Source of the DNA: Ilumatobacteraceae bacterium
GTDB lineage: Bacteria > Actinomycetota > Acidimicrobiia > Acidimicrobiales > Ilumatobacteraceae
Direction of reading: 5' to 3'
DNA: 64,000 nucleotides
NCBI GenBank assembly: GCA_044354345.1
Contig: JBILAG010000001.1
Span: 25,496 to 89,495, forward strand
How positions within the stretch are numbered: the first letter of the stretch is position 1; every line of letters begins with the position of its first letter. This document shows, in pieces, positions 1-64,000 of the stretch. Both the position numbers and the translations under genes were made by a program. The notes under the pieces are model-generated. The model saw nothing but the letters and a program-made list of their open reading frames with translations. It did no database searches and was not told where the DNA came from.

Positions 1-1132
1 GAACCATCTCAACAAATTGTGAGTTGCCAGGATCAAAATTAATAATCTCACGCATAGTTTCAGCGCGAACCTTCTCCCAGTCGGGTTGTGAAACTGAAGT
101 CAGATAGTCCAATATTTCGGTAAAGCGTTTCTCATCAAGTTGATGCGTCCAGAATTCGCCATCGTCAGCAATTACTGCTGGCCAACCAAATTTAAGGGTT
201 TGCACATCAAGCAACTCTGCGTCAACAAGAAATGCTGCAGTTTTTTTGCCTCGAGCAAGCGACTCGTATCCAAGAGAACTGCTTGTGAAAACAACGATTT
301 CAGATTCATTTATAATCTCGTAACTACTCATTGAGGTTCGTCGTGGTTCAAGTTTCCATGAATAGTTTTGGAGCAAGTTTTGGTAGTAACGCTTCTCAGC
401 ATCAAAATTTTCGCTTTTACCGATAATCACAAATTGCCGGTTGTGCTGTTTGCAGTACTCGGCGATCAACGAGATAGTTCGCTCGCGACGTGCCGTGATT
501 GCCTGATAACTGACAGGTTTACCAGGAGCAGAATCAGGGACGATGAGATTTTTGGAAATTTCTGGACGATAAGTCGAAATGTAGGCAATTGTTTGCGATT
601 TCGAATTTACTTGCGGCGAGATATTGTTTTTAAAGCTTCCGATCGGCAAGATCTCGCCCGAAATAAATTTGCGGTAAGTACCACCGATTGCCTTGCCAAA
701 GACGAACATATGGTCGACATGGTTGTCTTTCAATTCAGAATTTTCGAGTAGAGAGCCAAATAGGTCGCCATGCTCGCTACGTATCCCATTTTGGATAAGG
801 ACCGTGCGGATATTTGGAAATTGAGTTTTGAGCCGAAAGAACGGCGGAAAGTTATCGATAAAAGTCAAGACCAATTTTGGCTTAACAATACCGATGTATC
901 TATTTGCATAGTTTTGAGCGCTCAGGTCACGGTCGAATAAACAAAGTAAGGCAACCGAAATATTGACTTCTTTTTCACGGAGATCAAGTACTACAAACTC
1001 ATGTTTTGCAAAATAGGGCTTTATAACTTCTGCCCCCGTGACAAAATAAAGCAGAACATTTGCTCGCCTTGGCGGAAGCAACTTCCAGCGTAATTTTCTC
1101 AAAGACCTCAAAAGCCTAAATATTCGTTTCAT
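1..1132 (-). CDS. Uncharacterised GT-B-like surface-carbohydrate biosynthesis protein, paralogue A1. The 3' end runs off the window and about 7 codons are missing.
   Basis: Absent from the ORF track because it is open at the window edge. Manual translation from the ATG at 1132 (MKRIFRLLRSLRKLRWK ... ETMREIINFDPGNSQFVEMV) is collinear with ORF 3369..4523. ATGA start/stop overlap with the upstream ORF. Motif VVFTSSSLGYESLARGKKT resembles the C-terminal half of GT-B/capsule-type transferases. Confidence 0.6.
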   Translation of the reverse strand, partial: MKRIFRLLRSLRKLRWKLLPPRRANVLLYFVTGAEVIKPYFAKHEFVVLDLREKEVNISVALLCLFDRDLSAQNYANRYIGIVKPKLVLTFIDNFPPFFRLKTQFPNIRTVLIQNGIRSEHGDLFGSLLENSELKDNHVDHMFVFGKAIGGTYRKFISGEILPIGSFKNNISPQVNSKSQTIAYISTYRPEISKNLIVPDSAPGKPVSYQAITARRERTISLIAEYCKQHNRQFVIIGKSENFDAEKRYYQNLLQNYSWKLEPRRTSMSSYEIINESEIVVFTSSSLGYESLARGKKTAAFLVDAELLDVQTLKFGWPAVIADDGEFWTHQLDEKRFTEILDYLTSVSQPDWEKVRAETMREIINFDPGNSQFVEMV

Positions 1133-2169
1133 TTAGACCAAGAAGTTCGAAGTTCTGCCAATGGAGTCGGCCACCGCGAGTCATAGATAGCGATCGCATC
1201 ACGAAACTCCTTAATCGCGCTCTGTGAACCCGTATCGCTGACAGTTTTAACGATTTGCTCGTAGATTTGCGATTCACTTTTGGAAGTTTCTGAATTGAAC
1301 GAAAATGATGAGGTTGACTTACCCGCTGAGATTTGGGTTCGAGGAAGAGCCTGTTGACGCAGCACTCGGCCCGTTAGTTTCGTTCGTGTCCGGCCAAGAA
1401 ATTGCTCGAGTTGGGTTAATGCTGTTTGCGTATCAAGGACCGTGTCTTCAAATGCCAAAACTAAAAAGTTTTCGCCAAGCGAAGCGTGTTTGTTGATGGC
1501 ATCAATCATCAACTTTTGAACCCGAGCTATTGAAATCAAAGCACGATCTGTCACCGATGCTTCTGCGAACTCTCCTGCCCATTCTTTGGCAAACCACGGT
1601 ATTTTTACACCCTTTAGTTTGTACGAGAGGGTAAATTCACGCGAGCGCTCAAAAGAAGCGATGTAGTCACGGACGTTATTGAAGAGATGAATCGGATGTC
1701 GTACGACTTCAATTAGTTTAAGCCTTGCGCCGTAAGTGTCGAAAAGTAAATTAGAAACTGAAATTAGCTCATGCGTTGCGACTAGTAATGCCAGGTTCTT
1801 TGAGTTGATTTCGATGGGAATACCATCGCCGCTCTTTTTGAAAAGCCGTTTCAGGTAGACGAGACTGCCTGGATTATTTCGAAAACCCGAATCATCATCC
1901 CACCGTAGGTTGATTTCGCGACTGATCAGATTGTTGTATTGCGACAAGTCGGCATAAATTTTCAAGAAAGCTGTCGCGGCATCAGTGCTCATTTTCCCTG
2001 CTGCATGTGCGATACAGACGTATTCGTAAACATGTTCAACTTTTTTCTTTTCAACACCCGACATAGAGCCAATAATCGAAGTGACGACTGATTTTCCTCC
2101 TCCCCAGAATCCATTCACAACAATGATGTCGTTGGTAAAAGAGTTTGGATGATCAAATTCAAGAGTCAA
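1129..2169 (-). CDS. Uncharacterised P-loop protein with sulfotransferase-like motif layout, paralogue B1
   Basis: 346-aa ORF. Walker-A-like GFWGGGKS near the N-terminus, EVVRHPIHLFNNV (like the sulfotransferase 3'-PB segment) and C-terminal LAFEDTV...LEQFLG. Collinear paralogue of 4520..5560. Confidence 0.5.
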   Translation of the reverse strand: MTLEFDHPNSFTNDIIVVNGFWGGGKSVVTSIIGSMSGVEKKKVEHVYEYVCIAHAAGKMSTDAATAFLKIYADLSQYNNLISREINLRWDDDSGFRNNPGSLVYLKRLFKKSGDGIPIEINSKNLALLVATHELISVSNLLFDTYGARLKLIEVVRHPIHLFNNVRDYIASFERSREFTLSYKLKGVKIPWFAKEWAGEFAEASVTDRALISIARVQKLMIDAINKHASLGENFLVLAFEDTVLDTQTALTQLEQFLGRTRTKLTGRVLRQQALPRTQISAGKSTSSFSFNSETSKSESQIYEQIVKTVSDTGSQSAIKEFRDAIAIYDSRWPTPLAELRTSWSK

Positions 2170-2190
2170 GGTTTGCTCATTTCGTGAAAT

Positions 2191-3303
2191 TTACTTGACA
2201 GTAAAAGTTGGTTTCCATCGACCACCTTGTTTTTCAAATAATGAGGTGTTGACCCAACGATCAATCACTGATTCAAACTCGGCAAGTGTCATTTTGTAAT
2301 AGTTGAGGTACGAATCTATTTGGTCTTCGGGGTAGAGCCCGTCATAGAGCTTGACGAGGTTTATTGCTTGTTCTCGGGTCATTGCACCGCGACGAATCTC
2401 GATTCCCGCGTCTTGGGTTGCTCGACCAAAACCAAACTTTAGATACATCATGTATGCATGAAGCGAGTAAAGGCCTTGATCGTTTTGTGCAAAATTCGTG
2501 AATGTTCCTGAATTTGTAGTTGGTGCTTCGATTAGTCCGCAGTGTTCTTTTGCGACAAGATAATTTCGGTAAGGGTTCCAGTTTTCGAAATATGACCAAT
2601 GCGTGATTTTCAGTTCATTTCTGCTGATGTTTGGAAACTTAAATAGTGTCAACGCGTCACTCTTAATGTTTGATTCATTTAAAATCAGATCATGTCCACC
2701 CTCTAGATAAACATCATCAATAAAAGTAAAGTCGTGAAACATTTTATTTTTTTGTTCAGATGAGCCGCCATATTCAACCTCACCCTCCTCACCATAAAAA
2801 ATCAACGGAATATTAAATTTTGTTGCCATCATTAACGGCACTGTTTCAATTGCTATAAGCCATCCAAAGTATGGGAAGCCTTTGAGGATAAAGCCTTTTT
2901 TGTTTAACTTTTGCTGTTCATTTTCGTCACAGCTGACCTGCATATGGTCGTAACCATTGGCGATAAAATTTTTTAAGTTTTGGTTGCCGAGCGATAACGA
3001 AAGCGAGGGCGTGACTGTGATCGTCAACGGATGCATTCCGTATTTGTGTCTCAGTTGATACGAAACATACGAACCGTCCTTACCACCGCTTACCGGAACA
3101 ATACAATCAAAAGATCCATCAGAAGACCGGTGCGAATCCAGAATTTGTCTTAACTCATTTTGGCGGATCGACCAATCTAAAGTTTTCTTCTCTTCTGCCC
3201 ATTGACATGCGTTACACCAACCACTCTCATTGAAAGTGATCCTTGGACGTGTTGACATATTCAAACAACTTTTGCACCAGAACACTTCAGACATACTTTT
3301 CAA
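2191..3303 (-). CDS. N-acetyl-sugar amidotransferase (PP-loop ATP pyrophosphatase, WbuX/WbpG/PseA-like), paralogue C1
   Basis: 370 aa. N-terminal CxxC...CxxC (CKSCLN...CNACQW) followed by PP-loop VPVSGGKDGS. Close paralogue of 9111..10223. Confidence 0.8.
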   Translation of the reverse strand: MKSMSEVFWCKSCLNMSTRPRITFNESGWCNACQWAEEKKTLDWSIRQNELRQILDSHRSSDGSFDCIVPVSGGKDGSYVSYQLRHKYGMHPLTITVTPSLSLSLGNQNLKNFIANGYDHMQVSCDENEQQKLNKKGFILKGFPYFGWLIAIETVPLMMATKFNIPLIFYGEEGEVEYGGSSEQKNKMFHDFTFIDDVYLEGGHDLILNESNIKSDALTLFKFPNISRNELKITHWSYFENWNPYRNYLVAKEHCGLIEAPTTNSGTFTNFAQNDQGLYSLHAYMMYLKFGFGRATQDAGIEIRRGAMTREQAINLVKLYDGLYPEDQIDSYLNYYKMTLAEFESVIDRWVNTSLFEKQGGRWKPTFTVK

Positions 3304-3368
3304 CTCTAGAGTGTTAGCAATCGGCGCGCATTGATAAACCCACTTCAGGTATAGGATTTAAAAATCAT

Positions 3369-4523
3369 TTACCAATTAGTGCGAAATAATTCAACCATCT
3401 CAACAAATTGTGAGTTGCCAGGATCAAAATTAATAATCTCGTGCATCGTTTCAGCGCGAACTTTCTCCCATTCGTCATCAGACGAAGCGAGAAGGTAGTT
3501 CAAAATTTCTTCGAATCTATTTTTGTCAAGTCGATTTGTCCAAAACTTTCCGTCATCAGCCAGCGAAACTGGCCAGCCGAACTTGATAGATGGCGAATCA
3601 ATAATTTCTGCGTCAATAAGAAATGCTGCAGTTTTCTTACCACGGGCGAGTGACTCATAACCAAGAGTGCTACTCGTAAATACCACGATCTCTGATTCGT
3701 CTACCACTGCGTAATTGATTATCGCAGTTTGTCTCTGCGCGATCGTCCACGAGAAATCTTTCAATAATTTTCCGTAGTAAGCCTTCTCACCTTCGAAGTC
3801 TTCGTCTTTGCCAATAATCACAAGGCTTAGATTATTGTTTTTGCAAAAATTAGCGAGAAAAATTACTGTCTGCTCACGGCGATCAATTATCTGGCCGTAT
3901 TGAATTGGAAAGCCCGGCAACGAATCTGGAATGACAGTTGTTCTTGCGATACCAGATCGGTATGTCGAGATATATGCGACTGTTTGGTTATTTGATTTAC
4001 TGATCGGCACCAGATTATTTTTGAAACTTCCGATTGGCACAATTTCGCCATCGGTGTATTTGGCATATGTAGCACCGATTGCCGACCCAAATACGAACAT
4101 CTTGTCAACAAAATTTTTGTGCGAACTTGAAGCTACAGAGTTGGTTTCAAAAAGATCATGCGGATCAACACGAACACCGTTTTGAATCAGGACAGTAGTG
4201 ATTTCGGGGAAGCGGTTTTTGACCTGAAAAAATGCCGGAAAGTTATCAATGAAAGTTATAACTAATTTTGGCTTGACGATCTCGATATAAATAAGTGCAT
4301 AGTTTTGAGCACTCAGGTTTCGATCGAACAAACATCGCAACGCCACCCAGAGATTAACTTCGTGCTCTCGTAGGTCCAATACTTGAAATTCATCCGGCGT
4401 GAAATACGGGGCGATTACATCTGCACCCGTAACAAAATAAAGCAGAACTGGTTTGTGGCGTGGCGGAAGTATCCTCCAGCGAAGTCTTGTCAGCGACTTT
4501 AGTAGTCGCCAGAGACGTCTCAT
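3369..4523 (-). CDS. Uncharacterised GT-B-like surface-carbohydrate biosynthesis protein, paralogue A2
   Basis: 384-aa ORF. IVVFTSSTLGYESLARGKKTAAF motif. ATGA overlap with 4520..5560. Paralogue of 1..1132. Confidence 0.6.
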   Translation of the reverse strand: MRRLWRLLKSLTRLRWRILPPRHKPVLLYFVTGADVIAPYFTPDEFQVLDLREHEVNLWVALRCLFDRNLSAQNYALIYIEIVKPKLVITFIDNFPAFFQVKNRFPEITTVLIQNGVRVDPHDLFETNSVASSSHKNFVDKMFVFGSAIGATYAKYTDGEIVPIGSFKNNLVPISKSNNQTVAYISTYRSGIARTTVIPDSLPGFPIQYGQIIDRREQTVIFLANFCKNNNLSLVIIGKDEDFEGEKAYYGKLLKDFSWTIAQRQTAIINYAVVDESEIVVFTSSTLGYESLARGKKTAAFLIDAEIIDSPSIKFGWPVSLADDGKFWTNRLDKNRFEEILNYLLASSDDEWEKVRAETMHEIINFDPGNSQFVEMVELFRTNW

Positions 4524-5560
4524 TTAGACCAAAGATACTCAAGCTCATTGAGAGGGCTTGCCCATCGAGCATTATAGTTCTGAATCGTTTCGCGAAATTC
4601 GTTAATTGCTTTTTCGCTTGCAAGACTCTCAATAGATTTAATAATTTGTAAATAGATTTCTTCTTCCGAAGATGAGCCCTTAGAGACAAACGAAAATGAT
4701 GAAGTTGATTTCCCTGCAGAGATTTGTGCGCGGGGCAGTGACTGTTGTTTAAGCACACGCTTAGTTCGTTTGGTGCTCGCTCGTTCAAGAAACTTTTCAA
4801 TTTTGTCAATTGTGCTGTTTGGGTCTGTAACTGCTTGTTCAAAAGCAAGCACCAGCAGCGGTTTATTAGATTTGGCTAGCGAATCAATTAGTTCAATCAC
4901 AGATTTCTGAATTCGTGAAATTGAGAGAAGAGCACGGTCGGCAATTGATGAATCGACGAACTCGTCTGCCCATGCTGCGGCGAACCATGGAATTTTTTCT
5001 CCCTTATAGTCAAATGAGAGAGTAAATTCACGAGCTCGTTCAAAATTTGCGATGTAGCCACTGACATTATTGAATAAATGAACCGGATGCCGAACCACTT
5101 CAATCAACTTCATTCGAGACCCGTAAGCCTCAAAAAGTAGATTTGAAACCGAGAATAATCCGTGCGACGCAATGAGCAATGCGAGATTTTTTGAATTTAT
5201 TAATTCAATTACAGAGTCGCCGCCCTTATGAAAAAGGCGCCTGAAGTAAGAAAGACTGCCAGGGTTGTTTCGAAGTCCAGTGTCGTCAGACCAGCGAAGG
5301 TTTACCTCACGACCAATGAGGTTGTTGTACTGAGTAGTATCCGCATAAATTTTTAAAAAAGTTTTGGCTGCGTCATCACTCATCTTGCCGACCGAATGCG
5401 TGATACATACGTATTCGTAAATTCCGTCGACTTTCTTTTTCTCAACTCCAGTTAACGAACCAACTATTGATGTGACAACCGATTTGCCACCGCCCCAAAA
5501 TCCGTCAACAATTATCACGTCATTTGTAAATGAGTTGTAATGTTTTAGTTCAAGATTCAT
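4520..5560 (-). CDS. Uncharacterised P-loop protein with sulfotransferase-like motif layout, paralogue B2
   Basis: 346 aa. GFWGGGKS, EVVRHPVHLFNNV and LAFEQAV...IEKFLE motifs. Same length as B1. 4-nt overlaps at both ends. Confidence 0.5.
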   Translation of the reverse strand: MNLELKHYNSFTNDVIIVDGFWGGGKSVVTSIVGSLTGVEKKKVDGIYEYVCITHSVGKMSDDAAKTFLKIYADTTQYNNLIGREVNLRWSDDTGLRNNPGSLSYFRRLFHKGGDSVIELINSKNLALLIASHGLFSVSNLLFEAYGSRMKLIEVVRHPVHLFNNVSGYIANFERAREFTLSFDYKGEKIPWFAAAWADEFVDSSIADRALLSISRIQKSVIELIDSLAKSNKPLLVLAFEQAVTDPNSTIDKIEKFLERASTKRTKRVLKQQSLPRAQISAGKSTSSFSFVSKGSSSEEEIYLQIIKSIESLASEKAINEFRETIQNYNARWASPLNELEYLWSK

Positions 5561-6384
5561 TGACTAATCTTTTCATCTGTTGACCGTTTTCGCGTGGCAA
5601 TATTGTTCGAGACACAAAACGCCCTTATCTCATTAAAGTTAAACTTTTTATAGTGAAGAGAATCAGCAATAGCAACACCTGTTGGTTTGCTGACTTGCAT
5701 CAACTCTTTTAGGTGGTCCAATTTGCCGAACCCACCGCTTGCGACCACAGGTATATCAACTAATTTCGTTACGGCACTTACTAATTGACAATCGAAACCG
5801 TTTTTTGTGCCCTCTTGATCAACAGAAGTCAAAAATATCTCTCCGGCACCTAACTGTGCTCCTTGTTCTGCCCACTGCACAACATCAAGGCCAGTTCGCT
5901 CACGCCCGTTATCTGTGTAAGCCTCCCACTTGCCTGGTGCAGTTTGCTTTGCTTCGATTGACAAAACAATTGTCGAAGAGCCCCAGACTTCAGAAATTTT
6001 TGTGATCAAACTGGGATCTTTAACCGCAGCCGTATTGATCGCAACTTTGTCGGCGCCTGCACGAAGCAATGCTCGAGCATCTTCAACTGATCTGATTCCG
6101 CCACCAACAGTCATTGGCACAAAAACATGTTCGGTTGCACGGGTCACGACGTCCAACAAGTTATTTCGTCCATACAGACTGGCAACAGTATCCATATAGA
6201 TAATTTCGTCTGCGCCATCGTTGTAATACTTTTCGGCATGCACTTGTGGATCGCCGACAACCCGCAATCCCTCAAGGTGAATTCCCTTAATTAAATTTGC
6301 GCCCTTGATATCAAGTCGGGCGATTAATCTAAGTATTTGTCGAGGAGTAACTGAAATTACTTTACTTGGTAACGAAGAGACCAC
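5557..6384 (-). CDS. HisF-like imidazole-glycerol-phosphate-synthase cyclase-subunit homologue (glycan-cluster type)
   Basis: 275 aa. ARLDIKG..., TVGGGIRSVEDA, ADKVAINTAAV and VVASGGFG are typical HisF (beta/alpha)8 phosphate-binding motifs. Confidence 0.8.
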   Translation of the reverse strand: MVSSLPSKVISVTPRQILRLIARLDIKGANLIKGIHLEGLRVVGDPQVHAEKYYNDGADEIIYMDTVASLYGRNNLLDVVTRATEHVFVPMTVGGGIRSVEDARALLRAGADKVAINTAAVKDPSLITKISEVWGSSTIVLSIEAKQTAPGKWEAYTDNGRERTGLDVVQWAEQGAQLGAGEIFLTSVDQEGTKNGFDCQLVSAVTKLVDIPVVASGGFGKLDHLKELMQVSKPTGVAIADSLHYKKFNFNEIRAFCVSNNIATRKRSTDEKISQ

Positions 6385-7664
6385 TGCCCTTTATTGTACG
6401 ACCATAAATGTGGTGAGCGAAACGAGTCAGCGAGGTTGTTGAAATAATTGAGATCCATGATCGGTTGCTCAAACATTTTTGAAGCTTGAGGGAATTCTTT
6501 CTCGGGAATACTTAAGTAGGTAAGTATTTCATCTGAAAAACGTGTCGGATATTCGCCATCAAATCTTTGTACGAGCGCAACTCCTTCTTCGCGATTTATG
6601 TCTCCAGAGCGAATCTCCTGGGCAGCATCATAAGTTGCACGACCGATTCCGTATTTAATAAAAGTCGTGTAGTAGTGAAAGTCATCAATGCGATCATCAA
6701 TTGAGTTGTACTTGCTGTAAGTTCCGGGTGTGCGCTCGGGCGACGCTTCGAAACCGCCGTGCTCGACCGAGTAGTAATAGCAACTTTGCGGATGCCACTT
6801 GACGTAATAACCGAGGTAGTGAACTTCGATTCCAAGTTTTTCTAGACCTGCTGGGTTCGCAGGTAGATAAGGATCAAGATCAACATCTTCTAATCCAAAA
6901 TCAGTTGTGAGATCTTTGATTGAAGTGCCACCGAGATGAATCGACGACTTCTCTGGGGCAGAAAAATATTTCCATGATCTCTTGGCAGAGTCGGCATCAC
7001 CGATTGGGTTTCCATATTCTGCTTCGTTCTCTCCATAAAAAACCAAAGGTATTTGATGCAACACAGCCATTTTCGGCGCCAGTGATTTTTGTCCAAGAAT
7101 AAACGCTTGAAATGGATGAAAGAGATTTTCTACGGCAAGTCTTGTTAAGAGTCGGTGTACGCGACCATTCGGCGTGCAAAGGTAATTATCGAAACCTGCA
7201 TGAATCCATCGCTGAAAGTTTCGCCAACCCCATTCGGTATAAACATGTGGCGCCCATGTCACGGTCAGTGGATGCATTCCGTATTCATATTTCAGCATGT
7301 GGGCTGCGACAAAACTATCTTTACCACCTGAACCTGGAACCAGACAATCGTATGATCCGTCACTGCTGCGGTGCTTGTCACAGAGTTCGCGAAGTTCAGC
7401 ATCTCTTGCATCCCAGTCAATCAGAGATTTTTTCTCAGCGACACGACAAGCATCGCAAATATTTTCATCGTCAATATGAATTGCCTGTTTTACTGAGCCA
7501 GAAGTATGTTGAAATTCAATCGCTGAGATTGGTTTTTGATTTGATGTCACGCATCGTTGACAAAAACTAACTGTGTCGGGTAGACCGTATTTTGCAATAA
7601 GCGATGTTCTAGATGGCTCAAAATTTTTAAGATCTATAGTTCTTGATTTTGGAAACAAACTCAC
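6357..7664 (-). CDS. N-acetyl-sugar amidotransferase, long divergent paralogue (C2)
   Basis: 435 aa. CQRC...CDAC zinc-ribbon-like pairs and canonical PP-loop PGSGGKDS. Conserved C-terminal GIGRATYDAAQEIRSG block shared with C1/C3. Confidence 0.75.
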   Translation of the reverse strand: MSLFPKSRTIDLKNFEPSRTSLIAKYGLPDTVSFCQRCVTSNQKPISAIEFQHTSGSVKQAIHIDDENICDACRVAEKKSLIDWDARDAELRELCDKHRSSDGSYDCLVPGSGGKDSFVAAHMLKYEYGMHPLTVTWAPHVYTEWGWRNFQRWIHAGFDNYLCTPNGRVHRLLTRLAVENLFHPFQAFILGQKSLAPKMAVLHQIPLVFYGENEAEYGNPIGDADSAKRSWKYFSAPEKSSIHLGGTSIKDLTTDFGLEDVDLDPYLPANPAGLEKLGIEVHYLGYYVKWHPQSCYYYSVEHGGFEASPERTPGTYSKYNSIDDRIDDFHYYTTFIKYGIGRATYDAAQEIRSGDINREEGVALVQRFDGEYPTRFSDEILTYLSIPEKEFPQASKMFEQPIMDLNYFNNLADSFRSPHLWSYNKGQWSLRYQVK

Positions 7665-7704
7665 GTCGTCATTGTAGTTTCGTTTTAATTGTTTGATTAA
7701 GTTC

Positions 7705-8481
7705 TTAATTCAAATCGAAGATTGGCAGGTCGATGCCGAGGTTAACAAGTTGTGAGCGTGCTGAAGCAAGTCCATCACCCATGAAGTTGAGCAGGTTCGC
7801 CGTTGCCACAGCATCAACGCGAGCATCTTTCAACCCTTCGGCTAGGTGCGAGTAATTACCAACGCCGCCACTAATAATCACCGGGATCTCAAATAGTTCG
7901 GGAAGACAATCAAGTAATTCAATCTGAAAACCGTTTCCTGTGCCGTCGCGATCAATTGAGTTGATACAAATTTCTCCGATTGCCAGATCAGAACATTGTT
8001 CTAAAAACTTTGTAAGAGTTAGATCAGTCATATTTGACCCGTTGTTGATCGCAATGTAGAACTTGCCTTTGATTTGTTTACAGTCAACTGACGCGATAAT
8101 GCATTGACGACCGAATTCTTGAGCCAGTTCTGAAATAAGTTGCTTGTTGCCATGCAGTGCGCTGTTCACGACTATTTTATCTGCGCCCGAGCGAAGTAAT
8201 TTTGTAGCGTCTACAACTGAGTTGATTCCGCCCCCTGCAGCAATTGGCGCAAAGCAATCATTAGTCAGAGTTTTCAGAACCTCAGAGAATTCATCACGAT
8301 TTCGCTCGTTACGGCTCACATCCAGAACAATTAGTTCATCAATCGAGAAACCAACATTTGAAAAGCCATAATTTTTTTCAAGCCAATTAATATCGCCCAC
8401 TTTTTGAAGTCTGAAATTTCGAGAGAGCATGAACGATCCACTGTCATAAAGGAGTGTGAAGATGAGTCTTTTCTTGGCCAT
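7705..8481 (-). CDS. HisF-like cyclase-subunit homologue (WbuZ-like)
   Basis: 258 aa. RLIFTLLYD..., AAGGGINSV, ADKIVVNSA and IISGGVG motifs. Confidence 0.75.
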   Translation of the reverse strand: MAKKRLIFTLLYDSGSFMLSRNFRLQKVGDINWLEKNYGFSNVGFSIDELIVLDVSRNERNRDEFSEVLKTLTNDCFAPIAAGGGINSVVDATKLLRSGADKIVVNSALHGNKQLISELAQEFGRQCIIASVDCKQIKGKFYIAINNGSNMTDLTLTKFLEQCSDLAIGEICINSIDRDGTGNGFQIELLDCLPELFEIPVIISGGVGNYSHLAEGLKDARVDAVATANLLNFMGDGLASARSQLVNLGIDLPIFDLN

Positions 8482-8484
8482 GAT

Positions 8485-9111
8485 TTATCTTTCGAGAAAA
8501 TTCTTCAAAAGATTAAGCCCCATTGACTGACTCTTCTCTGGGTGAAACTGCGTACCCGATACCTGTCCTTGCTCGAAAGCTGCAACAAACTCGGTGCCAT
8601 GATGGCACTTGGCTACGCCCTCAATCGTTGGAGTTAGCTCCATGAAATATGAATGGACAAAATAAAAGCACGACTCGCTAGGAATGCCACTAAAAAGTTT
8701 TATTTTTGAGTCATGTTTAACTTCACTGAACCCAACATGTGGAATTTTTAATCTCGTATCTGCAGAGTTGGTAAATTTTCGCACTGTATTTGGTATCAGT
8801 CCGAGTCCTTGAGTATCGCCGTCTTCTGAGCTCGCAGAACCAAGCAGTTGCATACCCAGGCAAATTCCGAGAAGTTTGGTTTCAGGTTGAGATAGTGATT
8901 GAAGAATCGCCTTGTCAATTGAGTTCTGTTTAATTACTTGCATTGCTCGCCGAAATGATCCGACTCCAGGAAGTATTAAAAATTTGGCCGACGAAATTTC
9001 TTTCGTGTTTGATGTGATTAAGGCTTCAGAACCCAGAAAGCGAATTGCACTGGCTACAGACCAAAGATTGCCCATGCCGTAATCAACGACTACAACCTGT
9101 TTTTTACTCAC
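8485..9111 (-). CDS. HisH-like class-I glutamine amidotransferase (WbuY-like)
   Basis: 208 aa. VVVVDYGMGNLWS, catalytic-Cys context GICLGMQLL and QFHPEKS. GTG start overlaps the upstream TAG by 1 nt. Confidence 0.85.
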   Translation of the reverse strand: MSKKQVVVVDYGMGNLWSVASAIRFLGSEALITSNTKEISSAKFLILPGVGSFRRAMQVIKQNSIDKAILQSLSQPETKLLGICLGMQLLGSASSEDGDTQGLGLIPNTVRKFTNSADTRLKIPHVGFSEVKHDSKIKLFSGIPSESCFYFVHSYFMELTPTIEGVAKCHHGTEFVAAFEQGQVSGTQFHPEKSQSMGLNLLKNFLER

Positions 9112-10223
9112 TATTCAATTGTAAAGGTTGGCTTCCACCGGCCATCTTGTTTTTCAAATAGAGAAGTGTTTGTCCAACGATCGATCACTGCTTCAAACTC
9201 GCTGAGAGTCATTTTGTAATAGTTGAGATATGCGTCTATGTTGTCGTGCGGATACAGGCCGTCGTAAAGTTTGACGAGGTTTACGGCCTGATCTCGAGTC
9301 ATTGCGCCACGACGTATTTCGATTCCGGCATCTTGCGTTGCTCGACCAAATCCAAACTTCAAGTACATCATGTAGGCATGTAGTGAGTAGAGCGCTTGAT
9401 CGTTTTGTGCAAAGTTTGTGAATGTTCCTGAATTTGTATCAGTTGCTTCGATCAACCCGCAGTGTTCTTTTGCAACGAGATAATTTCTGTAAGGGTCCCA
9501 GTTTTCAAAATATGACCAGTGAGTAATTTTAAGTTCACCATCGCCAATCTCGTCTTTTGATGGAAAGCGGAAAAACGGTAATGCTTCATTTTCGAGCTTT
9601 GCTTCTTTAAACACCAGATCTTGGCCACCCTCGAAATAAATATCACGAATGTATCCGATGTCGTAAAACGGTTTGTCTTTTAGAGCAGTCGAACCGCCAT
9701 ATTCAGTTTCACCTTCTTCGGCATAAAAAATCAGCGAGATGTTCAACTGGGCCGCAATCTTTAGCGGGCCAGTCTTGATTGCCATTAGCCAACCGAAATA
9801 TGGAAACCCTTTGTGGATGAAACCAAACTTGTTAAGCGCATCCATTACGTCACCAGCAGGGCTGATTTGAATATGGTTATATCCACTTGCAATAAAATTT
9901 TTTAGATTTTGATTACCGAGGTCAAGTGCAAGTGCTGGTGTAATCGTGACAGTTAGTGGATGCATGCCGTAGACATGTTTCAGTTGATGAGCAACATATG
10001 ACCCGTCTTTGCCACCGCTAACTGGAACGACGCAATCAAACGATCCATCAGAAGATCGGTGTGAATCCAAAATTTGTTTTAGTTCATTTTGTCGGCCCGA
10101 CCAGTCTAAATTTTTCTTCTCCTCAGCCCATTGGCAAGCGTTGCACCAACCACGCTTGTCAAATGTGATTCGCGGTCGTGTTGACATATTCAAACAGCTT
10201 GTACACCAGAAAAGTTCGCTCAT
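9111..10223 (-). CDS. N-acetyl-sugar amidotransferase, paralogue C3
   Basis: 370 aa. CTSCLN...CNACQW plus PP-loop VPVSGGKDGS. Same length as C1. Confidence 0.8.
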   Translation of the reverse strand: MSELFWCTSCLNMSTRPRITFDKRGWCNACQWAEEKKNLDWSGRQNELKQILDSHRSSDGSFDCVVPVSGGKDGSYVAHQLKHVYGMHPLTVTITPALALDLGNQNLKNFIASGYNHIQISPAGDVMDALNKFGFIHKGFPYFGWLMAIKTGPLKIAAQLNISLIFYAEEGETEYGGSTALKDKPFYDIGYIRDIYFEGGQDLVFKEAKLENEALPFFRFPSKDEIGDGELKITHWSYFENWDPYRNYLVAKEHCGLIEATDTNSGTFTNFAQNDQALYSLHAYMMYLKFGFGRATQDAGIEIRRGAMTRDQAVNLVKLYDGLYPHDNIDAYLNYYKMTLSEFEAVIDRWTNTSLFEKQDGRWKPTFTIE

Positions 10224-10254
10224 TTTGAAATTAGCCTTGCCTCATCATTTAGTT

Positions 10255-11106
10255 TCACCATGTAGATAGTCCACCGTCAACTATGAGATTCTGACCCGTT
10301 ACATAACTTGACGCATCTGATGCTAAATAAATTAATGCACCGGTAAGTTCTGATGCTTGACCCATTCGCCCAAGCGGCACTCTGTTCGAGTATTTGTCGT
10401 CAAAAGTTTTGTTTTGCCCAGAAGAGATTCCGCCCGGAGTCAAAGAGTTAACTCGAATACCGCTATCAGCCCAATAAGTTGACAAATAACTTGTCAGACC
10501 AACTACAGCCGCCTTTGATGCCGAGTAAACAGCAGGCGTATTAATAGGTCTTCCGTTGTATTGCGAGCCTTCATATATACGTTGGTCTGGAGCGACTACG
10601 CCATAAATAGAAGATGTCTGAATGATCGAGCCGCCACCTTGGAGTTTCATCTGTTTTCCGACTGCTTGGGCAACTAAAAACAACCCATCAATATTTACGG
10701 ACATGACTTCGCGCCAAGTTTGCAGTGAGTATTCTTCGAATGGTTTGAAGAATTCATGAAGGTTTGAACCCTTCGACGCAGCATTATTAACGAGTACATC
10801 AATCCGACCGAAATCACTGACGACTGCTGCAACCATCTGTGCAACAGATTCCGGTGAAGTGATATCGCAGCCAAAGCCAGAAACTTTTCGACCAGACTTT
10901 TTAGAGACAGCATCAGCCACCGATTTCGCAGCAGGCTGATCAATATCGACAACCGCAACTTGTGCTCCGCTGTCGGCAAAAGCCTGAGAGAAAACTTGAC
11001 CAAGGAGACCAGCCCCACCAGTAACCAAAACAACTTTGTTACTGAGGCCAAAAAGTTCTGAAGTTTGGGTATTCGTCACTTGGCTGAACCTTTCGACATC
11101 ATCCAT
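10255..11106 (-). CDS. Short-chain dehydrogenase/reductase (PtmA-like position)
   Basis: 283 aa. Rossmann VLVTGGAGLLGQ and catalytic YSASK. Lies directly after the cytidylyltransferase, as in the C. jejuni ptm block. Confidence 0.75.
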   Translation of the reverse strand: MDDVERFSQVTNTQTSELFGLSNKVVLVTGGAGLLGQVFSQAFADSGAQVAVVDIDQPAAKSVADAVSKKSGRKVSGFGCDITSPESVAQMVAAVVSDFGRIDVLVNNAASKGSNLHEFFKPFEEYSLQTWREVMSVNIDGLFLVAQAVGKQMKLQGGGSIIQTSSIYGVVAPDQRIYEGSQYNGRPINTPAVYSASKAAVVGLTSYLSTYWADSGIRVNSLTPGGISSGQNKTFDDKYSNRVPLGRMGQASELTGALIYLASDASSYVTGQNLIVDGGLSTW

Positions 11107-11774
11107 TCAACCATTTCAAAATCTGCCTCAGAATCTATATCTAACGAGCGTTCTCGGGGCATCTCAAACAGACGGGTGCTAGACACGAACAAACTTGGAT
11201 TGTTCAAAAGCGCGTCACGCCGCCAAACATAAATTGATGCATTCATGTCAAAACATTTTGGAGAATCTTGACGACGGGTTACAGCATCTTTTAGTGGCTT
11301 CGAAAGTTGAACGATTCCATTTTCGTCTTGCTCAACAAGATTGAAATAAGGGGATCGATGAGCTGGTGTGCCGGTAATGACATTGTCAGCGTTTGTCGCT
11401 GTTAAAAGTTCTAAAGAACCGATGATGTCTGCGGCAATACGAAGAGGGGCAGTTGCATCTAGGTCAATGATGATGTCAAATTGACCAAATTTTTTTTCGG
11501 TGGTCTCAACACAATGTCTGATAGCCGGAAGTTTTGGTGCGGTATCTGATGCCATTTGTGTGGGGCGATCAACAACGAAGGTTGCACCGTGAGCCATCGC
11601 AGTTGTTCGAATTTCTGAGCTGTCACTGCTAACGGCAATCTGCGAAAACAATTTAGTTTCAACTGCCTGTTGCAGGGAATAGGCAATAAGTGGCAGCCCG
11701 TTGATTAATCGCAAGTTTTTATTTGCAACACCCTTAGAACCGGCGCGCGCACAAATTGTGCAAAGAATCTTCAT
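11076..11774 (-). CDS. legF: Acylneuraminate-type cytidylyltransferase (CMP-legionaminic acid synthetase-like)
   Basis: 232 aa. N-terminal CARAGSKGVANKNL motif of the CMP-NeuAc synthetase family. Operon context. Confidence 0.8.
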   Translation of the reverse strand: MKILCTICARAGSKGVANKNLRLINGLPLIAYSLQQAVETKLFSQIAVSSDSSEIRTTAMAHGATFVVDRPTQMASDTAPKLPAIRHCVETTEKKFGQFDIIIDLDATAPLRIAADIIGSLELLTATNADNVITGTPAHRSPYFNLVEQDENGIVQLSKPLKDAVTRRQDSPKCFDMNASIYVWRRDALLNNPSLFVSSTRLFEMPRERSLDIDSEADFEMVEWMMSKGSAK

Positions 11775-12709
11775 CGCTTAATCCATTTTCGTTTTGACGC
11801 TGCGACTTCGATTGCTTCAATAGTTTTTACAACAGTCAACGCTTCGGCGATTGAGCAGATAGTTTTCGGGTCATGAGCGATCATCGCTCTATGCTCTGCT
11901 AGATATGTGTTATCTAAGTCAGCATTAAATACCTGAGTTGCGTCGTTGAATTGCGCTAATCCAGAGAGCAAATCAATCCGTATTGTGCCTTTGTCACCAT
12001 TAATTGTGATCACTCTTTGCTTGATTCGATCAAGGTAATTCAATTGAATTGATATTGCTTGACAAGTCTTTGTTTGCATCAAAATTGAAAAGGTGTCGTC
12101 TGTTTCAATTTCAAGGTTGCTGAACTTTCCACCAGTTGAAGTTAGATGACTCCAGTCACCAAACAAATATTGGACTAGGTCTAATTCATGGCTGAGATCG
12201 CGTAATACTCCACCACCGCTAGCGATCGTTGCCGAACTTGAGTTTTGGTATCTAACATTTTTGCGCCAAGTTGGCAAATATTGTCCAATATAAAAACTTG
12301 CTGATGAAACGTACCCAAGTTGAGGCAGCGTGTCGCGTAACCATGTAATGGCGGGGTGAAAGCGAAGGTTGTATCCAACACCAGCAAACCCAAATTTATT
12401 TTTAGCAATTTTTTCATTTGACGCAAAAAGTGGTTTTTCAATTAAAACCTTGCCCGTGAATTTTGCTTTGTAAAGTTCTTTGAGATCACTTTTATGTTGT
12501 GAAGTTCTGCTGGCGACAACAACGTATTCGAATTGATCGTGCTTTAGTGCATCTGAAATAGATTTGTAATTGATTACGTCTGGTTGATTATTTACGTAAC
12601 TCGAAACTACGACTACTTCATGATGTAATTCACGAAGTAGTCGGGTATGTCTTGAACCGATAGACCCGGCGCCAATTACGGCAATCTTCACTGAACTTCC
12701 CTGGGCCAT
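11771..12709 (-). CDS. Gfo/Idh/MocA-family oxidoreductase (PtmF-like position)
   Basis: 312 aa. N-terminal IAVIGAGSIGSRH Rossmann motif. 4-nt overlap with the downstream gene. Confidence 0.7.
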   Translation of the reverse strand: MAQGSSVKIAVIGAGSIGSRHTRLLRELHHEVVVVSSYVNNQPDVINYKSISDALKHDQFEYVVVASRTSQHKSDLKELYKAKFTGKVLIEKPLFASNEKIAKNKFGFAGVGYNLRFHPAITWLRDTLPQLGYVSSASFYIGQYLPTWRKNVRYQNSSSATIASGGGVLRDLSHELDLVQYLFGDWSHLTSTGGKFSNLEIETDDTFSILMQTKTCQAISIQLNYLDRIKQRVITINGDKGTIRIDLLSGLAQFNDATQVFNADLDNTYLAEHRAMIAHDPKTICSIAEALTVVKTIEAIEVAASKRKWIKR

Positions 12710-13737
12710 TCGCGCTGTGCTCGCTCAAGTTCGTCAAGTCGACCAATGTCAACCCAATATTCGTGAAGCGGAAACGCAGCAGTTCGATGGCCATCTGAAG
12801 CAAGTTTTGTAAAGTGTGTCGGCATGTCGTAGTAAGTATCTGCCGGAATATTCTCGAGCCCTTTTGCACTAATCACATAGATTCCAGCATTAACCAGATG
12901 TCGTTGAGTTGGTTTTTCTGTCACACCTACGATCTGAGTTCCGTCAACTTCAACAACACCAAAGGGAATTTGGTAATTGTCTTCGCGCACGACCATGGTT
13001 GCGATTGCGTTTTCACGTTCATGAAAGTCAATTAGTGAGTCGACAGAAATTCGTGTCAGCAGGTCACCGTTCATCACGATTACCGGACAGTCAATACTGC
13101 TTGGCAGAAGTGAAAGCCCACCAGCAGTGCCAAGTCGAGTTGTCTCGTGCAAGTATTTGATCGAAGCGCCTAGGCGCGAACCATCACCGAAGTAATCAGA
13201 GATTATCTCTGCTTTGTAATTTAGGGATACAAAAAAATTTACATATCCTTGGTCGATAAACGATTGAATTATCGTTTCAAGAATCGGCTTGCCGCCAACA
13301 TTTAGCATTGGCTTTGGCGTGTCTTGGGTGAGTGGATACAAACGAGTGCCTAATCCGCCGGCCATAATTACAACAGCGTTTGATTTTTGTTTTGCCCCAA
13401 TGATGTCGTCAACAGTTAAGACATCAACAACTTTGCCTGCTTCATCAACGAGTGGCATTTGGTGAATTCTTCGTTCACGCATCACTTTTAGAATCGCTGC
13501 TCGCGGCGTAGATGCTGCACTGGTTGCCGGATTCTTTCGCATTGCTTCAGCAGCAGTGATTTCAAGGTCTTTACCAGCCAAAATAGCTTTGCGAATATCG
13601 CCATCAGTGATCGTGCCGAGAAGTTTGTTCTGGGCATCAACAACTAGTGCGATCTGTAAATTTCCGGCCGTAATCGCTTCAATTGTTTGACGAAGTGTCA
13701 TCGAACTCGATACAAGCGCATCTCGCCAACTAGACAT
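12688..13737 (-). CDS. ptmE: CBS-domain sugar-phosphate nucleotidyltransferase (PtmE-like GlcN-1-P guanylyltransferase)
   Basis: 349 aa. Tandem CBS-like N-terminal region, then VVIMAGGLGTRLYPLT nucleotidyltransferase motif. Confidence 0.7.
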   Translation of the reverse strand: MSSWRDALVSSSMTLRQTIEAITAGNLQIALVVDAQNKLLGTITDGDIRKAILAGKDLEITAAEAMRKNPATSAASTPRAAILKVMRERRIHQMPLVDEAGKVVDVLTVDDIIGAKQKSNAVVIMAGGLGTRLYPLTQDTPKPMLNVGGKPILETIIQSFIDQGYVNFFVSLNYKAEIISDYFGDGSRLGASIKYLHETTRLGTAGGLSLLPSSIDCPVIVMNGDLLTRISVDSLIDFHERENAIATMVVREDNYQIPFGVVEVDGTQIVGVTEKPTQRHLVNAGIYVISAKGLENIPADTYYDMPTHFTKLASDGHRTAAFPLHEYWVDIGRLDELERAQREWPREVQ

Positions 13738-13742
13738 TGCAA

Positions 13743-14375
13743 CTATTCTAATTGCGTTGCGGGGTTCCCTACTACGGTCACTGAATCGTTAATACTGTGA
13801 CGCACAACTGCGCCAGCACCGACAACACAATTATCACCAATCTCTACGCCTTGAATGATTACGGCCCCCGCACCAATAAATGATCCAACTCCAATTTTAA
13901 CCGAGCCTGAAATTATTGCTCCAGGAGAGATAACCGCATGGTCAGAAATTATTACGTCATGATCAACTGACGCCCGAGTATTGATCACACAATTTTCGCC
14001 CGCTCGTACTCTGTTTTGCAAAACTGCACCGGCCATGATTTGTGTGTTCTCAGCGATTTTGCACTCTGCGCCAATTGTCGCCGATGGATGTTGGACCCCA
14101 ATAAATTTAAAACCAAGGTTAAGCCAGTGATTATAAATTTCTTGTCGTGCTTGAGTGTTCTTGGTAGATCCAAGACCATTAATCAATTCAGTTTTTTTCG
14201 GGTCGAGAGTCTTAATAAAATTATCGTCACCAACAACTGGCACACCAAAAATTTGACTGCCAATTTCAAGTTGCGCGTCAATTATTCCGTTGACTGTTTT
14301 GCCTGAGGCGAGGAGTGCATCAAGCACAACTCGACCGTGGCCGCCACATGCGATCAAATATCTCTGTGTTGACAT
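13743..14375 (-). CDS. legH: NeuD/PglD-family hexapeptide sugar N-acetyltransferase (LegH-like)
   Basis: 210 aa. N-terminal Rossmann-like LIACGGHGRVV and C-terminal left-handed beta-helix repeats (IGDNCVVGAGAVV). Confidence 0.75.
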   Translation of the reverse strand: MSTQRYLIACGGHGRVVLDALLASGKTVNGIIDAQLEIGSQIFGVPVVGDDNFIKTLDPKKTELINGLGSTKNTQARQEIYNHWLNLGFKFIGVQHPSATIGAECKIAENTQIMAGAVLQNRVRAGENCVINTRASVDHDVIISDHAVISPGAIISGSVKIGVGSFIGAGAVIIQGVEIGDNCVVGAGAVVRHSINDSVTVVGNPATQLE

Positions 14376-14378
14376 TGA

Positions 14379-15464
14379 TTAGATCAATTCATTTTCGGCG
14401 ATGTCGCGTGTTGATTTTGTTCCGAGGAGATCCCAATATTTGAAAGGAGAAATGCCTGTGCCAGGTCGCTTAACGACGATATTTTCGGTTGTGAGAAGAT
14501 CGCCTGATTTAATTGGTTTGCTGGCAACGATGCTTCGACGTGCAACTTGCTGATTTCTTTGTTCATTAATTGTTACTGATTTTTCTGCGCTACCGAAAGC
14601 AATTTCGATGTCTCGGATGTTTGCGACGAGTCTCTTGAACTCGTCGGGTTCTAGAGACGCCTTGTGATCTGGACCAACTAAGTCGCGACTAGTTGTGAGA
14701 TGTTTTTCGATGACGGTCGCACCCATCGCAACTGCGCCAACTGCAATGTGTGTGCCGACCGAGTGATCTGAAAGTCCAACTCGACAACCAAATTTTTCAA
14801 CAAGAGTCAACATCGCTCGAAGATTTACATCACTGGGTGAAGTCGGATAGTCAGTAGTGCAATGCAGAAGTGTGACTCGTTCTTTTAATTCGCGCCTTCC
14901 GGCATCGCTTGACAGAGCATGTTTGCAGGTCGCAGTTGATGCTTCTGAAGTTTCATTGGTGGTCAAACCAAAAGCAATCACCCCCAGCGCTAATTCTATT
15001 TCGTCAATCGTGCTCATGCCGGTTGAAAGAATTATTCTGTCGGTACACCTTGCAACTTCTAACAAAAATGGCGCGTTTGTAAGTTCGCCTGATCCAATTT
15101 TGATTGTTGAAAGTTTAAGATCAGAAACTAAAAATTTAAGACTGTCAATGTCAAACGGTGTTGAGAGAAACTCGATACCACTGGCTTTGCAATATTCAAA
15201 TAGCTCGCGTTGCTGGGCGTGCGACAACTCAAGGCGCTGCAACATTTCTAGTTGCGTTTCTTGGCCACCTGTCTGCGAAATTTGATAGTCGGCTTTTTTG
15301 GCGCTATTTGTAACTATAGAACTGGCTACAAATGACTGAAATTTAACTGCATCTGCTTTTGCAACTACCGCTGCATCAACAAGTTGTCGAGCAAGATCCA
15401 TAGAACCGTTATGGTTCACTCCTGCTTCAGCAATAATAAATGTGTTTGGTGTGTTTGTCATCAA
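14379..15464 (-). CDS. legI: NeuB-family nonulosonic acid synthase (legionaminic acid synthase-like)
   Basis: 361 aa. IIAEAGVNHNGS motif and C-terminal SAF-type VVKRPGTGISP. Confidence 0.85.
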   Translation of the reverse strand: MMTNTPNTFIIAEAGVNHNGSMDLARQLVDAAVVAKADAVKFQSFVASSIVTNSAKKADYQISQTGGQETQLEMLQRLELSHAQQRELFEYCKASGIEFLSTPFDIDSLKFLVSDLKLSTIKIGSGELTNAPFLLEVARCTDRIILSTGMSTIDEIELALGVIAFGLTTNETSEASTATCKHALSSDAGRRELKERVTLLHCTTDYPTSPSDVNLRAMLTLVEKFGCRVGLSDHSVGTHIAVGAVAMGATVIEKHLTTSRDLVGPDHKASLEPDEFKRLVANIRDIEIAFGSAEKSVTINEQRNQQVARRSIVASKPIKSGDLLTTENIVVKRPGTGISPFKYWDLLGTKSTRDIAENELI

Positions 15465-16621
15465 AAATTGTCGAAGAAAATCTTTTGTGTAGTCAACTTC
15501 GTATTTTTTATCGTATCGGCGATGCTATTTGCGGTGTTGCCAGAGCCGTATTTGCTTGTAGTTGCAACACAGCGTGCCTTCCATGAGGGAGAAAGTGCTG
15601 TCTCAATAGCGGTACGAATTTCGTTATGACTGAATTTGCAGTCAATGATTGAATCAGCGCGAAGCCGACCATCTTGGCGCGTGCCGATATTAATAGTTGG
15701 CACATGAAGTGCAGGAGCTTCAATGATTCCGCTCGAAGAGTTTCCGATAACAACATCAGCAATTCTCATTAAGTTGAGATAATTTTTTTGACCCAGTGAA
15801 TTATGCAGAACTCGTCTCGTTGGTTCGCGTAGTACAAATTTGGAAATCTCATCATTCACATATTTGTATCCAGGGTCGGCATTGACACCAGTAAACACGA
15901 TTGTCGCTTGAGCAAAATGATCAAGCGCGGTGAGTAATTCGGTGATTTCAGTAGTCATAGACACTTCGCTTCGAGTCGTCGGATGAACCGTCACCAGCAG
16001 CAATTCTTGTTGAAGTTCGATACCAATTAAAGATGCCAATTCGTCACGTGTCATTTTTTCAATATTCAGTAAGACGTCAATTCCGAGTGCTCCAACATTA
16101 AAAACTGTGTTCTGCGATTCGCCAAGTTGAATCAACCTGCGTTGATATTCTTCTGCCGCACAAAAATGAAGATTAGACATCTTTGTGATTGCATGTCTGA
16201 TGCTGTCATCAAATGCACCGGTGGTGACTTCTCCACCATGAATATGCGCAATTGGAATGCCTAAAATCAGGGCGGCTTGGGCTGCACCAAGAATTTCGTA
16301 TCTGTCGCCTAATACGACGACAAGGTCTGGTTTGAGTTTTGCAAAAGCATCGGCAAGTTGTGATGTAGCCCGCCCCAACGCATGAGCTATCTCAAGAACC
16401 GAATCATCAGAAAGTTCGAGATCAACCAACGCATCGGCGATAAACCCGTCTTGTTCTATGAACTTAATTGTCGAACCGTGTTGTGCAGATAAATGTGCAC
16501 CAGTGATGACAAGTTGAAAATCTATTTGTGAATCTTGCTTAAGTAAAGTCATCAATGGTGCGAGCAGGCCATACTCGGCTCGAGTTCCGGTAACTACGCA
16601 AATTTTTCGGTTTGAATTCAT
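15461..16621 (-). CDS. legG: NeuC-type hydrolysing NDP-sugar 2-epimerase
   Basis: 386 aa. VVTGTRAEYGLL and IAHIHGGE motifs. ATGA overlaps on both sides. Confidence 0.85.
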   Translation of the reverse strand: MNSNRKICVVTGTRAEYGLLAPLMTLLKQDSQIDFQLVITGAHLSAQHGSTIKFIEQDGFIADALVDLELSDDSVLEIAHALGRATSQLADAFAKLKPDLVVVLGDRYEILGAAQAALILGIPIAHIHGGEVTTGAFDDSIRHAITKMSNLHFCAAEEYQRRLIQLGESQNTVFNVGALGIDVLLNIEKMTRDELASLIGIELQQELLLVTVHPTTRSEVSMTTEITELLTALDHFAQATIVFTGVNADPGYKYVNDEISKFVLREPTRRVLHNSLGQKNYLNLMRIADVVIGNSSSGIIEAPALHVPTINIGTRQDGRLRADSIIDCKFSHNEIRTAIETALSPSWKARCVATTSKYGSGNTANSIADTIKNTKLTTQKIFFDNF

Positions 16622-17796
16622 AATCCTAAGTTTGCGCTACTCGGCACATTGATTAATGAATTGAGAAGCATTTGCGCAACTGGTAAATCTGCACGCGGCG
16701 AGTTGTCGTACATCGGCAACTGATGCAGCAGGTTCCATGCTGGTCGACACAAATAACCTTTGGCGCGAGAAGCCGTGAGCAACTCATTTCGAGTCTGCAA
16801 GTTTGGTTTCTTGAGCCGAACAGTATTCAGCCAATAATTAGAAGTTGTCCCTTTTGGTTCGCTAACAAACTTGAGAGACTCGGAACTTTTCAGCGCAATG
16901 TCATATTTATTGGCGAGGTTTCGCTTGTTGAGTAAAAACTCGTCTAATCGATCAAGTTGAGCACATCCAAGAGCGGCATTTATATTTGGCATTCGGTAGT
17001 TCCAAGCAGTTTCGTCATGCATGAACTCCCATTCATGCGCGAGTTTCGCAGTCGTTGCGAGATGGCGAATTTTTAAAGCAAGCGATTCGTCATCCGTAAG
17101 AATTGCACCACCACCACCAGTTGTGATGGTCTTGTTGCCATTAAAACTTAAAATTCCGCAGCGACCGAATGTGCCAGTGTGTTTTTTGCCAACGAAACTT
17201 CCGAGCGACTCGGCTGCGTCTTCAACTATTGGCAAACCGAATTCTTTGGCGACCAAAGAAAGCTCTTCAATATCCATTGGGTGCCCAAATGTGTGCATCG
17301 GCACAACTGCCCCAATTCGCGCACCTGTTTTTGTGTTAATCAAATCATCGCCTTGTCGAGTTGACGTTGATGCAAGATGTTTTCGCAAAGCAATTGGATC
17401 TAACCCAAGTGTGACCGGGTCGCTGTCGGCAAAGTGTGGGGTGGCGCCGCAATGTGCAACTGCATTGGCTGTTGCAACAAAACTTAGCGACGGGATAATC
17501 ACTTCGTCACCAGGCTTGATGCCCGCCGAGTGCAGCGCAAGTTGAAGTGCGCAAGTGCCATTAACAATTGCGATTACGTGTGCGGCACCTGTGATTTTTG
17601 AAAGTTGATTTTCGAAACGAGTGATGAACTCACCAACTGATGAAACCCAACCAGATGACAAGCACTCGGCAACCATTTTGTGCTCATGAGGACCAATGTT
17701 TGGCTCGTGCAGAGCGATCGTTGATTTTTCAACTGGTCCTATTACGGAAGTTAGTACTTCAAGAAATTCTCGTGTTGGTAGATCGTAAGTCGTCAT
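16618..17796 (-). CDS. legC: DegT/DnrJ/EryC1-family PLP aminotransferase
   Basis: 392 aa. PLP-lysine context SFNGNKTITTGGGGAI. Confidence 0.85.
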   Translation of the reverse strand: MTTYDLPTREFLEVLTSVIGPVEKSTIALHEPNIGPHEHKMVAECLSSGWVSSVGEFITRFENQLSKITGAAHVIAIVNGTCALQLALHSAGIKPGDEVIIPSLSFVATANAVAHCGATPHFADSDPVTLGLDPIALRKHLASTSTRQGDDLINTKTGARIGAVVPMHTFGHPMDIEELSLVAKEFGLPIVEDAAESLGSFVGKKHTGTFGRCGILSFNGNKTITTGGGGAILTDDESLALKIRHLATTAKLAHEWEFMHDETAWNYRMPNINAALGCAQLDRLDEFLLNKRNLANKYDIALKSSESLKFVSEPKGTTSNYWLNTVRLKKPNLQTRNELLTASRAKGYLCRPAWNLLHQLPMYDNSPRADLPVAQMLLNSLINVPSSANLGL

Positions 17797-17800
17797 TTAT

Positions 17801-18793
17801 TTAAATGTTGTACCGATCTGCCTTGTATCGCGACAAATTACTCGGGTCTGAGAACCAGTCAATTGTTCGTTGTAATCCGATTTTAAATCCTTCGGCACCA
17901 TCCAACGACGGCTTCCACTTGAGAAGTTTTTCGGCTTTTTCAATTGAGGCGTGCAATCTTTCAACTTCAGAATTTTTTGGTCGATCACGTTGTTTGTCAT
18001 TAGCGAGACTTAGATCAACGCCCATAAGTTTGGCGATTGTTTTGGCAGTGTCTTCGACAGAGATTTCAAAACCACTGCCAAGGTTGATTGTTTCGCCAAT
18101 AATTGCGTCGCTTTCGGCAGCGGCGATGAAGCCAGATGCTGTGTCTTCGACAAATGTGAAGTCGCGCGTTGGAGAAAGCGACCCAAGTTTTACTTCTCGG
18201 TTTGTTGCGAGTTGACTAATAATTGTTGGGATAACCGCCCGCGCAGACTGTCTTGGTCCATATGTATTGAAAGGTCGAAGAATACCAACAGGTAAATCAA
18301 ACGAAGCATGAAAACTTAACGCAAGTTGATCAGCGCCAACTTTTGATGCCGCATATGGCGACTGCGGATGCAATGGGTGCTTCTCATCAATTGGTATGTA
18401 TTGCGCAGTGCCGTAAACCTCGCTTGTCGAAGTTTGTACAACACGCGAAACATTGTGTCGTCGCGCCGCCTGCAAAATATTTAATGTGCCCTTGATATTT
18501 GTATCGATATACGTGTCGGGCGAATGATACGAATATGGAATCGCGATCAATGCTGCGAGGTTCAAAATTACTTCTTGACCAGATACTGCAGCATCAACAC
18601 CGTGTGGATCGCGAATATCTCCGGCGAAAACGTCAAGGCTGTCACGAACGGACTGGCTCACATCGTCAAGCCATCCCCACGAATTGAAGGAGTTGTAAAG
18701 CACAAATGCTCGTACTTGATGTCCGCGTTTAACGAGTGCCTCTACTAAATGCGAACCAATAAATCCATCTGCGCCAGTTACGAGAATCTTCAT
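17801..18793 (-). CDS. legB: NAD-dependent NDP-sugar 4,6-dehydratase/epimerase-family enzyme
   Basis: 330 aa. ILVTGADGFIGSHL Rossmann motif and YAASK catalytic motif. First enzyme gene of the operon. Confidence 0.8.
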   Translation of the reverse strand: MKILVTGADGFIGSHLVEALVKRGHQVRAFVLYNSFNSWGWLDDVSQSVRDSLDVFAGDIRDPHGVDAAVSGQEVILNLAALIAIPYSYHSPDTYIDTNIKGTLNILQAARRHNVSRVVQTSTSEVYGTAQYIPIDEKHPLHPQSPYAASKVGADQLALSFHASFDLPVGILRPFNTYGPRQSARAVIPTIISQLATNREVKLGSLSPTRDFTFVEDTASGFIAAAESDAIIGETINLGSGFEISVEDTAKTIAKLMGVDLSLANDKQRDRPKNSEVERLHASIEKAEKLLKWKPSLDGAEGFKIGLQRTIDWFSDPSNLSRYKADRYNI

Positions 18794-18796
18794 TTG

Positions 18797-19108
18797 CTAT
18801 TGACCTATTGATCCGGTCAGTTTGGAGACCAAAACTGCCAATATCACTGAAATGAAAACTGCTAACACGACTCCACTAAAGAGGCTAGTGATGGCGATCA
18901 CGCCTACTGATCGGATATTCCAAGAATTTGTCGTCAGTGAGGTTAAATTAGAATCTTGAATCTCCACTTGCACCGCATGCGATTTAGTTGTATTGGAATT
19001 TCGATTTTTTGTGACCAAAAACAACGTAATCAGGCTCAGCACGATGATCGCGAGAGACCTGACCGTAACATCAAGGACGGTAAGTGACATGAGTTTCGAC
19101 ACAACCAC
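18797..19108 (-). CDS. Small predicted two-TM membrane protein. Doubtful gene.
   Basis: 103-aa ORF with two hydrophobic stretches that ends 3 nt before the legB start. Its 5' end collides with the divergent protease gene start. Confidence 0.3.
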   Translation of the reverse strand: MVVSKLMSLTVLDVTVRSLAIIVLSLITLFLVTKNRNSNTTKSHAVQVEIQDSNLTSLTTNSWNIRSVGVIAITSLFSGVVLAVFISVILAVLVSKLTGSIGQ

Positions 19109-20264
19109 GACTTCTTCTAGCGTATCGCCGGAGGCACCTGAAGAGCATCAAGACAAGAATCAAGTAGTTGTTGCGCCGCGTCAGACAAACATGTGGTGGG
19201 CAATACCAATGTTCACAATTGTTTGGCTAGTTACGAGTGCGATAATTATTTCTTCACTGGTTCGCGTTAACTATTGGGAAGTCGCACCCGGTTCAGCTGA
19301 GCAAGTTAACTCTAGATTTTCGTTTGACAAAGATGCTCTTGCGCTTGCAGATCGGTACAAGCCAACATCGCCAGTTTTATTCGTTACTGCATTTGGATCA
19401 AAGCTCTCCGCACTTGACGCTTTACTCGGCACGCTTGACCCAGATGTAGATGTATTGAATCGCGTACAAAAATTCGGCGATTCAACACCTGATCAACAAA
19501 AGAATCTCGGATATCAGTCAATGACAACTGCAAAACAAATTGCAGAATATGTCGCCATGAATCGTTTGGGCTATGAGGTGTCTATTACTTATGGAGAATT
19601 AGTTATTGATCGATTTGTTTGCGAGGCCAAACCGCGTCCACTTAGTGCATGTTTGCAACTTGGAGTTGGCGACACAATCACATCTTTTGATGGCATTAAG
19701 ATTCCGTCGTTGGCTGACCTACTTCCGCTTATGAAGAATTATTCGCCAGGCGATGTCGTTAAATTAGAAATCACACCTCATAGAACGACCGATTCAGTTA
19801 CCAAAGATGTCGAGTTGATTGCAAGTCCAGATGACGCAAATCGCACGATTATCGGAGTGTGGCCTGCTGACACGCGAATTGTTAAGTTGCCATTTGAAGT
19901 TGATATCGACACTGATCTGATTGGTGGGCCATCTGCCGGTCTTGCCTTTACGTTGGCTTTATTAGACGAATTAACTCCTGGTGATTTAACAGGTGGAGTT
20001 AAGGTAGCTGCGACTGGCACGATTGACGGCGACGAAACAGTCGGTGCGATTGGTGCGTTGCGTCAGAAAACAGTTGCCGTCAAAGCCTCTGGTGCCAAAG
20101 TATTTTTCGTGCCGAGTTCGCAATCAGCAGAAGAAATTGAGGTGGCTAAGCGTATTGCGGGATCAAAATTGCGTATTGCTCCAGTTGCAAATCTTGGTGA
20201 AGCGCTAGCAATTCTCAAAGAGTTGGGGGGTAGCGACATTTCTAATGACGCGATAGAGCTCTAG
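19089..20264 (+). CDS. PDZ-domain Lon-like (S16) serine protease, membrane-anchored
   Basis: Track ORF starts at 18993. I prefer the internal ATG at 19089 (MSFDTTT...) because it avoids most of the overlap with the minus-strand ORF. One TM (WWAIPMFTIVWLV), a PDZ-like middle region and a Lon catalytic GGPSAGLAFTLALLDELT motif. Confidence 0.75.
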   Translation: MSFDTTTTSSSVSPEAPEEHQDKNQVVVAPRQTNMWWAIPMFTIVWLVTSAIIISSLVRVNYWEVAPGSAEQVNSRFSFDKDALALADRYKPTSPVLFVTAFGSKLSALDALLGTLDPDVDVLNRVQKFGDSTPDQQKNLGYQSMTTAKQIAEYVAMNRLGYEVSITYGELVIDRFVCEAKPRPLSACLQLGVGDTITSFDGIKIPSLADLLPLMKNYSPGDVVKLEITPHRTTDSVTKDVELIASPDDANRTIIGVWPADTRIVKLPFEVDIDTDLIGGPSAGLAFTLALLDELTPGDLTGGVKVAATGTIDGDETVGAIGALRQKTVAVKASGAKVFFVPSSQSAEEIEVAKRIAGSKLRIAPVANLGEALAILKELGGSDISNDAIEL

Positions 20265-20285
20265 TCAACGTTTAACCTTATATAT

Positions 20286-22352
20286 ATGGCGATTACATTC
20301 TCGCGCCCTGACCCTTCATCCCCTGGTGCGGTTGGGTCAGCACAATTCAATATCGCGAGGCGTGGTTATGACCAAGGTGAAGTTCGTGACTTTTTGAGGA
20401 TGGTCTCGGCCGAGTTGGCCAGGCTTCAAGAGCGAGAAAGATTTTTAGAAAGCGAAATGCGCGCGATGCAAACTCGTGGATTGTCTGATCCCGGTGTTCT
20501 CGATGAAGCAACGGTTACAACTCTTCTCGGCGAAGAGACGGCTCGTGTTTTGTCTGTTGCTAGAGAAGCGGCACAACAGATGCGCATGCGTGCCGCAGAA
20601 ACTGCCGAGAGATTGGTGCGCGAAGCAACTTCTGAAGTTGCAAGGTTACGTGAAGAAGCAGAAATTGAAAACGAGCGTCGGCGAAGTGATGCCTTAGACG
20701 ACAGTGAATCAGAGATAGAACTTGCTAAACAGCAAGGTCGCGAAATGATAAACGAAGCTCGCGCGTACAAAGAGAAAATGTTGACTGAGCTCGCACGGCG
20801 TCGTGAACTTGCGAAACAGCAAATCGAACAATTAGTTCGCGATCGTGATCGGTTGATGTCAGCATTTGAACGTGCGCGGTTGGCAGCCAATGATGTGATG
20901 GGTGACTTGACTGAATTTGATGAAGCGGCTGGAGATCTAAAGCAAGCCATCCCTGAGGGAGTGGTTGACGAATCATTGCACAATGTTGTGCTTTTTGATC
21001 GAGAAAAATTTGAAGATGACACTTTGGATAATTTGCGCCCAGAAGTTGCAAAGTTTTCTGACTTTGAATCAGCGCAACAGATAGAACAAATTTCGCTAAC
21101 TACAAATGACAAAGAGTTAACTTTTGCTGCTGAAGAACCTTTTTTGACGTCGTCAGCTGACTTAGAAACTGAATCGCTAGTCGAACCAGAAGTAATGTCG
21201 GAAGTCGAACCTGAAATCAAATTAGAAGTCCAGCCAGAAGTAGAAATAGAAATAAAAGCAGAGGCACAGCCAGAAATAAAACTAAATGTAAAGCCAGAAC
21301 CAGATGAAGGCCATAGGGCGAATGTCATTCAGTTATTTGGCAGAACTTCGCGTCGCTTACATCCTTCGACTGATGCACCGCCATCTGAAGTAGCTGAGAC
21401 ACCTGAAGTAGAGCTAGAAGTAAATCCAGAAGTCATTGACACCGTCCAAGCGCTCGACACAGATACGAAGTCGGAGCAAAAGCCTGCAGTACTTGCGCCA
21501 AAAAAGTCAAATGTTGACGATCTCTTTGCGAAATTACGGGAGGCAGGTGCGAGTTCTGTAGCAAGTTCGATTAAACAAGCCGAGCCTGTTCAGAAAAAAG
21601 TCGTTAAGTCTGACCCGTCAAATACGACAGCTAGTACAGCTAGTACAACTAGCCAAACACCGGTTTCGGTGAAGCCAGATCCGCAGATATTTACCAAGCG
21701 TGATGAGGTTCTAGCCCCAATAGTCGAAGCACTGTCTAAAAAGTTTAAGCGTGTTCTCGCCGACGAAGAGAACTCAGTTCTAAACTACTTGCAAAACAAA
21801 AAAGCTCAAGTTGCATTAGAAACAGTTCTGCCGAGTTTTGATAGTCAAGTTCAATCATTTGTCGAAGCCACCAGCAAAGATTTGATTGAGGCCGCGATGG
21901 CTGGTGCGCAATCACTTTCAAAAAGTCTTAAAGCCGATCTTCGAAAAAAGATTAGTAACACGACGGTGATGCAAGTTATGTCCAAAAAACTTGCCGATGC
22001 AATTGTGCTTCCTTTGCGAACGCGAATTCAGAAATGCGTCGAGAAAAGTGCCGGTGACACTACTGAGATGTCAAGTTTGATTCGCACGGTGTACCGCGAA
22101 TGGAAAATGCAGCAGATAGATAAACTTGTCAGCGATATTGCTCGTCTCGCTTACAGTCGAGGCGCCTATCTAGTTCTTGATGCGGGAACAAAAGTCTGTT
22201 GGATGGTTGATCCGAATGGTCCTGCATGTTCAGATGCAGAAGATAATTCGCTTGCCGGCACAATTGCACTTGGAGAAAATTTTCCTACCGGGCACGAACA
22301 TCCTGTTGTTCATTCAGGATGTCGCTGTCTTGTAGTTCCAACGCAGAGGTAG
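20286..22352 (+). CDS. DivIVA-domain coiled-coil protein with acidic P-E repeat and MuF-like C-terminal motif
   Basis: 688 aa. N-terminal FNIARRGYDQGEVRDFL (DivIVA signature), a long charged coiled coil, EPEV/EPEI repeats, and C-terminal WMVDP..C..H..HSGCRCLVVP. Confidence 0.7.
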   Translation: MAITFSRPDPSSPGAVGSAQFNIARRGYDQGEVRDFLRMVSAELARLQERERFLESEMRAMQTRGLSDPGVLDEATVTTLLGEETARVLSVAREAAQQMRMRAAETAERLVREATSEVARLREEAEIENERRRSDALDDSESEIELAKQQGREMINEARAYKEKMLTELARRRELAKQQIEQLVRDRDRLMSAFERARLAANDVMGDLTEFDEAAGDLKQAIPEGVVDESLHNVVLFDREKFEDDTLDNLRPEVAKFSDFESAQQIEQISLTTNDKELTFAAEEPFLTSSADLETESLVEPEVMSEVEPEIKLEVQPEVEIEIKAEAQPEIKLNVKPEPDEGHRANVIQLFGRTSRRLHPSTDAPPSEVAETPEVELEVNPEVIDTVQALDTDTKSEQKPAVLAPKKSNVDDLFAKLREAGASSVASSIKQAEPVQKKVVKSDPSNTTASTASTTSQTPVSVKPDPQIFTKRDEVLAPIVEALSKKFKRVLADEENSVLNYLQNKKAQVALETVLPSFDSQVQSFVEATSKDLIEAAMAGAQSLSKSLKADLRKKISNTTVMQVMSKKLADAIVLPLRTRIQKCVEKSAGDTTEMSSLIRTVYREWKMQQIDKLVSDIARLAYSRGAYLVLDAGTKVCWMVDPNGPACSDAEDNSLAGTIALGENFPTGHEHPVVHSGCRCLVVPTQR
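21181..21310 (+). repeat. Imperfect in-frame tandem repeats encoding (E/Q)PE(V/I)-x-(L/I)-x acidic units
   Basis: Reiterated ccagaagt / ccagaaat / cctgaaat units. The peptide is VEPEVMSEVEPEIKLEVQPEVEIEIKAEAQPEIKLNVKPEP. Confidence 0.5.
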
Positions 22353-22362
22353 TCTTTCCCGT

Positions 22363-25329
22363 ATGCGGAACCCTTCAGACTTACCAAGATCTCCGTTTCC
22401 TCGTCGTAATTCGACAGGAGGTTTTGGTTTCAGTGCGTTTAAAAAAGGCCGAGCAATTTGGAGTGTGATATTCGCCGTATTTGTAGTCGGTGGAATTTCG
22501 GCTCGAAGCATTTCTGGTTTCTATGTTGACTTGCTGTGGCACGATGTACTGGGTCGCACAGATATTTTCTGGGGTGTAATCACCACAAAAATTTCTCTCG
22601 CCGCAATATTTGTGGCAGTTTTTGCAGTTGCCATGTTGATCAATTTGTGGCTTGCTGATCGTCTCGCACCAGAAAATGTGCCGGTGTCTGCAGAGCAAAG
22701 AGCGCTCGATGGGTATCGGCAGTTAGTCGCAAAGCGCCAATGGCTTGTTCGCATTGTGGTTTCAGTTGTGCTCGGACTTCTCGTCGGACTACCAGCCACA
22801 GCACAGTGGCAAGACTGGCAATTGTTTCGCAATGCGCAACAGTTCGGTATAAAAGACCCGTTGTTTTCACGAGATTTAAGCTTTTATATTTTCCGTCTGC
22901 CATTTCTTGAATTTTTAGTTAGTTGGTTGTTGGCGGCACTCGTATTAATAACCCTCGTCACAACAATGATCCACTATCTAAATGGTTCGATTCAGTTGCA
23001 AATGCAGGGTCGTCGGGTTACTCCACAAGCAAAAGCTCACCTCTCGGTTTTGTTCGCGCTAATTGCATTGTCGCGAGCAGCGTCATATTGGCTTGGCCGC
23101 TTTGAACTAACTCGCTCAACTCGTGGTGTGGTGCAGGGAGCAACTTATACAGACGTAAATGCTCAACTACCGGCAACAAGTTTGATGATTCTTGTTTCGC
23201 TTGCAGTAGCAGCTTTGTTTTTATGGAATGTTTTGCAAAGAGGATGGCGACTTCCTGTTTTAGCAACAATGCTTTGGGTAGTTGTCGCAATTGTCGCTGG
23301 CGCAATTTACCCTTCACTTGTACAGCGTTTTTCTGTGCAGCCGAACGTCAGCACAAAAGAGCTTCCTTACATCGAACGCAACTTGATTGCAACAAAAAAT
23401 GCAATGGGTTTGAGTGATGTCAAACAAGTTGATGTCAAATATGGCTCGATCACAGCAGCAGATGTCTCTGCAGATGCCGAACCATTGCGCGATGTTCGAC
23501 AACTCGACCCATTGCAGATGCGTGATCGGTTTGTTTTGGATGAAGGACAGACTTCGTACTACGCGATTCGTGATCTAGATGTTGACCGTTACGCGATTGA
23601 TGGACGAGTCCAACAAGTGCTTGTTGGCGCCCGAGAGTTAAATACTGATGGCATACCGAACCGCACTTGGGTTTCACGTCACCTTCTTTATACACACGGC
23701 TGCGGACTCGTTGTTGCACCAGCAAGCAAAGTCACGGTTGACGGTCGACCAATTTATACGAACCTTGATGTGAAGCGACCCGAGTTGTATTTTGGCGAAG
23801 GACTTAATTCTTACGCATTGGTAAATAGTCGCGAAGTAGAACAGTCATGTGCTGATGGCAAAACAAGTGCATTCTCTGGAACGGGTGGTGTGCAACTTTC
23901 GTCACTTGTTCGCCGAGCAGCATTCGCCGTTCATTTTGGCGAGTACAACCTCGTTGGATCAGGCTTGATCACACCTCAGTCGCAGATAATGTTTTTTCGA
24001 AACGTTCGTGAGCGAGCGGAGAAAATTGCACCATTCTTAAAAATGGACTCCGACCCGTATCCGGTCGTAGTTGACGGAAAAGTCATGTGGGTGTTGGATG
24101 CATTTACAACAACCGATCGTTATCCGTATGCGCAACGGGCGAATATCGATCAATTGAGTAGCGGCAGCGGACTAAACACAAACTTTAACTACGTTCGCAA
24201 CAGTGTAAAAATTGTCGTTGATGCCTATGACGGTTCGATGAAGTTTTATGTCGTAGATCCAAAAGATCCAATTATCAATACTTGGCAATCCATTTATCCA
24301 AAGTTGTTCACTTCAGTGTCACTCGCACCGAAGCAACTTGTTGAACACTTTAGATATCCAGAGGATTTGTTTAGAGTGCAAACAAACACTTACGGTCGAT
24401 ATCAGTTTGATGACGCAACAATGTTTTTTAATCGCAACGCTGCATGGAGTGTTGCTCAAGCGCCGGCAATTGAACCAGAAGGATTAACTAGTGCAGTTTC
24501 TGGCGGACTCGTAGACGACTTGAATTCAGTTAATACCGGAGAAGTTCGTGATGCCAGCGTGGCGCGGTTCGAACCGTATTACACGATGTTTCATGAGCCA
24601 AATAGTGCCCAAAAAACTGGTGTATTTTCAATGTTGCGTCCGTTTGTGCCGTTCTCAGCAGATAACGCAAGAAAAGAATTGCGTGCGTTTATGACAGTTT
24701 CAAGCGACCCTGCAACTTATGGTCAGTTGACAGTTTTCAAAATAAATGACCCGCTTCCAGAAGGACCAGCAACAGTTGCCGCAGAAATTGGCAGTGACCC
24801 TGCAGTTTCTCAACAGATAACTTTGCTCGACCAAAGAGGCTCTCGAGTAATTTATGGTGACTTGCAAATAGTCAACATCGGAAAAGGTTTGGTCTATGTT
24901 CGGCCATTATTTGTGCGACCGGATGACCCATCGGCAAAACAAATATTTGTTAGAAAATTTCTTGCGTCATACAACAACAAAGTGGTTCTCGCTGACGATC
25001 TAACTTCGGCAATTGCTAAATTGTTTCCGGGCTTCAAAGATAATCTTGGCGACAGAATTAATGACGGTTCTGCTACGCCAGCCGAAGACACAGCAACTAG
25101 TAGTGCTCCAACCGACGACGCAGCAACGACTGATACAACTTTGCCGTCAAGTACGGGTGGCAATGCAGCATTGGATACTCCGAACGCATTGCTCGCAAAA
25201 GCTGAAGAGTTATTTGCAGAAGCCGACGCAGCTCTTGGTAATACTCCGCCAGATTTTTCTTTGTATCAGCAGAAACTCGCAGAAGCTAGAAGTTTAATTA
25301 GCCAAGCAATTTCACTAATCGGCGGCTGA
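22363..25329 (+). CDS. UPF0182-family large integral membrane protein (Rv3193c-like)
   Basis: 988 aa. Several N-terminal TM helices followed by a very large soluble region. Size, architecture and adjacency to the PDZ protease match the actinobacterial UPF0182 locus. Confidence 0.7.
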   Translation: MRNPSDLPRSPFPRRNSTGGFGFSAFKKGRAIWSVIFAVFVVGGISARSISGFYVDLLWHDVLGRTDIFWGVITTKISLAAIFVAVFAVAMLINLWLADRLAPENVPVSAEQRALDGYRQLVAKRQWLVRIVVSVVLGLLVGLPATAQWQDWQLFRNAQQFGIKDPLFSRDLSFYIFRLPFLEFLVSWLLAALVLITLVTTMIHYLNGSIQLQMQGRRVTPQAKAHLSVLFALIALSRAASYWLGRFELTRSTRGVVQGATYTDVNAQLPATSLMILVSLAVAALFLWNVLQRGWRLPVLATMLWVVVAIVAGAIYPSLVQRFSVQPNVSTKELPYIERNLIATKNAMGLSDVKQVDVKYGSITAADVSADAEPLRDVRQLDPLQMRDRFVLDEGQTSYYAIRDLDVDRYAIDGRVQQVLVGARELNTDGIPNRTWVSRHLLYTHGCGLVVAPASKVTVDGRPIYTNLDVKRPELYFGEGLNSYALVNSREVEQSCADGKTSAFSGTGGVQLSSLVRRAAFAVHFGEYNLVGSGLITPQSQIMFFRNVRERAEKIAPFLKMDSDPYPVVVDGKVMWVLDAFTTTDRYPYAQRANIDQLSSGSGLNTNFNYVRNSVKIVVDAYDGSMKFYVVDPKDPIINTWQSIYPKLFTSVSLAPKQLVEHFRYPEDLFRVQTNTYGRYQFDDATMFFNRNAAWSVAQAPAIEPEGLTSAVSGGLVDDLNSVNTGEVRDASVARFEPYYTMFHEPNSAQKTGVFSMLRPFVPFSADNARKELRAFMTVSSDPATYGQLTVFKINDPLPEGPATVAAEIGSDPAVSQQITLLDQRGSRVIYGDLQIVNIGKGLVYVRPLFVRPDDPSAKQIFVRKFLASYNNKVVLADDLTSAIAKLFPGFKDNLGDRINDGSATPAEDTATSSAPTDDAATTDTTLPSSTGGNAALDTPNALLAKAEELFAEADAALGNTPPDFSLYQQKLAEARSLISQAISLIGG

Positions 25330-25334
25330 GAATT

Positions 25335-25355
25335 TTCTAAAAGCAAGTTTTAGAA
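25335..25355. terminator. Weak AT-rich hairpin between convergent genes
   Basis: ttctaaaa-gcaag-ttttagaa gives a perfect 8-bp stem and 5-nt loop in the 26-nt gap between the stops at 25329 and 25356. Confidence 0.3.
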
Positions 25356-25739
25356 TTATTGAGTTCGACGAATTTGTTCAACTAGTTCGGCAAGGTCTTG
25401 CCTGAAAGCAATTTCGTATCGAGCTTGTTCGTTGGCGATTCTGATTTGACTAACACGAAGTTGTTCTAAAGCTTCGCGTGAAACACTGTCTTGTGAAGAC
25501 TTAGTAATAGTCTCAATTTCTGATCCAAGTTCGTGAATCTGATTTGAAAGCTCAGTGGTCATCGTGGTAACCCGTTGATCGATGATTGAAATTTTTTGAT
25601 CTAAACCATTGGTTAATGCTGTCACGAGTGAGAGGGCATTTGTTCGCTTAGTTAATTCTTCGCGCAGTGCGACGAGTTCTGTCTTCAGGGTTTCCAAGTC
25701 AGACTGTGAGGCTTTTGGAGTTCGGTTGAAGAGTGCCAT
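25356..25739 (-). CDS. Hypothetical coiled-coil protein
   Basis: 127-aa ORF with heptad-like charged/leucine-rich composition throughout. No recognisable catalytic motif. Confidence 0.5.
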   Translation of the reverse strand: MALFNRTPKASQSDLETLKTELVALREELTKRTNALSLVTALTNGLDQKISIIDQRVTTMTTELSNQIHELGSEIETITKSSQDSVSREALEQLRVSQIRIANEQARYEIAFRQDLAELVEQIRRTQ

Positions 25740-25784
25740 CGCACCTGTGATTATGGCACGCCGATGGTAGCCTGTGCGTTACGA

Positions 25785-25861
<77 letters not shown>

Positions 25862-25884
25862 ATTCTCAGTAAGTTGAGGTATCC

Positions 25885-26643
25885 ATGAACAGGCTTGAAC
25901 GAGTGCGGACAATTCGCAAATCATTGGGTGCAGGTTCGGCAGTCGTCGGAAGTTGGATGCAAATTCCTGATTCGAGTATTGCAGAGATCATGGGTCGCGC
26001 TGGTTACCAATGGGTTGCAATCGACATGGAGCATGGCCCCGTTTCGGTTAGCCAGCTGCCTGATATTTTTCGTGCGCTTGAACTCGGGGGCACACTCCCT
26101 TTAGCGCGCGTCGCAAGCCCTTTGCCAATTAATTGTCGACAAGCTCTTGACCAAGGAGCTGGTGGTGTGGTGATTCCGATGATTTCTTCGGCCTCGCAAC
26201 TTGAAGCGATTATCAGTGAATGTCACTGGCCGCCTCGTGGGCGACGCGGAGTGGGCTTTCAACGAGCAAATGTTTTCGGAAAGTTTTTTGATTCGTATCT
26301 CGAAGAATCACAAGAGGCTCTTGTCGTCGCCCAAATCGAACACGTTGATGCCGTTAACAACCTTGAATCAATTGTCGCTGTGTATGGTTTGGATGCGATC
26401 ATGGTCGGCCCATACGACTTGTCGGCATCGCTCGGCATTACTGGTGACTTCGAAAACAAAAAGTTTCTTGACACGCTTACTCAAATTCTCAAAGTGTGCG
26501 AAAAATTTAAAATGCCATGCGGAATGCATGTTGTTCAGCCAGATACAAAAATGCTTGAGCAACGAATTCGTGAAGGTTACACATTCATTGCCTACGGCGT
26601 CGATACCGTATTTTTGAATCAGGGCGCAGCTGCGCCACTTTGA
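25885..26643 (+). CDS. HpcH/HpaI-family class II (pyruvate) aldolase
   Basis: 252 aa. GSWMQIPDSSIAEIMGRAGYQWVAIDMEHGP and VGPYDLSASLG motifs typical of 2-keto-3-deoxy-acid aldolases. Confidence 0.75.
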   Translation: MNRLERVRTIRKSLGAGSAVVGSWMQIPDSSIAEIMGRAGYQWVAIDMEHGPVSVSQLPDIFRALELGGTLPLARVASPLPINCRQALDQGAGGVVIPMISSASQLEAIISECHWPPRGRRGVGFQRANVFGKFFDSYLEESQEALVVAQIEHVDAVNNLESIVAVYGLDAIMVGPYDLSASLGITGDFENKKFLDTLTQILKVCEKFKMPCGMHVVQPDTKMLEQRIREGYTFIAYGVDTVFLNQGAAAPL

Positions 26644-26701
26644 TTGAAACTTGCCCAGCGATCAACATTTGCACAGTGACTAGGTATTCAAACTTCACGA
26701 T

Positions 26702-27754
26702 ATGAGTGCAAAAGTTTTAAAAGTCGGTATCGCTGGTTATGGCGTGGTCGGTAAGCGCCGTGGTGATTGCGTTGAACGGCACCCTGATCTTGAACTCGTC
26801 GCGGTTTGCGATCGGGTATTCAAAGACGATGGAGTATTACCAAACGGTGTAAAACACTTTCGTACCTACCAGCAACTTTTAGAACAAAAACTAGACGTCT
26901 TGATTGTCTGTGTAACCAACGACATCGCCGCAGAAGTTACTCAAGCGGCTTTGAACCTTGGTCTTCATGTGTTTTGTGAGAAGCCGCCAGGTCGAGACAT
27001 TGCCGACATCACTCGTGTAATTGAAACTGAAAAGAAAAATCCAAATTGTCGATTGATGTATGGTTTTAACCACCGCTACCACGATTCGGTGCAAGATGCA
27101 CTGAAAATTATTCGTTCTGGTCGTTTCGGCGAGATCATCAATATGCGAGGTGTATACGGAAAATCGAAGTTAATAACTTTTAATCAAGCCGACTGGCGAG
27201 CTAAAAGAGAAATTGCTGGCGGAGGAGTGCTTTTAGATCAAGGCATTCACATGGTTGATCTAATGCGTCTGATGGCCGGTGAGTTCGTAGATGTCCAGAG
27301 TTTTATATCAAACGGTCACTGGGGATACAACGTTGAAGATAATGCGTATGCATTAATGAAAACCAAAGATGGCGTTGTGGCGATGCTCAATTCATCTGCG
27401 ACCCAATGGCGACATCAATTTAGTCTTGATATAAATATGCAACGCGGTGGTGTAATTTTGCGAGGAATTTTGACCGGCTCTAAAAGTTATGGAAACGAGA
27501 CGATGACACTCGTAACTGCCGACCCAGATCGAGACAACGGTGACCCGAAAGAAGAACTTTTTGAATACAAAGACGACCCATCTTGGGATTCTGAAATTGC
27601 AGCGTTCACGCAAAGTATTCTTCATAATCAACCCGTTCAAAACGGCACGTCACGCGATGCCTTCGAAACAATGAAACTTGTCTATAAAATTTATTATGCC
27701 GATCCAATTTGGCGTAACAAATTTGACATAAAGAACCCTGAGGTGCCCCAATGA
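26702..27754 (+). CDS. Gfo/Idh/MocA-family NAD(P) oxidoreductase
   Basis: 350 aa. VGIAGYGVVGKRR Rossmann motif and EKP motif (FCEKPPG). Confidence 0.75.
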   Translation: MSAKVLKVGIAGYGVVGKRRGDCVERHPDLELVAVCDRVFKDDGVLPNGVKHFRTYQQLLEQKLDVLIVCVTNDIAAEVTQAALNLGLHVFCEKPPGRDIADITRVIETEKKNPNCRLMYGFNHRYHDSVQDALKIIRSGRFGEIINMRGVYGKSKLITFNQADWRAKREIAGGGVLLDQGIHMVDLMRLMAGEFVDVQSFISNGHWGYNVEDNAYALMKTKDGVVAMLNSSATQWRHQFSLDINMQRGGVILRGILTGSKSYGNETMTLVTADPDRDNGDPKEELFEYKDDPSWDSEIAAFTQSILHNQPVQNGTSRDAFETMKLVYKIYYADPIWRNKFDIKNPEVPQ

Positions 27755-28602
27755 GCGATACGTCGATGCCCGATCTGTCGATGACCGATCTGACAATTAA
27801 TGATATTCAAGGTCTCGTGATCGCGACGACAGAACTTGTGCGCAGCGTAGGTAAAAAATTTATTCGCGCAAATAGTCAAGAAGCAAAAGAAGTTGTTGAT
27901 CTTCAAGTGGGTGGGCGTGAAATTAAACTTGCCGCCGACAAAATTTTAGAAAAGCAACTGATTAAAGGAGTACACAGTTTCGGCTTTCCTATCCTTAGCG
28001 AAGAAACTGGGTTCATTGATTCAGGTAAATTCAGAAATTTGCTTTGGGTAATTGACCCATTAGACGGCAGCTACAACTTCAGCAGAGGCCTCGGACCTTC
28101 GATGATTTCTTTGGCATTATGGCAAGGCAATGAGCCCGTTCTTGGTGTGTTGTTTAATTTGGTAACAAAGCAACTGACTTTTGGTGGACCCAAAATCGGT
28201 GCATACGTTGAAAAAGTTCTTGTACATGTGTCTGATCGTGAAGAACGTCGCCAGGCGACACTATGCACCGGGTTTCCAAGTCGGTTTCCAATTGATGATC
28301 CGCGAGCCGTTGAAGCCTTCGCAACAACAATGCGCTCGTTTGGAAAAATACGGATGATTGGCGCAGCGGCAGCCTCGTTGTGGCTTGTTGCAACTGGCGC
28401 AGCCGATGTTTATGCCGAGCACAACATTATGTTTTGGGATGTTGCCGCAGGCTTGGCAATCGTGAATGGCGCAGGGGGCACATTCGAAATCGAAGGAGTT
28501 AACTTGCCCGAGCGAATCTTCAGCGAGCCATGCACCGTGGTTGCAAGCAACGGTAAATTTGATGCATCAGTGTCAATGTTTGACGCTGTGCGAGGGTTGT
28601 GA
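27751..28602 (+). CDS. Inositol-monophosphatase-family phosphatase (IMPase/CysQ-like)
   Basis: 283 aa. WVIDPLDGSYNF and WDVAAG metal-binding motifs. ATGA overlap with the upstream gene. Confidence 0.8.
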   Translation: MSDTSMPDLSMTDLTINDIQGLVIATTELVRSVGKKFIRANSQEAKEVVDLQVGGREIKLAADKILEKQLIKGVHSFGFPILSEETGFIDSGKFRNLLWVIDPLDGSYNFSRGLGPSMISLALWQGNEPVLGVLFNLVTKQLTFGGPKIGAYVEKVLVHVSDREERRQATLCTGFPSRFPIDDPRAVEAFATTMRSFGKIRMIGAAAASLWLVATGAADVYAEHNIMFWDVAAGLAIVNGAGGTFEIEGVNLPERIFSEPCTVVASNGKFDASVSMFDAVRGL

Positions 28603-29705
28603 TGACGAGCCTTGATACAGGTGTCAAAGTTGTTCGTAATGTTGGAAGATTCACGATTGGTGATGGTTCAATTTCAGGAGTCGCAGATTTAGTAAATTCG
28701 CAACGCACTAAAGATTCACCTAATGCGGTCTATTTGATCGATGAGTTTTTTGAAAATAGTAGAAATGTTCTTGACTCGTTAGGAATGATTGCGGGCGATG
28801 CAAAACACTTTATAAAAACCGCAAATGAGCCGACAACTCAAGGAATCGATGAACTAGTAAGCACACTTCAATTGTCAGGCCATAATCATCCAGCAACAAT
28901 TGTCGGCATTGGTGGCGGGATCACGCTAGATACTGCAAAGGCTGTAGCGAACCTATTGACAAATGGTGGCAAGGCAGCCGACTACCAAGGTTGGGATTTA
29001 GTGCGTGTACCTGGTGTTCACAAAATTGGTGTACCGACTATTTCGGGCACTGGTGCTGAAGCAACACGCACATGCGTGATGACGAATCTCGAAACCGGCC
29101 TCAAGTTAGGTATGAATAGTGATTACACAGTTTTTGATCACATCATTTTGGACCCGGGTTTGACCAGCACTGTTCCGCGAAATCAATACTTCTATACGGG
29201 TATGGATGCTTATATTCATTGCATTGAAGCGTTAGATGGTTCGTACCGAAATGCAATTGGTGATGCGTATTCTCGAGAAACCGTAAATCTTTGTCGCAAT
29301 ATATTTTTAAGTAGTGACATGATGGCTGATGCTCGACGCAGCGATTTGATGGTCGCCAGTTATTTGGGTGGGTGTGCAATCGCCACGAGTTATGTCGGGA
29401 TAATCCACCCATTTTCAGCGGCGTTGAGTGTTGTCTTTGGCATGCATCATTGTGTAGCAAACTGTGTCGTGCTTAATGCGATGAGTGAGTTTTATCCTGA
29501 AGCACATAGCGAATTTCGAAAGATGATTGAGTTGCAAAAAGTTGAACTACCAAGCGGCGTGTGTGCCAACCTTACTGATGATCTACGCCAAGCCTTGATT
29601 GCCGCAACGATCAAACACGAAAAGCCACTTACTAACGCATTGGGTACCGAGTTTCGAGCCACGCTCACGGACGCAAGGATCATCTCGCTGTTCGAGAAGA
29701 TGTAA
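28599..29705 (+). CDS. Iron-containing alcohol-dehydrogenase-family oxidoreductase
   Basis: 368 aa. GIGGGITLDTAKAVA, GTGAEATRT and a His-rich HPFSAALSVVFGMHHC metal site. The start may be the ATG at 28602. Confidence 0.75.
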   Translation: MMTSLDTGVKVVRNVGRFTIGDGSISGVADLVNSQRTKDSPNAVYLIDEFFENSRNVLDSLGMIAGDAKHFIKTANEPTTQGIDELVSTLQLSGHNHPATIVGIGGGITLDTAKAVANLLTNGGKAADYQGWDLVRVPGVHKIGVPTISGTGAEATRTCVMTNLETGLKLGMNSDYTVFDHIILDPGLTSTVPRNQYFYTGMDAYIHCIEALDGSYRNAIGDAYSRETVNLCRNIFLSSDMMADARRSDLMVASYLGGCAIATSYVGIIHPFSAALSVVFGMHHCVANCVVLNAMSEFYPEAHSEFRKMIELQKVELPSGVCANLTDDLRQALIAATIKHEKPLTNALGTEFRATLTDARIISLFEKM

Positions 29706-29728
29706 AGATCTCAGAGTAAAATCAAGAT

Positions 29729-30889
29729 ATGCCTGGGTACGAACTTATTGGTGCCGAAGAACAGGCGCAAGTAGACGATATTTTTCAACACGGCGGAGTG
29801 CTGTTTCGTCACTCTTTTGATCACCTACGCCAAGACCGTTGGAAGGTTCGCGATTTTGAACAAGAGTTTGCAAAATCTGTCGACATGCCGCACGCTCTTG
29901 CGGTTACATCTGGCACCGCAGCCCTGCGGGTTGCACTTGCTGTTTTAGATTTACAACCAGGCGACGAAGTAATCACCCAGAGTTTTACGTTCGTCGCCAC
30001 CGTTGAGGCGATAATTGAAGCAGGAGCAATACCGGTGTGTGCAGAAATTGACGGCACATTGAATATCGATCCTGAATCATTGAAGTCGTTGATCACCCCG
30101 AAAACTAAAGCCGTGATCGCAGTGCACATGCTGGGTACACCTGCTCGGCTGTTCGAAATTGATGACATTTGTCGAAAAAATAATCTCACTCTTATTGAAG
30201 ATGCGGCGTGGGGATGCGGCGGCTCACTTGATGGCCGGCCGTTGGGCACTTGGGGTCGAATGGGAACCTTTAGTTTCGACTTTGCAAAGACTATGACCAC
30301 TGGCGAGGGTGGAATGATCGTGTTTCAAAATGAAGACGATTACAAAGTGGCCGCAGCATGGCATGATCATGGTCACGAGAACAATCCGAGTGTGCCACGC
30401 TGGGAAGACACCCGCGCAAGCAGTGGTTTCAACTTTCGGATGACAGAGATGCAAGGTGCAGTTGGTTTAGCTCAGTTGAAAAAACTTTCACACGTCGTGA
30501 CGATGCAACGAAAAAATCGAGATTCAATGTGGGCGGCGATAAAAAATCTTCCTGGAATTATTCCGCGCGAAGTTCCGAATGGGTCTCACGAAACCGCCGA
30601 CGCACTTATATTTAGTGTGGCCGACAAGGCAACTGCAAGAAAATGTCGTGATTCGTTGTTAACTGAAGGTCTATCAACCAAAATTTTACCCGAGGCAGTC
30701 ACATGGCATTTTGCTGGCACTTGGACGCACATGTCTGAACTTGTGGCACGGCATGGCGGAGACTTAGCAAAAGCTTTTGGGCCATCGCGGTCGCGACTCG
30801 AACGAGCGGTTTCGCTGCCAGTTGTTGTAAAAATGGATGAGACGGTTCCGGCGAGATTGCACACCGCACTATCAAAAGTTTTGAGCTAG
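29729..30889 (+). CDS. DegT/DnrJ/EryC1-family PLP aminotransferase
   Basis: 386 aa. PLP-lysine context [14 protein letters not shown]. Confidence 0.8.
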
Positions 30890-30896
30890 CAAGACT

Positions 30897-31574
30897 ATGG
30901 CTCAGCCAGTAATCTCAGTCATAATTGCCGCCTACAACCAAGAGCGATATTTGACAAGATGCTTAAGGTCATTGCTTGCACAAAGTTTCGCGCTTGACAG
31001 GTTTGAAATCGTTGTAATCAATGACGGCAGCACAGATCACAGTGCAAACGTGTTAAAAGAATTTAGTGACGAAATAGTTTTAATAACAAATGAGAGCAAT
31101 ATTGGTTTACCTGCATCGCTGAACAAAGCCATCCGTCGAGCGCGAGCACCGTATGTAGTGCGTGTAGATGCCGATGATTATGTGAATAACGAGTTTCTAC
31201 ACCTACTGCATGAGTTTCTGCGCGAGAATAAATACATGGATGCGATCGCTTGTGACTATTTGTTGGTTGATGAGCAAGAAGAGGTTCTCGCTCGAAACAA
31301 CTGTTTGACTGAACCAATCGCTTGCGGCATTATGTTTCGCACCGAACAGTTGATTGACATTGGTCTGTACGACGAGTCTTTTTTGCTGCATGAAGAAACT
31401 GATCTTCGGTTGAGGTTCACTAAGAAGTACAAAATTCATCGACTTGAGCTACCTCTATATCGATATCGTCGCCATGCGAATAACTCAACTAATGATGTTG
31501 AAGCAATGGAACATCACCGTCAGCGAATTATTGAAAAGCACGGCGAAGAGCACGCCGAAAGGTCCGGTCAATGA
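30897..31574 (+). CDS. Family-2 glycosyltransferase (short, SpsA-like)
   Basis: 225 aa. [13 protein letters not shown] and VRVDADDY (DxD) motifs. Confidence 0.8.
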
Positions 31575-32638
31575 TGATTTCTATGCGTTTTGGTAATCGA
31601 TTAGTTGGCGAAAACGACTTACCATACGTCATCGCTGAAATCGGGGTCAACCATGAGGGTTCACTCGCGACAGCAAAACTTTTAATTGAAGCGGCCAAGC
31701 GTGGTGGGGCTGATGCCGCGAAGTTTCAAACTTACAAGGCGGGTTTAATAGCATCAAAATTTTCGCCGTCATATTGGGATACGAGCAAAGAGCCAACGAC
31801 TAGCCAGTATGAATTGTTTACCAAATACGACTCGTTCGGCGAATCCGAATATAAAGAGCTTGCAGATCATTGCAAAAAATTCGAGATCGAATTTGTTTCG
31901 ACGCCTTTTGATCTCGGCGCCGTTGAGATGCTTGATCCATTAGTGAAGTATTTCAAAATTGCATCAGCGGACATTACGAACCCACCATTACTGAAAAAAG
32001 TTGCCGCAACAGGCAAGCCAGTTATTTTGTCTACTGGGGCATCGAATATTGGCGAGATAGATGCGGCATTAGCGATATTGCGTGCAGCAGGTGCTCAACA
32101 AATTTGTTTGATGCATTGCATTCTCAATTATCCAACTCGAGACCAAAATGCTCATCTGGGGATGCTCACGGGTTTACACAATCGTTACCCAGAGCTATTG
32201 CTTGGATATTCCGATCACACGTTGCCAACAGAAGATATGACAAGTTTGATCGCAGCACATTTGCTAGGTGCAGTTGTGCTTGAAAAGCATTTTACTCTTG
32301 ATAAAACTTTGCCTGGCAACGACCACTACCACGCAATGGATGAATTTGATTTGGCAAGATTTCAAGTCAAAGTTAAAAAAGTTCACGAATTACTTGGGCC
32401 AACACGTGATAAAGCGCCAATCGCCACAGAAGATATTTCACGACTTAATGCGAGACGGAGCATCGTCTTAACACGTGATCTCAAATCTGGGCACGAAATT
32501 GTTGAGAGTGATTTAGTTGCGAAACGTCCTGGTACTGGTGTTAGTCCGATCAGTTGGGATGAGGTAATTGGCAAAAAAGTAGTTCGAGATCTACCAGAAG
32601 ATCACATTCTGACTTGGGATGACTTAACTAAATCATGA
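31571..32638 (+). CDS. NeuB-family PEP-condensing ulosonic acid synthase (SpsE-like), second copy in the window
   Basis: 355 aa. [12 protein letters not shown] and C-terminal [18 protein letters not shown] overlaps on both sides. Confidence 0.8.
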
Positions 32639-33339
32639 CCCGAGTTGTTGCCGTGGTGCAGGCGCGCATGGGATCACAGCGGTTTCCGGGCAAGATGTTG
32701 GCAAAACTTGGTGAACGTGACTTGTTGGGTTGGGTATTGACTCGTGTATGTGACGCTGAACAACTAGATCAAGTCGTGCTCGCAACTTCAGACAGTAGCG
32801 ACGACGACCAACTCGCCGATGCTGCATCAAATTTTAATGCGCTTGTCGTTCGGGGTAGTCAAAACGATGTCTTAGATCGATTCGTACAATCGGCAAAAGT
32901 TTCACAAGCAGATTTAGTAGTTCGGGTTTGTGCCGACAATCCATTTATCGCCGCCGAAGAGATCGATCGCTTAGTCTTTGCCCACGAATCTGGCAGCTAT
33001 GACTATTCGTGCAATCATCAGCAAAAACTTAATAACAGATATGCCGATGGTTTTGGCGCCGAAATTCTTTCTACAATACTGTTAAACAACATTGCAGATT
33101 TGACTACCCAGCAGTCGCATCGCGAGCATGTCACAAGTTACATTTGGGACAATATAGAAAAATACAAAATTCAGGCGGTGGCAGCACCAGCTGAGCTGGC
33201 GTTTCCTGAAATTAAATTAGACATTGATACTCCACAAGATATGCAAAAGTTAGATGAATTTGTCAATAAATTCGCGATAACTACTAAGTCAAGCGCAGCA
33301 GAAGTCGTAATAGCTTTCAATAAATTTAAGAATTCTTGA
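32635..33339 (+). CDS. SpsF/KdsB-like cytidylyltransferase
   Basis: 234 aa. VVQARMGSQRFPGK N-terminal motif. Confidence 0.75.
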   Translation: MTRVVAVVQARMGSQRFPGKMLAKLGERDLLGWVLTRVCDAEQLDQVVLATSDSSDDDQLADAASNFNALVVRGSQNDVLDRFVQSAKVSQADLVVRVCADNPFIAAEEIDRLVFAHESGSYDYSCNHQQKLNNRYADGFGAEILSTILLNNIADLTTQQSHREHVTSYIWDNIEKYKIQAVAAPAELAFPEIKLDIDTPQDMQKLDEFVNKFAITTKSSAAEVVIAFNKFKNS

Positions 33340-33352
33340 GTAGTCTGCAGGG

Positions 33353-33727
33353 ATGTCAAATACAAAACCAGAAGTCGTGATTCCACAAACACCTGCGCCG
33401 AGCACTTTAGTAACCGAAGATATTACGGTTGGCGACGGCGTTGAAGCCGTTAGCGGCAAGACTGTCTCTGTGCACTACGTCGGTGTGGCATGGAGCACCG
33501 GAAAACAATTTGATGCATCATGGGATCGCAATGAACCATTTGATTTTGGTTTGGGTGCCGGTCAAGTTATTTCAGGCTGGGATAAAGGCGTTGCGGGTAT
33601 GAAAGTTGGCGGACGACGCAAACTTACAATCCCGCCAGACATGGGTTACGGCAGTCAGGGAGCAGGCGGAGTAATTAAGGGCGGCGAGACACTTGTGTTC
33701 GTTGTTGATTTACTAAACGTCGTTTAG
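33353..33727 (+). CDS. FKBP-type peptidyl-prolyl cis-trans isomerase
   Basis: 124 aa. VHYVGV...GQVISGWDKGVAGMKVGGRRKLTIPP..GYG. Confidence 0.85.
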   Translation: MSNTKPEVVIPQTPAPSTLVTEDITVGDGVEAVSGKTVSVHYVGVAWSTGKQFDASWDRNEPFDFGLGAGQVISGWDKGVAGMKVGGRRKLTIPPDMGYGSQGAGGVIKGGETLVFVVDLLNVV

Positions 33728-34329
33728 TCAGCCGAGACTTGTTTTTTGCGGTAGTGGTTTCGACAAAGTAGTTCGTAACGCACTACATCACCAAATAAAG
33801 GTGCGACCGTATTTTTGTCGGTGTCACCGACCATCACGGTTTCACCTTCAACTACAACTTTTTCATTTACTAATCGAGCGTTGTTTGTTGCTCTCGCGCC
33901 ACACCAACAACGAGCCTCAACCTGCATTTCAATTCGTTGATCGGCGATTTCAAGCAACCGCCTAGTGCCATCAAATAATAAACCCTTGAAGTCGGTAATT
34001 AGACCAAATGCATAAACATCAACATGAAGTTCGTCAACAATCAACGCAAGTTGATCGCATTGTTCAACTGTGCAGAATTGAGCCTCGTCACAAACAATAA
34101 ATTGCAGCGGCATTCGCGATACTGCCAAATCAAACAAATCAATCTCCGGAGCCATCTCAATCGCTGGCGTTGAAACACCAAGGCGGCTTGTAACTTGGCC
34201 GCCGTCTCGATCAAGTTTTGTCAACAACAAACCAGCTAAACCGCGACTAGTTAAATTATGGTTTATTTGCAACGCCAGCGTGCTTTTACCCGAACCCATT
34301 GTCCCGTAGTTAAACCGTAACGTTGCCAT
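33724..34329 (-). CDS. tdk: Thymidine kinase
   Basis: P-loop GTMGSGKST and a C-terminal Cys cluster (CWCG...CRNHY). I prefer the ATG at 34329 over the TTG at 34344. Confidence 0.85.
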   Translation of the reverse strand: MATLRFNYGTMGSGKSTLALQINHNLTSRGLAGLLLTKLDRDGGQVTSRLGVSTPAIEMAPEIDLFDLAVSRMPLQFIVCDEAQFCTVEQCDQLALIVDELHVDVYAFGLITDFKGLLFDGTRRLLEIADQRIEMQVEARCWCGARATNNARLVNEKVVVEGETVMVGDTDKNTVAPLFGDVVRYELLCRNHYRKKQVSAD

Positions 34330-34407
34330 ATCAGGTAAAAACAATACTCCGTTGTTGCTGATACTAAAAAAGCGAATTGACGAATTAGTGAATTAACGTG
34401 ATTATCA

Positions 34408-35073
34408 ATGACTTCTGAAGAACTCGCAAAATTCATTGATCACACACAACTTGCCCCTGAAGCAACCTCAATCGACATCGCCAAGCTTTGCGACGAAGCT
34501 CGTGAGTTCAATGTTGCCGCAGTTTGCTTTTCGCCATCCTTTTTGCCGTTGTCAGCCTTATTGCTCGCTGATTTAACATCTAGCAACATTAAAGTCGCAT
34601 GCGTCGTTGGGTTTCCATCTGGGGCACATTCAGGTGCAGTGAAAGCTTTCGAAGCGAGACACGCCACACAAAATGGCGCCACAGAAATCGACATGGTCGT
34701 AAATTCGGGTTTTGTGTTTTCGGCAAATTGGCTAGAACTTGGCGATGAGATTGCCCAAGTTCGTGCTGCGATACCTAAAACAACTTGTCTCAAAGTAATT
34801 ATTGAATCGGCTGCGCTGACAGATGCACAAATAATCACGGTGTGCCGAGTAGCCGTTGCAAATGGTGCAAATTTTGTTAAGACCTCAACTGGGTTTCACA
34901 AATCTGGCGGCGCAACCATTGAGGCAGTTAAATTAATGCGCGCAACTGTTGGCGACTCTATTGGTGTTAAAGCCAGTGGAGGAATCCGCACTCGCAAAAT
35001 GGCGCTAGAAATGATTAGTGCTGGCGCTACTCGTCTCGGAACTTCGGCAACTCAAGCGATCCTCGCCGAATAG
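34408..35073 (+). CDS. deoC: Deoxyribose-phosphate aldolase
   Basis: 221 aa. FVKTSTGF Schiff-base lysine context and VKASGGIR. Confidence 0.85.
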   Translation: MTSEELAKFIDHTQLAPEATSIDIAKLCDEAREFNVAAVCFSPSFLPLSALLLADLTSSNIKVACVVGFPSGAHSGAVKAFEARHATQNGATEIDMVVNSGFVFSANWLELGDEIAQVRAAIPKTTCLKVIIESAALTDAQIITVCRVAVANGANFVKTSTGFHKSGGATIEAVKLMRATVGDSIGVKASGGIRTRKMALEMISAGATRLGTSATQAILAE

Positions 35074-35076
35074 TTT

Positions 35077-35940
35077 TTAATTTGAGAAACCACGCATCGG
35101 CAACGAAGTCCGTTGAAGCCAATTATCAATCGGATAATTCGCCGTACCGTCGATTGCATGAAGTGTGTAGGCATGTCGCGGTTTGTCACTTGTATTTGGC
35201 CCCGAGCGATGCGGCAAAGTTCCGTTAAGTAAAATAAGAGTGCCCCGCGCTGCTTCTAGCGGCACAAGACCTTCAGTCGGGTACGGAGTCGAGTCAAAAA
35301 CTTCGTTATATGTTGACTTTCGATCTGCAGTTAGTCGGTTGCGATATTTAACTGGCAGACGATGACCACCAGGAAGTGCCCACATGCAACCGTTCTGTGT
35401 TGTCGCGTCGTCGATTGCAAACCAAAAACCGATTACAGATTGTGGGTCAGTCCACAGATACGTGTGGTCAACATGGCTAGTGACCTCGCCACCGATCCGC
35501 GGTTGTTTGAATATGTACATCGACTGTAACAATTTTTCTTGCTTCATGCCGATTGACCGTGCAACCGCAGCAAGGCGACTTGAATGACTGAACTCATCGA
35601 ATACCGGGTCAAGATCATGCATCGCGTGACCAAGCTTGTTGAGACATAAGTGTGCATCTTGACGAAGTTCGCCACGCTCATTGAATGCATCTTTTTCAAA
35701 GAAGCAACGAATCTTGTCGCCACTCGTTAAAAAGTAATCATCTGAGGCATGAACTGCAGTGCCGTCGGCAGTGAACACAGTTGCTTGTTCTGGGGATGGG
35801 CAATACTTTTCTGCAAGAACCATGGCTTGATCGCGAAGATTTAAGCAAGCCTGTTCACCGACAAAGTTTGGTAAAACTAGATAACCATTTTGATCAAAGA
35901 ATTCTGTTTGTTTCGCTGTCAAGCCTTCTTGAGTCATCAT
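35077..35940 (-). CDS. Phytanoyl-CoA-dioxygenase (PhyH)-family Fe(II)/2OG oxygenase
   Basis: 287 aa. FFDQNGYLVLPNF N-terminus, HVDH (HxD) and a distal LPHRSGPN His. Confidence 0.65.
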   Translation of the reverse strand: MMTQEGLTAKQTEFFDQNGYLVLPNFVGEQACLNLRDQAMVLAEKYCPSPEQATVFTADGTAVHASDDYFLTSGDKIRCFFEKDAFNERGELRQDAHLCLNKLGHAMHDLDPVFDEFSHSSRLAAVARSIGMKQEKLLQSMYIFKQPRIGGEVTSHVDHTYLWTDPQSVIGFWFAIDDATTQNGCMWALPGGHRLPVKYRNRLTADRKSTYNEVFDSTPYPTEGLVPLEAARGTLILLNGTLPHRSGPNTSDKPRHAYTLHAIDGTANYPIDNWLQRTSLPMRGFSN

Positions 35941-35949
35941 CTGATTTGC

Positions 35950-36354
35950 CTAATCGCCCGGGTTTACAAATACTGACTCTTCAGGAAACGCAACCGGCAA
36001 CATTTCGCTGAGTTTTCGTGGCACGCCGTTGACTTCTAGCAACATGTTTGCACCACCATGCTCCCACAACAACTGTCGACATCGTCCGCATGGTGTGACT
36101 GGCTCGCCGTTACCGACTGTGCACACTGCGACGAGTCTTCCGCCACCCGATTTGATTAATTCGCTGACCAAACCACATTCAGCACAAAGGGTTAATCCAT
36201 AAGAAGCATTTTCAACGTTGCATCCAGTAATTATTCTTCCGTCGTCAACAAGTGCAGCCGCACCTACATGAAATTTTGAATAGGGCACGTAAGCATTTTT
36301 TGCAACTGCTAATGCGGTTGTCCGCAAAAGCTTCCAGTCAATTTGAGTTTCCAT
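35950..36354 (-). CDS. cdd: Cytidine deaminase
   Basis: 134 aa. CAECGLV and PCGRCRQ zinc motifs. Confidence 0.85.
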   Translation of the reverse strand: METQIDWKLLRTTALAVAKNAYVPYSKFHVGAAALVDDGRIITGCNVENASYGLTLCAECGLVSELIKSGGGRLVAVCTVGNGEPVTPCGRCRQLLWEHGGANMLLEVNGVPRKLSEMLPVAFPEESVFVNPGD

Positions 36355-36384
36355 GTTTAAACCACAGTAGTGCGAATTAATCGT

Positions 36385-37719
36385 TTAGCTATTGCTGACG
36401 CTCGCCAGCACTTGTTTGCCGAGTGCTTTGACCGCACTTACTGCTGCGTTGTGATCAATTGTTAAACATTTGCGATCTCGCACAACTGTCTTGCCGTCAA
36501 CTACGACATGGAGTACATCAGCACGAGTAACTGATGTCGCAATAGTCGTATGTGGATTGAAGTTAGGTGTCAGCGAAGGCGAATCTGCATCAAGCACAAT
36601 CAAGTCTGCTCGCTTACCGACTTCAAGAGAGCCGATCAAATGATCTAGTTGCAATGCCCGTGCACCATTAATTGTTGCCATCCGGACGATGTCGAGTGCC
36701 GGCAATACAGCAGCATTTTTAGCAATAGTTTTTTGCATATAACCGGCCAGGCGAATCGCAATCCAAAGGTCAAGGTCGTTACCTGACGCAGGGCCATCGG
36801 TGCCAAGTGCAATATTGACGCCAGCCCTTTGCAGATCCAAAATTCGAGCAATGCCACTTGCGAGTTTAAAGTTTGATGCAGGGCAGTGAACAACCGTTGC
36901 TGAGTTGCTGGCGATGAGGGCGATGTCGTCATCGTTTAGGTGCACTCCGTGCGCGAGAACGCTTCGACGCAACAAATTTGTATCTGCAAGAACTTGAATT
37001 GGTGTTCGACCACCATGACGCTTCGCAACCAGTTGCATTTCGCCAACAGTTTCAGCCGCGTGCACATGAATGCGTGCCTCATGTTTTGCCGCCAATGCAG
37101 CGAGAGTGTTCAAGTGATCTTCGCCGAGCAAATATGTGCTGTGCGGAGCAACCCACCCAGTTGAACCAAGTTCGTCACGCGGGGCTTCAAGCCATTTTGT
37201 AGCCCATGCGAGACGCTCATCAAATGGCAGCGGCTCTGGGCCATCTGATTCTAAAAAGTTTGGACCAGTTTGAATTCGCATGCCGCTCGATTTAGCAACT
37301 TCTAGTGCCGCATCCGGCAAATAATACATGTCGAGCGAAGTCGTAATGCCACCAAGTAGAGATTCAAGAGCTGCAAGTTCTGTGGCCGCATGTACTGCGT
37401 CGTAGTTAAGAACTTTAATTTCGGCGGGCATTAGACGAGCAAGAAAATCTTCGAGACTCATGTCGTCGCCAAGCCCACGGAAGAGAGTCATGCCAAGATG
37501 AGCGTGAGTATTAATTAAACCTGGCATCACGATCGCCCCGCGAGCATCTATAACTTCAGTAGCAGTGTGCTCTAGTTTTCCGTTCGCAATTTCTCGAATT
37601 GCGCCGTCTGCGTCAACGACTAGTGAACCGTTTTCAATTACTGAGCCTTTTGTGTCGACAGTAACTATTTGTGCGTTAATAACTGCGATTCGGTCTTGAT
37701 TTGTGTTTCGGTCGCTCAT
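36385..37719 (-). CDS. Amidohydrolase-superfamily nucleoside/nucleobase deaminase (MTA/SAH- or adenosine-deaminase-like)
   Basis: 444 aa. PGLINTHAHLGMTLFRG metal motif and a later HAAE / HGVH / GTDG set. Confidence 0.65.
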   Translation of the reverse strand: MSDRNTNQDRIAVINAQIVTVDTKGSVIENGSLVVDADGAIREIANGKLEHTATEVIDARGAIVMPGLINTHAHLGMTLFRGLGDDMSLEDFLARLMPAEIKVLNYDAVHAATELAALESLLGGITTSLDMYYLPDAALEVAKSSGMRIQTGPNFLESDGPEPLPFDERLAWATKWLEAPRDELGSTGWVAPHSTYLLGEDHLNTLAALAAKHEARIHVHAAETVGEMQLVAKRHGGRTPIQVLADTNLLRRSVLAHGVHLNDDDIALIASNSATVVHCPASNFKLASGIARILDLQRAGVNIALGTDGPASGNDLDLWIAIRLAGYMQKTIAKNAAVLPALDIVRMATINGARALQLDHLIGSLEVGKRADLIVLDADSPSLTPNFNPHTTIATSVTRADVLHVVVDGKTVVRDRKCLTIDHNAAVSAVKALGKQVLASVSNS

Positions 37720-38564
37720 GATTTTTGGCTTTCAATGTCGATTTGTTTAAGGATGTTTGCTAGCAAACCGCCAACTCGAGTCGCTGATGCTTTGCCTATT
37801 GCTAGTACTTCTTCACCAGATAATTTTTCACCCGAGATCCCGGCTGCAAGATTTGTTGCAAGTGATAACGCAAGAACTTCCATGCCCATATGCCGAGCAG
37901 CGATTGTCTCCATCACAGTTGACATGCCGACCAGATCGGCACCCCAAATGCGCGCTGCGCGAATTTCTGCAGGCGTTTCAAAATGCGGACCATGGAATCC
38001 CATATAGACACCCTCATGCAAAGTTGAATCAACTTGATGCGCAATTTTTCGTAATCGCAAACTGTATGCATCAGTTAAATCAACAAATCGTCCATGTAAT
38101 GGTGCTGGCGCATCGGCGCCTGTCAATGGTGAAAAACCTGTCAGATTGATGTGGTCTGAAATTAGAGCTGTTGCACCAACGCCCCAATCTTGGCGTAAAC
38201 ATCCCGCAGCGTTGGTCAACACGAGTGTCTTGCAACCAGCAAACGCTGCAGTTCGCACTGCGTGCACTACCGAATTAACTCCGTGACCTTCATAAAGATG
38301 TGTTCGACCAGTGAGCAATAGCACCTTGGATTTACCGACCAAAACACTTTTCAAAGATCCGCCATGGCCAATGGCCGAAGGCTTGGTAAAACTAGGAATT
38401 TCAGTTACGGATATTTCATTCGTTGCTTCAAGTACAGATGCCGCGTGTGCCCAACCAGAACCTAAAACGGCAAGAATGTCGTGCTTTGAACCGAACTTAT
38501 CAACAACAAAATCTGCGGCAACTTTGGCTAATTCGTATGGATTAGTTTCAGCCGCAGAATTCAT
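37716..38564 (-). CDS. Purine nucleoside phosphorylase (trimeric PNP/MTAP family)
   Basis: 282 aa. GRTHLYEG and VGMSTVMETIAA motifs. 4-nt overlap with the deaminase gene. Confidence 0.85.
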   Translation of the reverse strand: MNSAAETNPYELAKVAADFVVDKFGSKHDILAVLGSGWAHAASVLEATNEISVTEIPSFTKPSAIGHGGSLKSVLVGKSKVLLLTGRTHLYEGHGVNSVVHAVRTAAFAGCKTLVLTNAAGCLRQDWGVGATALISDHINLTGFSPLTGADAPAPLHGRFVDLTDAYSLRLRKIAHQVDSTLHEGVYMGFHGPHFETPAEIRAARIWGADLVGMSTVMETIAARHMGMEVLALSLATNLAAGISGEKLSGEEVLAIGKASATRVGGLLANILKQIDIESQKS

Positions 38565-38597
38565 GACTAAATGCTATGCCGATCTACTGACTTTGAC

Positions 38598-39185
38598 TTA
38601 TTTTGGAGTGCCTTCAAGTTCGTACAACACGATGGTGCTTGATTTTGCCACCCACAAACCAGCGCCTGCCTGCGTGAAATATTTTTTAAGTTCGTTGAAG
38701 TACCAAATACCAGTACGTGAATAAATCTCAAAATCAGTTACATCACGATCAACAGTATTTCTTAAGTCGCTCTTCGTCGGTACCTCAAAAAATAAAACAT
38801 GTTTCGTCGCCTTCGCCAAATTCTTAATCGCAGACCTGGCATCCTGTTCGTCGAGGTACTGCAACACACTTTGACAAATTACGAGATCAAATTTTCTATT
38901 CGGCGCCCAAGAACTGATATCACGAAGGTCATGACCATATTTCTTGCAGGCGTGTTCGCTGATGTCTACTGACACAACTTTTGTGCGTTCGTAATTCTTG
39001 CGGTACCAGTCACTCCAATATCCGACACCTGCGCCAACGTCTAAAACTGATCGCACTTGAATATCCCACCAATTGCAAAACTGATGCACACCAGATGCGA
39101 GCGTTTCAATCTTTCGACGCGAATGCATAGGCGTCGTTGAATAAAAGCGTTTAAAAAAACTTGCATCGAATTGCGATCTAGGCAC
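38598..39185 (-). CDS. Class I SAM-dependent methyltransferase
   Basis: 195 aa. VLDVGAGVGYW motif I and DLVICQSVLQYL. Confidence 0.65.
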   Translation of the reverse strand: MPRSQFDASFFKRFYSTTPMHSRRKIETLASGVHQFCNWWDIQVRSVLDVGAGVGYWSDWYRKNYERTKVVSVDISEHACKKYGHDLRDISSWAPNRKFDLVICQSVLQYLDEQDARSAIKNLAKATKHVLFFEVPTKSDLRNTVDRDVTDFEIYSRTGIWYFNELKKYFTQAGAGLWVAKSSTIVLYELEGTPK

Positions 39186-39254
39186 CTGTGTTGTGTATCA
39201 GGTTTATGAGTAGCCTTGCCACACGAGAAATAACCCAAGTAGAAATGAGACAAA

Positions 39255-39743
39255 ATGTCGGTCTATGACACAAAAATTGCTGGTTTGACTGGCGTGAATG
39301 ATCTGCTGAGTTCGCTAAAAGGCTCAGTAACGCTCGTCGTAAACGTAGCCTCTAAGTGCGGTTTGACTCCGCAATATACGGGTCTTGAGGCGCTGCAGAA
39401 AGAATTTGCGGCACAAGGTTTCACTGTGTTGGGCGTGCCGTGCAACCAGTTCGGCGCTCAAGAACCAGGCTCGGCGAGCGAGATCGAGACTTTTTGTTCA
39501 ACAAATTATGGCGTTACTTTTCCGATGTCCGAAAAAGTTGAAGTTAACGGCGCAGACCGTCACGCTTTATACCAAACGCTTACGCAAGTTACAGACGGCG
39601 AGGGTCACTCGGGCGACATTCGCTGGAACTTTGAAAAGTTTTTGGTTAGCAGAGATGGCGCAGTTGTTTCAAGGTTTAAGCCGCAAACAACACCTGACTC
39701 AGCAGAAGTTATGGCTGCAATCAAAGATCAGCTCGCCAAATAA
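39255..39743 (+). CDS. Glutathione peroxidase (Cys type)
   Basis: 162 aa. VNVASKCGLTPQY, FPCNQF-like VPCNQFG and WNFEKFLV. Confidence 0.85.
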   Translation: MSVYDTKIAGLTGVNDLLSSLKGSVTLVVNVASKCGLTPQYTGLEALQKEFAAQGFTVLGVPCNQFGAQEPGSASEIETFCSTNYGVTFPMSEKVEVNGADRHALYQTLTQVTDGEGHSGDIRWNFEKFLVSRDGAVVSRFKPQTTPDSAEVMAAIKDQLAK

Positions 39744-39745
39744 GT

Positions 39746-40618
39746 ATGGCAAAAGTTACTGTCGCTGCTTTGCAGATGTCGATGTCAACTGAAGCTGCTG
39801 AAAATATTGCAACTGCTGAACGACTTGTACGAAGCGCAGCAAAACAGGGCGCACAAATTATTTTGATCCCAGAACTATTTGAGGGTCATTATTTTTGCAA
39901 AGATCAAACAACGCAAGACCTGAACCGTGCGATTGAGATGTCTTCGCATCCGACGGTGGCACATTTTGCCAAGGTTGCAAAAGAACTTAGTGTTGTTTTG
40001 CCGATTAGCGTTTATGAACGGGCTAATAACTCGTTATTTAATTCGGTAGCGATAGTTGATGCGGATGGCAAAGTGCTTGGCACATATCGCAAGAGCCATA
40101 TTCCAGATGGGCCGGGATATAACGAAAAGTTTTATTTCAGTCCTGGTGACACAGGCTTCAAAGTTTGGCAAACCAAGTATGCGAAAATTGGTGTTGGCAT
40201 CTGTTGGGATCAATGGTTTCCAGAGGCTGCGCGGGTGATGACATTGCGTGGTGCAGATATTTTGTTGTATCCAACCGCTATTGGTAGCGAACCATCAAAT
40301 CCTGAACTTGATTCTTCCGGTCATTGGCAGCGAGCGATGCAAGGCCACGCGGCAAGTAACTTGACGCCAGTTATGGCCGCCAATCGCACAGGGCGCGAAG
40401 TTGGTCGTGCGACAGAGATCACTTTTTACGGATGTTCATTTATTTGTGACGCAACTGGAGCAAAAGTTGCTGAAGCAAATCGAACTGAAGAAACTGTATT
40501 GCTGGCGACTTTTGATCTTGAAGTACAGAAACTTGCACGAACTTTTTGGGGATTATTTCGTGATCGTAGACCTGAGTTATATAAGCCGTTAATGACTCTA
40601 GACGGCTTTGACGCGTGA
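39746..40618 (+). CDS. aguB: N-carbamoylputrescine amidase (carbon-nitrogen hydrolase)
   Basis: 290 aa. Nitrilase-superfamily catalytic Cys context GVGICWDQWFPE. Directly coupled to agmatine deiminase. Confidence 0.8.
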   Translation: MAKVTVAALQMSMSTEAAENIATAERLVRSAAKQGAQIILIPELFEGHYFCKDQTTQDLNRAIEMSSHPTVAHFAKVAKELSVVLPISVYERANNSLFNSVAIVDADGKVLGTYRKSHIPDGPGYNEKFYFSPGDTGFKVWQTKYAKIGVGICWDQWFPEAARVMTLRGADILLYPTAIGSEPSNPELDSSGHWQRAMQGHAASNLTPVMAANRTGREVGRATEITFYGCSFICDATGAKVAEANRTEETVLLATFDLEVQKLARTFWGLFRDRRPELYKPLMTLDGFDA

Positions 40619-41589
40619 GCATGCCCGCCGAGTTTGCTCGGCATGAACGAACCGTTATTTGTTGGCCAGCAAGAAGTGAGATTTACGGTCTGCGCCTTGC
40701 TGAAGCGCAAACTGCACATGCTGCTTTAGCAAACACGATTTCGGGTTACGAACCTGTGACGATGATTGTAAATCCAAGCGACGAATCAGCGGCACGCCGC
40801 GTTTGTGCAGAAAACGTGGATGTTGTCGCACTCGAAATTGATGACGCATGGTTTCGTGACTCTGGGCCGAATTATGTAATTGAAAATGGTGAACTGATCG
40901 CAACGTGTTGGCAATTCAACGGCTGGGGCGAAAAATTTGTGCCATTCGATAAAGATGCGACGATTGCGTCGCGTTGGGCCGCCCAAGCAGGTCATAAAAC
41001 GCGCAAAGTTGATATGGTTCTTGAAGGTGGGTCATTAAATGTTGACGGTGCTGGAACGCTAATCACAACTGAGCAATGTTTGCTCAACCCGAATCGCAAT
41101 CCGAAACTTTCGCGTGAGCAGATCACAGAACGACTTTGTCGAGAACTCGGCCAGCGCCAAGTTGTATGGCTGCCATTCGGTCTTGCTCTTGACGACGACA
41201 CCGACGGTCATGTCGATAATGTCGCTTCATTCATCGGGCCAAAGACTGTGATCATGCAGGGTTGCGACGATAAAAGCGAGCCAGATTTCGCGCGCTGTGC
41301 GGCAAATATTGCAGTAGCGAAAGACGCAGGGTTAACCGTGCACGAGATACCAGTTTTGCCGTTCGTCGTAACTGATGGGGTGCGAGCAGTTGTGCCATAT
41401 TTAAATTTTTATATCTGCAACGATGCAGTTATCGTGCCGGTATGTGGACACGATGCTGACAACGAAATGCTTGCGCTACTTGGTGAATACATTCCTGATC
41501 GGGATATTGTCGGGCTAAAAATCGGCGCAATACTTGCGCATGGTGGTGGCGGTATTCATTGCATCACTCAACAAGTGCCGGCGATTTAG
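40615..41589 (+). CDS. aguA: Agmatine deiminase
   Basis: 324 aa. C-terminal GGGIHCITQQ catalytic Cys motif of the PAD_porph family. Overlaps the aguB stop. Confidence 0.8.
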   Translation: MSMPAEFARHERTVICWPARSEIYGLRLAEAQTAHAALANTISGYEPVTMIVNPSDESAARRVCAENVDVVALEIDDAWFRDSGPNYVIENGELIATCWQFNGWGEKFVPFDKDATIASRWAAQAGHKTRKVDMVLEGGSLNVDGAGTLITTEQCLLNPNRNPKLSREQITERLCRELGQRQVVWLPFGLALDDDTDGHVDNVASFIGPKTVIMQGCDDKSEPDFARCAANIAVAKDAGLTVHEIPVLPFVVTDGVRAVVPYLNFYICNDAVIVPVCGHDADNEMLALLGEYIPDRDIVGLKIGAILAHGGGGIHCITQQVPAI

Positions 41590-41609
41590 CTAATTTGCTA
41601 ATCGATTAA

Positions 41610-42476
41610 CTAGTCAATTAATGCGTCGCTTCGCACTCGGCGTTGTTCTGCTTCTTCGTGGGCTGCGAGTACTCGCCCAAATAGTTGACGGGTTCGTTCG
41701 ACGCGACCGATAACTCCTGGCTCGGCGGTGTAAGCAAAGATCGCAGCATGACGGGGCTTTGATGTTGTCGGAACACGAGTAACACGATGCAACGAATGTC
41801 GACCACGAAAAATTTGTAAATCGCCAGCGTGAAGCTCAAGAGTTTTAACTTCTGAGCGGTCATCCTCAAGAACTTTTTGAATTCGCTCAAATGATTCATC
41901 ATCTGGGGTTCGAATCATTGGAACATATTCAAATAATCCACCTTCGTCTGCTTCGTCGATCATCGCAGTCACTGCAAATTCATTTGTGTCAAAGTGCCAA
42001 GCAAATTGTTGACCAGGGTTAAGAATATTTGCAGTCAAACCTGCCAGAGGGTCTGCATAACAGTAAACAGAATCTGTCTCAAGACAATCTCTAATAAATG
42101 CTGTCAATGCGTCACTACGAAACAGCACGTCTATTGCCAGCGATGCATCCCAAGAATCTCCAGGAATAAAACCACTTGAGCGCTCGGTGAATGTGTTGAC
42201 CGGATGGTGGTCAGGGTAATCAGGGTTTTTTGTTGAATGAAAATATGGATTCATGCTCGACGTCGAAAAGTGAGTTGTCTGTTTGCGCGCGATGATTTCT
42301 TGGCTAATAATTTTCACGGCAGTCGGCCGAAGCAGATTTTTAATTACTGCACAACCGTCGTGTTGCAATTGTTCGCGCGCATGAGATAATGCAACTTTGT
42401 ATTTAGGGCTCGCAGTTTCGTCAAGCGGATAGACGTTGAAATCAACAAGATCGTCAACGCGATACAAACGAGTCAT
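41610..42476 (-). CDS. Putative Fe(II)/2-oxoglutarate-dependent oxygenase
   Basis: Track ORF extends to 42620 and would overlap the upstream gene by 131 nt. The ATG at 42476 (MTRLYRVDD) removes the overlap. WHFDTNE (HxD) and a distal RHSLHRV His. Confidence 0.5.
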   Translation of the reverse strand: MTRLYRVDDLVDFNVYPLDETASPKYKVALSHAREQLQHDGCAVIKNLLRPTAVKIISQEIIARKQTTHFSTSSMNPYFHSTKNPDYPDHHPVNTFTERSSGFIPGDSWDASLAIDVLFRSDALTAFIRDCLETDSVYCYADPLAGLTANILNPGQQFAWHFDTNEFAVTAMIDEADEGGLFEYVPMIRTPDDESFERIQKVLEDDRSEVKTLELHAGDLQIFRGRHSLHRVTRVPTTSKPRHAAIFAYTAEPGVIGRVERTRQLFGRVLAAHEEAEQRRVRSDALID

Positions 42477-42489
42477 CTTGTGGTGCAGT

Positions 42490-43395
42490 TCATGATTCCC
42501 AGGGTGGTGTCCAGTCACCTTCAAGTCGCATTGAAATTTTCGCATCATCTTCGATTCGTTTGGCCACATGCAACTCGGCTGCGTTGGCACCGTAACGTTC
42601 GCTAGCAATCGTAAATGCATGCACTGCAGCAGCAGTCATTGGTAGATCTGCGTTGACTTGTTTGCCAAGTTCGCGAATTAGACCCAAATCTTTTAAGCAA
42701 AGTTCAAGCGAGAAAGACGGGTCGTAGTGACCTGCAAATATTGAAGGCGCATCGTGCCGCGCTACAAAACTGTCGCCAACACTTTCTTTAATGGCACCCC
42801 AGAGCGTGCCAAGTTCAACTCCGTTAGCGATGCCAGTTGCAAAGCCTTCGCCGATTGCGGCGGCTGCGATGAACCAAAGTTGATTTGTTACAAGTTTGAC
42901 GACATTGCCCGTGCCGAGCGGGCCACAATAAATAACAAGACCAAGATTTTCTAATATCGGCTTGACGCGGTCAAGACTTTGCTTTTCACCACCGACAAAT
43001 AATGTCAATTTTCCATTTCGCGCACCGTCAACTGCGCCAGTTACGGGTGAATCTAAAACCGAAACGCCTGTTGGAGCTTTGCTCGCCAACTCGATTATTA
43101 ACTCTTTTCGGTTGGTCGTCAGGTCAACCCAGATTGCGCCGTGTTTGAGACTCTGCAATGCATCATTATCAAGCATGACTTTTTCGACATGTTCTGGTCG
43201 GGGCAGAGAGGTGAACAACACATCAACTTGAGACGCACACTCGGCAACTAATTTTGACGCAGTGGCGCCGTGGTTAACGGCGATTGTTAAAGCGCCAGAG
43301 TTGATATCAAAAACTTTTACACTCAGCCCGGCAGCAAGCAAACGCTTACACATCGGTAATCCCATATTTCCAAGTCCAATGAATCCAATGTTCAT
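42490..43395 (-). CDS. 3-hydroxyisobutyrate-dehydrogenase-family beta-hydroxyacid dehydrogenase
   Basis: 301 aa. MNIGFIGLGNMGLPM Rossmann N-terminus and a GTGNVVKLVTNQL-type motif. Confidence 0.8.
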   Translation of the reverse strand: MNIGFIGLGNMGLPMCKRLLAAGLSVKVFDINSGALTIAVNHGATASKLVAECASQVDVLFTSLPRPEHVEKVMLDNDALQSLKHGAIWVDLTTNRKELIIELASKAPTGVSVLDSPVTGAVDGARNGKLTLFVGGEKQSLDRVKPILENLGLVIYCGPLGTGNVVKLVTNQLWFIAAAAIGEGFATGIANGVELGTLWGAIKESVGDSFVARHDAPSIFAGHYDPSFSLELCLKDLGLIRELGKQVNADLPMTAAAVHAFTIASERYGANAAELHVAKRIEDDAKISMRLEGDWTPPWES

Positions 43396-43411
43396 TAACG
43401 CAGATTAGTTG

Positions 43412-44962
43412 CTAAACAGGTGCATCCATTGTGCGTAACGGCAAAACTTGCGCAGGCAGGTTGGCCCACATATCGCTGAGTAAATCATCGCGCAATGACC
43501 GCACCGAATCGTCGTTCCAACGATTGACATGTTGCAATGGATCATTAGCCAAGTCGTATAGTTCACCCTCGCCAGCCTTATTCATCGTGCCGTCAAGCGC
43601 AGCAGTGCATACCCAATTGTCACGACAAATTGTTCGTAGGTGAACCAGTTTTCCGAACAACACACTGTCCCATTCTGTGAGCACGCGTTCGTGGCCGAGT
43701 TTCTCGGCGTCGGCATTATCGACTGGCAACCTTGGTGCTTCTGTATACGAAGGTTTTTCAAGTCCGGCGATATGTGCGAATGTTGCAGCAAGTGAAACTA
43801 ATCCAACTGGTGCACTAACTCGTGCTGGAGCAGTCATGGCACTCGGCGCTGGTCGCCAAATAAGTGGCAAGCGCATCAACGAATCAACATGATATGGACC
43901 TTTGAATAGCAAACCGAAGTCACCTTGAAACTCGCCGTGATCAGTTGTGTAAACCACATCAAGATCATTCGTCCAACCCCGAGCATTGATCGCACCGAGC
44001 ACGTCACCGATCGCTTCGTCTATCAATTCGTTTTCAACATGAGTGAACGCATTTACTTCGCGAACTTGGTCTTCGGTCAATGTGGCAGGAACCCAATGTG
44101 CCGGCGCTTCATAATTTGAAACAAAAGTGCCGTCGTACCAACCACGCCAATGACGCAGTTTGTCGTCGAGAATTTTTTCGCGTTTTGATTTATCTGAGAC
44201 GTAGCCATCTGGCAAGTCAAGATCGCGCCACGGCACGCGGTGCAACTCTGATGCTGGAGGATCCCATGGATGATGTGGATCTGGAAAACTCATCCAACAA
44301 AACCAATCTTTGTCAGCAGGCAACGAGTTCAACCAGCTAATTGTTTGTTGTGCCACCCAATGCGTGTGATACCACTCAGTTGGAATCGGATTAATTTTTA
44401 GTTGCGGCGCATTCGTATCGCCGCCACCTTGAGCGTTTACTTGCAATTCGTTGTCTAGAACTCTATAAAAACCTGTAATCGCCTCAGGGTGATTGTCGCG
44501 AACCCACTGTGAGTAATGCAATTGACCAACTGCGCCATGCGTTGACAACTCCATGTGATCAAAACCACGATGCGGATCAGCAGAGTTGTTAGTTGTTTGA
44601 CGCTCATTACCTAACCGATTTTCTGTAAATCGTAAGAACGGATCAAGCAATGGCTCGAAATGTGCTTTGCCGATCAGTGCAGTTGCGTAACCTACGTTGC
44701 GCAGATCGCTGGCAATACTCGGCGCGTCTTCAGGCAGCGGCACTCCGTTCATCCATACGCCGTGCGTGCTGACATGTTGGCCAGTGATCATTGTGCTTCG
44801 TGATGGCATGCACACAACATTTTGCGGATGCGCGCGATCAAATGTGATGCCAGATTTACTCAATGCATCAATATTTGGAGTTCGCGCAATTGCGCCACCG
44901 TTACAACCAAGCGCGTCGTAGCGCTGCTGGTCGGTAGTAATGAAAAGAATCTTGCGACCCAT
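43412..44962 (-). CDS. Cys-type sulfatase (formylglycine-dependent)
   Basis: 516 aa. LFITTDQQR and the sulfatase signature CMPSRSTMITG (C-x-P-x-R). Confidence 0.8.
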   Translation of the reverse strand: MGRKILFITTDQQRYDALGCNGGAIARTPNIDALSKSGITFDRAHPQNVVCMPSRSTMITGQHVSTHGVWMNGVPLPEDAPSIASDLRNVGYATALIGKAHFEPLLDPFLRFTENRLGNERQTTNNSADPHRGFDHMELSTHGAVGQLHYSQWVRDNHPEAITGFYRVLDNELQVNAQGGGDTNAPQLKINPIPTEWYHTHWVAQQTISWLNSLPADKDWFCWMSFPDPHHPWDPPASELHRVPWRDLDLPDGYVSDKSKREKILDDKLRHWRGWYDGTFVSNYEAPAHWVPATLTEDQVREVNAFTHVENELIDEAIGDVLGAINARGWTNDLDVVYTTDHGEFQGDFGLLFKGPYHVDSLMRLPLIWRPAPSAMTAPARVSAPVGLVSLAATFAHIAGLEKPSYTEAPRLPVDNADAEKLGHERVLTEWDSVLFGKLVHLRTICRDNWVCTAALDGTMNKAGEGELYDLANDPLQHVNRWNDDSVRSLRDDLLSDMWANLPAQVLPLRTMDAPV

Positions 44963-44964
44963 AG

Positions 44965-45354
44965 TTATTTACCGTCAAACATTTCTTTAACTTTCGCTAT
45001 GCCAACTCCAGCGGCACCACCGATTGGCAGTGCGAGCACTTCTGGATCCATGTCCGTTGAATACATCAACAAACAGCGATTCTCGCCATCAGGGATTACG
45101 TCAACCGTGCCGAGATGAAACTTGATCAGTGGGTTATTAACTATTTTGTATTGAAACCTGCGTAGGTCATGGTCAAGCGTGAGGATGTCTTCTTCAAAAA
45201 TAATGCCAGCAGCGAGAGTTATCCATCGTTTATTTCCTTCGACTCGGCATTCAGTAATTGGAAACCACTCATGCAGGCGTTCTGGTGCACCAACAAATGC
45301 CCAAACTGTGTCAGCGTTGCAGTCAACAAATGCGTGTCTTCGAACTGTGCCCAT
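44965..45354 (-). CDS. SRPBCC/START-like small ligand-binding protein
   Basis: 129 aa. The N-terminal pattern ..VDCNADTVWAFVGAPERLHEWFP is typical of the polyketide-cyclase/Bet v1-like fold. Confidence 0.5.
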   Translation of the reverse strand: MGTVRRHAFVDCNADTVWAFVGAPERLHEWFPITECRVEGNKRWITLAAGIIFEEDILTLDHDLRRFQYKIVNNPLIKFHLGTVDVIPDGENRCLLMYSTDMDPEVLALPIGGAAGVGIAKVKEMFDGK

Positions 45355-45372
45355 AGTGCTTATACCTTAACT

Positions 45373-45404
45373 AGTGCGCCGGTGAGGCCGCTATTCGGTG
45401 CACT
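45373..45404 (-). terminator. Possible stem-loop downstream of ung
   Basis: agtgcgccg ... cggtgcact gives a 9-bp stem with one mismatch, GC-rich, 10 nt after the ung stop. No clear U-tract. Confidence 0.3.
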
Positions 45405-45414
45405 GATCATCACG

Positions 45415-46086
45415 TTAATCAACGCGCCAATTAATTGGTTTTGAATTCGCTTCAACTAATGCACTATTGATTTTTGTAAACGGTCGAGAACCAATGAAGC
45501 CGTTATGAGCTGATAATGGTGACGGGTGTGCACTCTCGACGATGTGATGTTTTTCAGTATTGATTAATAGTTTTTTCTTTCGAGCAAACGCGCCCCATAA
45601 TACGAATACGACTGGGTGTGATTTGTTGTTAATGATACGAATGACTTCATCAGTGAACGTTTCCCAACCTAAACCTTGATGTGAACCAGCCTCACCAGCC
45701 CGAACTGTGAGCGTTGTGTTCAACATCAGTACACCTTGTTGCGCCCAATGATCAAGGTTGCCATGTTCGGCGATTTTCGCGTTTGGCGTGAAATCTAAAT
45801 CAGATTGCAGTTCTTTAAAAATATTTTTTAGTGATGGAGGTATTGCAACGTCGCTCTGCACAGAAAAACAAAGACCATGTGCCTGATTAACTCCGTGATA
45901 CGGGTCTTGACCAAGAATCACTACGCGCGTGTCGGCATAGCTAGTTAACTCAAATGCTCTGAAAACATTCTCATGTTGCGGATAGATAGTAAACAGTTTT
46001 CGTTGATCCGCAATAAAGCTTTGTAGTTTTTTAAAATAAGGCTTTTCGAACTCAGATTGAAGTAACGCGGCCCAATCAGCTTGCAT
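45415..46086 (-). CDS. ung: Uracil-DNA glycosylase (family 1)
   Basis: GQDPYHG and AHPSPLSA motifs. The ATG at 46086 (MQADWAALL) avoids overlap with kynA. The track ORF is extended to 46191. Confidence 0.85.
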   Translation of the reverse strand: MQADWAALLQSEFEKPYFKKLQSFIADQRKLFTIYPQHENVFRAFELTSYADTRVVILGQDPYHGVNQAHGLCFSVQSDVAIPPSLKNIFKELQSDLDFTPNAKIAEHGNLDHWAQQGVLMLNTTLTVRAGEAGSHQGLGWETFTDEVIRIINNKSHPVVFVLWGAFARKKKLLINTEKHHIVESAHPSPLSAHNGFIGSRPFTKINSALVEANSKPINWRVD

Positions 46087-46096
46087 CGTTAAGTTA

Positions 46097-46912
46097 TTAA
46101 AAGCGTGAGCGCACGGCCCATAGGTCTGGGAATACTGGTTTGAATAATGTTGAGGCAAGGTACGCAGCGCCACTTGACCCACCCGACCCATGCTTCAAGC
46201 CAATCGTGCGCTCAACCATTTTGACATGGCGGTAGCGCCACTCTTGCAGGCCTTCATCAATGTCGAGTAATCGTTCAAGCAACATTGCGACCTGCGGGTC
46301 TTGGCGATAAGCGATTGCGAGTGATTCTTGAACTTGATCATTAGCAACATAACTCTCGGTGAAGTTTCGTTGCGTTATCTCGCTGGGCATATTGTGACCA
46401 TGCTGGACGAGATAAATGACAACTGAATCCCATAGCGATCGGCGACTCATTGCGTTGACAACTCGCAATCTCGCCGCACTATTTGGCTCGAGATGATCAG
46501 CCATCGTTGCATCTCGTCGCCCGAGTACTGCTTCTAGTTCGCGAAACTGCACGGATTGAAAACCACTTGCAGCCTCAAGGCGATCGCGAAAAGAATTAAA
46601 TTGCAGAGGCGTCATTGTTTCTAAGATGTCAACTTGACTGACAAGAACTTTAAAAATTGTGCGAATACGACCAAATACAGATAACGAAGCGTGCGTCTCA
46701 CCAGTTTCTAACAGTGATTGCACCCGAGCGAGTTCGTGCAAAACGCATTTGAACCACAACTCATATGTCTGATGCACGATGATAAATAGCATTTCGTCAT
46801 GTTCTGGACCATCTGATCGAGGTTTTTGCAGTTCAAGCAATTGATCAACACTTAAATACGACGAATATGTAACAGCAGAACTAAATTGTTCAGAATTTTC
46901 TGCCGAATTCAT
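46097..46912 (-). CDS. kynA: Tryptophan 2,3-dioxygenase
   Basis: YSSYLSVDQLLELQ...HDEMLFIIVHQTYELWFK matches the bacterial TDO core. The internal ATG at 46912 is preferred because the 47008 start would overlap the divergent kynU. Confidence 0.75.
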   Translation of the reverse strand: MNSAENSEQFSSAVTYSSYLSVDQLLELQKPRSDGPEHDEMLFIIVHQTYELWFKCVLHELARVQSLLETGETHASLSVFGRIRTIFKVLVSQVDILETMTPLQFNSFRDRLEAASGFQSVQFRELEAVLGRRDATMADHLEPNSAARLRVVNAMSRRSLWDSVVIYLVQHGHNMPSEITQRNFTESYVANDQVQESLAIAYRQDPQVAMLLERLLDIDEGLQEWRYRHVKMVERTIGLKHGSGGSSGAAYLASTLFKPVFPDLWAVRSRF

Positions 46913-46925
46913 ATACGGTGAGCGT

Positions 46926-48194
46926 ATGCCAAATGATCTGACTTCGCGAAGTATGGCCCTGCAGCTTGATGCCAAAGACCCACTAGCCAAGTACCGAGAC
47001 GAATTCATGATTGTTGACCAGTCATTGTGTTATCTGGATGGCAACTCACTTGGGCGTATGCCAACTGAAACCGTCAATGTTGTTGACCAGTATTTGCGTA
47101 CAGAGTGGGCGACGAAACTAGTTTCTGGCTGGTCTGAATGGATTGATGAAGCTCAGTCAGTTGGCGATTTAATCGGTCGGGCCTCTTTAGGTGTTGCTGC
47201 AGGTCAAATGTTATGCGTTGACACAACCAGTATGAATTTTTATCAACTTTGCTGCGCCGCAGTTGATGCACGACCAGGTCGCAAAACAGTAATAACTGAC
47301 ACGGCAAACTTTCCGACTGATCGTTACATTTTGGAAGGTATCTGTAAACAACGCGGATTAAAACTTGTCGTGATCGACGACGACAGTGGCGAAGAATTTA
47401 TTTCTCCAGAAATGCTCACCGAAGTTTTAAACGATGACGTTGCGCTCGTTTCGCTTTCTGTTATTCAGTATCGCTCTGGAGTTTTGCATGATGTCGCAAA
47501 GTTAACTCAACTTGCGCGCGACGCAGGCGCACTTTTCGTTTGGGATGCGAGCCACGCGGTTGGTGTTGTGCCGATGCAATATGACCGTGACAAAGTTGAT
47601 CTTGCCGTCGGCTGCACTTACAAGTACGGCAACTCTGGGCCAGGTTCACCCGCGTGGTTGTATGTCTCGCACCGGATGCAAAGCGAGTTGCAGGTACCGA
47701 TTCAAGGTTGGTTCGCGCAGAACGATCAGTTTGCAATGGCGCAAGGTTTTGATCGCACTTCTGGAATGCGCGGATTTCAAGTCGCAAGCCCGAGCATTAT
47801 CGGAATGCGTTGCGTAACCACTGCATTCGCGATGATTGAACGTGCGGGGTTGTCGGCAATTGCACAAAAGGCAGCACAAGGCACCGAGTTAATGCTGGCA
47901 TTGCATGATGCTTGGCTCGCACCACTTGGGTTCTCAATCGTCACGCCGCGCGACTCAAAAAGGCGCGGTGGTCATATTTCTGTGCGGCATCAAGACGCAC
48001 AGAAAATTTCTGAAGCTATGCGAATTTTCGCAAACGTAATCGGCGACTTTCGCCAACCAGACTGCATCAGGTTGGCGATTTCACCTTTACCAACTAGTTA
48101 TGTCGAAGTTTTTGACGGTTTTGAACGAATACGTGATCTTGTCGCGACGAAAAAATATCTAGACGTGGGTGAGGCGTCAACTCGGGTTACGTGA
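46926..48194 (+). CDS. kynU: Kynureninase
   Basis: 422 aa. DPLAKYRDEF...CYLDGNSLG N-terminus and a PLP-fold CTYKYGNSGPG lysine context. Confidence 0.8.
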   Translation: MPNDLTSRSMALQLDAKDPLAKYRDEFMIVDQSLCYLDGNSLGRMPTETVNVVDQYLRTEWATKLVSGWSEWIDEAQSVGDLIGRASLGVAAGQMLCVDTTSMNFYQLCCAAVDARPGRKTVITDTANFPTDRYILEGICKQRGLKLVVIDDDSGEEFISPEMLTEVLNDDVALVSLSVIQYRSGVLHDVAKLTQLARDAGALFVWDASHAVGVVPMQYDRDKVDLAVGCTYKYGNSGPGSPAWLYVSHRMQSELQVPIQGWFAQNDQFAMAQGFDRTSGMRGFQVASPSIIGMRCVTTAFAMIERAGLSAIAQKAAQGTELMLALHDAWLAPLGFSIVTPRDSKRRGGHISVRHQDAQKISEAMRIFANVIGDFRQPDCIRLAISPLPTSYVEVFDGFERIRDLVATKKYLDVGEASTRVT

Positions 48195-48219
48195 GTTCAA
48201 AACTAATTTTGTTATCGAC

Positions 48220-49341
48220 TTAGCCACCGAAACGGCGATAAATACGTTCAACAGGGCCTTGACCGAAATGATTGTGCCACCAGTTAGCCCAGACAATTGC
48301 CGAAGTGTAAACAGCGATGCTCATGATCATTGCCGTATCTAGCCCTGTTGGTGTCACCAATTGCCACCAGTTCACAACTGCATTGTAAATAAAAATATGG
48401 GCGAGATAAATTGTCAGCGTCATTTGGCCAGTGATCCTCGCGGTTTCAATAATTTGTGATTCTTTGTAACGCTCGCACAGAAAATCTAGAACCACAAACA
48501 CCGCGACCACTACGCCAATCGCTGATGCAACATAGAGGATGCCGCGATCAAACGGTCGAGTCGAAGCGAGCTCTCGCCAACTTTGGTCGGTTTGACTTGA
48601 TGAATCAGCAATTGAGCGAATCACAGCATTCGCAAGATAAGAAAAACCGACTGCAAAGACGCTGATAATCAGAAGCCTGAGTCGAATAATCTTGAAAGTT
48701 GCGTAGTTGCGACCGAGCAAAATGCCAGTAATGAAAAATGCCAACCATGGGAAGAGTGGATGGGTGTAGTCAATAAAAATTCGAATTAGTAAATTTCGAG
48801 GTGAGTCGGCTTCAGCAGGTGAGAGCCATGCCGTGAAGTTGCCATTAAAAGTTTGTGAGAATCGCCACGACTCGACAGCCGCTGCGATAACTATCGAAAA
48901 TATGCCAAGCAAAATCAATTTTTGTTTTGACCAATAAGCGATCACACTTGCAGTTAAGAAAAAGGCACCATAGTAAGGAAGAATCGTGCCGGGCCAAACC
49001 CAGTTGATGCCGTATCCAAGTGTGAACAAGAACAAGCCGCGTCGTGCTAGACGCCACCGCGTTTCGTTTATTACCTGCTTTGTGTTTTTCGCGCCAATCA
49101 TGAGTGAAACACCCATGCCCGCAACCATTACAAATCCAACAGGAAACGGATTAGCAAGGACACCATTAAATGGATGCCACCATCGTTCATAGATTGAGGG
49201 CCCAGTTGTGCTTAGCGCGCCAGAGAAATTTAAGTAGCCGTGGTAGTTGAGCACGATGATTCCGAACAATGCAATTGTGCGCATCACATCCAAACTGACT
49301 ATTCGAACATCGTTTTCACGCGTACTCGAGTCAAGCGACAT
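48220..49341 (-). CDS. YeiB/DUF418-like polytopic membrane protein
   Basis: RIVSLDVMRTIALFGIIVLN N-terminal motif and more than 8 hydrophobic helices. The ATG at 49341 is preferred over the TTG at 49353. Confidence 0.55.
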   Translation of the reverse strand: MSLDSSTRENDVRIVSLDVMRTIALFGIIVLNYHGYLNFSGALSTTGPSIYERWWHPFNGVLANPFPVGFVMVAGMGVSLMIGAKNTKQVINETRWRLARRGLFLFTLGYGINWVWPGTILPYYGAFFLTASVIAYWSKQKLILLGIFSIVIAAAVESWRFSQTFNGNFTAWLSPAEADSPRNLLIRIFIDYTHPLFPWLAFFITGILLGRNYATFKIIRLRLLIISVFAVGFSYLANAVIRSIADSSSQTDQSWRELASTRPFDRGILYVASAIGVVVAVFVVLDFLCERYKESQIIETARITGQMTLTIYLAHIFIYNAVVNWWQLVTPTGLDTAMIMSIAVYTSAIVWANWWHNHFGQGPVERIYRRFGG

Positions 49342-49343
49342 TT

Positions 49344-50297
49344 TTAGATCCAAGAAATAATGTCTGGATACACACGCGTGAGAGGTTGTTGCACGTCGAT
49401 GTTGTCGCCAACCTGCGGTAATTTGTCGCCCTTTGGGATAAACACCATTGAAGTGTGCATATGTGATGGCTCAACAAGTTCAAGTCGCTGTTGATTGAAA
49501 TGAAAAGGGCTTAGTTCTGCGCCAACTAGATGAACGCCGTGACTTGTGCCGGCGCCGATCATTGCGATAGCACCGTCTTGTGTGATCTTCACGTTTCGAT
49601 AACCAGCGGTTTCGCCCTGACCGACAGATCGAATATCAAGCACATCGGCCATCAGGTGAGTCATTGATTTATCACCGAGCCAAAGTGCTGTACCCGAACG
49701 TACACGAATTTTACTTTTGACAAATTCTTGGCGCAGTTGTTTAATGCCAGTTGCGTCAACATGACTAACAAACCAGGGCATGTCAGACGATATTTTTAAC
49801 ATCCAGTTTCTAATTTCAGCAAGGTGGTCGCTTGGTTCTCCATCAAGAGGTGGGTGAATTGACCAACCAACCTGAGTCAGTCCTGCATTTTTAAGCGCCG
49901 CTAGAACTTCTGTCAGTTCATCTTTGTTTACACCGTAACGGTTCATACTTGAGCGAAGCTTTACGACTACCGAACCACGCCAAGAATTTCTATTGAGGTT
50001 CGCGACATGGTTGAGTGAACCAACTGTCAAAATTGTGTTCGCCGGCAATGAGTCTGGCAATTCGCTGCCCGCTGGGGTTAGAACGATCGCAACGCAATTT
50101 TCGGGCACATCATGTACCTCATATACAGAACCAACTGCGATTTCACTAGACAGTGTCGCCGCATGTTGAATCAACGTCGATCGTCCGAAACCGTATCCAT
50201 TGCCCTTGACAACTGGGATGAGATCACCAAAGCCATTAGCAACTTCACGAAAATGACGCTTCCATGAAATTGAGTCAACGTTTAATCGCAGAGTCAC
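49344..50297 (-). CDS. Alanine-racemase-family PLP enzyme (short form)
   Basis: 317 aa. PVVKGNGYGFG PLP-lysine motif. Shorter than canonical Alr. Confidence 0.6.
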   Translation of the reverse strand: MTLRLNVDSISWKRHFREVANGFGDLIPVVKGNGYGFGRSTLIQHAATLSSEIAVGSVYEVHDVPENCVAIVLTPAGSELPDSLPANTILTVGSLNHVANLNRNSWRGSVVVKLRSSMNRYGVNKDELTEVLAALKNAGLTQVGWSIHPPLDGEPSDHLAEIRNWMLKISSDMPWFVSHVDATGIKQLRQEFVKSKIRVRSGTALWLGDKSMTHLMADVLDIRSVGQGETAGYRNVKITQDGAIAMIGAGTSHGVHLVGAELSPFHFNQQRLELVEPSHMHTSMVFIPKGDKLPQVGDNIDVQQPLTRVYPDIISWI

Positions 50298-50321
50298 TGC
50301 AACTAACTTTACAGCCGCTTA

Positions 50322-50948
50322 TTAACTGAGTGACTTTTGCCGTTTAACCCTGTGTGAGATGGCACGGAAACCCTCAATAATTATCGTTACGCCGAAGGCT
50401 CCGGCGAATGCAATTAAAAAAGCTTTGGTGTGATTATCAGCAAAAGACTTTCCACCGATGTATCCAAGTAGTGATGCATAAAGTGACCACACACTTGCAG
50501 CTACAACCGCCCAACCAATAAACCAATTACGAGGCTGACGAGTAACTCCGCATGAAAGTGTAAGAATTGTTCTGCCACCGGGGATAAACCTCGCAGTGAT
50601 CAATAACATTCCACCACGTTCATGAATCTGGTCAACAATGTTCGCCATTTGTTTCGCACCGCGTTCTGTACGTGTTCGTCGCTTGATCACCCAATCACTT
50701 GCTTCACGTCCGATGAAATAACTTAAGTTATCACCAACAAATGCACCGCTTCCGGCGCAAAGAATGACTAATGCAATTGAAAGTGAACCAGAACCAGCGC
50801 TCACACCGCCAATTATGACAAGTGTTTCACTTGGAACAATCGGTAACACTGAGTCGAATACAGCAACCCCAAAAATAATCAAATAGAACCATGGTGACGA
50901 CGAAGATTCTTTTAGCCAATCGAAAAAAGTATTGACAACTGTGAGCAT
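50322..50948 (-). CDS. DedA-family membrane protein
   Basis: 208 aa. VLPIVPSETLVIIGG and FIPGGRT motifs. Confidence 0.8.
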   Translation of the reverse strand: MLTVVNTFFDWLKESSSSPWFYLIIFGVAVFDSVLPIVPSETLVIIGGVSAGSGSLSIALVILCAGSGAFVGDNLSYFIGREASDWVIKRRTRTERGAKQMANIVDQIHERGGMLLITARFIPGGRTILTLSCGVTRQPRNWFIGWAVVAASVWSLYASLLGYIGGKSFADNHTKAFLIAFAGAFGVTIIIEGFRAISHRVKRQKSLS

Positions 50949-50992
50949 TACAAAACCCTAGCGAAAAACTATGTTGCTACTAGTTTTTCAAT

Positions 50993-51583
50993 CTAAATAT
51001 CTGGTTCTTCATGAGATTTCAAACGTCGTAAGTTCGGCAAATGTTTGGCAATAATAAACGCGACCAGTGCCAACGTTGCCAAGATCTCCCAGTTCTCTGC
51101 TTTCTCCCACGAAATACCAAACGGAAGCGCAATTGAAATTGCCAAAGACGCAATCGAGGCTTTACGAGTTGCCTTGGTAAGAACAAACCATGAACTAAAT
51201 AAAATTAAACTTGTGAGTGGAAACAACATAAACATTCCACCACCACCACAGGCAACCCCTTTGCCGCCTTTAAATTTGCGAGTCACAGGATATGAGTGGC
51301 CGAGAATTGCAGCGAATAAACATAAATAAGACAACGGACTTCGTTGTTCTGAAGTAACGATCCAAGCTAAACCAACAGCGAGTGCAGCTTTTGCCATGTC
51401 CATTAAGAACACCGCTAGCCCAGTTTTCCATCCGAGATTGCGGATGACATTCGATGCGCCCGGGTTACCAGAGCCAACAGTTGTGATGTCAAGATTTTTT
51501 CGACCAGCAACAATTGCCGCACTTGGAAACGTGCCAAAAAAATATGAAACAATTACGACAACGATTGCAATCAGAATTTCCAT
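50993..51583 (-). CDS. plsY: Glycerol-3-phosphate acyltransferase PlsY
   Basis: 196 aa. GSGNPGASNV and FKGGKGVA motifs. Confidence 0.85.
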   Translation of the reverse strand: MEILIAIVVVIVSYFFGTFPSAAIVAGRKNLDITTVGSGNPGASNVIRNLGWKTGLAVFLMDMAKAALAVGLAWIVTSEQRSPLSYLCLFAAILGHSYPVTRKFKGGKGVACGGGGMFMLFPLTSLILFSSWFVLTKATRKASIASLAISIALPFGISWEKAENWEILATLALVAFIIAKHLPNLRRLKSHEEPDI

Positions 51584-51637
51584 TTAATACCCCTGAGTTA
51601 TTGTAATCAAGTTGGTTTTGTATGACTGGTCAGAGAG

Positions 51638-52933
51638 TCAGCGACAAGTTGGATCATCTGGCGGAACAACTCCAACCGTCTTTTGCAGGACGGTTGAAGT
51701 CGGGATTGTTGTCGGCGGAGTCTGAGTCGTGCTTGATTCTGGTATCGCGAGAGTAGTTGTTGTGGCAATTGCAATTCTTTGAGCCACAAGAACAATAGTT
51801 GGCTTATTTTGCGTGTGAATCGAAGCTTTTTGAGCTGTCAGTGGTGAGCGGCCTTGAAAGATCTCAAGAACTTGTTTCATTGATTCAGATTTGATTTGCG
51901 GAATCAAAACTGAAAGTTCACCGATACGTTTTGGATAAGAGTCAATCGTGTAGGTAGCAACCGTGCGGGTATTCAGATCTCGCATCGCTTGAGCTAGGTC
52001 TAACATTCCGCGAGGCGTAAGTTGATCGTCTGTGATCACATTTTTCAAAGCCGCGTTCAGCAAGTTGTTAGCAACCCCGATGTTTGACGAACCTTTATCG
52101 AGTGCTCGTTGCATAGAGCGGCGTAAAAAATCTTGCTGTCGACTAATGCGACCAAGGTCGCCTGATGGGTCTTCTAACCATTTTTGTTTGGTCGTATCAA
52201 AATATCTATAGCCCGATCTTGAGCGAACGTATGCCAGCGCGCGGTCGCCATCAAAATTTATACATCCTGGTGTAGTGACATTGAGGCCAGTCTTCTTGTC
52301 ATGCGTCGGATACAGAAATGGAACTTTGACTCCATCAACTGCTGTCACAATCTCTTTAAACGCACAAAAATTAACATTCACATAATGATCAACTGGAATG
52401 CCAAAACTTTTTTCAATCGTGTCAACCAGGCGGTTTGGGTCAGTGCTCTTAAATGCAGAGTTGATTCGGTTTTGTCGAGTTGTGCCAGCGATGTTAACCC
52501 ACAGGTCTCTAGGAAACGAGAGAATCGCTGCACGCTTTGAACTCGGGTCAATCCGAATAATCATGATTGTGTCGCTACGTTCGCCAAGACTTGTGCGGTC
52601 ACCGATGCCGCCCGTGGTTGAACTTTTGGCGTCGGCACATGAGCCATTGTCTGAACCGGTCAATAAAAAGTTTTTTGCATCAAGACTTTTTGGATCAAGA
52701 ACTACATCTGAATTAGTTGGTGAATCATTTGCGGTTTGCGTTTGGTTGTCTGTGTTCTCTTGAGAATTGTTCAAGGTAACAATTAGTCGTTGATTAACAC
52801 GACCATTAACCCAAAGCATTCCGAACCCTGAAAATACCAATAAAGTAACGACGAATATATTTAGCGACAGTACGAAATAATGCGATTTCGGTCTTGGACC
52901 AAATTTTGGTTTAGATATCAACCTTCGCAACAT
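51638..52933 (-). CDS. LytR-CpsA-Psr (LCP) family cell-envelope glycopolymer transferase
   Basis: 431 aa. N-terminal TM, RSDTIMIIRIDP and SFPRDLWV motifs. Pro/Thr-rich C-terminal tail. Confidence 0.8.
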   Translation of the reverse strand: MLRRLISKPKFGPRPKSHYFVLSLNIFVVTLLVFSGFGMLWVNGRVNQRLIVTLNNSQENTDNQTQTANDSPTNSDVVLDPKSLDAKNFLLTGSDNGSCADAKSSTTGGIGDRTSLGERSDTIMIIRIDPSSKRAAILSFPRDLWVNIAGTTRQNRINSAFKSTDPNRLVDTIEKSFGIPVDHYVNVNFCAFKEIVTAVDGVKVPFLYPTHDKKTGLNVTTPGCINFDGDRALAYVRSRSGYRYFDTTKQKWLEDPSGDLGRISRQQDFLRRSMQRALDKGSSNIGVANNLLNAALKNVITDDQLTPRGMLDLAQAMRDLNTRTVATYTIDSYPKRIGELSVLIPQIKSESMKQVLEIFQGRSPLTAQKASIHTQNKPTIVLVAQRIAIATTTTLAIPESSTTQTPPTTIPTSTVLQKTVGVVPPDDPTCR

Positions 52934-52940
52934 GCACTAA

Positions 52941-55520
52941 CTAGGTTAGTGGAGTAGCAAGAGTTACCTGCGCGACAATGTCTTGCGTGTTCGTCTGCGA
53001 GGCAGAAATCACAAATTTTATTTCTTGCAATGCTCCAGCATTACGCAAGTCAAGAATATTTGCTTCTAGTAAATCAATTGTTGCAGTAGGTGCAGTAACG
53101 ACAAGTTGCGAAACTTCAGCACGTTGAGAAACCTTTGCTTCTGTTTTGGCACGCCGCACCGCCGCAAGCACAACGCAAGTTGCGTCAAGTAACGCACTTG
53201 CACCATCTGAAGCAACAAAGTCGGCAAGAGTCTCTTGAGTTGTTGGCCAGTTCGCCAAATGAATTGAGCCTGACTCTAGCCAAGACCAAACTTCTTCTGT
53301 AGCAAACGGCAACATCGGTGCAAGCAACCGTTGCAAAATACTCAAGGCGCGATGTAACGAAACTCTTGCCGATGATGCATCGTGAGTCTCGCCGTAGGCA
53401 CGAGTTTTTACCAATTCGACATAATCATCACAGAACCACCAGAAAAAAGCTTCAGTTCGTTCGAGCGCTCGGGCGTAATCAAATTGCTCGAGGGCAAGTG
53501 TGGCTTCATCAACTACTGCAGCCAGGCGAATGAGCATTGCATGATCAATCAAATCAGTCGGCTTTGAATCCGGGGTCAACTCTCCGGCACCAAGAACAAA
53601 CTTCGTCAAGTTCAAAAGCTTTGTTGCAAGTTTTCGCCCGACTTTCATTTGTTCTTCACTAAAAGTTGTGTCAACACCAGGTCGTGCACATGCAGCCCAA
53701 TATCGCACAGCGTCGCTGCCGTATTGATCAAATAAATCTGATGGCGTTACAACATTGCCTTTCGATTTCGACATCTTTTTGCGATCAGGGTCGAGAATCC
53801 AGCCAGACAACGCGGCGTTCTTCCATGGTGCTTGATTGTGTTCGAAGTTTGAACGAACCATCGTGGCAAACAACCACGTGCGAATAATGTCGTGACCTTG
53901 TGGTCGAACATCCATCGGAAAAATTCTCGTAAACAAATCTTGATCATCTATCCACCTACCGGCAATTTGTGGAGTAAGTGAAGAAGTCGCCCAAGTATCC
54001 ATGATGTCGGGGTCACCAACAAACCCGTTGGCTTGCCCGCGTTGCTCGGCGACAAAACCAATTGGCAAATCTGTACTTGGATCAATTGGTAATTGATCTT
54101 TAGTTGGCACAAGTGGATTGTCATAAATGACTTCACCTTGCGCATCAAGGCGATACCAAAGCGGTATCGGCACACCAAAATACCTTTGTCGGCTTACCAG
54201 CCAGTCGCCGTTGAGACCGCCGACCCAGTTTGCATAACGGTGTTGCATGAAATCTGGGTGCCAAGTGAGTTCGTCACCGCGTGCAAGCAACTTGTCGCGA
54301 AGCGCTTGATCGCGACCACCATTACGGATGTACCACTGGCGACTCGTAACAATTTCAAGTGGCCGATCGCCTTTTTCGTAAAACTTAACCGCGTGGGTAA
54401 TCGCTCGTGGCTCATCAATCAGCTCGCCTGTTTCGCGCAATATTTCTACCGTCAATGTTTGCGCCTGCTTAACAGTTTTGCCTGCAAGTCGTGAATATTG
54501 CAGTTTTGCTTTATCGGACATTACTGCTGGAGCATCTGCAACGAATCGTCCGTCACGTCCGATTGTTGGGCGAGTGCTGAGATTTAATTCGCGCCACCAA
54601 ATCACATCTGTTAAATCTCCGAATGTGCAAACCATTGCAATGCCCGAGCCTTTATCTTGTTGCGCAAGAGGGTGAGCAAAAACTGGCACTTCAACATTAA
54701 AGATTGGTGTGTGTGCAACTTTGCCAAACAGATGTTGATATCGCGCATCATCAGGGTGTGCGACCAGTCCGACGCAAGCAGCAATTAATTCAGGTCGAGT
54801 TGTTTCAACCACAAACTCGCTGCGACTTTCGTCTGGCACATGAAATTTTAATTTATGAAACGCACCAGGTCGCTCGCGGTCTTCAAGTTCTGCTTGCGCA
54901 ACTGCCGTACCGAAGTCAACATCCCAAAGAGTCGGTGCTTCTTGCGTGTAAGCCTCACCACGTTCAAGATTTTTTAAGAATGCACTTTGCGCAGTACGCC
55001 GAGCATGTTCGCTAATAGTTGTATAAAGCAAACTCCAGTCAACCGATAGCCCGAGACGACGAAATAAATCTTCAAAAACTTTTTCATCTTGTGCAGTCAG
55101 CTCATCACAAAGTTCAATAAAGTTTGGTCGCGAAATTGGTATTGCGCGCGAATCTTTTGGAGGGTCACCGCGAAACGGTGGTTCAAAATTCTCGATGTAT
55201 TTCAGGGATGGATCACATGAAACCCCGTAATAATTTTGTACGCGGCGCTCGGTCGGCAGACCATTGTCATCCCATCCCATTGGATAAAAAACAGATTTGC
55301 CACGCATTCGCCAAAAGCGAGCCAACGTGTCGGTGTGCGTGTAAGAAAAAACATGACCCATATGCAACGAACCACTGACTGTTGGTGGCGGCGTATCAAT
55401 TGAGAAAATATTTTTGCGCTCTGCTGTGCGATCAAAACGATAAATACCGTCGCGCTCCCATTGTTCAACGAGTCGAGCGTCAACTCCATCCATTGTTGGC
55501 TTCTCGGGTACGCGTGACAT
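52941..55520 (-). CDS. valS: Valine--tRNA ligase
   Basis: PPPTVSGSLHMGH (HIGH-type) and KMSKSKGN motifs. The ATG at 55520 (MSRVPEKP) is preferred because the track start at 55586 would overlap cysS. Confidence 0.9.
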   Translation of the reverse strand: MSRVPEKPTMDGVDARLVEQWERDGIYRFDRTAERKNIFSIDTPPPTVSGSLHMGHVFSYTHTDTLARFWRMRGKSVFYPMGWDDNGLPTERRVQNYYGVSCDPSLKYIENFEPPFRGDPPKDSRAIPISRPNFIELCDELTAQDEKVFEDLFRRLGLSVDWSLLYTTISEHARRTAQSAFLKNLERGEAYTQEAPTLWDVDFGTAVAQAELEDRERPGAFHKLKFHVPDESRSEFVVETTRPELIAACVGLVAHPDDARYQHLFGKVAHTPIFNVEVPVFAHPLAQQDKGSGIAMVCTFGDLTDVIWWRELNLSTRPTIGRDGRFVADAPAVMSDKAKLQYSRLAGKTVKQAQTLTVEILRETGELIDEPRAITHAVKFYEKGDRPLEIVTSRQWYIRNGGRDQALRDKLLARGDELTWHPDFMQHRYANWVGGLNGDWLVSRQRYFGVPIPLWYRLDAQGEVIYDNPLVPTKDQLPIDPSTDLPIGFVAEQRGQANGFVGDPDIMDTWATSSLTPQIAGRWIDDQDLFTRIFPMDVRPQGHDIIRTWLFATMVRSNFEHNQAPWKNAALSGWILDPDRKKMSKSKGNVVTPSDLFDQYGSDAVRYWAACARPGVDTTFSEEQMKVGRKLATKLLNLTKFVLGAGELTPDSKPTDLIDHAMLIRLAAVVDEATLALEQFDYARALERTEAFFWWFCDDYVELVKTRAYGETHDASSARVSLHRALSILQRLLAPMLPFATEEVWSWLESGSIHLANWPTTQETLADFVASDGASALLDATCVVLAAVRRAKTEAKVSQRAEVSQLVVTAPTATIDLLEANILDLRNAGALQEIKFVISASQTNTQDIVAQVTLATPLT

Positions 55521-55555
55521 GACGAAATAACGGTACTCGCCTATCCTTAATATCT

Positions 55556-56929
55556 GTGCTGAATTTATACGACACCGCAACCTCAAAAATTCGCTTGCTT
55601 GAGCAACGCAAGCCTGGCGAATTGAGCATTTATCTTTGCGGGCCTACGGTTTATGGGCCACCACATATCGGCCATGGGCGAGCCACGCTTGTTTACGATA
55701 TTTTGCGCCGATATCTCGAGTGGACAGGTATCAAAGTTCGGCTTGTTTCAAATATCACAGATATAGACGACAAAATTATTAATCGCGCTGAGCGAGAAAA
55801 GCGCCCGTGGCTGGACATAGCTCAAAAGTGCGAATCGGTCTGGTTTGAATCAATGTCGCGACTTGGTGTGTTGCGTCCAACTGAAGTGCCACGCGCAACC
55901 GAATATGTGGATCAAATAGTTGGGCTGATTGCCGAACTCGTGGCAAAAGATGCGGCATACACGACAGATGACGGCATATATATGAGTACCAGTGTCGTGG
56001 CTGATTATGGCTTGCTTGCTCAACAAAACATCGACGACATGCTTGCTGGTGGTGGCGACCGAACGGTATTCGGCGCTGATCAGAAAAAGCATCCTGCTGA
56101 TTTCGTTTTATGGAAGTTCTCAAAACCTGGTGAGCCGTCTTGGTCATCACCGTGGGGTGAGGGTCGACCGGGTTGGCATAGTGAGTGTGTTGTGATGAGT
56201 CTTGAGTTGCTTGGCGAAGGTTTTGATCTGCATTGTGGTGGCGCCGACTTGCGGTTTCCGCATCACGAGAACGAACGCGCGCAAGCGGTTGCACTGGGCA
56301 AAGACTTTGCACACCATTGGATGCACAACGGTTTTGTTGTTGACACTGAAGGCGAAAAAATGTCCAAGAGTTTGGGCAATGTAACTAATTTGCCTGACCT
56401 GCTGGATCGTTATGATGCGCGCGCGTATCGCATGTTGTTGTTGCAGACGCATTATCGCTCGCCAGTAAAAGTTGGTCTCGACAACATTGAAGCGTCGGTC
56501 AATGCTCTGGCTGGTGTTGATTCGTTTGCTGCGCGAACTAATTCGCTAATCGTGTTGTCTAGTTCGGCTTCGCCTGACGACGCGACGCTAACCGCATTTC
56601 GTGCAGCGATGGATGACGACTTAAATACGCCCGTCGCAATAGGCGTAATGTTCGATGCAATTCGCCGCGCGAATGTTGCTGTTGATTCTGGCGACACAAA
56701 AACTGCCGGTGCGCTGTCTGCAGCCGTGCGCGAAATCTGCATTGCATTTGGTCTGCAACTTAACGTGGCTGATGTTGTTGATGCTGATTCACAAGCCAAA
56801 GCTGTAGCGCTTGATGCTGCTCGCACCGCAAAAGATTTTGCTAAAGCCGACGAGATCCGCAACGAATTACAAACACTCGGTTGGCTCGTTGAAACCACTA
56901 AAGCTGGCACAACCCTGCGCCGCGCATAA
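55556..56929 (+). CDS. cysS: Cysteine--tRNA ligase
   Basis: 457 aa. CGPTVYGPPHIGHGR and KMSKSLGN motifs. GTG start. Confidence 0.9.
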   Translation: MLNLYDTATSKIRLLEQRKPGELSIYLCGPTVYGPPHIGHGRATLVYDILRRYLEWTGIKVRLVSNITDIDDKIINRAEREKRPWLDIAQKCESVWFESMSRLGVLRPTEVPRATEYVDQIVGLIAELVAKDAAYTTDDGIYMSTSVVADYGLLAQQNIDDMLAGGGDRTVFGADQKKHPADFVLWKFSKPGEPSWSSPWGEGRPGWHSECVVMSLELLGEGFDLHCGGADLRFPHHENERAQAVALGKDFAHHWMHNGFVVDTEGEKMSKSLGNVTNLPDLLDRYDARAYRMLLLQTHYRSPVKVGLDNIEASVNALAGVDSFAARTNSLIVLSSSASPDDATLTAFRAAMDDDLNTPVAIGVMFDAIRRANVAVDSGDTKTAGALSAAVREICIAFGLQLNVADVVDADSQAKAVALDAARTAKDFAKADEIRNELQTLGWLVETTKAGTTLRRA

Positions 56930-57352
56930 CCGTTGCACGAACCACGCCGCGCTGTGAGTCACTCATGAGCGTAGAATTGAGGTGTGACTTCGCCACTTGC
57001 GCCAGTTGATCAGATGCATCTTGAAGGCTTGGCGATCAAGCGCGAGCAACTGCGTCGTGAAAATCCGCAGGCAGATGAAATTCAGATTCAAAAACTTTTG
57101 GTTAAGTGGCTGCACGATCGACCACTTGATGCTCCGGGGCGCGTCAGGGCACTGTGAGTCTCATTGCCACAGCGTCAGAAGTTTTGACGAGGTTGAGTGG
57201 CAACGGGCACATGATGCGGTGCGACTAGTGGTTGAGCGTGGTTATTCGCGTGACCGTGACCTCGAGTTTGATCTTCAGAAGTTGCGCCGCGCGTAATGCA
57301 TTCAATTGTTTCCGCTTGTTAGTTGCAACTGCTGCGCAGGTAACTTATATTC

Positions 57353-58564
57353 ATGGCTGATTTTTCACTTGCTCTAAATGATGACCAACTTCAAATCAAA
57401 AACTGGATCCACGAATTTGCAGTTGATGTAATTCGACCAGTAGCGCACGAATGGGATGAACGAGAAGAGTTTCCGTTTCCCGTTGTGCAAGAAGCCGCCA
57501 AGATCGGTTTGTACGGTCTCGACTTCATCATGAATGCAATGGCTGATCCAACCGGTTTGACGATGGTTGTTGCGATTGAAGAAATCTTTTGGGGCGATGC
57601 TGGTATCGGCATGGCAATCATGGGATCTGGTCTTGCTGCAGCAGGTATCGCCGGCAATGGCACACCAGAACAAATGATCGAGTGGGTGCCACAGTGTTAT
57701 GGCACCGCCGATGACGTAAAGCTCGGTGCGTTTTGCGTGAGTGAGCCAGACGCCGGTAGCGATGTTTCAAACTTGCGAACGCGAGCGGTATACGACGAAG
57801 CCAATGATGAATGGGTATTAAACGGTACTAAAGCATGGATCACAAATGGTGGCATCGCCGATGTTCACGTTGTCGTAGCTGCAGTTGATCCAGAACTTAA
57901 AGGTCGTGGCCAAGCAAGTTTTGTTGTTCCGCCGGGTACTAAAGGTTTATCGCAGGGCCAAAAATATTTAAAGCACGGTATTCGTGCCAGCCATACCGCC
58001 GAAGTTGTGCTTGAAGATGTTCGCGTGCCGGGTCGTTGTCTGTTGGGCGGCAAAGAAAAACTTGACGCAAAACTCGCGCGCTATCGCGAAGGCACTTCAA
58101 GTGGCAAGCAACCTGCAATGGCAACTTTTGAAGCAACGAGACCAGCGGTTGGTGCTCAAGCACTTGGTGTTGCGCGTGCTGCATATGAGTTTGCACTTGA
58201 CTATGCCAAAGAGCGCAAGGCATTCGGTAAGCCGATCATCATGCATCAGGCAATCGCATTCAAACTTGCCAACATGATCACCGAGATCGATGCGGCACGA
58301 TTGCTGATTTGGCGCGCGTCGTGGCTTGCTAAAAACGGCGGCTACAAAAACGCCGAAGGGTCACAAAGCAAGTACTACGCATCAGAGATGGCCGTTAGAG
58401 TCACAAATGATGCGATTCAAATTCTTGGTGGTTACGGCTACACGCGTGAATACCCAGTAGAGCGTTGGCACCGTGACGCCAAGATTCACACCATCTTTGA
58501 GGGCACCTCAGAGATACAACAACTCGTTATTGCTCGCGCTATCTCTGGCTTGCGCGTCGAATAA
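57353..58564 (+). CDS. Acyl-CoA dehydrogenase
   Basis: 403 aa. CVSEPDAGSD and the C-terminal QILGGYGYTREYPVERWHRDAKIHTIFEGTSEIQ signature. Confidence 0.85.
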   Translation: MADFSLALNDDQLQIKNWIHEFAVDVIRPVAHEWDEREEFPFPVVQEAAKIGLYGLDFIMNAMADPTGLTMVVAIEEIFWGDAGIGMAIMGSGLAAAGIAGNGTPEQMIEWVPQCYGTADDVKLGAFCVSEPDAGSDVSNLRTRAVYDEANDEWVLNGTKAWITNGGIADVHVVVAAVDPELKGRGQASFVVPPGTKGLSQGQKYLKHGIRASHTAEVVLEDVRVPGRCLLGGKEKLDAKLARYREGTSSGKQPAMATFEATRPAVGAQALGVARAAYEFALDYAKERKAFGKPIIMHQAIAFKLANMITEIDAARLLIWRASWLAKNGGYKNAEGSQSKYYASEMAVRVTNDAIQILGGYGYTREYPVERWHRDAKIHTIFEGTSEIQQLVIARAISGLRVE

Positions 58565-58599
58565 AAACTGGTTTCTAAGTCCGTAACGTAGAGGGCTAT

Positions 58600-60006
58600 A
58601 TGTCAATTCGCCCTAACGCCGCATTTTCAATCGCTCTTGATTGTCAGCTCGACAATGTGCCCGGCACTCTTGGGCGGTTGTGTGCCGCAATTGGTGAGGC
58701 AGGCGGAAACATTGGAGCCCTTGATGGTTTTGATGTTCGTGGCCCGGTGCTTCGTCGAAGTCTTGTAGTGCATTGCCGAAATGAAGAGCATCAAAATGCA
58801 GTTGTTGCTGCGGTACAAAAGCTAGATGGCATAACAGTTCTTGATTGGTGGGACCGAACCCTTCGCATGCATGAGGCCGGAAAGATTGAAGTCATCAGCA
58901 CGGCTCCAGTGAACGATCGTGATGATTTGTCAATGGCATACACGCCGGGTGTTGCTCGTGTTTGCACTGCAATTGAAAACGATCCACTGTTATCGCATAA
59001 GTACACCATTCGAAAAAACACGGTCGCAATTGTTAGTAATGGAACAGCGGTGCTTGGACTTGGTGACATCGGCCCAGAAGGTGCAATGCCGGTTATGGAA
59101 GGTAAGGCATTGTTGTTCAAGGAGTTTGGTGGAGTAAACGGATTTCCTATTTGCATAAATGCGCGCACTGCCGATGAGGTCGTTGATTTTGTGCAGCGCA
59201 TTGCGCCAACATTTGGTGGAATAAATTTGGAAGATATAAAAGCACCTGAGTGTTTTGAAATTGAAGAACGGCTGCGTGCGAGTATTGACATTCCTGTGTT
59301 TCACGACGACCAACATGGCACGGCAGTGGTGACATTGGCGGCGTTGTGGAATTCTCTAAAAATCACGGGCAAGAAAATGGAAGACCTCACGGTTGTCATC
59401 GCTGGCGTCGGTGCTGCAGGTGTTGCAATTGGCAAGATTCTTCTTAATGCCGGCATCGGCGATGTCATTGGTTGTGATCGCGTAGGTGCCATTTATACAG
59501 GTCGAGGCGAAATGAATTCTGCAAAAGAGTGGTTCGCCGCAAACACAAATTCTTCGCGAAAAATGGGATCGATTAGTGACGTGATGAAAGGCGCAGACGT
59601 ATTCGTCGGAGTGAGTGGGCCTGATCTAGTTACTGCAGCTGATGTGCGATCGATGGCAAAGAACCCCATTGTTTTTGCGATGGCTAACCCAAACCCAGAG
59701 ATTCGTCCAGAGCAGGTAGATGGTCTTGCTGCCGTCATGGCAACAGGTCGTAGTGATTATCCGAATCAAATTAATAACGTGCTTGCATTTCCCGGAATCT
59801 TTCGTGGCGCACTTGACGCAAATGCAACAGACATCACCGAGGGTATGAAATTAGCGGCCGCAATCGCCATTGCCGAGTCGGTAACCGATGCTCAACTGTC
59901 GCCAGATTTTGTGGTGCCATCAGTGTTTGATCGGACCATTGTTCAACGTGTTGCGCCAGCGGTCGCCGCCGCAGCGGTGAAAGATGGCGTCATCCGCAAG
60001 TCGTAG
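58600..60006 (+). CDS. NAD(P)-dependent malic enzyme with N-terminal ACT-like domain
   Basis: 468 aa. An ACT-like 80-aa N-terminus, then YTPGVA, FHDDQHGTAVV, GAGAAG and ANPNPE motifs. Confidence 0.85.
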   Translation: MSIRPNAAFSIALDCQLDNVPGTLGRLCAAIGEAGGNIGALDGFDVRGPVLRRSLVVHCRNEEHQNAVVAAVQKLDGITVLDWWDRTLRMHEAGKIEVISTAPVNDRDDLSMAYTPGVARVCTAIENDPLLSHKYTIRKNTVAIVSNGTAVLGLGDIGPEGAMPVMEGKALLFKEFGGVNGFPICINARTADEVVDFVQRIAPTFGGINLEDIKAPECFEIEERLRASIDIPVFHDDQHGTAVVTLAALWNSLKITGKKMEDLTVVIAGVGAAGVAIGKILLNAGIGDVIGCDRVGAIYTGRGEMNSAKEWFAANTNSSRKMGSISDVMKGADVFVGVSGPDLVTAADVRSMAKNPIVFAMANPNPEIRPEQVDGLAAVMATGRSDYPNQINNVLAFPGIFRGALDANATDITEGMKLAAAIAIAESVTDAQLSPDFVVPSVFDRTIVQRVAPAVAAAAVKDGVIRKS

Positions 60007-60012
60007 AAAAAT

Positions 60013-61287
60013 TTAGCGCTGCTCGGTGCTGTGAACTGAGATTCGCGTGATAGTCGACATGCTGCACCAATAAATATCACCGTGAGATCCGACGGCAGGG
60101 AAAACCGCTGATTGAATCGGACTAGTTGTTGAAACTCTTGCCACCTCGTCGCCAGTTGTGATATCAAGCACGACAACTTGTTCGCAACCAAGTTCGGGTC
60201 GATAATCTGCGGTAATAATTTGTCCTGCCTCGGGCGACAACAACATATGACAGGCATGATTCTGCTCACGACTCCAGCGGCGTGTGATCGAATCTTCGTC
60301 ATAGTCAAAGCCACTGATCACACCGTTTCCGCTATCGAAACCGACCACAATTTGGCGCTTGGTGTCAACAACTGGAGGATTGGCAATGATCCCGTTTGGC
60401 AATCCACAAATCTCAGCGAGCGTTACCTTTCCCGATTTTTTATTAACGCGCACGAGATGCAATGGTGCCGACGAAATACCAACACCTCGAAACGAACCTG
60501 TGAAGAGTTGTGTGCCTTCGCCGTTATCCAAGAACCATGCGTCGTCCTGCGTGATGACTGCATCCCAACCGAAAGTTTGACCTTCGAGAGTTCGATAGCG
60601 AGCATTGAAATTCGTGTCAACGCTTAATTTTTCGTCGCGCCAGAACACACGTATCAGCGAATAATCACCGACAACGTAAAGATCATTGCCGTCAGCAGAG
60701 AGTCGAGCAATCGAGGGTTCGGCAAGTTCAAGTCGTTCGACGATTCGCAAATCTTCGGGGTCGAGAATAAGCAACTCAGTTGGACTCATTGGTGTGCCGT
60801 TGGTTTGACCTGGCAACGCACCCGAGAAATCTTTGGTTGCTAAATGTCCACTCGGCAAAATCACAAAACTGTTGTACGGGCGAACACGGGGCAACTCAAC
60901 AGAAGCAATGACTTGCAGATCTGTTGACAAACGGTGTGCATGGTTACCGAACACGACGTATAGCGAACCGTTGGCGTGCGCCGCAATTCCGCCTGGCCAC
61001 ATTGGGCCGCCAGCTAATTTTTCAGATTCAGTTATGACATCAAGCGTCACTGGATTAATTTTTTCAACCCACGAGACGACAACTGGCCCAGCCATAAACC
61101 GCTGGAGAAAAATTTCATCACTGGGTCCTACAACGGCCATCGTTACGGCGATGGCGTCGCGCGAAACAACATCAAGTTGGCTAGTAGCCGAAATTTTTGG
61201 GATGACCGCATTGCTTGCGATCTGAAGACGTTGCGGACCACCATCTTCGCCAGACCACGAACTATTCCAGTATCCGCTCATGCGCAA
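60013..61287 (-). CDS. Hypothetical protein, probably beta-propeller-like
   Basis: 424-aa ORF with repetitive beta-strand-rich composition (short hydrophobic runs separated by G/D/N turns). No signal peptide or catalytic motif recognised. Confidence 0.4.
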   Translation of the reverse strand: MRMSGYWNSSWSGEDGGPQRLQIASNAVIPKISATSQLDVVSRDAIAVTMAVVGPSDEIFLQRFMAGPVVVSWVEKINPVTLDVITESEKLAGGPMWPGGIAAHANGSLYVVFGNHAHRLSTDLQVIASVELPRVRPYNSFVILPSGHLATKDFSGALPGQTNGTPMSPTELLILDPEDLRIVERLELAEPSIARLSADGNDLYVVGDYSLIRVFWRDEKLSVDTNFNARYRTLEGQTFGWDAVITQDDAWFLDNGEGTQLFTGSFRGVGISSAPLHLVRVNKKSGKVTLAEICGLPNGIIANPPVVDTKRQIVVGFDSGNGVISGFDYDEDSITRRWSREQNHACHMLLSPEAGQIITADYRPELGCEQVVVLDITTGDEVARVSTTSPIQSAVFPAVGSHGDIYWCSMSTITRISVHSTEQR

Positions 61288-61359
61288 ACTCTAGATCAAT
61301 GGATTAAGAATCTTGCGTGCCACTTTCGGCGAGTTAAATTCAACAACTAGTCTCGTCAC

Positions 61360-63555
61360 GTGGCCACTGCATATGAACTTGCACTTGAAAAAACCAAAAA
61401 TGGAATTGAGCCCGAATTAGCCGCTGCTGAACTTGTTGCGTTAATGACGCTCGACGAAAAAGTTCATTGTTTAGACGGTGGTGTTCCGTTTTGGGTGGGC
61501 ATAAAAGATATAACAACGGGTGGCTATCACAGTCGGCCTTTCAGAGCTGCAAAAATCGACCGACTCGGCATACCCGGTTTTCATTTTTCTGACGGACCTC
61601 GAGGTCTCGTAGTTGGCGAAGCAACTGCGTTTCCGGTTTCGATGGCGCGCGGAGCAACTTTTGACCCAGAACTAGAAGTGCGAGTTGGCGATGCCATCGG
61701 CAAAGAACTTCGTGCAATTGGCGCAGACCTCTACGGCGGAATATGTGTGAACCTATTGCGACATCCAGCATGGGGACGAGCACAAGAAACTTATGGCGAA
61801 GACCCGCATCATGTTGGTGAGATGGGCGCAAGTCTTACTCGTGGTGCGCAACGACATGTGATGGCAACGCTGAAACACTTTGCACTCAACTCAATGGAAA
61901 ACGCAAGATTCGGCGTAGATGTAAAAGTCGACGAACGTGCACTGCACGAGGTGTATCTTCCTCATTTCAAACGCATTGTCGACGAAGGTGTCGCCTGCGT
62001 AATGACGGCATACAACTCGGTAAACGGCGAATGGTGTAGCCAGAACAAAGTTTTACTTGAAGATATTTTGCGCCGTGAATGGGGCTTTGCAGGTTTCGTT
62101 ATTTCAGATTGGATATTTGGCGTGCACGACGGCGTGAAGTCTTTGCAGGCCGGGCTTGATGTTGAAATGCCTTATCGGATGATTAGAAATGCGCCAATCG
62201 TTGCCGCGCTTTCAGAGGGTCTCATCACTGAAGAACTTATAGCCAGTGCAGTAACGCGCACTTTGACAACAATGCTGAAGTTCAGAGTTGGCAAGTTACC
62301 AGTCAGTGATCGTTCTGTTTTGCTGTGCAGTGAGCACGTGCTTCTTAGTCAAGAAGTCGCCGAGAAGTCGATGGTGTTGTTAAAGAACGAAAGTGTTGAT
62401 GGCGCAAGTTTGCTTCCCCTGAATCTGAAAAATAGTTCAAAAATCGCCGTCGTTGGACGCCTTGCAGGGGTGCGCAACATTGGCGACGGCGGCAGCAGCG
62501 ATGTGATGGCCCCAAATGTTGTGACCCCGCTACAAGGTATTCGCGAACACTTCTCTCATTGCGAAGTCATTTATCAATCACAGGCAACTCTTGAAGCTCA
62601 GGTGCAGCAAGCCAAGCAGTCTGACGTAGCAATTGTTGTTGTTGGCTACACAAGAGAAGAAGAAGGTGAATTTATTGGTGACTCGCCAGACACTGTTTCG
62701 ATGGCTGCGCAGATTCCGCGACAAGATGATCCAGAATTAGCGAGCGAATATAAAAACTACATGATTGAAAACCATCACTATGCGCCAGATGAATTGCGGA
62801 TTAAATCGCGAAACGGCACGTTCTCAATTGGCGGCGATAGAGAATCACTTCGTTTGTTAGATGCTGATGCTCAATTGATTCACGCTGTTGCAAAAGTACA
62901 ACCGAGAACGGTAGTTGTGATTGTCGCAGGCAGTGCAGTTGTGATGTCAGAGTGGATCAACGAAGTACCGGCAGTGTTGATGGGTTGGTACAGCGGAAGC
63001 AATGGCGGTCGCGCACTGGCCAACATTTTGTCTGGCGCAGTAAATCCGTCGGGGCGTTTGCCGTTTGTGATTCCGAATGACGAATCACACTTACCATTTT
63101 TTGATCGCGACGCTAGAAGTATTACTTACGATTATTGGCACGGACAATGGAAACTCGATCGTGACGGTAACAAACCAATGTTTCCGTTTGGTTATGGGTG
63201 CAGTTACACGAACTTTTCGTTTTCAAACGCTGAAATTGAAGTTTCTGAAACGGTGAAGTTTCGCTGTGCGGTTCGCAATGTCGGTTCACGCGACGGCGCG
63301 ACAGTCGTACAAATTTATGCAGGTCGCAACAACTCAGCGATTGAGCGACCGAAACGAAGACTGGTTGCGTTCAAACGCGTTGAAGTTCGTGCGGGTGAAA
63401 CTGTGCAGGTTGGATGTGAGGCACCGTTTCAAAACTTCGCCACACGCGATATTCAAAATCACAGTTGGTTTGTCGAAGAAGGATTATGGAACTGTGAAAT
63501 CAGTCAGTTCTCAGGTGCCCCAGAAGCTTTGCCCGTTGCGCTCGTTTTTAAATGA
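61360..63555 (+). CDS. Glycoside hydrolase family 3 (beta-glucosidase-like)
   Basis: 731 aa. KHFALNS and the nucleophile motif GFVISDW. GTG start. Confidence 0.85.
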   Translation: MATAYELALEKTKNGIEPELAAAELVALMTLDEKVHCLDGGVPFWVGIKDITTGGYHSRPFRAAKIDRLGIPGFHFSDGPRGLVVGEATAFPVSMARGATFDPELEVRVGDAIGKELRAIGADLYGGICVNLLRHPAWGRAQETYGEDPHHVGEMGASLTRGAQRHVMATLKHFALNSMENARFGVDVKVDERALHEVYLPHFKRIVDEGVACVMTAYNSVNGEWCSQNKVLLEDILRREWGFAGFVISDWIFGVHDGVKSLQAGLDVEMPYRMIRNAPIVAALSEGLITEELIASAVTRTLTTMLKFRVGKLPVSDRSVLLCSEHVLLSQEVAEKSMVLLKNESVDGASLLPLNLKNSSKIAVVGRLAGVRNIGDGGSSDVMAPNVVTPLQGIREHFSHCEVIYQSQATLEAQVQQAKQSDVAIVVVGYTREEEGEFIGDSPDTVSMAAQIPRQDDPELASEYKNYMIENHHYAPDELRIKSRNGTFSIGGDRESLRLLDADAQLIHAVAKVQPRTVVVIVAGSAVVMSEWINEVPAVLMGWYSGSNGGRALANILSGAVNPSGRLPFVIPNDESHLPFFDRDARSITYDYWHGQWKLDRDGNKPMFPFGYGCSYTNFSFSNAEIEVSETVKFRCAVRNVGSRDGATVVQIYAGRNNSAIERPKRRLVAFKRVEVRAGETVQVGCEAPFQNFATRDIQNHSWFVEEGLWNCEISQFSGAPEALPVALVFK

Positions 63556-63581
63556 TTACTGGTGCGACTAAATTAAGTCTT

Positions 63582-64000
63582 ATGACTTACAAAGTGGCGG
63601 TAGTACGAGAAGTTTCAGCATCTCCTGAAAAAGTGTGGGCATTGGTCACCGACTTGCCTCGCATGGGTGAGTGGTCACCAGAAAACCTGGGAGGAGAGTG
63701 GCTAGACGGCGCTACGTGTGCTGCTGTAGGTGCAAAATTTAGAGGAAACAACAAGAATGGCGACAAGTCATGGCAGGCAACGGTGAGTGTGGAAGTTTGT
63801 GATGCACCAAAGAAGTTTGTGTTCGTTCTCAATTTCAAAGAAAATCATTTATGTGATTGGGTTTATGAAATTGAACCAACGCCGAACGGCTGTCGTTTGA
63901 CACATGCGTGGGTTGCGGGTACTCATTGGGAACAATTTGCACCGTTTGGCAAGGACATCAGTGGAGTGGAAGACCGTGCTACTCACAACCTTCGCACTAT
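63582..64000 (+). CDS. SRPBCC/START-like protein (3' end truncated by the window)
   Basis: Manual translation MTYKVAVVREVSASPEKVWALVTDLPRMGEWSPEN... stays open to the window end. Not in the track because it has no stop. Confidence 0.55.
   Translation, partial: MTYKVAVVREVSASPEKVWALVTDLPRMGEWSPENLGGEWLDGATCAAVGAKFRGNNKNGDKSWQATVSVEVCDAPKKFVFVLNFKENHLCDWVYEIEPTPNGCRLTHAWVAGTHWEQFAPFGKDISGVEDRATHNLRT

Follow-up and report, generated by a model that had tools for sequence, protein, structure and literature searches.

Diverged C-B-A cassettes that probably still recombine in a nonulosonic-acid gene array of freshwater Ilumatobacteraceae

Related glycan systems and the layout of the array

Mosaic surface-polysaccharide loci, such as the capsule and flagellar-glycosylation loci of Campylobacter jejuni and the cps locus of Streptococcus pneumoniae, are shaped by duplication, deletion, fusion and recombination between paralogues. 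C. jejuni PseA/PtmG, with adjacent hisH/hisF-like genes, belongs to a system related to the one considered here. The closest described systems are the NASAT/WbuX-WbuY-WbuZ systems for acetamidino sugars, represented by E. coli O145 WbuX, P. aeruginosa O5 WbpG and L. pneumophila NASAT (PDB 8WEX; PMC10607449), for which a tetracysteine motif and a PP-loop have been defined (PMC10607449). A second relative, LA_1612, lies within the legionaminic/sialic acid cluster of L. interrogans (PMC4758666). On a larger scale, the glycotypes of aquatic microbes have been described as 'flexible genomic islands', for which replacement of the whole island is the usual description (PMC10872708, PMC3542563, PMC4535781).

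In this context, we analyzed a 64-kb stretch of DNA from an Ilumatobacteraceae bacterium (the window), of which positions 1-10223 form the distal part of a same-strand array of about 19 kb. The locus belongs to a freshwater genome of the Acidimicrobiia (Ilumatobacteraceae, acIV) and not to Leptospira. All window features named below lie on the minus strand. The upstream genes (10255..18793) belong to a legionaminic-acid-type nonulosonic acid pathway, with NCBIfam matches above cutoff for LegB, LegC, NeuC, NeuB and NeuD, and further include sugar-1-P nucleotidyltransferase, oxidoreductase, CMP-transferase and SDR genes. They are followed by C3 (9111..10223), the HisH-like, WbuY-type glutaminase H (8485..9111; TIGR01855, 214.5 bits), the HisF-like, WbuZ-type subunit F1 (7705..8481), C2 (6357..7664) and a second subunit of the F1 type, F2, paired with C2 (5557..6384), both subunits being assigned by profile matches. 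B2 (4520..5560) and A2 (3369..4523) come next, and C1 (2191..3303) opens a second cassette with B1 (1129..2169, TTG start) and A1 (2..1132). The minus-strand ORFs thereby reproduce the order and boundaries that an earlier sequence-only reading had assigned from A1 to C3. A1 is cut at the window edge, with 23 nt more (7 codons and the stop) past position 1, and is seen full-length in contig L001 (6719-7873). More copies had been anticipated beyond this edge; what lies there in the window lineage is gene X, a D-2-hydroxyacid dehydrogenase and the next gene left of A1, and no further cassette was found. Within the 64-kb window there is no additional A, B or C copy.

C1, C2 and C3 all exceed the TIGR03573 WbuX cutoff (C1 with 326.9 bits against 203) and carry the tetracysteine motif and PP-loop. 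As in the NASAT/WbuX systems, they stand beside HisH- and HisF-like genes and downstream of a nonulosonic-acid pathway. C3, the closest paralogue of C1, matches the L. pneumophila NASAT crystal structure (PDB 8WEX) with E 2.4e-52; the divergent C2 has 33% amino acid identity to C1 and C3 and a canonical SGGKDS PP-loop. By sequence, C is thus assigned as an N-acetyl-sugar amidotransferase (NASAT/WbuX). Unlike the described systems, the array combines three paralogues with one HisH-like and two HisF-like genes, the PP-loop of C1 and C3 reads SGGKDG rather than SGGxDS, and the predicted activity would take place in a Gram-positive freshwater actinobacterium, which has no LPS.

Similarly, A1 and A2 reach 337.8 and 320.7 bits for TIGR04441 (PF27908), against a cutoff of 150, and like Leptospira LA_1612 they sit within a nonulosonic-acid gene cluster. 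They differ from it in being found in Actinomycetota, where the family occurs twice in tandem as diverged copies; each copy is translationally coupled with a gene for a sulfotransferase-fold protein, which LA_1612 does not have as its neighbour in Leptospira. A is an LA_1612-family protein with a GT-B fold: the AF2 model of A2 (pLDDT 85) has GT-B matches in Foldseek and points to a generic GT-B fold alone. For B2 (AF2 model, pLDDT 84), the top Foldseek matches are all PAPS sulfotransferases, and its Pfam Sulfotransfer_1 score of 21.4 bits is slightly below the cutoff of 22; B1, with 63% amino acid identity to B2, has the motifs GGGKS and RHP. Modelling accordingly gives B a predicted PAPS-sulfotransferase fold, at TM-scores of just 0.4-0.55 for both the A and the B models. 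These assignments agree with the labels amidotransferase, sulfotransferase-like and GT-B-like proposed for C, B and A from the letters alone. The proximal genes would then make a CMP-legionaminic-acid-type sugar, C1-C3 with their HisH-like and two HisF-like partners may convert N-acetyl to acetamidino groups, and the coupled B and A pairs presumably act in modifying this sugar and in its transfer to a glycan of the cell surface; we infer these biochemical roles of A and B, and likewise the glycan product.

An A2-type tail at the end of A1

The paralogues are collinear and equal in length within pairs (A 384 aa, B 346 aa, C 370 aa), as had been proposed, and they are strongly diverged. A1 and A2 share 65% of nucleotides, 63% of amino acids and 43% of third positions, B1 and B2 63% at both levels, and C1 and C3 75% and 76%, respectively. 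Both cassettes have the sequence TGGTCTAAATGA at the B-to-A junction, where the ATGA overlap recognized earlier joins the B1 stop to the A1 start and the B2 stop to the A2 start. The A2-C1 spacer (3304..3368) measures 65 nt, compared with about 12 nt in other two-cassette strains, and includes the end of the A gene a second time, as a relic (3311-3333; CAATGCGCGCCGATTGCTAACAC); this extended junction is also present in the sister lineage L051. We read the locus as a nonulosonic-acid array holding C-B-A cassettes twice, the old copies of which still recombine and vary the number and type of cassettes, and give this reading a probability of about 0.8.

The exact repeat noted before is real: window positions 2-49 equal 3393-3440, and the first 80 nucleotides of the alignment include 74 matches. 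A repeat finder extends the match to 2-83 against 3393-3474, at 94%, the latter interval being the A2 partner of the tract described below. For sequences that are 65% identical, the analytic probability of an exact run of 48 nt is about 5e-7, and in 20000 codon-column shuffles no run of 48 nt or more arose (longest 41, mean 15.8). We then compared the window with fixed differences between five A1 and seven A2 orthologues. The five A1 orthologues have a 3' end different from that of the window A1, which has the A2-type one: 15 consecutive informative sites are in the A2 state (gene nt 1050-1129, window 4..83; permutation 0/20000, P<1/20000). This A2-type tract is at least 80 nt long, with A1-type sequence on its 5' side; its left breakpoint falls between gene nt 1049 and 1050 (window 83/84), and its right end cannot be placed because A1-type and A2-X-type sequence are the same from GGTTCAATCAT on.

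Could such local identity reflect constraint on an otherwise static old duplication, through a protein motif with fixed codons or a nucleotide element in the A 3' end? The tract does encode a conserved C-terminal motif, W..(V/I).SET...II..D..NSQF, and a 14-16-nt core, AACTCACAATTTGT, is common to all close allele types. We nevertheless regard this explanation as highly improbable, contradicted as it is by the orthologue alignment, the tract permutation and the shuffling of tails. The five A1 orthologues encode a different peptide here, WERICSETMNNIITYDENN, with many nucleotide differences, and body and tail types are discordant in 13 of 119 A proteins, in both directions, all 13 falling in the clade where several types co-occur. 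For the C genes, third-position identity does not rise locally among distant orthologues.

The position of the repeat, which begins 1 nt after the window start, together with related contigs that are often short and end within the locus, raises the question of whether a metagenome assembler cross-joined paralogues or strains at a shared stretch. Such an artefact is barely credible. The independent contig L001 crosses the window edge into X with 0 mismatches over 7.2 kb, and A1-type and A2-type sequence share about 8 nt at the left breakpoint (GACTGGGA), too short for a k-mer join. In addition, discordant alleles are found in many samples, and L051, which comes from another sample, has the same architecture as the window with its own variants.

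L051 also bears on concerted evolution of the A tails. In a four-taxon test of its A genes with those of the window, about 274 informative sites before nt 1050 group by gene. From nt 1050 to 1154 no site does so: nt 1086 and 1124 sort by genome and a further two are crossed. Beyond this stretch nt 1155, part of the stop codon, is the only site that groups by gene again. Homogenisation after the split of the two lineages is thus backed by just two by-genome sites. In L051, A1 and A2 match exactly over 60 nt at this position, in a run of their own that has variants particular to the genome; this indicates ongoing intragenomic conversion.

An origin of the A2-type tail outside the genome, by import together with the spacer and X from a single-cassette A2-X strain, has to be weighed against such conversion, and we consider it unlikely. 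Over the first ~1 kb downstream of A1, identity to L005, L016 and L019 is 0.88-0.93, whereas past the initial 330 nt identity to the remaining A1-X strains is just about 0.80; the tails of L016 A2 and window A1 are the same except at 2-3 positions. Since the X region is nearer to A2-X and type-II strains, the tail could have come with foreign DNA. That inter-strain exchange does happen in the locus follows from a sharp recombination breakpoint in C2, near 7209, between the window and L001. However, the variants at nt 1086 and 1124 are common to both tails within a genome and absent from orthologues, and a single import predicts neither the 48-nt identity of the tails in the window nor the 60-nt identity in L051. 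Either the resident A2 or a foreign A2-X allele could have donated the A1 tract. Inter-strain import and intragenomic conversion are compatible routes.

Hybrid genes and cassette number among relatives

The close relatives are all Acidimicrobiia/Ilumatobacteraceae freshwater MAGs; the comparison set consists of metagenome contigs or MAGs throughout, and the phase of A1 and A2 within one clone is taken from assemblies. Cassette gain and loss, suspected from the repeat pattern, is visible here: in relatives the number of B-A pairs is one or two and that of WbuX genes ranges from one to three, and hybrid genes are located at the predicted recombination joints. In L050 and L052 the A genes are clean hybrids of an A2 5' part and an A1 3' part, with a B2-type B before and X after them, and differ in breakpoint (nt 840-891 and nt 891-907, respectively). 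They are deletion products. Their crossovers map to a conserved block of A1 (gene nt 840-907, window 226..293) that encodes VVFTSS.LGYESLARGKKTAAF and has its counterpart in A2 at 3617..3684. In L006 and L020, a C gene whose body is of C1 type and whose 3' end is of C3 type is followed by H, and the two ends of L006 share an overlap of 358 nt at 97.8%; this hybrid C gene marks a 6.8-kb tandem duplication.

These observations fit a model in which the old C-B-A copies would recombine by ordinary homologous recombination at conserved stretches. A short non-reciprocal exchange would have replaced the last ~80-100 nt of A1 by A2-type sequence, and homogenisation of the tails would continue separately in the window and sister lineages. 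An A2xA1 crossover in the block at gene nt 840-907 would remove one whole cassette in register, leaving behind a hybrid but functional A gene adjoining X, and a C1xC3 crossover in the similar 3' thirds would duplicate the 6.8-kb unit. The expected result is a population of strains unlike in cassette number and type. Cassette variation of this kind may diversify the surface glycan, and selection, for example by phages or grazers, may keep it.

The process as such is already known, and the window locus provides a well-documented new instance, a clear though not unprecedented case of bacteria varying their surface sugars. Like the mosaic polysaccharide loci, it is a same-strand glycan operon with paralogous transferase and modification genes, hybrid genes at joints and a gene number that varies by strain. 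It is unlike them in that a defined cassette of three genes is repeated, that crossovers are in register at conserved blocks, with recurrent short conversion at the 3' end of one gene, that no homopolymeric phase-variation tracts were noted here, and that the lineage providing the evidence is planktonic and uncultured. As in the flexible genomic islands, strain-variable cell-surface glycan genes are enclosed by conserved flanks, here SDR and the Leg pathway at one end and X at the opposite end, and assemblies break up at the locus; in contrast to the whole-island replacement usually described there, variation here arises inside the island, through recombination of resident paralogues.

Origin of the cassettes and the C1/C3 mosaic

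The sequence-only reading called the locus a segmentally duplicated cassette. Collinearity of the paralogues is borne out, and duplication in situ may be the wrong origin. B2-A2 and B1-A1 may instead be old alleles of the slot adjoining X that were joined by unequal recombination between strains, an origin to which we assign somewhat less than even odds. In closely related strains, single-cassette loci with flanks of 92-97% amino acid identity carry alleles that are A2-type (L007, L016, L019), A1-related (L004, L005; 73-78%), of L017 type (69%) or of L009 type (61-63%). With such varied B-A alleles in one slot, the cassettes may be stacked alleles. A1 and A2, at 61% in the body of the gene, are also as divergent from each other as from lineages whose flanks are just ~80% identical, and a C1-led cassette comes after an A2 or an A' gene (L014). 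Yet C1 has no counterpart in single-cassette loci, its nearest relative being the resident C3, and a donor with C directly before B as its sole cassette was not found among the relatives' loci. The kinship of C1 and C3 fits a larger internal duplication, comparable to the 6.8-kb tandem of L006/L020, followed by internal deletion. As for the A2-X loci with a single cassette (L007, L016, L019), they may be ancestral rather than deletion products.

Whichever way the cassettes arose, divergence along them is uneven, and the recombination mosaic postulated from the sequence holds for the A1 tail and for C1/C3; it does not extend to B1/B2, where the tract test applied to A found no conversion tract. 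In C1 and C3 the C-terminal third is more similar than the middle, as had been seen by eye, both in nucleotide identity (0.83-0.87 vs 0.62-0.69) and at third positions (0.65-0.75 vs ~0.40). Synonymous divergence is low in codons ~221-300 (2404..2643 in C1, 9324..9563 in C3), an old mosaic segment that is the substrate of the C1xC3 crossover in L006/L020. This synonymous-site mosaic is absent from distant orthologues and common to all close strains; it is therefore real but old, and not particular to the window genome.

An A2-type 3' end in A1

The left end of the window carries ten minus-strand ORFs, exactly where the sequence-only reading had placed them. In transcription order they are C3 (9111-10223), H (8485-9111), F1 (7705-8481), C2 (6357-7664), F2 (5557-6384), B2 (4520-5560), A2 (3369-4523), C1 (2191-3303), B1 (1129-2169) and A1 (2-1132). 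The C genes are NASAT/WbuX paralogues, the B genes have a predicted sulfotransferase fold, the A genes belong to the LA_1612 family with a predicted GT-B fold, and we refer to the C-B-A unit as a cassette. As had been proposed, the paralogues are collinear and of equal length (A1/A2 384 aa, B1/B2 346 aa, C1/C3 370 aa), and the B-to-A junction reads TGGTCTAAATGA in both copies. Identity amounts to 63% at both nucleotide and amino acid level for B1 and B2, and to 75% (nt) and 76% (aa) for C1 and C3. Outside the tract of A2-type sequence that ends A1, identity between A1 and A2 is 65% (nt) and 63% (aa), and only 43% at third positions. Judged by their sequences, all three pairs are old paralogues outside that tract. 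C2 shares about 33% of its amino acids with C1 and C3, and F2 likewise only about 33% with F1.

Within this background lies the exact repeat that the sequence-only reading had reported, and its hand count is confirmed: window positions 2-49 recur without a mismatch at 3393-3440, and over the first 80 aligned positions 74 agree. A repeat finder extends the similarity to 2-83 versus 3393-3474 at 94%. For a pair of genes with 65% identity, the analytic probability of a 48-nt exact run is near 5e-7, and none of 20,000 codon-column shuffles reached that length. Comparison with orthologues assigns a direction to the similarity. The gene ends with GGGAACGCATTTGCTCAGAAACAATGAACAACATAATTACTTACGACGAAAATAAC in five independent A1 orthologues and with GGGAGAAGGTGCGCTCTGAGACGATGCGTGAAATAATTAATTATGATCCTGGTAAC in A2 orthologues; in the window, the A2-type end directly follows A1-type sequence in A1. 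Across 182 sites with a fixed difference between the A1 (n = 5) and A2 (n = 7) orthologues, the body of the window's A1 is in the A1 state throughout; 15 sites in a row then show the A2 state, at gene nt 1050-1129, corresponding to window 4-83 (permutation P 0/20000). The tract thus stands above the background and is, on this comparison, foreign to A1, in line with the proposed conversion or recombination between paralogues. Its 5' flank is clearly A1-type; its right boundary is unplaceable because the A1-type and A2-X-type alternatives are identical there (X being the D-2-hydroxyacid dehydrogenase gene beyond A1). The same fixed-difference and best-segment test found no tract in B1/B2 (P 0.95).

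Whether the tract came from the resident A2 or from another strain can be addressed with L051, a contig of a sister lineage that is 93% identical in nucleotides and has the same two-cassette layout. In a four-taxon comparison of both A genes from both genomes, the stretch before nt 1050 has about 274 informative sites that group by gene. From nt 1050 to 1154 there are none, alongside two grouping by genome (nt 1086 and 1124) and two with the crossed (X) pattern; the sole later by-gene site, nt 1155, lies in the stop codon. L051 has its own 60-nt exact run between A1 and A2 at the same place as the repeat in the window. The pattern bears the signature of continuing within-genome homogenisation of A tails, with by-genome support from two sites only. 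A foreign A2-X allele may also have contributed to the tail of A1, since the X region downstream of A1 in the window's lineage is nearer to A2-X and type-II strains than to other A1-X strains; the two by-genome sites and the separate run in L051 would not be expected from a single foreign import, though both routes may have operated.

An assembly break or chimera at the window edge was considered as a source of the tract and rejected. The metagenome contig L001 equals window 1-7208, bridges the edge exactly and reaches 1 kb past it, and L051 repeats the layout with variants of its own. This leftward extension places the stop codon of A1 23 nt outside the window. It also disposes of the suggestion that more copies follow on the left: beyond A1 come X and further sugar-nucleotide genes, and no additional A, B or C copy was found anywhere in the 64-kb window. 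Past position 7208, window and L001 differ at 36 of 536 nt (7209-7744, covering the 5' half of C2, the F1-C2 spacer and the 3' end of F1), which marks a sharp inter-strain recombination breakpoint inside C2.

The sequence-only reading had seen a second mosaic in C1 and C3. The mosaic is real at third positions, where identity reaches 0.65-0.75 in codons ~221-300 and ~0.6-0.7 in codons 1-60 against ~0.40 mid-gene, but it contains no strain-specific tract (best-segment permutation P 0.13). Third-position identity between C3 and distant C3 orthologues is flat at 0.41-0.48 throughout; given this lack of a local rise, the mosaic reflects ancestry, not codon constraint. As it is also present in the C1 and C3 orthologues of other strains, the exchange is old.

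Some smaller features of the two cassettes may be recorded here. The start codon of B1 (2167-2169) is TTG in the window and ATG in the orthologues of three other two-cassette strains (L002, L008 and L012). The A2-C1 junction (3304-3392) exceeds that of other two-cassette strains by about 55 nt; the C-terminus of A2 is the variant ELFRTNW, and a relic of the usual gene end follows it at 3311-3333. The sister lineage L051 has the extended junction as well (around 1000-1075).

Predicted functions of the cassette genes

All three C proteins score well above the cutoff of 203.2 bits for the NCBIfam model TIGR03573 (WbuX), with 326.9 (C1), 381.6 (C2) and 321.5 bits (C3), and C3 matches the crystal structure of a Legionella NASAT (8WEX) with an E-value of 2.4e-52. 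The family is characterized by a tetracysteine motif, CXXCXn[GN]XCXXC, and a PP-loop, SGGXDS (PMC10607449). The former is found in all three proteins, starting at residue 10 in C1, 35 in C2 and 7 in C3. The PP-loop reads SGGKDS in C2, matching the family signature, and SGGKDG in C1 (residues 72-77, window ~3073-3090) and C3 (residues 69-74, ~10002-10019), the final serine being replaced by glycine. By sequence, the three are members of the N-acetyl sugar amidotransferase family; amidotransfer onto a sugar N-acetyl group is predicted, and C1 and C3 may share that activity. Downstream of C3 lie H and F1, and downstream of C2 lies F2; C1 comes without a HisH- or HisF-like partner of its own. H is HisH-like, above the NCBIfam cutoff; F1 (230 bits) and F2 (260 bits) are HisF/WbuZ-like, both under the WbuZ equivalog cutoff of 299.7.

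The A proteins belong to TIGR04441, the 'LA_1612 family putative O-antigen biosynthesis protein', with 337.8 bits for A1 and 320.7 bits for A2 (cutoff 150), and precomputed annotations place PF27908 on their homologues. They had no match even at E 10 in a Pfam-A copy that lacks PF27908, and none in a PDB profile search. A structural model (pLDDT 85) has a generic GT-B fold, with matches including GT4-type transferases, 2-epimerases, TagF and a polysialyltransferase. A literature search on LA_1612, TIGR04441 and PF27908 returned only a Leptospira gene table.

For B, sequence profiles stay under the cutoff: B2 reaches 21.4 bits against Pfam Sulfotransfer_1 (PF00685), just below the required 22, B1 has no match to that family, and the best hits in a PDB profile search are sulfotransferases at an E-value of only 0.24. 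In a model of B (pLDDT 84) the top 50 Foldseek matches in the PDB are all sulfotransferases (best E 4.5e-7), with TM-scores of only 0.32-0.56. The predicted fold of B is that of the PAPS sulfotransferases, with no other fold among those matches, though the scores are modest. Invariant motifs in B are GxWGGGKS (residues 20-27) and RHP (157-159), which we take to be candidate counterparts only of the P-loop-like 5'-phosphosulfate and the 3'-phosphate motifs of PAPS sulfotransferases.

The genomic setting points to nonulosonic acids. Directly upstream on the same strand lies a complete legionaminic-acid-type pathway that comprises LegB, LegC, NeuC, NeuB and NeuD plus a nucleotidyltransferase, an oxidoreductase, a CMP-transferase and an SDR. 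In L. interrogans, LA_1612 itself is part of the legionaminic/sialic acid cluster (PMC4758666), which ties the A family to nonulosonic-acid genes in two phyla. Finding this 'Leptospira' family in a second phylum, again beside legionaminic-acid genes, sharpens the hypothesis that it acts on nonulosonic acids; the work also flags B as an uncharacterised sulfotransferase-fold partner. A Leptospira origin of the locus, suggested by the family name, was rejected: all close relatives in a scan of reference genomes are freshwater Acidimicrobiia MAGs labelled Ilumatobacteraceae, 'Acidimicrobiaceae' or acIV, and the flanking genes are 92-97% identical to theirs in amino acids.

Cassette number and hybrid genes among relatives

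Cassette gain and loss had been predicted, and both the copy number and the junctions of related loci agree with it. Read in transcription order, the commonest layout among the fetched loci is SDR-C3-H-F1-C2-F2-B-A-X, seen in distant relatives and in the close A2-type loci L007, L016 and L019. Two cassettes as in the window are present in L001, L002, L008, L012 and L051. Loci with other allele types (B', A') read SDR-C2-F2-B'-A'-X in L004, L005 (a 1-Mb long-read contig), L009, L022 and L046, and SDR-C2-F2-B'-A'-C1... in L014; L049 (1-3473) has C3-H-F1-B-A without a C2-F2 pair. The gene upstream of C1 in L012 at first scored as A1-type ('A1 78% partial', tblastn), a short-fragment artefact; because its DNA has an A2-type tail, L012 is an ordinary two-cassette locus.

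Hybrid genes occur at the predicted joints and with the predicted flanks. L050 and L052 contain clean single-crossover hybrids, A2 in the 5' part and A1 in the 3' part, each after a B2-type B and before X. The breakpoints are not the same (nt 840-891 in one, nt 891-907 in the other), and both fall within the most conserved block of A; by sequence the two are the expected products of two independent one-cassette deletions between A2 and A1. In L006 and L020 a C gene composed of a C1 body and a C3-type 3' end lies between A2 and H. The two termini of L006 share an overlap of 358 nt at 97.8%, and L006:1-7192 and L020:1-6747 are circular permutations of a ~6.8-kb unit, C-H-F1'-C2-F2-B2-A2, whose F1' is only 61% identical to F1 of the window. 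This arrangement fits a tandem duplication of the unit through a C1-C3 crossover. The reciprocal three-cassette product was not seen among the fetched loci. In the protein database, body and tail types are discordant in 13 of 119 A-family proteins: A2 bodies with A1-type or third-type tails, and A1 and A' bodies with A2-type tails. All 13 come from the clade in which several types co-occur, and none from distant clades.

How the two cassettes came together is a separate question. Old alleles stacked in tandem would fit the depth of divergence, as the bodies of A1 and A2 share 61% identity, a separation as deep as that from lineages with flanking genes at only ~80% identity. In the same slot, close single-cassette strains carry A2-type, A1-related (73%), L017-type (69%) and L009-type (61-63%) alleles. 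On the other hand, the nearest relative of C1 is the resident C3, and the tandem in L006 and L020 demonstrates that in-situ duplication of a larger unit does occur; either such a duplication or stacking may be the origin.

The window starts 1 nt before the 48-nt exact repeat, and many related contigs, only 3-9 kb in length, terminate within the locus, which suggests that assemblies break here from repeats and strain heterogeneity. In practice, the structure of the locus accounts for these breaks and supplies junction sequences that are diagnostic of cassette variants and allow them to be counted in metagenomes.

Proposed glycan diversification within a genomic island

Pathogens offer well-documented cases of mosaic glycan loci shaped by duplications, deletions and hybrid genes. 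The acIV/Ilumatobacteraceae, most of them uncultured, are abundant in lakes, and phages and grazers probably target their surface glycans. Aquatic microbes are known to carry glycan 'flexible islands' (PMC10872708, PMC3542563, PMC4535781). Literature searches on gene conversion in capsule or O-antigen loci and on nonulosonic acids in acIV found no description of the cassette. All component families are already known; new are a defined cassette of NASAT, sulfotransferase-fold and LA_1612-family genes in a freshwater lineage of uncultured actinobacteria, a hotspot at which the 3' end of A is repeatedly converted, and the deletion and duplication products, which are directly observed. With the qualifications given above, the observation of the sequence-only reading stands and its interpretation is supported. 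The locus offers a sequence-level picture of how strain-level glycan diversity may arise within an island: ordinary homologous recombination between resident paralogues yields conversion tracts, in-frame hybrid genes, and the gain or loss of a whole three-gene unit.

A more far-reaching reading, to which we give a probability of about one in five, takes the C-B-A units as true exchangeable cassettes. The conserved blocks of A, at nt 840-907 and across its final ~100 nt, would then, like the 3' third of C, be maintained as in-register joints, letting a genome-streamlined planktonic actinobacterium alter the number and kind of modified legionaminic-acid residues on its surface glycan. In the same tentative scheme, the coupled B-A pair would form a previously uncharacterised system of a nonulosonic-acid transferase and a sulfotransferase, and a Gram-positive cell wall would carry legionaminic-acid glycans that are both amidinated and sulfated.

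Further along the window, at 25785-33339, a tRNA-Met (CAT; 25785-25861) comes directly before a second nonulosonic-acid-like cluster with genes for an HpcH aldolase, a GFO oxidoreductase, an inositol-monophosphatase-like protein, an Fe-ADH, a DegT aminotransferase, a GT2, a second NeuB and a second CTP_transf_3. Between the two glycan clusters (18993-25329) lie housekeeping-type genes on the opposite strand, coding for a SepM/Lon-like protease, a 688-aa DivIVA-domain protein and a 988-aa UPF0182 protein. Related strains carry a conserved 632-635-aa ORF without a Pfam match in the same glycan island as the cassettes, just past X and a cytidylyltransferase (L005:12892-14799, L018:4041-5939, L050:5388-7286).

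Follow-up and report, generated by a model that had tools for sequence, protein, structure and literature searches.

Paralogous Walker A proteins with a predicted sulfotransferase fold beside a legionaminic acid operon of an Ilumatobacteraceae bacterium

Which reaction is catalyzed by the products of two paralogous genes that follow a CMP-legionaminic acid (Leg) operon in an Ilumatobacteraceae bacterium, and which donor does it use? The two proteins, here called B1 and B2, are encoded in the window (the whole 64-kb stretch of DNA that was analysed; Table 1), and most likely are soluble cytoplasmic tailoring enzymes from a clade, so far without a name, of the superfamily that has the PAPS-sulfotransferase fold. 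Both open reading frames lie on the minus strand exactly where the initial annotation had placed them, each beginning at the most upstream start codon possible, which is ATG in the case of B2, and the three motifs quoted there are all present in both proteins. Since B1 and B2 are 64% identical over their full length and without gaps (E = 5e-171), these common motifs reflect paralogy and not chance. No transmembrane segments are predicted in B2, which points to a soluble protein. The description of the pair as unannotatable is also justified, as no Pfam or NCBIfam model scores above its cut-off and the named homologues are all "hypothetical protein".

Table 1. Features of the window discussed in the text
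Feature	Coordinates	Strand	Remarks
CMP-legionaminic acid operon	10255..18793	-	legB, legC, legG (neuC), legI (neuB), neuD/legH, ptmE, ptmF, legF, ptmA
WbuX1	9111-10223	-	amidotransferase
HisH	8485-9111	-	Pfam/NCBIfam
HisF1/WbuZ	7705-8481	-	Pfam/NCBIfam
WbuX2	6357-7664	-	upstream of B2, before HisF2
HisF2/WbuZ-like	5557-6384	-	directly upstream of B2; stop overlaps B2 start
B2	4520..5560	-	346 aa, soluble, predicted sulfotransferase fold with Walker A P-loop (basis: ORF, profile, AF2)
B2 P-loop	5477..5506	-	DGFWGGGKSV, residues 19-28; exact Walker A, GxxGxGK[ST]
B2 family-specific loop	5279..5314	-	GREVNLRWSDDT, residues 83-94; R84, N87, R89, D92
B2 ASHGL with H133	5156..5170	-	at SULT-type catalytic His position (strand then T/S-H)
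B2 mid-protein motif	5063..5107	-	LIEVVRHPVHLFNNV, residues 152-166; strand-turn-helix, putative equivalent of the PB element (3'-phosphate-binding)
B2 C-terminal block	4781..4855	-	LVLAFEQAV..IEKFLER, residues 236-260; equivalent of the sulfotransferase l-l-YEDL...FLG block
LA_1612-family protein a	3369..4523	-	384 aa, predicted GT-B fold; start overlaps B2 stop (ATGA)
WbuX3	2191..3303	-	N-acetyl-sugar amidotransferase (acetamidino formation); directly upstream of B1; TIGR03573, E = 1.8e-97
B1	1129..2169	-	346 aa, B2 paralog, TTG start
B1 P-loop	2086..2115	-	NGFWGGGKSV, residues 19-28; Walker A
LA_1612-family protein b	1..1132	-	cut by window start; start overlaps B1 stop (ATGA)

The gene context agrees with the initial assignment of both genes to a legionaminic acid operon, which here comprises the genes from LegB to PtmA. 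Models TIGR04180, TIGR04181, TIGR03568, TIGR03569 and TIGR03570 of NCBIfam all score above cut-off, and the other genes of the operon were assigned from sub-threshold NCBIfam matches and conserved synteny. Downstream of the full legB-to-ptmA operon, together with three WbuX genes (WbuX3 being 76% identical to WbuX1) and HisH/HisF, lie two pairs formed by a B gene and a gene of the LA_1612 family. The translational coupling proposed for each pair is borne out by the ATGA overlaps, and the pair has been duplicated as one unit, the two LA_1612-family copies sharing 63% identity. Protein a matches TIGR04441 (E = 1.1e-95; 320.7 bits, cut-off 150), homologues of these genes carry PF27908, and LA_1612 itself is found within the Leptospira NulO cluster (PMC4758666). 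The AF2 model of protein a (pLDDT 78) retrieves BshA, TarL/TagF, UDP-GlcNAc 2-epimerases, polysialyltransferase and WaaA in Foldseek searches; as modelled, its fold is GT-B, and the protein is probably a CMP-Leg-dependent glycosyltransferase or polymerase.

The closest loci, at 86-96% amino acid identity, come from freshwater Acidimicrobiia/Ilumatobacteraceae (acIV) MAGs and from Acidimicrobiaceae bacterium BS4, in line with the planktonic actinobacterium assumed at the outset. On the related MAG contigs L004 and L007, the orthologues of B1 and B2 stand side by side. Genomes contain two to three B paralogs, and the P-loop of the third acIV paralog reads GSGKQ, with no S/T after the Walker lysine. 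The family as a whole forms no fewer than 1144 clusters at the 50% identity level and is a large clade with no name, curated model or experimental test, which makes B1 and B2 good candidates for a new route of surface-sugar decoration. In several phyla its members occupy the end of operons for Leg or other CMP-ulosonic acids; in Acidimicrobiia, Legionellaceae, Chitinophagaceae and unbinned metagenome contigs, they follow the legF-ptmA or the WbuX/HisF genes of a Leg operon. The surrounding tailoring genes comprise WbuX and methyltransferases, and the gene downstream of B outside acIV is a WbuX, a 2-hydroxyacid dehydrogenase, a GT2, a methyltransferase or secE, not LA_1612. In other words, what stays constant beside B across lineages is the final part of an operon for Leg or a CMP-ulosonic acid, along with tailoring genes, and not the downstream transferase. 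In addition, a second CTP_transf_3 gene accompanied by a 2-hydroxyacid dehydrogenase occurs within 10 kb of B in 9 of about 15 distinct contexts, and this second cytidylyltransferase module is often joined by SDR, HAD, HpcH aldolase and an unknown protein of 570-635 aa.

As regards the fold, the confident AF2 model of B2 (pLDDT 82, pTM 0.84) displays the alpha/beta architecture with its central parallel sheet, the PSB strand-loop-helix and the PB strand-turn-helix of the sulfotransferase superfamily, and the order of its elements (strand1-loop-helix1 ... strand-H133 ... strand-R157-helix ... strand-FE) fits this fold. The 50 PDB matches listed by Foldseek are all sulfotransferases (TPST1/2, CurM ST, OLS ST, Stf1, Stf9, SULTs), with a best E of 5e-6 and 39 of the matches listed at E <= 1e-3; the TM-scores to these solved structures are low, 0.40-0.54. 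Among Pfam models, Sulfotransfer_1 gives 21.4 bits with B2 (cut-off 22, E = 1.9e-4), B1 matches no sulfotransferase model, and no B protein of the window rises above threshold. At E <= 0.01, Sulfotransfer_1 and Sulfotransfer_3 each match 15 of 64 diverse members (best E 8.6e-6 and 3e-5, respectively). Of 14 close members, 8 match sulfotransferase families, and a precomputed Pfam sulfotransferase match is present in 2 of 120 members. Moreover, profile searches of the PDB align colinear RHP and FE..FL blocks of B with CurM ST, OLS ST, SULTs and TPSTs. A confident match to a P-loop family other than sulfotransferases, which had been named at the outset as the refuting outcome, did not appear among the HMM and structure matches listed. 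Accordingly, the statement that the proteins look like a sulfotransferase stands at the level of the fold, on the strength of the structural matches, of the recurrent sub-threshold Pfam matches and of the catalytic-His, R-[HN]-P and FE...FL blocks, which align with SULT and CurM, and does not extend to PAPS-dependent transfer as an established activity.

The best profile-to-PDB match of B (E = 0.004) is to the CurM and olefin-synthase (OLS) sulfotransferases (PDB 4gbm, 4gox), which also have the highest Foldseek TM-scores among the matches listed (TMt 0.54, 0.51) and which, like B, carry V-R-H-P after the third strand and an FE/YE..FL block. Unlike B, which is free-standing and encoded in glycan operons, they are "activating" domains within polyketide synthases, where their substrates are acyl chains bound to ACP, and they possess a canonical PSB and an R+8 serine (VRHPYSVIES), where B has Walker A and H/Q/N. 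The best Foldseek E among the matches listed belongs to TPST1/2 (PDB 3ap1, 5wrj, 9wwe), whose C-terminal block aligns with that of B; these are Golgi enzymes with peptide substrates and a GxPRSGTT loop, however, and compare with B at a sequence identity of 12-14% and a TM-score of 0.38-0.51.

Residue conservation was counted in 64 diverse B-family sequences. The P-loop had been described as a true Walker A, and indeed G25 and K26 are found in all 64, G20 in 62, G23 in 61 and S/T27 in 60, the four remaining members having a residue other than S/T after the Walker lysine, which is unusual for a Mg-ATP site. This differs from the PSB pattern [KR]-x-G-[ST]-[ST]: as the loop reads GxxGxGK[ST], the basic residue, an invariant lysine, is located three positions later than in canonical enzymes, and the canonical basic position is a glycine in 61 of the 64. 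The proposed mapping of the mid-protein and C-terminal motifs onto sulfotransferases was reproduced by profile alignments to CurM ST (VRHP), SULT2A8 and TPST. Specifically, the mid-protein motif (B1/B2 consensus LIEVVRHP(V/I)HLFNNV), read as LIEVVRHPVHLFNNV in B2, aligns with IYLVRHPYSVIES of CurM ST and IYLIRNPRDV of SULT, and its R157 and P159 are present in 64/64 sequences, forming the R-[HN]-P known from SULT (RNP) and CurM (RHP). Position 165 (R+8) is occupied by H (37), Q (15), N (5), Y (5) or W (1), serine being absent from the commonest residues, and at R+4 the aspartate of RxxxDxxxS is replaced by Y/F/H. Three sequence hallmarks define PAPS sulfotransferases, the PB-helix serine among them (PMC11625862); judged by sequence, two of the three, the PSB loop and the PB serine, are non-canonical in B. 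The C-terminal block, LVLAFE(Q/D)...(I/L)E(K/Q)FL(E/G)R, is the top-scoring segment in the alignments to CurM ST, OLS ST, SULT2A8 and TPST1 and conserves F240 (62/64) and E241 (60/64); P276-R277 further downstream is kept in 62 of the 64.

Two residues are placed where a catalytic base would be expected, either a His after strand 2 or a Glu after the PSB helix, the correspondence being one of position alone. H133 (63/64) is preceded in the AF2 model by strand 127-131 and lies 24 residues before R157, against the 22 residues between H108 and R130 in SULT1A1; by position, it may be equivalent to the SULT-type catalytic histidine. Position 49, E49 in B, is acidic in 63/64 and stands 23 residues past the P-loop lysine. 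The Glu base of TPST and NST-type enzymes has the same spacing of about 23 residues after the P-loop. A further loop is specific to the family, with R84 and D92 in all 64 sequences and N87 and R89 in 63; its residues 86-92 form a low-pLDDT stretch in the B2 model, and the loop may serve in acceptor binding or in gating.

The explanation that we prefer, tentatively and with slightly less than even confidence, is that B1 and B2 each transfer sulfate from PAPS, possibly APS, to a hydroxyl of legionaminic acid. They would act either on the CMP-sugar, like the WbuX amidotransferases encoded nearby, or on the residue that the partner glycosyltransferase has just attached. K26 of the P-loop would hold the 5'-phosphosulfate, R157 and the basic glycine-rich loop after P276-R277 would hold the nucleotide, H133 or E49 would serve as general base, and the acidic acceptor would be bound by the invariant R84/N87/R89/D92 loop. 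The operon order would then describe a pathway from CMP-Leg synthesis, through conversion of N-acetyl to acetamidino by WbuX with HisH/HisF, to two modules of B plus GT-B, which may place in a surface glycan two Leg residues that differ in position or in decoration. A similar task is performed by bacterial sulfotransferases of the Stf/NodH/LpsS/KpsS type, which sulfate a surface glycolipid or polysaccharide (PMC11625862). Stf0, Stf1, Stf9, NodH, LpsS and KpsS belong to the same superfamily as B, and Stf1 and Stf9 are in the Foldseek list; unlike B, these carbohydrate sulfotransferases have R/K-x-G PSB loops, and it is through its RXG motif that NodH is placed in Sulfotransfer_3 (PMC11625862). 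The literature searched yielded no account of sulfated nonulosonic acids in bacteria. Apart from the vertebrate sialate O-sulfotransferases WSCD1/2, no enzymes are known to sulfate such a sugar (PMC9304399); these two would be functional analogues of the proposed B reaction, although they reside in the eukaryotic Golgi and contain a WSC domain.

As for the supply of PAPS, the window yielded no gene for APS kinase, ATP sulfurylase or CysDN, and neither did the Pfam-annotated 10 kb on either side of 12 family members or about 650 kb of related loci, the latter scanned crudely by motif. Rhizobial sulfation systems have dedicated PAPS genes, nodPQ, whereas none were found beside B. Because of these negative searches and of the two atypical PAPS-binding features, the candidate donors are PAPS, ATP or another nucleotide. 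It is a possible, albeit doubtful, broader view that the B family is an unrecognised enzyme class that joins a sulfotransferase body to a kinase-type Walker A and uses a non-PAPS donor (ATP or a CMP/CDP-activated compound supplied by the second cytidylyltransferase module encoded nearby) to phosphorylate or otherwise decorate Leg and related ulosonic acids. If true, this would represent new chemistry on the sulfotransferase scaffold, and the family would be an extant intermediate that connects nucleotide kinases with sulfotransferases.

The strict Walker A, the replacement of the PB serine and the failure to find a PAPS-forming gene in the window or near homologues are the reasons for keeping a kinase as an alternative. 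We regard it as unlikely that B1 and B2 are ATP-dependent small-molecule kinases on a sulfotransferase-like scaffold, in which the Walker lysine would bind the beta-/gamma-phosphates and the substrate would be Leg, CMP-Leg, a neighbouring sugar or a precursor of the second CMP-ulosonic-acid pathway. The loop conforms to the GxxxxGK[ST] of P-loop NMP and small-molecule kinases, the same GxxGxGK[ST] follows strand 1 in shikimate kinase, gluconate/chloramphenicol-phosphotransferase-like proteins and APS kinase, and the N-terminal 40 residues weakly match the P-loops of AROM shikimate kinase, Atu3015, zeta toxin, adenylate-kinase-like proteins and thymidylate kinase. These kinase and ATPase matches are, however, confined to the P-loop (20 residues) and end by about residue 50, the remainder of B aligning and folding like sulfotransferases; none of the 50 PDB matches listed is a kinase, and no Walker-B aspartate or LID-type motif was identified, so that a kinase core with a LID or NMP-binding domain and a Mg-coordinating acidic residue is not supported. 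The four members devoid of S/T27 argue in the same direction, as do the invariant R157 and R277 at the sulfotransferase 3'-phosphate site, a phosphate that ATP does not have. In the gene neighbourhoods, HAD phosphatases are a repeated component of the module next to B, and the FkbM-type methyltransferases that adjoin B in L054, L056 and L060 recall WbdD, in which kinase and methyltransferase activities perform capping; two to three paralogs per genome, on the other hand, are more in keeping with a tailoring enzyme than with a pathway kinase.

A nucleotide-activated donor other than PAPS, with a transferred group that is neither sulfate nor phosphate, would also accord with the atypical PSB and PB residues; examples are CMP-Leg and the CMP-/CDP-activated product of the second cytidylyltransferase module, from which CMP would leave like PAP. 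The frequency of that module near B would suit such a reaction, which we nevertheless judge quite improbable: we know of no precedent for such a transfer on the sulfotransferase fold, the module is absent from L036, L043, L054, L060 and the heptose-cluster paralog, and its co-occurrence may merely reflect that both modules feed one glycan. Finally, it is very unlikely that B is a non-catalytic nucleotide-binding scaffold or regulator of its coupled GT-B glycosyltransferase, as the ATGA coupling, the co-duplication and the equal divergence of both proteins in acIV (64% and 63% identity) might suggest, given that the neighbour changes outside acIV and that the catalytic-type residues, as a complete set, do not vary among at least 64 diverse sequences.

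The initial annotation placed B1 and B2, the two P-loop proteins under study, at 1129-2169 and 4520-5560; both open reading frames were recovered at precisely these coordinates, on the minus strand, and each encodes 346 residues (see table). Over their full length the two proteins align without gaps at 64% identity, and the E value of this pairwise alignment (5e-171) rules out a chance resemblance. The three motifs quoted for them are all present in both proteins, at verified coordinates. Moreover, the two had been called unannotatable, and each of them indeed stays below every Pfam and NCBIfam threshold. Neither contains a hydrophobic segment; consequently, they are taken to be soluble, and a membrane or secreted protein is ruled out.

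B2 scores 21.4 bits against the Pfam model Sulfotransfer_1 over residues 115-297, the cut-off being 22. Among 14 close homologues this model is matched by eight and Sulfotransfer_3 by three; each of the two models is matched by 15 of 64 diverse members of the family, here called B (best E = 8.6e-6 and 3e-5, respectively), and precomputed Pfam sulfotransferase matches exist for two family members. As a lone query against PDB sequences, B2 gave no match. In PDB profile searches, sulfotransferases alone match beyond the P-loop (CurM ST, OLS ST, SULT2A8, TPST1/2 and SULT2A1), and they do so in two colinear blocks, the first pairing "IEVVRHP" of B with "IYLVRHP" of CurM and "IYLIRNP" of SULT, the second pairing FE...FL with the sulfotransferase "YEDL...FLG". 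For the N-terminal 40 residues, the matches are to generic Walker-A loops from kinases and ATPases; an AAA/STAND or ABC ATPase is ruled out, as the similarity is confined to the 20-residue Walker A. Alignment of the family profile with SULT1A1 (hhalign, with a SULT1A1 sequence whose landmark residues were checked) covers the C-terminal block only, at a probability of 2%, and is unusable for mapping the P-loop. An AlphaFold2 model of B, built with 14 homologues as input, reached a pLDDT of 82 and a pTM of 0.84, and all 50 matches listed by Foldseek against the PDB are sulfotransferases, with 39 matches at E <= 1e-3, the best among those listed being TPST2 (E = 5e-6) and CurM ST (TMt 0.54). The sulfotransferase-like structure anticipated from the motifs is thus borne out by the model and its matches; since only sulfotransferases are found among those listed, a confident match to another P-loop family, which was also looked for, did not emerge. 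Judged on the predicted model, B is securely assigned to the sulfotransferase fold superfamily.

PAPS sulfotransferases differ from B in two defining sequence features that B lacks or shows only in part, namely the pattern of the 5'-phosphosulfate-binding (PSB) loop and the serine of the 3'-phosphate-binding (PB) element. Column statistics over the 64 diverse members reveal an exact Walker A, D19-G20-x-x-G23-x-G25-K26-[ST]27, with G25 and K26 in 64/64, and at this position canonical sulfotransferases carry [KR]-x-G-[ST]-[ST]. With the central glycines aligned, B would have a glycine at the usual catalytic Lys/Arg site and its lysine three positions later. In the PB element R157 is found in 64/64, as R-[HN]-P, and H/Q/N/Y occupies the serine position of RxxxDxxxS, a serine that is part of the sulfotransferase definition in a recent review (PMC11625862). 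Because B lacks these two features or shows them only in part, and stays below all curated thresholds, it was not filed as a canonical sulfotransferase. H133 (63/64) follows a strand and lies 24 residues ahead of R157, as compared with a spacing of 22 between H108 and R130 of SULT1A1. Position 49 is acidic in 63/64 and is spaced like the Glu base in TPST and NST-type enzymes. Other retained sulfotransferase-like features are F240-E241 and P276-R277, the latter followed by a basic glycine-rich loop. The family-specific residues R84, N87, R89 and D92 fall on a loop of low model confidence, which could plausibly bind the acceptor or act as a gate for an acidic substrate. On the whole, B is predicted to work most like bacterial carbohydrate sulfotransferases and CurM-type ST domains.

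The placement of both genes inside a legionaminic acid (Leg) operon holds, as legB, legC, legG (neuC), legI (neuB), neuD, ptmE, ptmF, legF and ptmA are all encoded there. Transcription runs from high to low coordinates, and in this order the genes are followed by WbuX1, HisH and HisF1, then by WbuX2, HisF2, B2, an LA_1612-family protein, WbuX3, B1 and a second LA_1612-family protein, cut by the window start; the exact B1 protein, looked for in order to read on downstream, occurs on 3.5-kb contigs only. Translational coupling was likewise confirmed, the 3' ends of B2 and B1 each overlapping the start of an LA_1612 gene as ATGA. The two LA_1612 copies share 63% identity, and the blocks formed by B and LA_1612 share 66% DNA identity across 2.2 kb, which indicates that the pair was duplicated as a unit. 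The LA_1612 protein adopts a GT-B fold in its AlphaFold2 model (pLDDT 78), with Foldseek matches to BshA, TarL/TagF polymerases, UDP-GlcNAc 2-epimerases, a polysialyltransferase and WaaA, and LA_1612 itself lies within a Leptospira legionaminic/nonulosonic acid cluster and carries the annotation hypothetical there (PMC4758666). From this combination we infer that LA_1612 probably acts as a Leg transferase or polymerase. Freshwater Acidimicrobiia/Ilumatobacteraceae (acIV) MAGs and Acidimicrobiaceae bacterium BS4 provide the closest loci, at 86-96% identity, in agreement with the planktonic actinobacterium initially assumed.

Features of the window, of the B proteins and of the homologous loci compared (L-numbers)
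Feature	Coordinates	Strand	Remarks
B1	1129-2169	-	TTG start
B2	4520-5560	-	ATG start
LA_1612-family protein after B2	3369-4523	-
LA_1612-family protein after B1	1-1132	-
WbuX1	9111-10223	-	N-acetyl-sugar amidotransferase
WbuX2	6357-7664	-	N-acetyl-sugar amidotransferase
WbuX3	2191-3303	-	N-acetyl-sugar amidotransferase
legB to ptmA	18793 to 10255	-
P-loop	residues 19-28		(D/N)GFWGGGKSV
Mid-protein motif	residues 152-166		LIEVVRHP(V/I)HLFNNV
C-terminal motif	residues 236-260		LVLAFE..FL(E/G)R
Second ulosonic-acid-type cluster	25885-33339	+	HpcH/HpaI aldolase, GFO oxidoreductase, Inositol_P-family phosphatase, Fe-ADH, DegT aminotransferase, GT2, second NeuB, second CTP_transf_3
Sulfatase-family protein (PF00884)	43412-44962	-	~38 kb from B2
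LytR_cpsA_psr (LCP) ligase	51638-52933	-
DivIVA-domain protein, UPF0182 protein	20286-25329	+	688 and 988 aa
Module loci, unrelated lineages	L023:11027-17584; L057:11050-16933; L056:5560-10635; L045:13623-20031; L010:12255-16550
Third B paralog	L024:9986-11017		also in L025-L035, L051
Two B-like genes	L054:1596-2639, 3746-4792

Three WbuX-type amidotransferases, two HisF-like genes and one HisH gene share this single operon. WbuX1 and WbuX3 are 76% identical, and WbuX2 is longer (435 aa) and just 27-33% identical to either. The operon may thus produce several acetamidino groups or several substrates.

We tentatively propose that B is a PAPS- or APS-dependent O-sulfotransferase that tailors Leg, acting either on the CMP-sugar or on the glycan as it is being made. 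Within the duplicated module, each B is predicted to act alongside the GT-B protein paired with it. APS kinase, ATP sulfurylase and CysDN are encoded neither in the 64-kb window nor in the Pfam-annotated +/-10 kb neighbourhoods of 12 family members, and a crude motif scan of ~650 kb of loci returned none; as PAPS genes are usually unlinked, this amounts to weak negative evidence only. The Walker A had led the initial annotation to name a kinase as the alternative. An ATP-dependent kinase on a sulfotransferase scaffold appears rather unlikely; in 4/64 members the residue after the Walker lysine is something other than S/T (a third acIV paralog, for example, has GSGKQ), which speaks mildly against a site for Mg-ATP. 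If B were a kinase, it would inform the origin of sulfotransferases from P-loop kinases. The initial finding is real and its structural interpretation right: fold, motif conservation, synteny and duplication are established, and the donor, the acceptor and the roles of the residues, and with them the chemistry, are predictions.

Scanned in full with HMMER, 1.84 billion representative proteins yielded at least 1144 clusters (50% identity) at E <= 1e-3, of which 412 reach E <= 1e-30; nearly all are ~340 aa long and single-domain. Family members carry no functional name, only "hypothetical protein" or a blank, and no curated model. The family recurs at the end of operons for Leg or other CMP-ulosonic acids in Actinomycetota, Legionellaceae, Bacteroidota and other lineages. 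Specifically, B directly follows legF (CTP_transf_3) and ptmA (adh_short), or WbuX/HisHF, of Leg-type operons in Acidimicrobiia, a Legionellaceae MAG (L023), a Chitinophagaceae MAG (L036) and several unbinned metagenome contigs; in other contexts its neighbours are further CMP-ulosonic-acid genes or a glycosyltransferase resembling Kdo transferases.

In 9 of ~15 distinct contexts, the 10 kb around B include a module that combines a 2-hydroxyacid dehydrogenase with a second CTP_transf_3. Frequent further members are an SDR, a HAD phosphatase, an HpcH/HpaI aldolase and a protein of 570-635 aa for which no Pfam match and no meaningful PDB match was found. The SDR of the module loci is an SDR epimerase. 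This module probably serves to produce a further CMP-activated 3-deoxy-ulosonic acid, formed through a pyruvate aldolase. That B transfers from some other nucleotide-activated donor, such as the product of this adjacent second cytidylyltransferase module, is improbable. The downstream neighbour of B is the LA_1612 GT-B protein in acIV only, and elsewhere WbuX, a 2-hydroxyacid dehydrogenase, GT2, methyltransferases or secE; BLAST among these downstream genes also found the LA_1612 partner to be acIV-specific and a 395-aa neighbour in locus L043 to be unrelated. Given this variation, the constant partner of B is the sugar-biosynthesis and tailoring block and not one glycosyltransferase, and a non-catalytic partner of a glycosyltransferase is a very improbable role for B.

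Very little is known of the enzymes modifying nonulosonic acids in bacteria, as stated explicitly in a Tannerella study (PMC5378307). Our literature search turned up neither a report of sulfate or phosphate on a bacterial nonulosonic acid nor anything specific tying sulfotransferases to bacterial Leg or related nonulosonic acids. Enzymes for the sulfation of vertebrate sialic acid are the topic of a 2022 paper (PMC9304399). The B family, which points to a large and untested group of enzymes tightly linked to sialic-acid-like sugars, offers a concrete, cloneable candidate for such modification. Should B turn out to be a sulfotransferase, no earlier one would be known for sialic-acid-like sugars of bacteria, and it would widen the accepted PAPS-loop motif, which currently restricts the annotation of polysaccharide sulfotransferases (PMC11625862). 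The charge of the acIV surface glycan would probably affect phage adsorption and grazing. The acIV Acidimicrobiia are abundant freshwater plankton.

The same acIV genomes also encode the third B paralog (35-39% identity), the last gene of a heptose-type cluster adjoining secE-nusG; this cluster contains an HldE-like kinase/cytidylyltransferase, an RmlD-like protein, a methyltransferase and three paralogous unknown proteins. GSGKQ is the P-loop of P0132, the representative sequence that is 82% identical to this paralog. In locus L054 the two B-like genes lie beside an FkbM-type methyltransferase, a Kdo-transferase-like GT (Glycos_transf_N) and a GDSL esterase, and FkbM-type methyltransferases flank B in L056 and L060 as well.

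Within the window, the second ulosonic-acid-type cluster runs on the strand opposite to the Leg operon. Its pair of Fe-ADH and aminotransferase is reminiscent of the Kdo8N route; the Inositol_P family, to which its phosphatase belongs, also includes the CysQ PAP phosphatases. The window also encodes a sulfatase-family protein. The LCP ligase fits the idea that the Leg glycan ends up in wall-anchored glycopolymers. The DivIVA-domain and UPF0182 proteins are ordinary housekeeping functions, unrelated to the Leg operon.

Follow-up and report, generated by a model that had tools for sequence, protein, structure and literature searches.

The closest characterised counterparts of the two genes at the centre of this study are kdnB and kdnA of Shewanella. 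KdnB (EC 1.1.3.48) is said, in work by Gattis and colleagues from 2013, to oxidise a primary alcohol of an ulosonic acid in its free form. The terminal alcohol of the free sugar acid is thus oxidised and then transaminated before CMP activation, a logic that the locus described here would share; the KdnB chemistry is in part taken from PDB molecule names and PMC5125639. The product, Kdo8N, has been seen as characteristic of the LPS of Shewanella (PMC6357163).

The nonulosonic acid pathways (NeuB/NeuA for Neu5Ac, LegI/LegF, PseI/PseF and SpsE/SpsF of B. subtilis) form the second group of related systems. They have in common with our locus a NeuB-type synthase with a SAF domain, followed by a CTP_transf_3 cytidylyltransferase. 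A terminal-alcohol oxidase could not act on legionaminic or pseudaminic acid, as both are 9-deoxy sugars. Unlike these pathways, the core of our locus contains no 4,6-dehydratase, N-acetyltransferase or hydrolysing 2-epimerase.

The window, a stretch of 64,000 nucleotides, comes from the metagenome-assembled genome (MAG, 90% complete) of a small-genome freshwater-type actinobacterium, apparently a monoderm that lacks LPS. On balance, we favour the reading that its Fe-ADH and aminotransferase belong to the KdnB/KdnA family as a distinct subfamily, which acts on the product of a NeuB-type synthase and not on Kdo.

Operon structure and distribution of the module

An initial annotation of the window had placed an Fe-ADH gene next to a DegT aminotransferase gene, upstream of genes for a PEP-condensing synthase and a cytidylyltransferase. 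The open reading frames and their Pfam domains bear this out, with one GT2 gene between the pair and the synthase (Table 1). The pair is part of a tight eight-gene operon, in which the IMPase-family gene overlaps each of its neighbours by 4 nt, the Gfo gene on one side and the Fe-ADH gene on the other; the latter starts with GTG, in a 4-nt overlap with the upstream stop codon. Both starts are supported, that of the KdnB-like protein by an N-terminus that agrees with its relatives and that of the KdnA-like protein by an alignment to KdnA that begins at residue 1. Promoter and terminator scans of the locus yielded no more than the shuffled expectation.

Table 1. Features of the operon and its borders, in coordinates of the window
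Feature	Position	Strand	Basis and remarks
tRNA-Met (CAT)	25785..25861	+	ARAGORN; directly 5' of the operon, left boundary, outside the pathway
HpcH/HpaI-family class II pyruvate aldolase, 252 aa	25885..26643	+	Pfam PF03328, E 4e-32
Gfo/Idh/MocA NAD(P) sugar oxidoreductase, 350 aa	26702..27754	+	Pfam PF01408, PF22725, PF02894
IMPase/FBPase-family sugar-phosphate phosphatase, 283 aa	27751..28602	+	Pfam PF00459, E 1e-34
KdnB-like Fe-dependent alcohol dehydrogenase/oxidase, 368 aa	28599..29705	+	Pfam Fe-ADH PF00465 and ADH_Fe_C PF25137
KdnA-like PLP aminotransferase, 386 aa	29729..30889	+	ATG start; DegT_DnrJ_EryC1 PF01041, E 3e-81
Small soluble GT2 glycosyltransferase, 225 aa	30897..31574	+	Pfam PF00535
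NeuB-family PEP-dependent ulosonic acid synthase with SAF domain, 355 aa	31571..32638	+	PF03102, PF08666
SpsF/KdsB-like CTP_transf_3 cytidylyltransferase, 234 aa	32635..33339	+	PF02348, E 2e-26, 93.5 bits
FKBP-type peptidyl-prolyl isomerase	33353..33727	+	Pfam PF00254; last gene on the strand

Genes for the KdnB-like and KdnA-like enzymes, the small GT2, NeuB and the cytidylyltransferase form a conserved core, which we found in Actinomycetota, Leptospira, Burkholderiaceae and Verrucomicrobiota. This five-gene order is repeated in unrelated contexts and phyla (loci L004, L006, L007 and L014-L022). Wherever the window-type branch of the pair occurs, its neighbours include a NeuB-type synthase of a distinct kind and a cytidylyltransferase of the SpsF type. 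Variants with another aminotransferase in the module occur in Campylobacter concisus and Desulfovibrionaceae. In Leptospira idonii, the genes of the module encode a KdnB-like enzyme, GT2, NeuB, cytidylyltransferase, methyltransferase, carbamoyltransferase and KdnA-like enzyme. The Leptospira module thus differs from that of the window by its additional methyl- and carbamoyltransferases and by the absence of the HpcH, Gfo and IMPase genes. Among the variants, tailoring genes for methyltransferases, hexapeptide acyltransferases and carbamoyltransferases are of the kind expected for a new amine or hydroxyl.

In the Shewanella-type clade, the surroundings are different. Its Kdo/LPS context is read from two annotated loci, with kdsB in both and waaA in one: kdnA-kdnB-kdsB-waaA in Thiomicrospira (L079) and kdnA-kdsB-kdnB in Tenacibaculum (L069). 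The aminotransferase gene lies upstream of the Fe-ADH gene in the 16 Shewanella-type loci that have both, the reverse of the order in the window, where the pair is accompanied by the NeuB-type synthase, the SpsF-type cytidylyltransferase and GT2 instead. The initial annotation had described the two families in the window as arranged in the Shewanella order, a detail that these loci do not confirm.

In a Pfam tally of 127 neighbouring genes from 20 module loci, no NeuC, SIS or mannose enzyme recurred as a source of the aldose; the tally consisted of generic glycan genes together with radical SAM/SPASM, DUF4910 and methyltransferase genes. The core module contains no phosphatase in most lineages. 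Our literature search found no published characterisation of this KdnB-like/KdnA-like/NeuB module, and a paper on nonulosonic acids of Leptospira concerns another cluster.

Relationship of the pair to KdnB and KdnA

In searches against the PDB, the Fe-ADH had 3rf7 (E 1e-86), which we take to be a Shewanella denitrificans protein, and S. oneidensis KdnB (5k8c, E 1e-84) as best matches, and the next family followed at just 5e-24. The best match of the aminotransferase was KdnA (5k8b, E 5e-89), far ahead of the best sugar-nucleotide aminotransferase (3.5e-43). The two proteins thus match KdnB and KdnA better than other families by 40-60 orders of magnitude, as the initial annotation had surmised from the gene pair. 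It had also named the groupings that would speak against this resemblance, and neither was found: the Fe-ADH shows no grouping with enzymes of the glycerol, propanediol or DHQS-like kinds, and the aminotransferase is much closer to KdnA than to the sugar-nucleotide aminotransferases. A housekeeping or catabolic alcohol dehydrogenase was also considered for the Fe-ADH and rejected, on the same grounds as those that speak against the rival readings discussed below.

The catalytic residues, whose conservation in KdnB the initial annotation had singled out for checking, are intact. The metal ligands D203, H207, H270 and H284 and the nucleotide motif GGG(S/I)xxD (G105-G107, D111) are kept in at least 90% of both KdnB clades in our alignment, and the Schiff-base lysine K187, within SFDFAKT, is kept in both KdnA clades. 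The window pair and the Shewanella pair share the two protein families, the adjacency of their genes, and the metal, NAD-motif and PLP-lysine residues.

Both phylogenetic trees separate the two pairs. In the KdnB tree, the Shewanella enzymes fall within a 37-row clade (SH-aLRT 100, stem 1.16) with zero NeuB linkage, and the window protein lies outside it, among NeuB-linked rows. The KdnA tree consists of two reciprocally supported sister clades (SH-aLRT 99 for each), one Shewanella-type and one NeuB-linked; the window protein is in the latter, and the stem that joins it to the Shewanella-type clade has a support of 98. The affinity to KdnA and KdnB proposed in the initial annotation is upheld, but neither protein falls within the Shewanella-type clade of its tree. 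The pair constitutes a separate branch and its members are not orthologues of the Kdo8N enzymes.

The two branches also differ close to the active site. The KdnB clades diverge at P271 and A274, beside the metal ligand H270, and the KdnA clades, which have 20 clade-discriminating positions, diverge in the loop 217-229, directly after the conserved DHGH motif. These differences would fit a changed substrate pocket. With 40% identity to 5k8c over 353 aa and 43% to 5k8b over 340 aa, the window proteins have likely kept the reaction type, the attacked position and the substrate not being fixed by sequence; the substrate is probably another sugar acid than that of the Shewanella enzymes.

Synthase, cytidylyltransferase and glycosyltransferase

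The NeuB-like synthase has SpsE as its best solved match (1vli, E 3e-53) and misses the cut-offs of the equivalog models for both N-acetylneuraminate synthase (TIGR03569, 317 bits, cut-off 399.65) and pseudaminic acid synthase (TIGR03586, 236.7 bits, cut-off 340.25). With N. meningitidis NeuB as reference, the equivalents of E25, K129, H215, E234, H236, D247 and R314 are kept. The equivalent of E134 is Asp in 31 of 31 module NeuBs, a change known from archaeal and eukaryotic synthases (PMC8208679). NeuBs that adjoin KdnB-like genes form one tight subfamily, and a branch with SH-aLRT 96 parts the window synthase from N. meningitidis NeuB, SpsE and the other NeuBs of the genome. By its Asp and its scores below the NeuB and PseI equivalog cut-offs, this synthase is set apart from those of the known nonulosonic acid pathways as a separate subfamily.

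The best PDB match of the cytidylyltransferase was 6oew (E 1.6e-27), a function-unassigned structure, and KdsB structures reached just 2e-06. All KdsB and PseF equivalog models were far under cut-off. GT2 matched 6p61 over its whole length (E 1.3e-84 over 215 aa). Three structures, 6p61 (glycosyltransferase), 6oew (cytidylyltransferase) and 6ncs (sialic acid synthetase), are presumably Leptospira proteins; we found no function assigned to them. GT2 is present in 24 of about 37 loci linked to NeuB and a CMP-transferase. It may be either an assembly-line transferase or a step that handles a nucleotide sugar, and it has no place in the simple biosynthetic scheme given below.

These results bear on the possibility that true Kdo8N, or a different acid with eight carbons, is the product of the operon. 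In that case, PEP would be condensed with arabinose or arabinose-5-phosphate by the NeuB-like enzyme instead of KdsA, the IMPase-family enzyme would stand in for KdsC and the cytidylyltransferase for KdsB, with the pair acting as in Shewanella. KdnB and KdnA are indeed the closest characterised enzymes, the IMPase-type phosphatase gene lies immediately 5' of the oxidase gene, the cytidylyltransferase is closer to the KdsB subfamily models (74 bits) than to PseF (26 bits), both under cut-off, and the JGI annotation labels the homologues Kdo 8-oxidase. Yet the cytidylyltransferase misses the KdsB equivalog cut-offs widely, the pair lies outside the clade that is tied to kdsB and waaA, and the two clades differ next to the catalytic site. 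To our knowledge, no NeuB-family enzyme makes Kdo. Profile searches for KdsA (TIGR01362) and WaaA (PF04413) found neither in the genome of the window; because this is a 90%-complete MAG, their absence is not proof. The host also seems to be a monoderm that lacks LPS. Since the pair forms a branch of its own, linked with a NeuB-type synthase and not with KdsA, KdsB and WaaA, literal Kdo8N is the less likely product, and we give this reading little credence. The automatic label Kdo 8-oxidase is probably wrong for this branch.

Proposed pathway, product and accessory genes

We therefore return to a pair that acts on the product of the NeuB-type synthase. The analysis shows to which families the two proteins belong, that their active-site residues are intact, that the pair stands apart in both trees and that the gene module is conserved; the substrate, the carbon count, the order of the steps and the roles of GT2 and the three upstream genes are inferred. 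In the proposed route, the NeuB-like enzyme joins PEP to an aldose, or to an aldose phosphate, that is drawn from central metabolism, which would give a 3-deoxy-2-ulosonic acid, most likely of nine carbons. If this is phosphorylated, a phosphatase would expose the terminal CH2OH; the adjacent IMPase-family enzyme is a candidate for stripping the phosphate ahead of oxidation in this lineage. The KdnB-like metal/NAD enzyme is predicted to oxidise the terminal CH2OH of the ulosonic acid to the aldehyde, which the KdnA-like PLP enzyme is predicted to transaminate to a terminal amine. The SpsF-type cytidylyltransferase would then activate the finished sugar acid with CMP, for transfer to a cell-envelope glycan of the monoderm actinobacterium.

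The product would be a CMP-activated ulosonic acid, probably with nine carbons and most likely with a terminal amino group, which agrees with the terminally aminated octulosonic or nonulosonic acid that the initial annotation had put forward as a candidate. Tentatively, we suggest that it may be a sugar undescribed in nature, a 9-amino-9-deoxy nonulosonic acid, in effect a zwitterionic amino derivative of Kdn or sialic acid, which streamlined freshwater Actinomycetota, an abundant group, would carry on their envelopes, with related forms in Leptospira, Campylobacter concisus and Desulfovibrionaceae. The locus reveals a much wider sister branch of the oxidise-then-transaminate enzymes, tied to sialic-acid-type synthases and extending to bacteria that apparently lack LPS. 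A terminal-amino nonulosonic acid would represent a new class of surface sugar, with a positive charge where sialic acids are often O-acetylated. It would affect how phages and grazers recognise the abundant actinobacteria of the plankton, and also the structure of antigens in Leptospira and Campylobacter concisus. The scheme involves five small soluble enzymes and is open to direct testing.

The HpcH, Gfo and IMPase genes are a lineage-specific add-on upstream of the core. Only the closest relatives, L009-L013 and L041, have the HpcH aldolase gene next to the module, and homologues of the aldolase at about 60% identity occur in NeuB-less glycan loci. Searches of the three proteins against PDB and NCBIfam gave generic family matches and no specific assignment: the best PDB matches of the aldolase were YfaU, GarL and HpaI (about 1e-32), that of the IMPase-family protein was 2pcr (5e-26), and the Gfo protein had generic PDB matches (E 4e-23 or weaker) and lies far under every NCBIfam equivalog cut-off. 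In this lineage, the set may also help to supply or lengthen the sugar. The scheme leaves the aldolase, a second enzyme that forms C-C bonds, unaccounted for.

These genes also raise the question of whether the pair acts earlier or elsewhere than on the finished ulosonic acid, with an aldose precursor, a sugar carried on the GT2 product or, in this lineage, an HpcH-derived keto-deoxy acid as substrate and the amine at a non-terminal or different position. Translational coupling connects the pair with the conserved GT2 gene and, in the lineage of the window, with the three upstream genes, and an unrelated DegT aminotransferase substitutes for the KdnA-type enzyme in several variants. Elsewhere, the three upstream genes occur with CTP_transf_3 but without NeuB, and can therefore belong to an ulosonic-acid-like route of their own. 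Against this, the core module lacks the triad in most lineages, and the sole constant partnership across phyla is that of the KdnB-like enzyme with the special NeuB subfamily and CTP_transf_3. The reaction reported for KdnB, moreover, has a primary alcohol of a free ulosonic acid as its target. Earlier action of the pair thus seems unlikely to us.

IMPase, Gfo/Idh/MocA dehydrogenase and DegT aminotransferase are the textbook set of inosamine synthesis. As all three families are present, the operon could be read as a route from inositol phosphate to scyllo-inosamine, with an Fe-ADH unrelated to sugar-acid chemistry. The top NCBIfam match of the Gfo protein is an inositol 2-dehydrogenase, but it scores 96 bits where the cut-off is 355. 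The aminotransferase matched KdnA at 5e-89 and the inosose aminotransferases 2c7t and 5w71 at about 3e-36, a difference of more than 50 orders of magnitude. It also stays with the KdnB-like, NeuB and cytidylyltransferase genes in lineages that have neither the IMPase nor the Gfo gene, so that its partners are independent of these two, and the operon contains no inositol-phosphate synthase. We consider an aminocyclitol product very improbable and rejected this pathway.

At the 3' end, the FKBP gene is probably co-transcribed with the operon and has no evident tie to the sugar pathway; L010, L011 and L029, all close relatives, are the only loci in which it comes after the module.

Operon layout and identity of the pair

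The KdnB-like and KdnA-like genes belong to a run of nine tightly packed genes on the + strand, with intergenic gaps of −4 to 58 nt, between tRNA-Met (25785-25861) and a convergent thymidine kinase gene. The operon is flanked by genes for a PDZ-Lon-like protease, a DivIVA protein and UPF0182. Records of close homologues give Ilumatobacteraceae, Acidimicrobiia or Actinomycetota as their source, which makes the host a small-genome actinobacterium; it is represented by a 2.1-Mb MAG of 153 contigs that is 90% complete. The last gene, for an FKBP-type prolyl isomerase, starts 13 nt past the cytidylyltransferase gene and occupies the same place in three close relatives (comparison loci L010, L011, L029); it has no evident connection to the sugar pathway.

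Genes of the operon in the window
Feature	Coordinates	Strand	Basis
HpcH/HpaI aldolase	25885-26643	+	domain assignment
Gfo/Idh/MocA oxidoreductase	26702-27754	+	domain assignment
IMPase-family phosphatase	27751-28602	+	domain assignment
Fe-ADH	28599-29705	+	domain assignment
DegT aminotransferase	29729-30889	+	domain assignment
GT2, 225 aa	30897-31574	+	domain assignment
NeuB+SAF synthase	31571-32638	+	domain assignment
CTP_transf_3 cytidylyltransferase	32635-33339	+	domain assignment
FKBP isomerase	33353-33727	+	domain assignment

The initial annotation had likened the Fe-ADH and the aminotransferase to KdnB and KdnA, which make Kdo8N (8-amino-Kdo) in Shewanella, and searches against all solved structures bore this out. 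For the Fe-ADH, 3rf7 (E 1e-86) ranked first, followed by S. oneidensis KdnB (5k8c, 1e-84), with the next family far behind at 5e-24; the aminotransferase matched KdnA (5k8b) at 5e-89, against 3.5e-43 for its closest other DegT enzyme. BLASTP identities were 40% over 353 residues to KdnB and 43% over 340 residues to KdnA. The KdnB residues whose conservation had been proposed as a check are retained, both in the metal site (D203/H207/H270/H284) and in the nucleotide motif (GGG105-107/D111), and the aminotransferase keeps the PLP lysine K187. Judged by sequence, both proteins are members of the KdnB/KdnA family; a grouping of the pair with other families, named beforehand as the outcome that would speak against the resemblance, did not occur.

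Two branches of the KdnB/KdnA family

When one genome per GTDB species was scanned by pattern, at least 571 species proved to have a relative, and 80 loci were retained. Mapping the window proteins onto these separated two kinds of locus. In window-like loci, the relatives are 46-93% identical and adjoin a NeuB-type synthase gene, a CTP_transf_3 gene, or both, whereas Shewanella-like loci have relatives of 40-44% identity, neither of these genes within 8 kb, and the aminotransferase, where present, upstream of the Fe-ADH.

We computed trees as quick searches, with SH-aLRT as the sole support measure. In the maximum-likelihood tree of KdnB, both Shewanella proteins fall into a 37-row clade (SH-aLRT 100, stem length 1.16), which comprises the Shewanella-like loci of Thiomicrospira, Sulfurivirga, Desulfobacterales, Verrucomicrobia, Flavobacteriaceae and Chitinophagaceae; the window Fe-ADH is placed elsewhere in the tree, with rows linked to NeuB. 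When an outgroup is included, these NeuB-linked rows resemble a grade giving rise to the Shewanella-type clade, a pattern to which we give no weight because support at the deep nodes is only about 81-83. The aminotransferase tree resolves more cleanly: its KdnA superclade (support 98) divides into two clades, one Shewanella-type (16 rows, support 99) and one NeuB-linked (22 rows, support 99), the latter containing the window protein. Going by these trees, the window pair branches apart from the Kdo8N enzymes.

The clades are distinguished by 8 highly conserved KdnB positions, 2 of them adjoining the metal ligand H270, and by 20 KdnA positions, a cluster of which falls in the loop that follows the DHGH motif, differences one would expect if the pocket had been reshaped for another sugar acid. 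Among Shewanella-type loci, that of Thiomicrospira has the order kdnA-kdnB-kdsB-waaA (kdsB 318 bits, above the cut-off; waaA 262 bits, below the equivalog cut-off) and that of Tenacibaculum the order kdnA-kdsB-kdnB. Such neighbours, kdsB in both annotated loci and waaA in one, are what the Kdo/LPS context of Kdo8N would lead one to expect. In the window's genome, 90% complete, neither KDO8P synthase nor the Kdo transferase domain was matched.

Many Flavobacteriaceae (L054-L056, L058-L060, L062, L063 and others) have a Shewanella-type KdnB gene but lack a KdnA-like one in the surrounding 8 kb; their oxidase either acts alone or has its partner encoded at another site in the genome.

A recurrent five-gene module and its variants

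The order KdnB-like, KdnA-like, GT2, NeuB, cytidylyltransferase recurs in unrelated surroundings: on a metagenome contig with GT1 genes, in a genome that probably belongs to a diderm and has Wzi close by, on actinobacterial contigs sharing the window's protease/DivIVA/UPF0182 synteny, and in Burkholderiaceae, Chthoniobacterales and Ilumatobacteraceae genomes. In Leptospira idonii, which has an additional methyltransferase and carbamoyltransferase, and in a Leptonemataceae genome, these genes are present but rearranged. The KdnB-like and CTP_transf_3 genes, as well as NeuB where the contig extends far enough, are retained in Campylobacter concisus, Gallionella, Chlorobium, Rhodospirillaceae and Desulfovibrionaceae, with an unrelated DegT clade in place of KdnA; the C. 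concisus operon also encodes a methyltransferase, a 522-aa protein whose N-terminus resembles a nucleotidyltransferase, a radical SAM/SPASM protein and a hexapeptide acyltransferase. The GT2 matches the uncharacterised structure 6p61 (1.3e-84) and the cytidylyltransferase 6oew (1.6e-27), both of which we take to be Leptospira structural-genomics targets. A literature search found no paper on the KdnB-like/NeuB module; in one comparative-genomics table, Leptospira interrogans is credited with a kdnB that was named automatically.

Module variants lacking GT2 have a 520-545-aa protein between aminotransferase and cytidylyltransferase (L025:10361-11995, L027:9171-10793, L030:10956-12524, L037:10255-11844), which may be a functional substitute for GT2. 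The L030 protein has a weak N-terminal nucleotidyltransferase-like match, and radical SAM/SPASM and DUF4910/DUF2172/HTH_47 genes are often nearby.

Across the 80 loci, it is only in the closest relatives (L009-L013 and L041) that the module is preceded by genes for HpcH aldolase, Gfo and IMPase, and these three proteins have only generic PDB matches. Aldolase homologues of about 60% identity occur in other glycan loci (L093:7014-10635, L094:3948-9537, L095:3892-10509), which also carry Gfo and IMPase genes and encode a GmhA-like SIS_2 isomerase, a 2-hydroxyacid dehydrogenase and CTP_transf_3, but neither NeuB nor KdsA. This NeuB-less set appears to form a distinct and uncharacterised route in which a pyruvate aldolase would lead to a CMP-activated keto-deoxy sugar acid.

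A search of 150 other genomes of the host family found a KdnB-like gene in 12, which represent 4 of 61 genera and are all 1.5-2.4 Mb in size. Three contigs 82-93% identical to the window's locus (L009, L010, L041) have MAG record titles, 'Ferrithrix thermotolerans DSM 19514' and 'Bifidobacterium breve', that look like mislabels.

Predicted pathway and its genomic setting

The simplest scheme using the conserved genes is one in which the NeuB-type enzyme would form a 3-deoxy-2-ulosonic acid, the KdnB-like enzyme would oxidise its terminal CH2OH, the KdnA-like enzyme would aminate the aldehyde and the cytidylyltransferase would activate the product. Since the substrate sugar must retain its terminal hydroxyl in this scheme, legionaminic and pseudaminic types, being 9-deoxy, are excluded. 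No aldose-supplying enzyme was consistently linked among 127 neighbouring genes of 20 loci, which favours a substrate drawn from central metabolism. We tentatively consider a nine-carbon product more likely than Kdo8N itself.

The NeuBs adjoining KdnB-like genes form one tight subfamily, parted by a branch of support 96 from N. meningitidis NeuB, B. subtilis SpsE and the genome's three other NeuB paralogues. Sugar 6-phosphates are the substrates of eukaryotic synthases. An Asp at the E134 position has been reported for archaeal and eukaryotic synthases (PMC8208679). All 31 of 31 module NeuBs have this Asp and keep the catalytic residues. Sharing it with the eukaryotic enzymes is a weak hint, by analogy, that the module NeuB may use a sugar phosphate, which would fit the IMPase-family gene directly before, and translationally coupled to, the oxidase gene in the window.

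The window's genome holds four NeuB-family and six CTP_transf_3 genes (contigs C30, C131, C3, C144, C65), an unusually large gene complement for ulosonic-acid-type sugars in a genome so streamlined. Another nonulosonic acid cluster, assigned in the initial annotation to the legionaminic-acid type, and the KdnB-like operon bracket the conserved PDZ-Lon-like protease/DivIVA/UPF0182 triad (window 10255-18793 and 18993-25329). The relatives L007 and L008 have in the left-hand position a NeuC-NeuB-phosphatase set instead, whose NeuB shares 60% identity with that of N. meningitidis.
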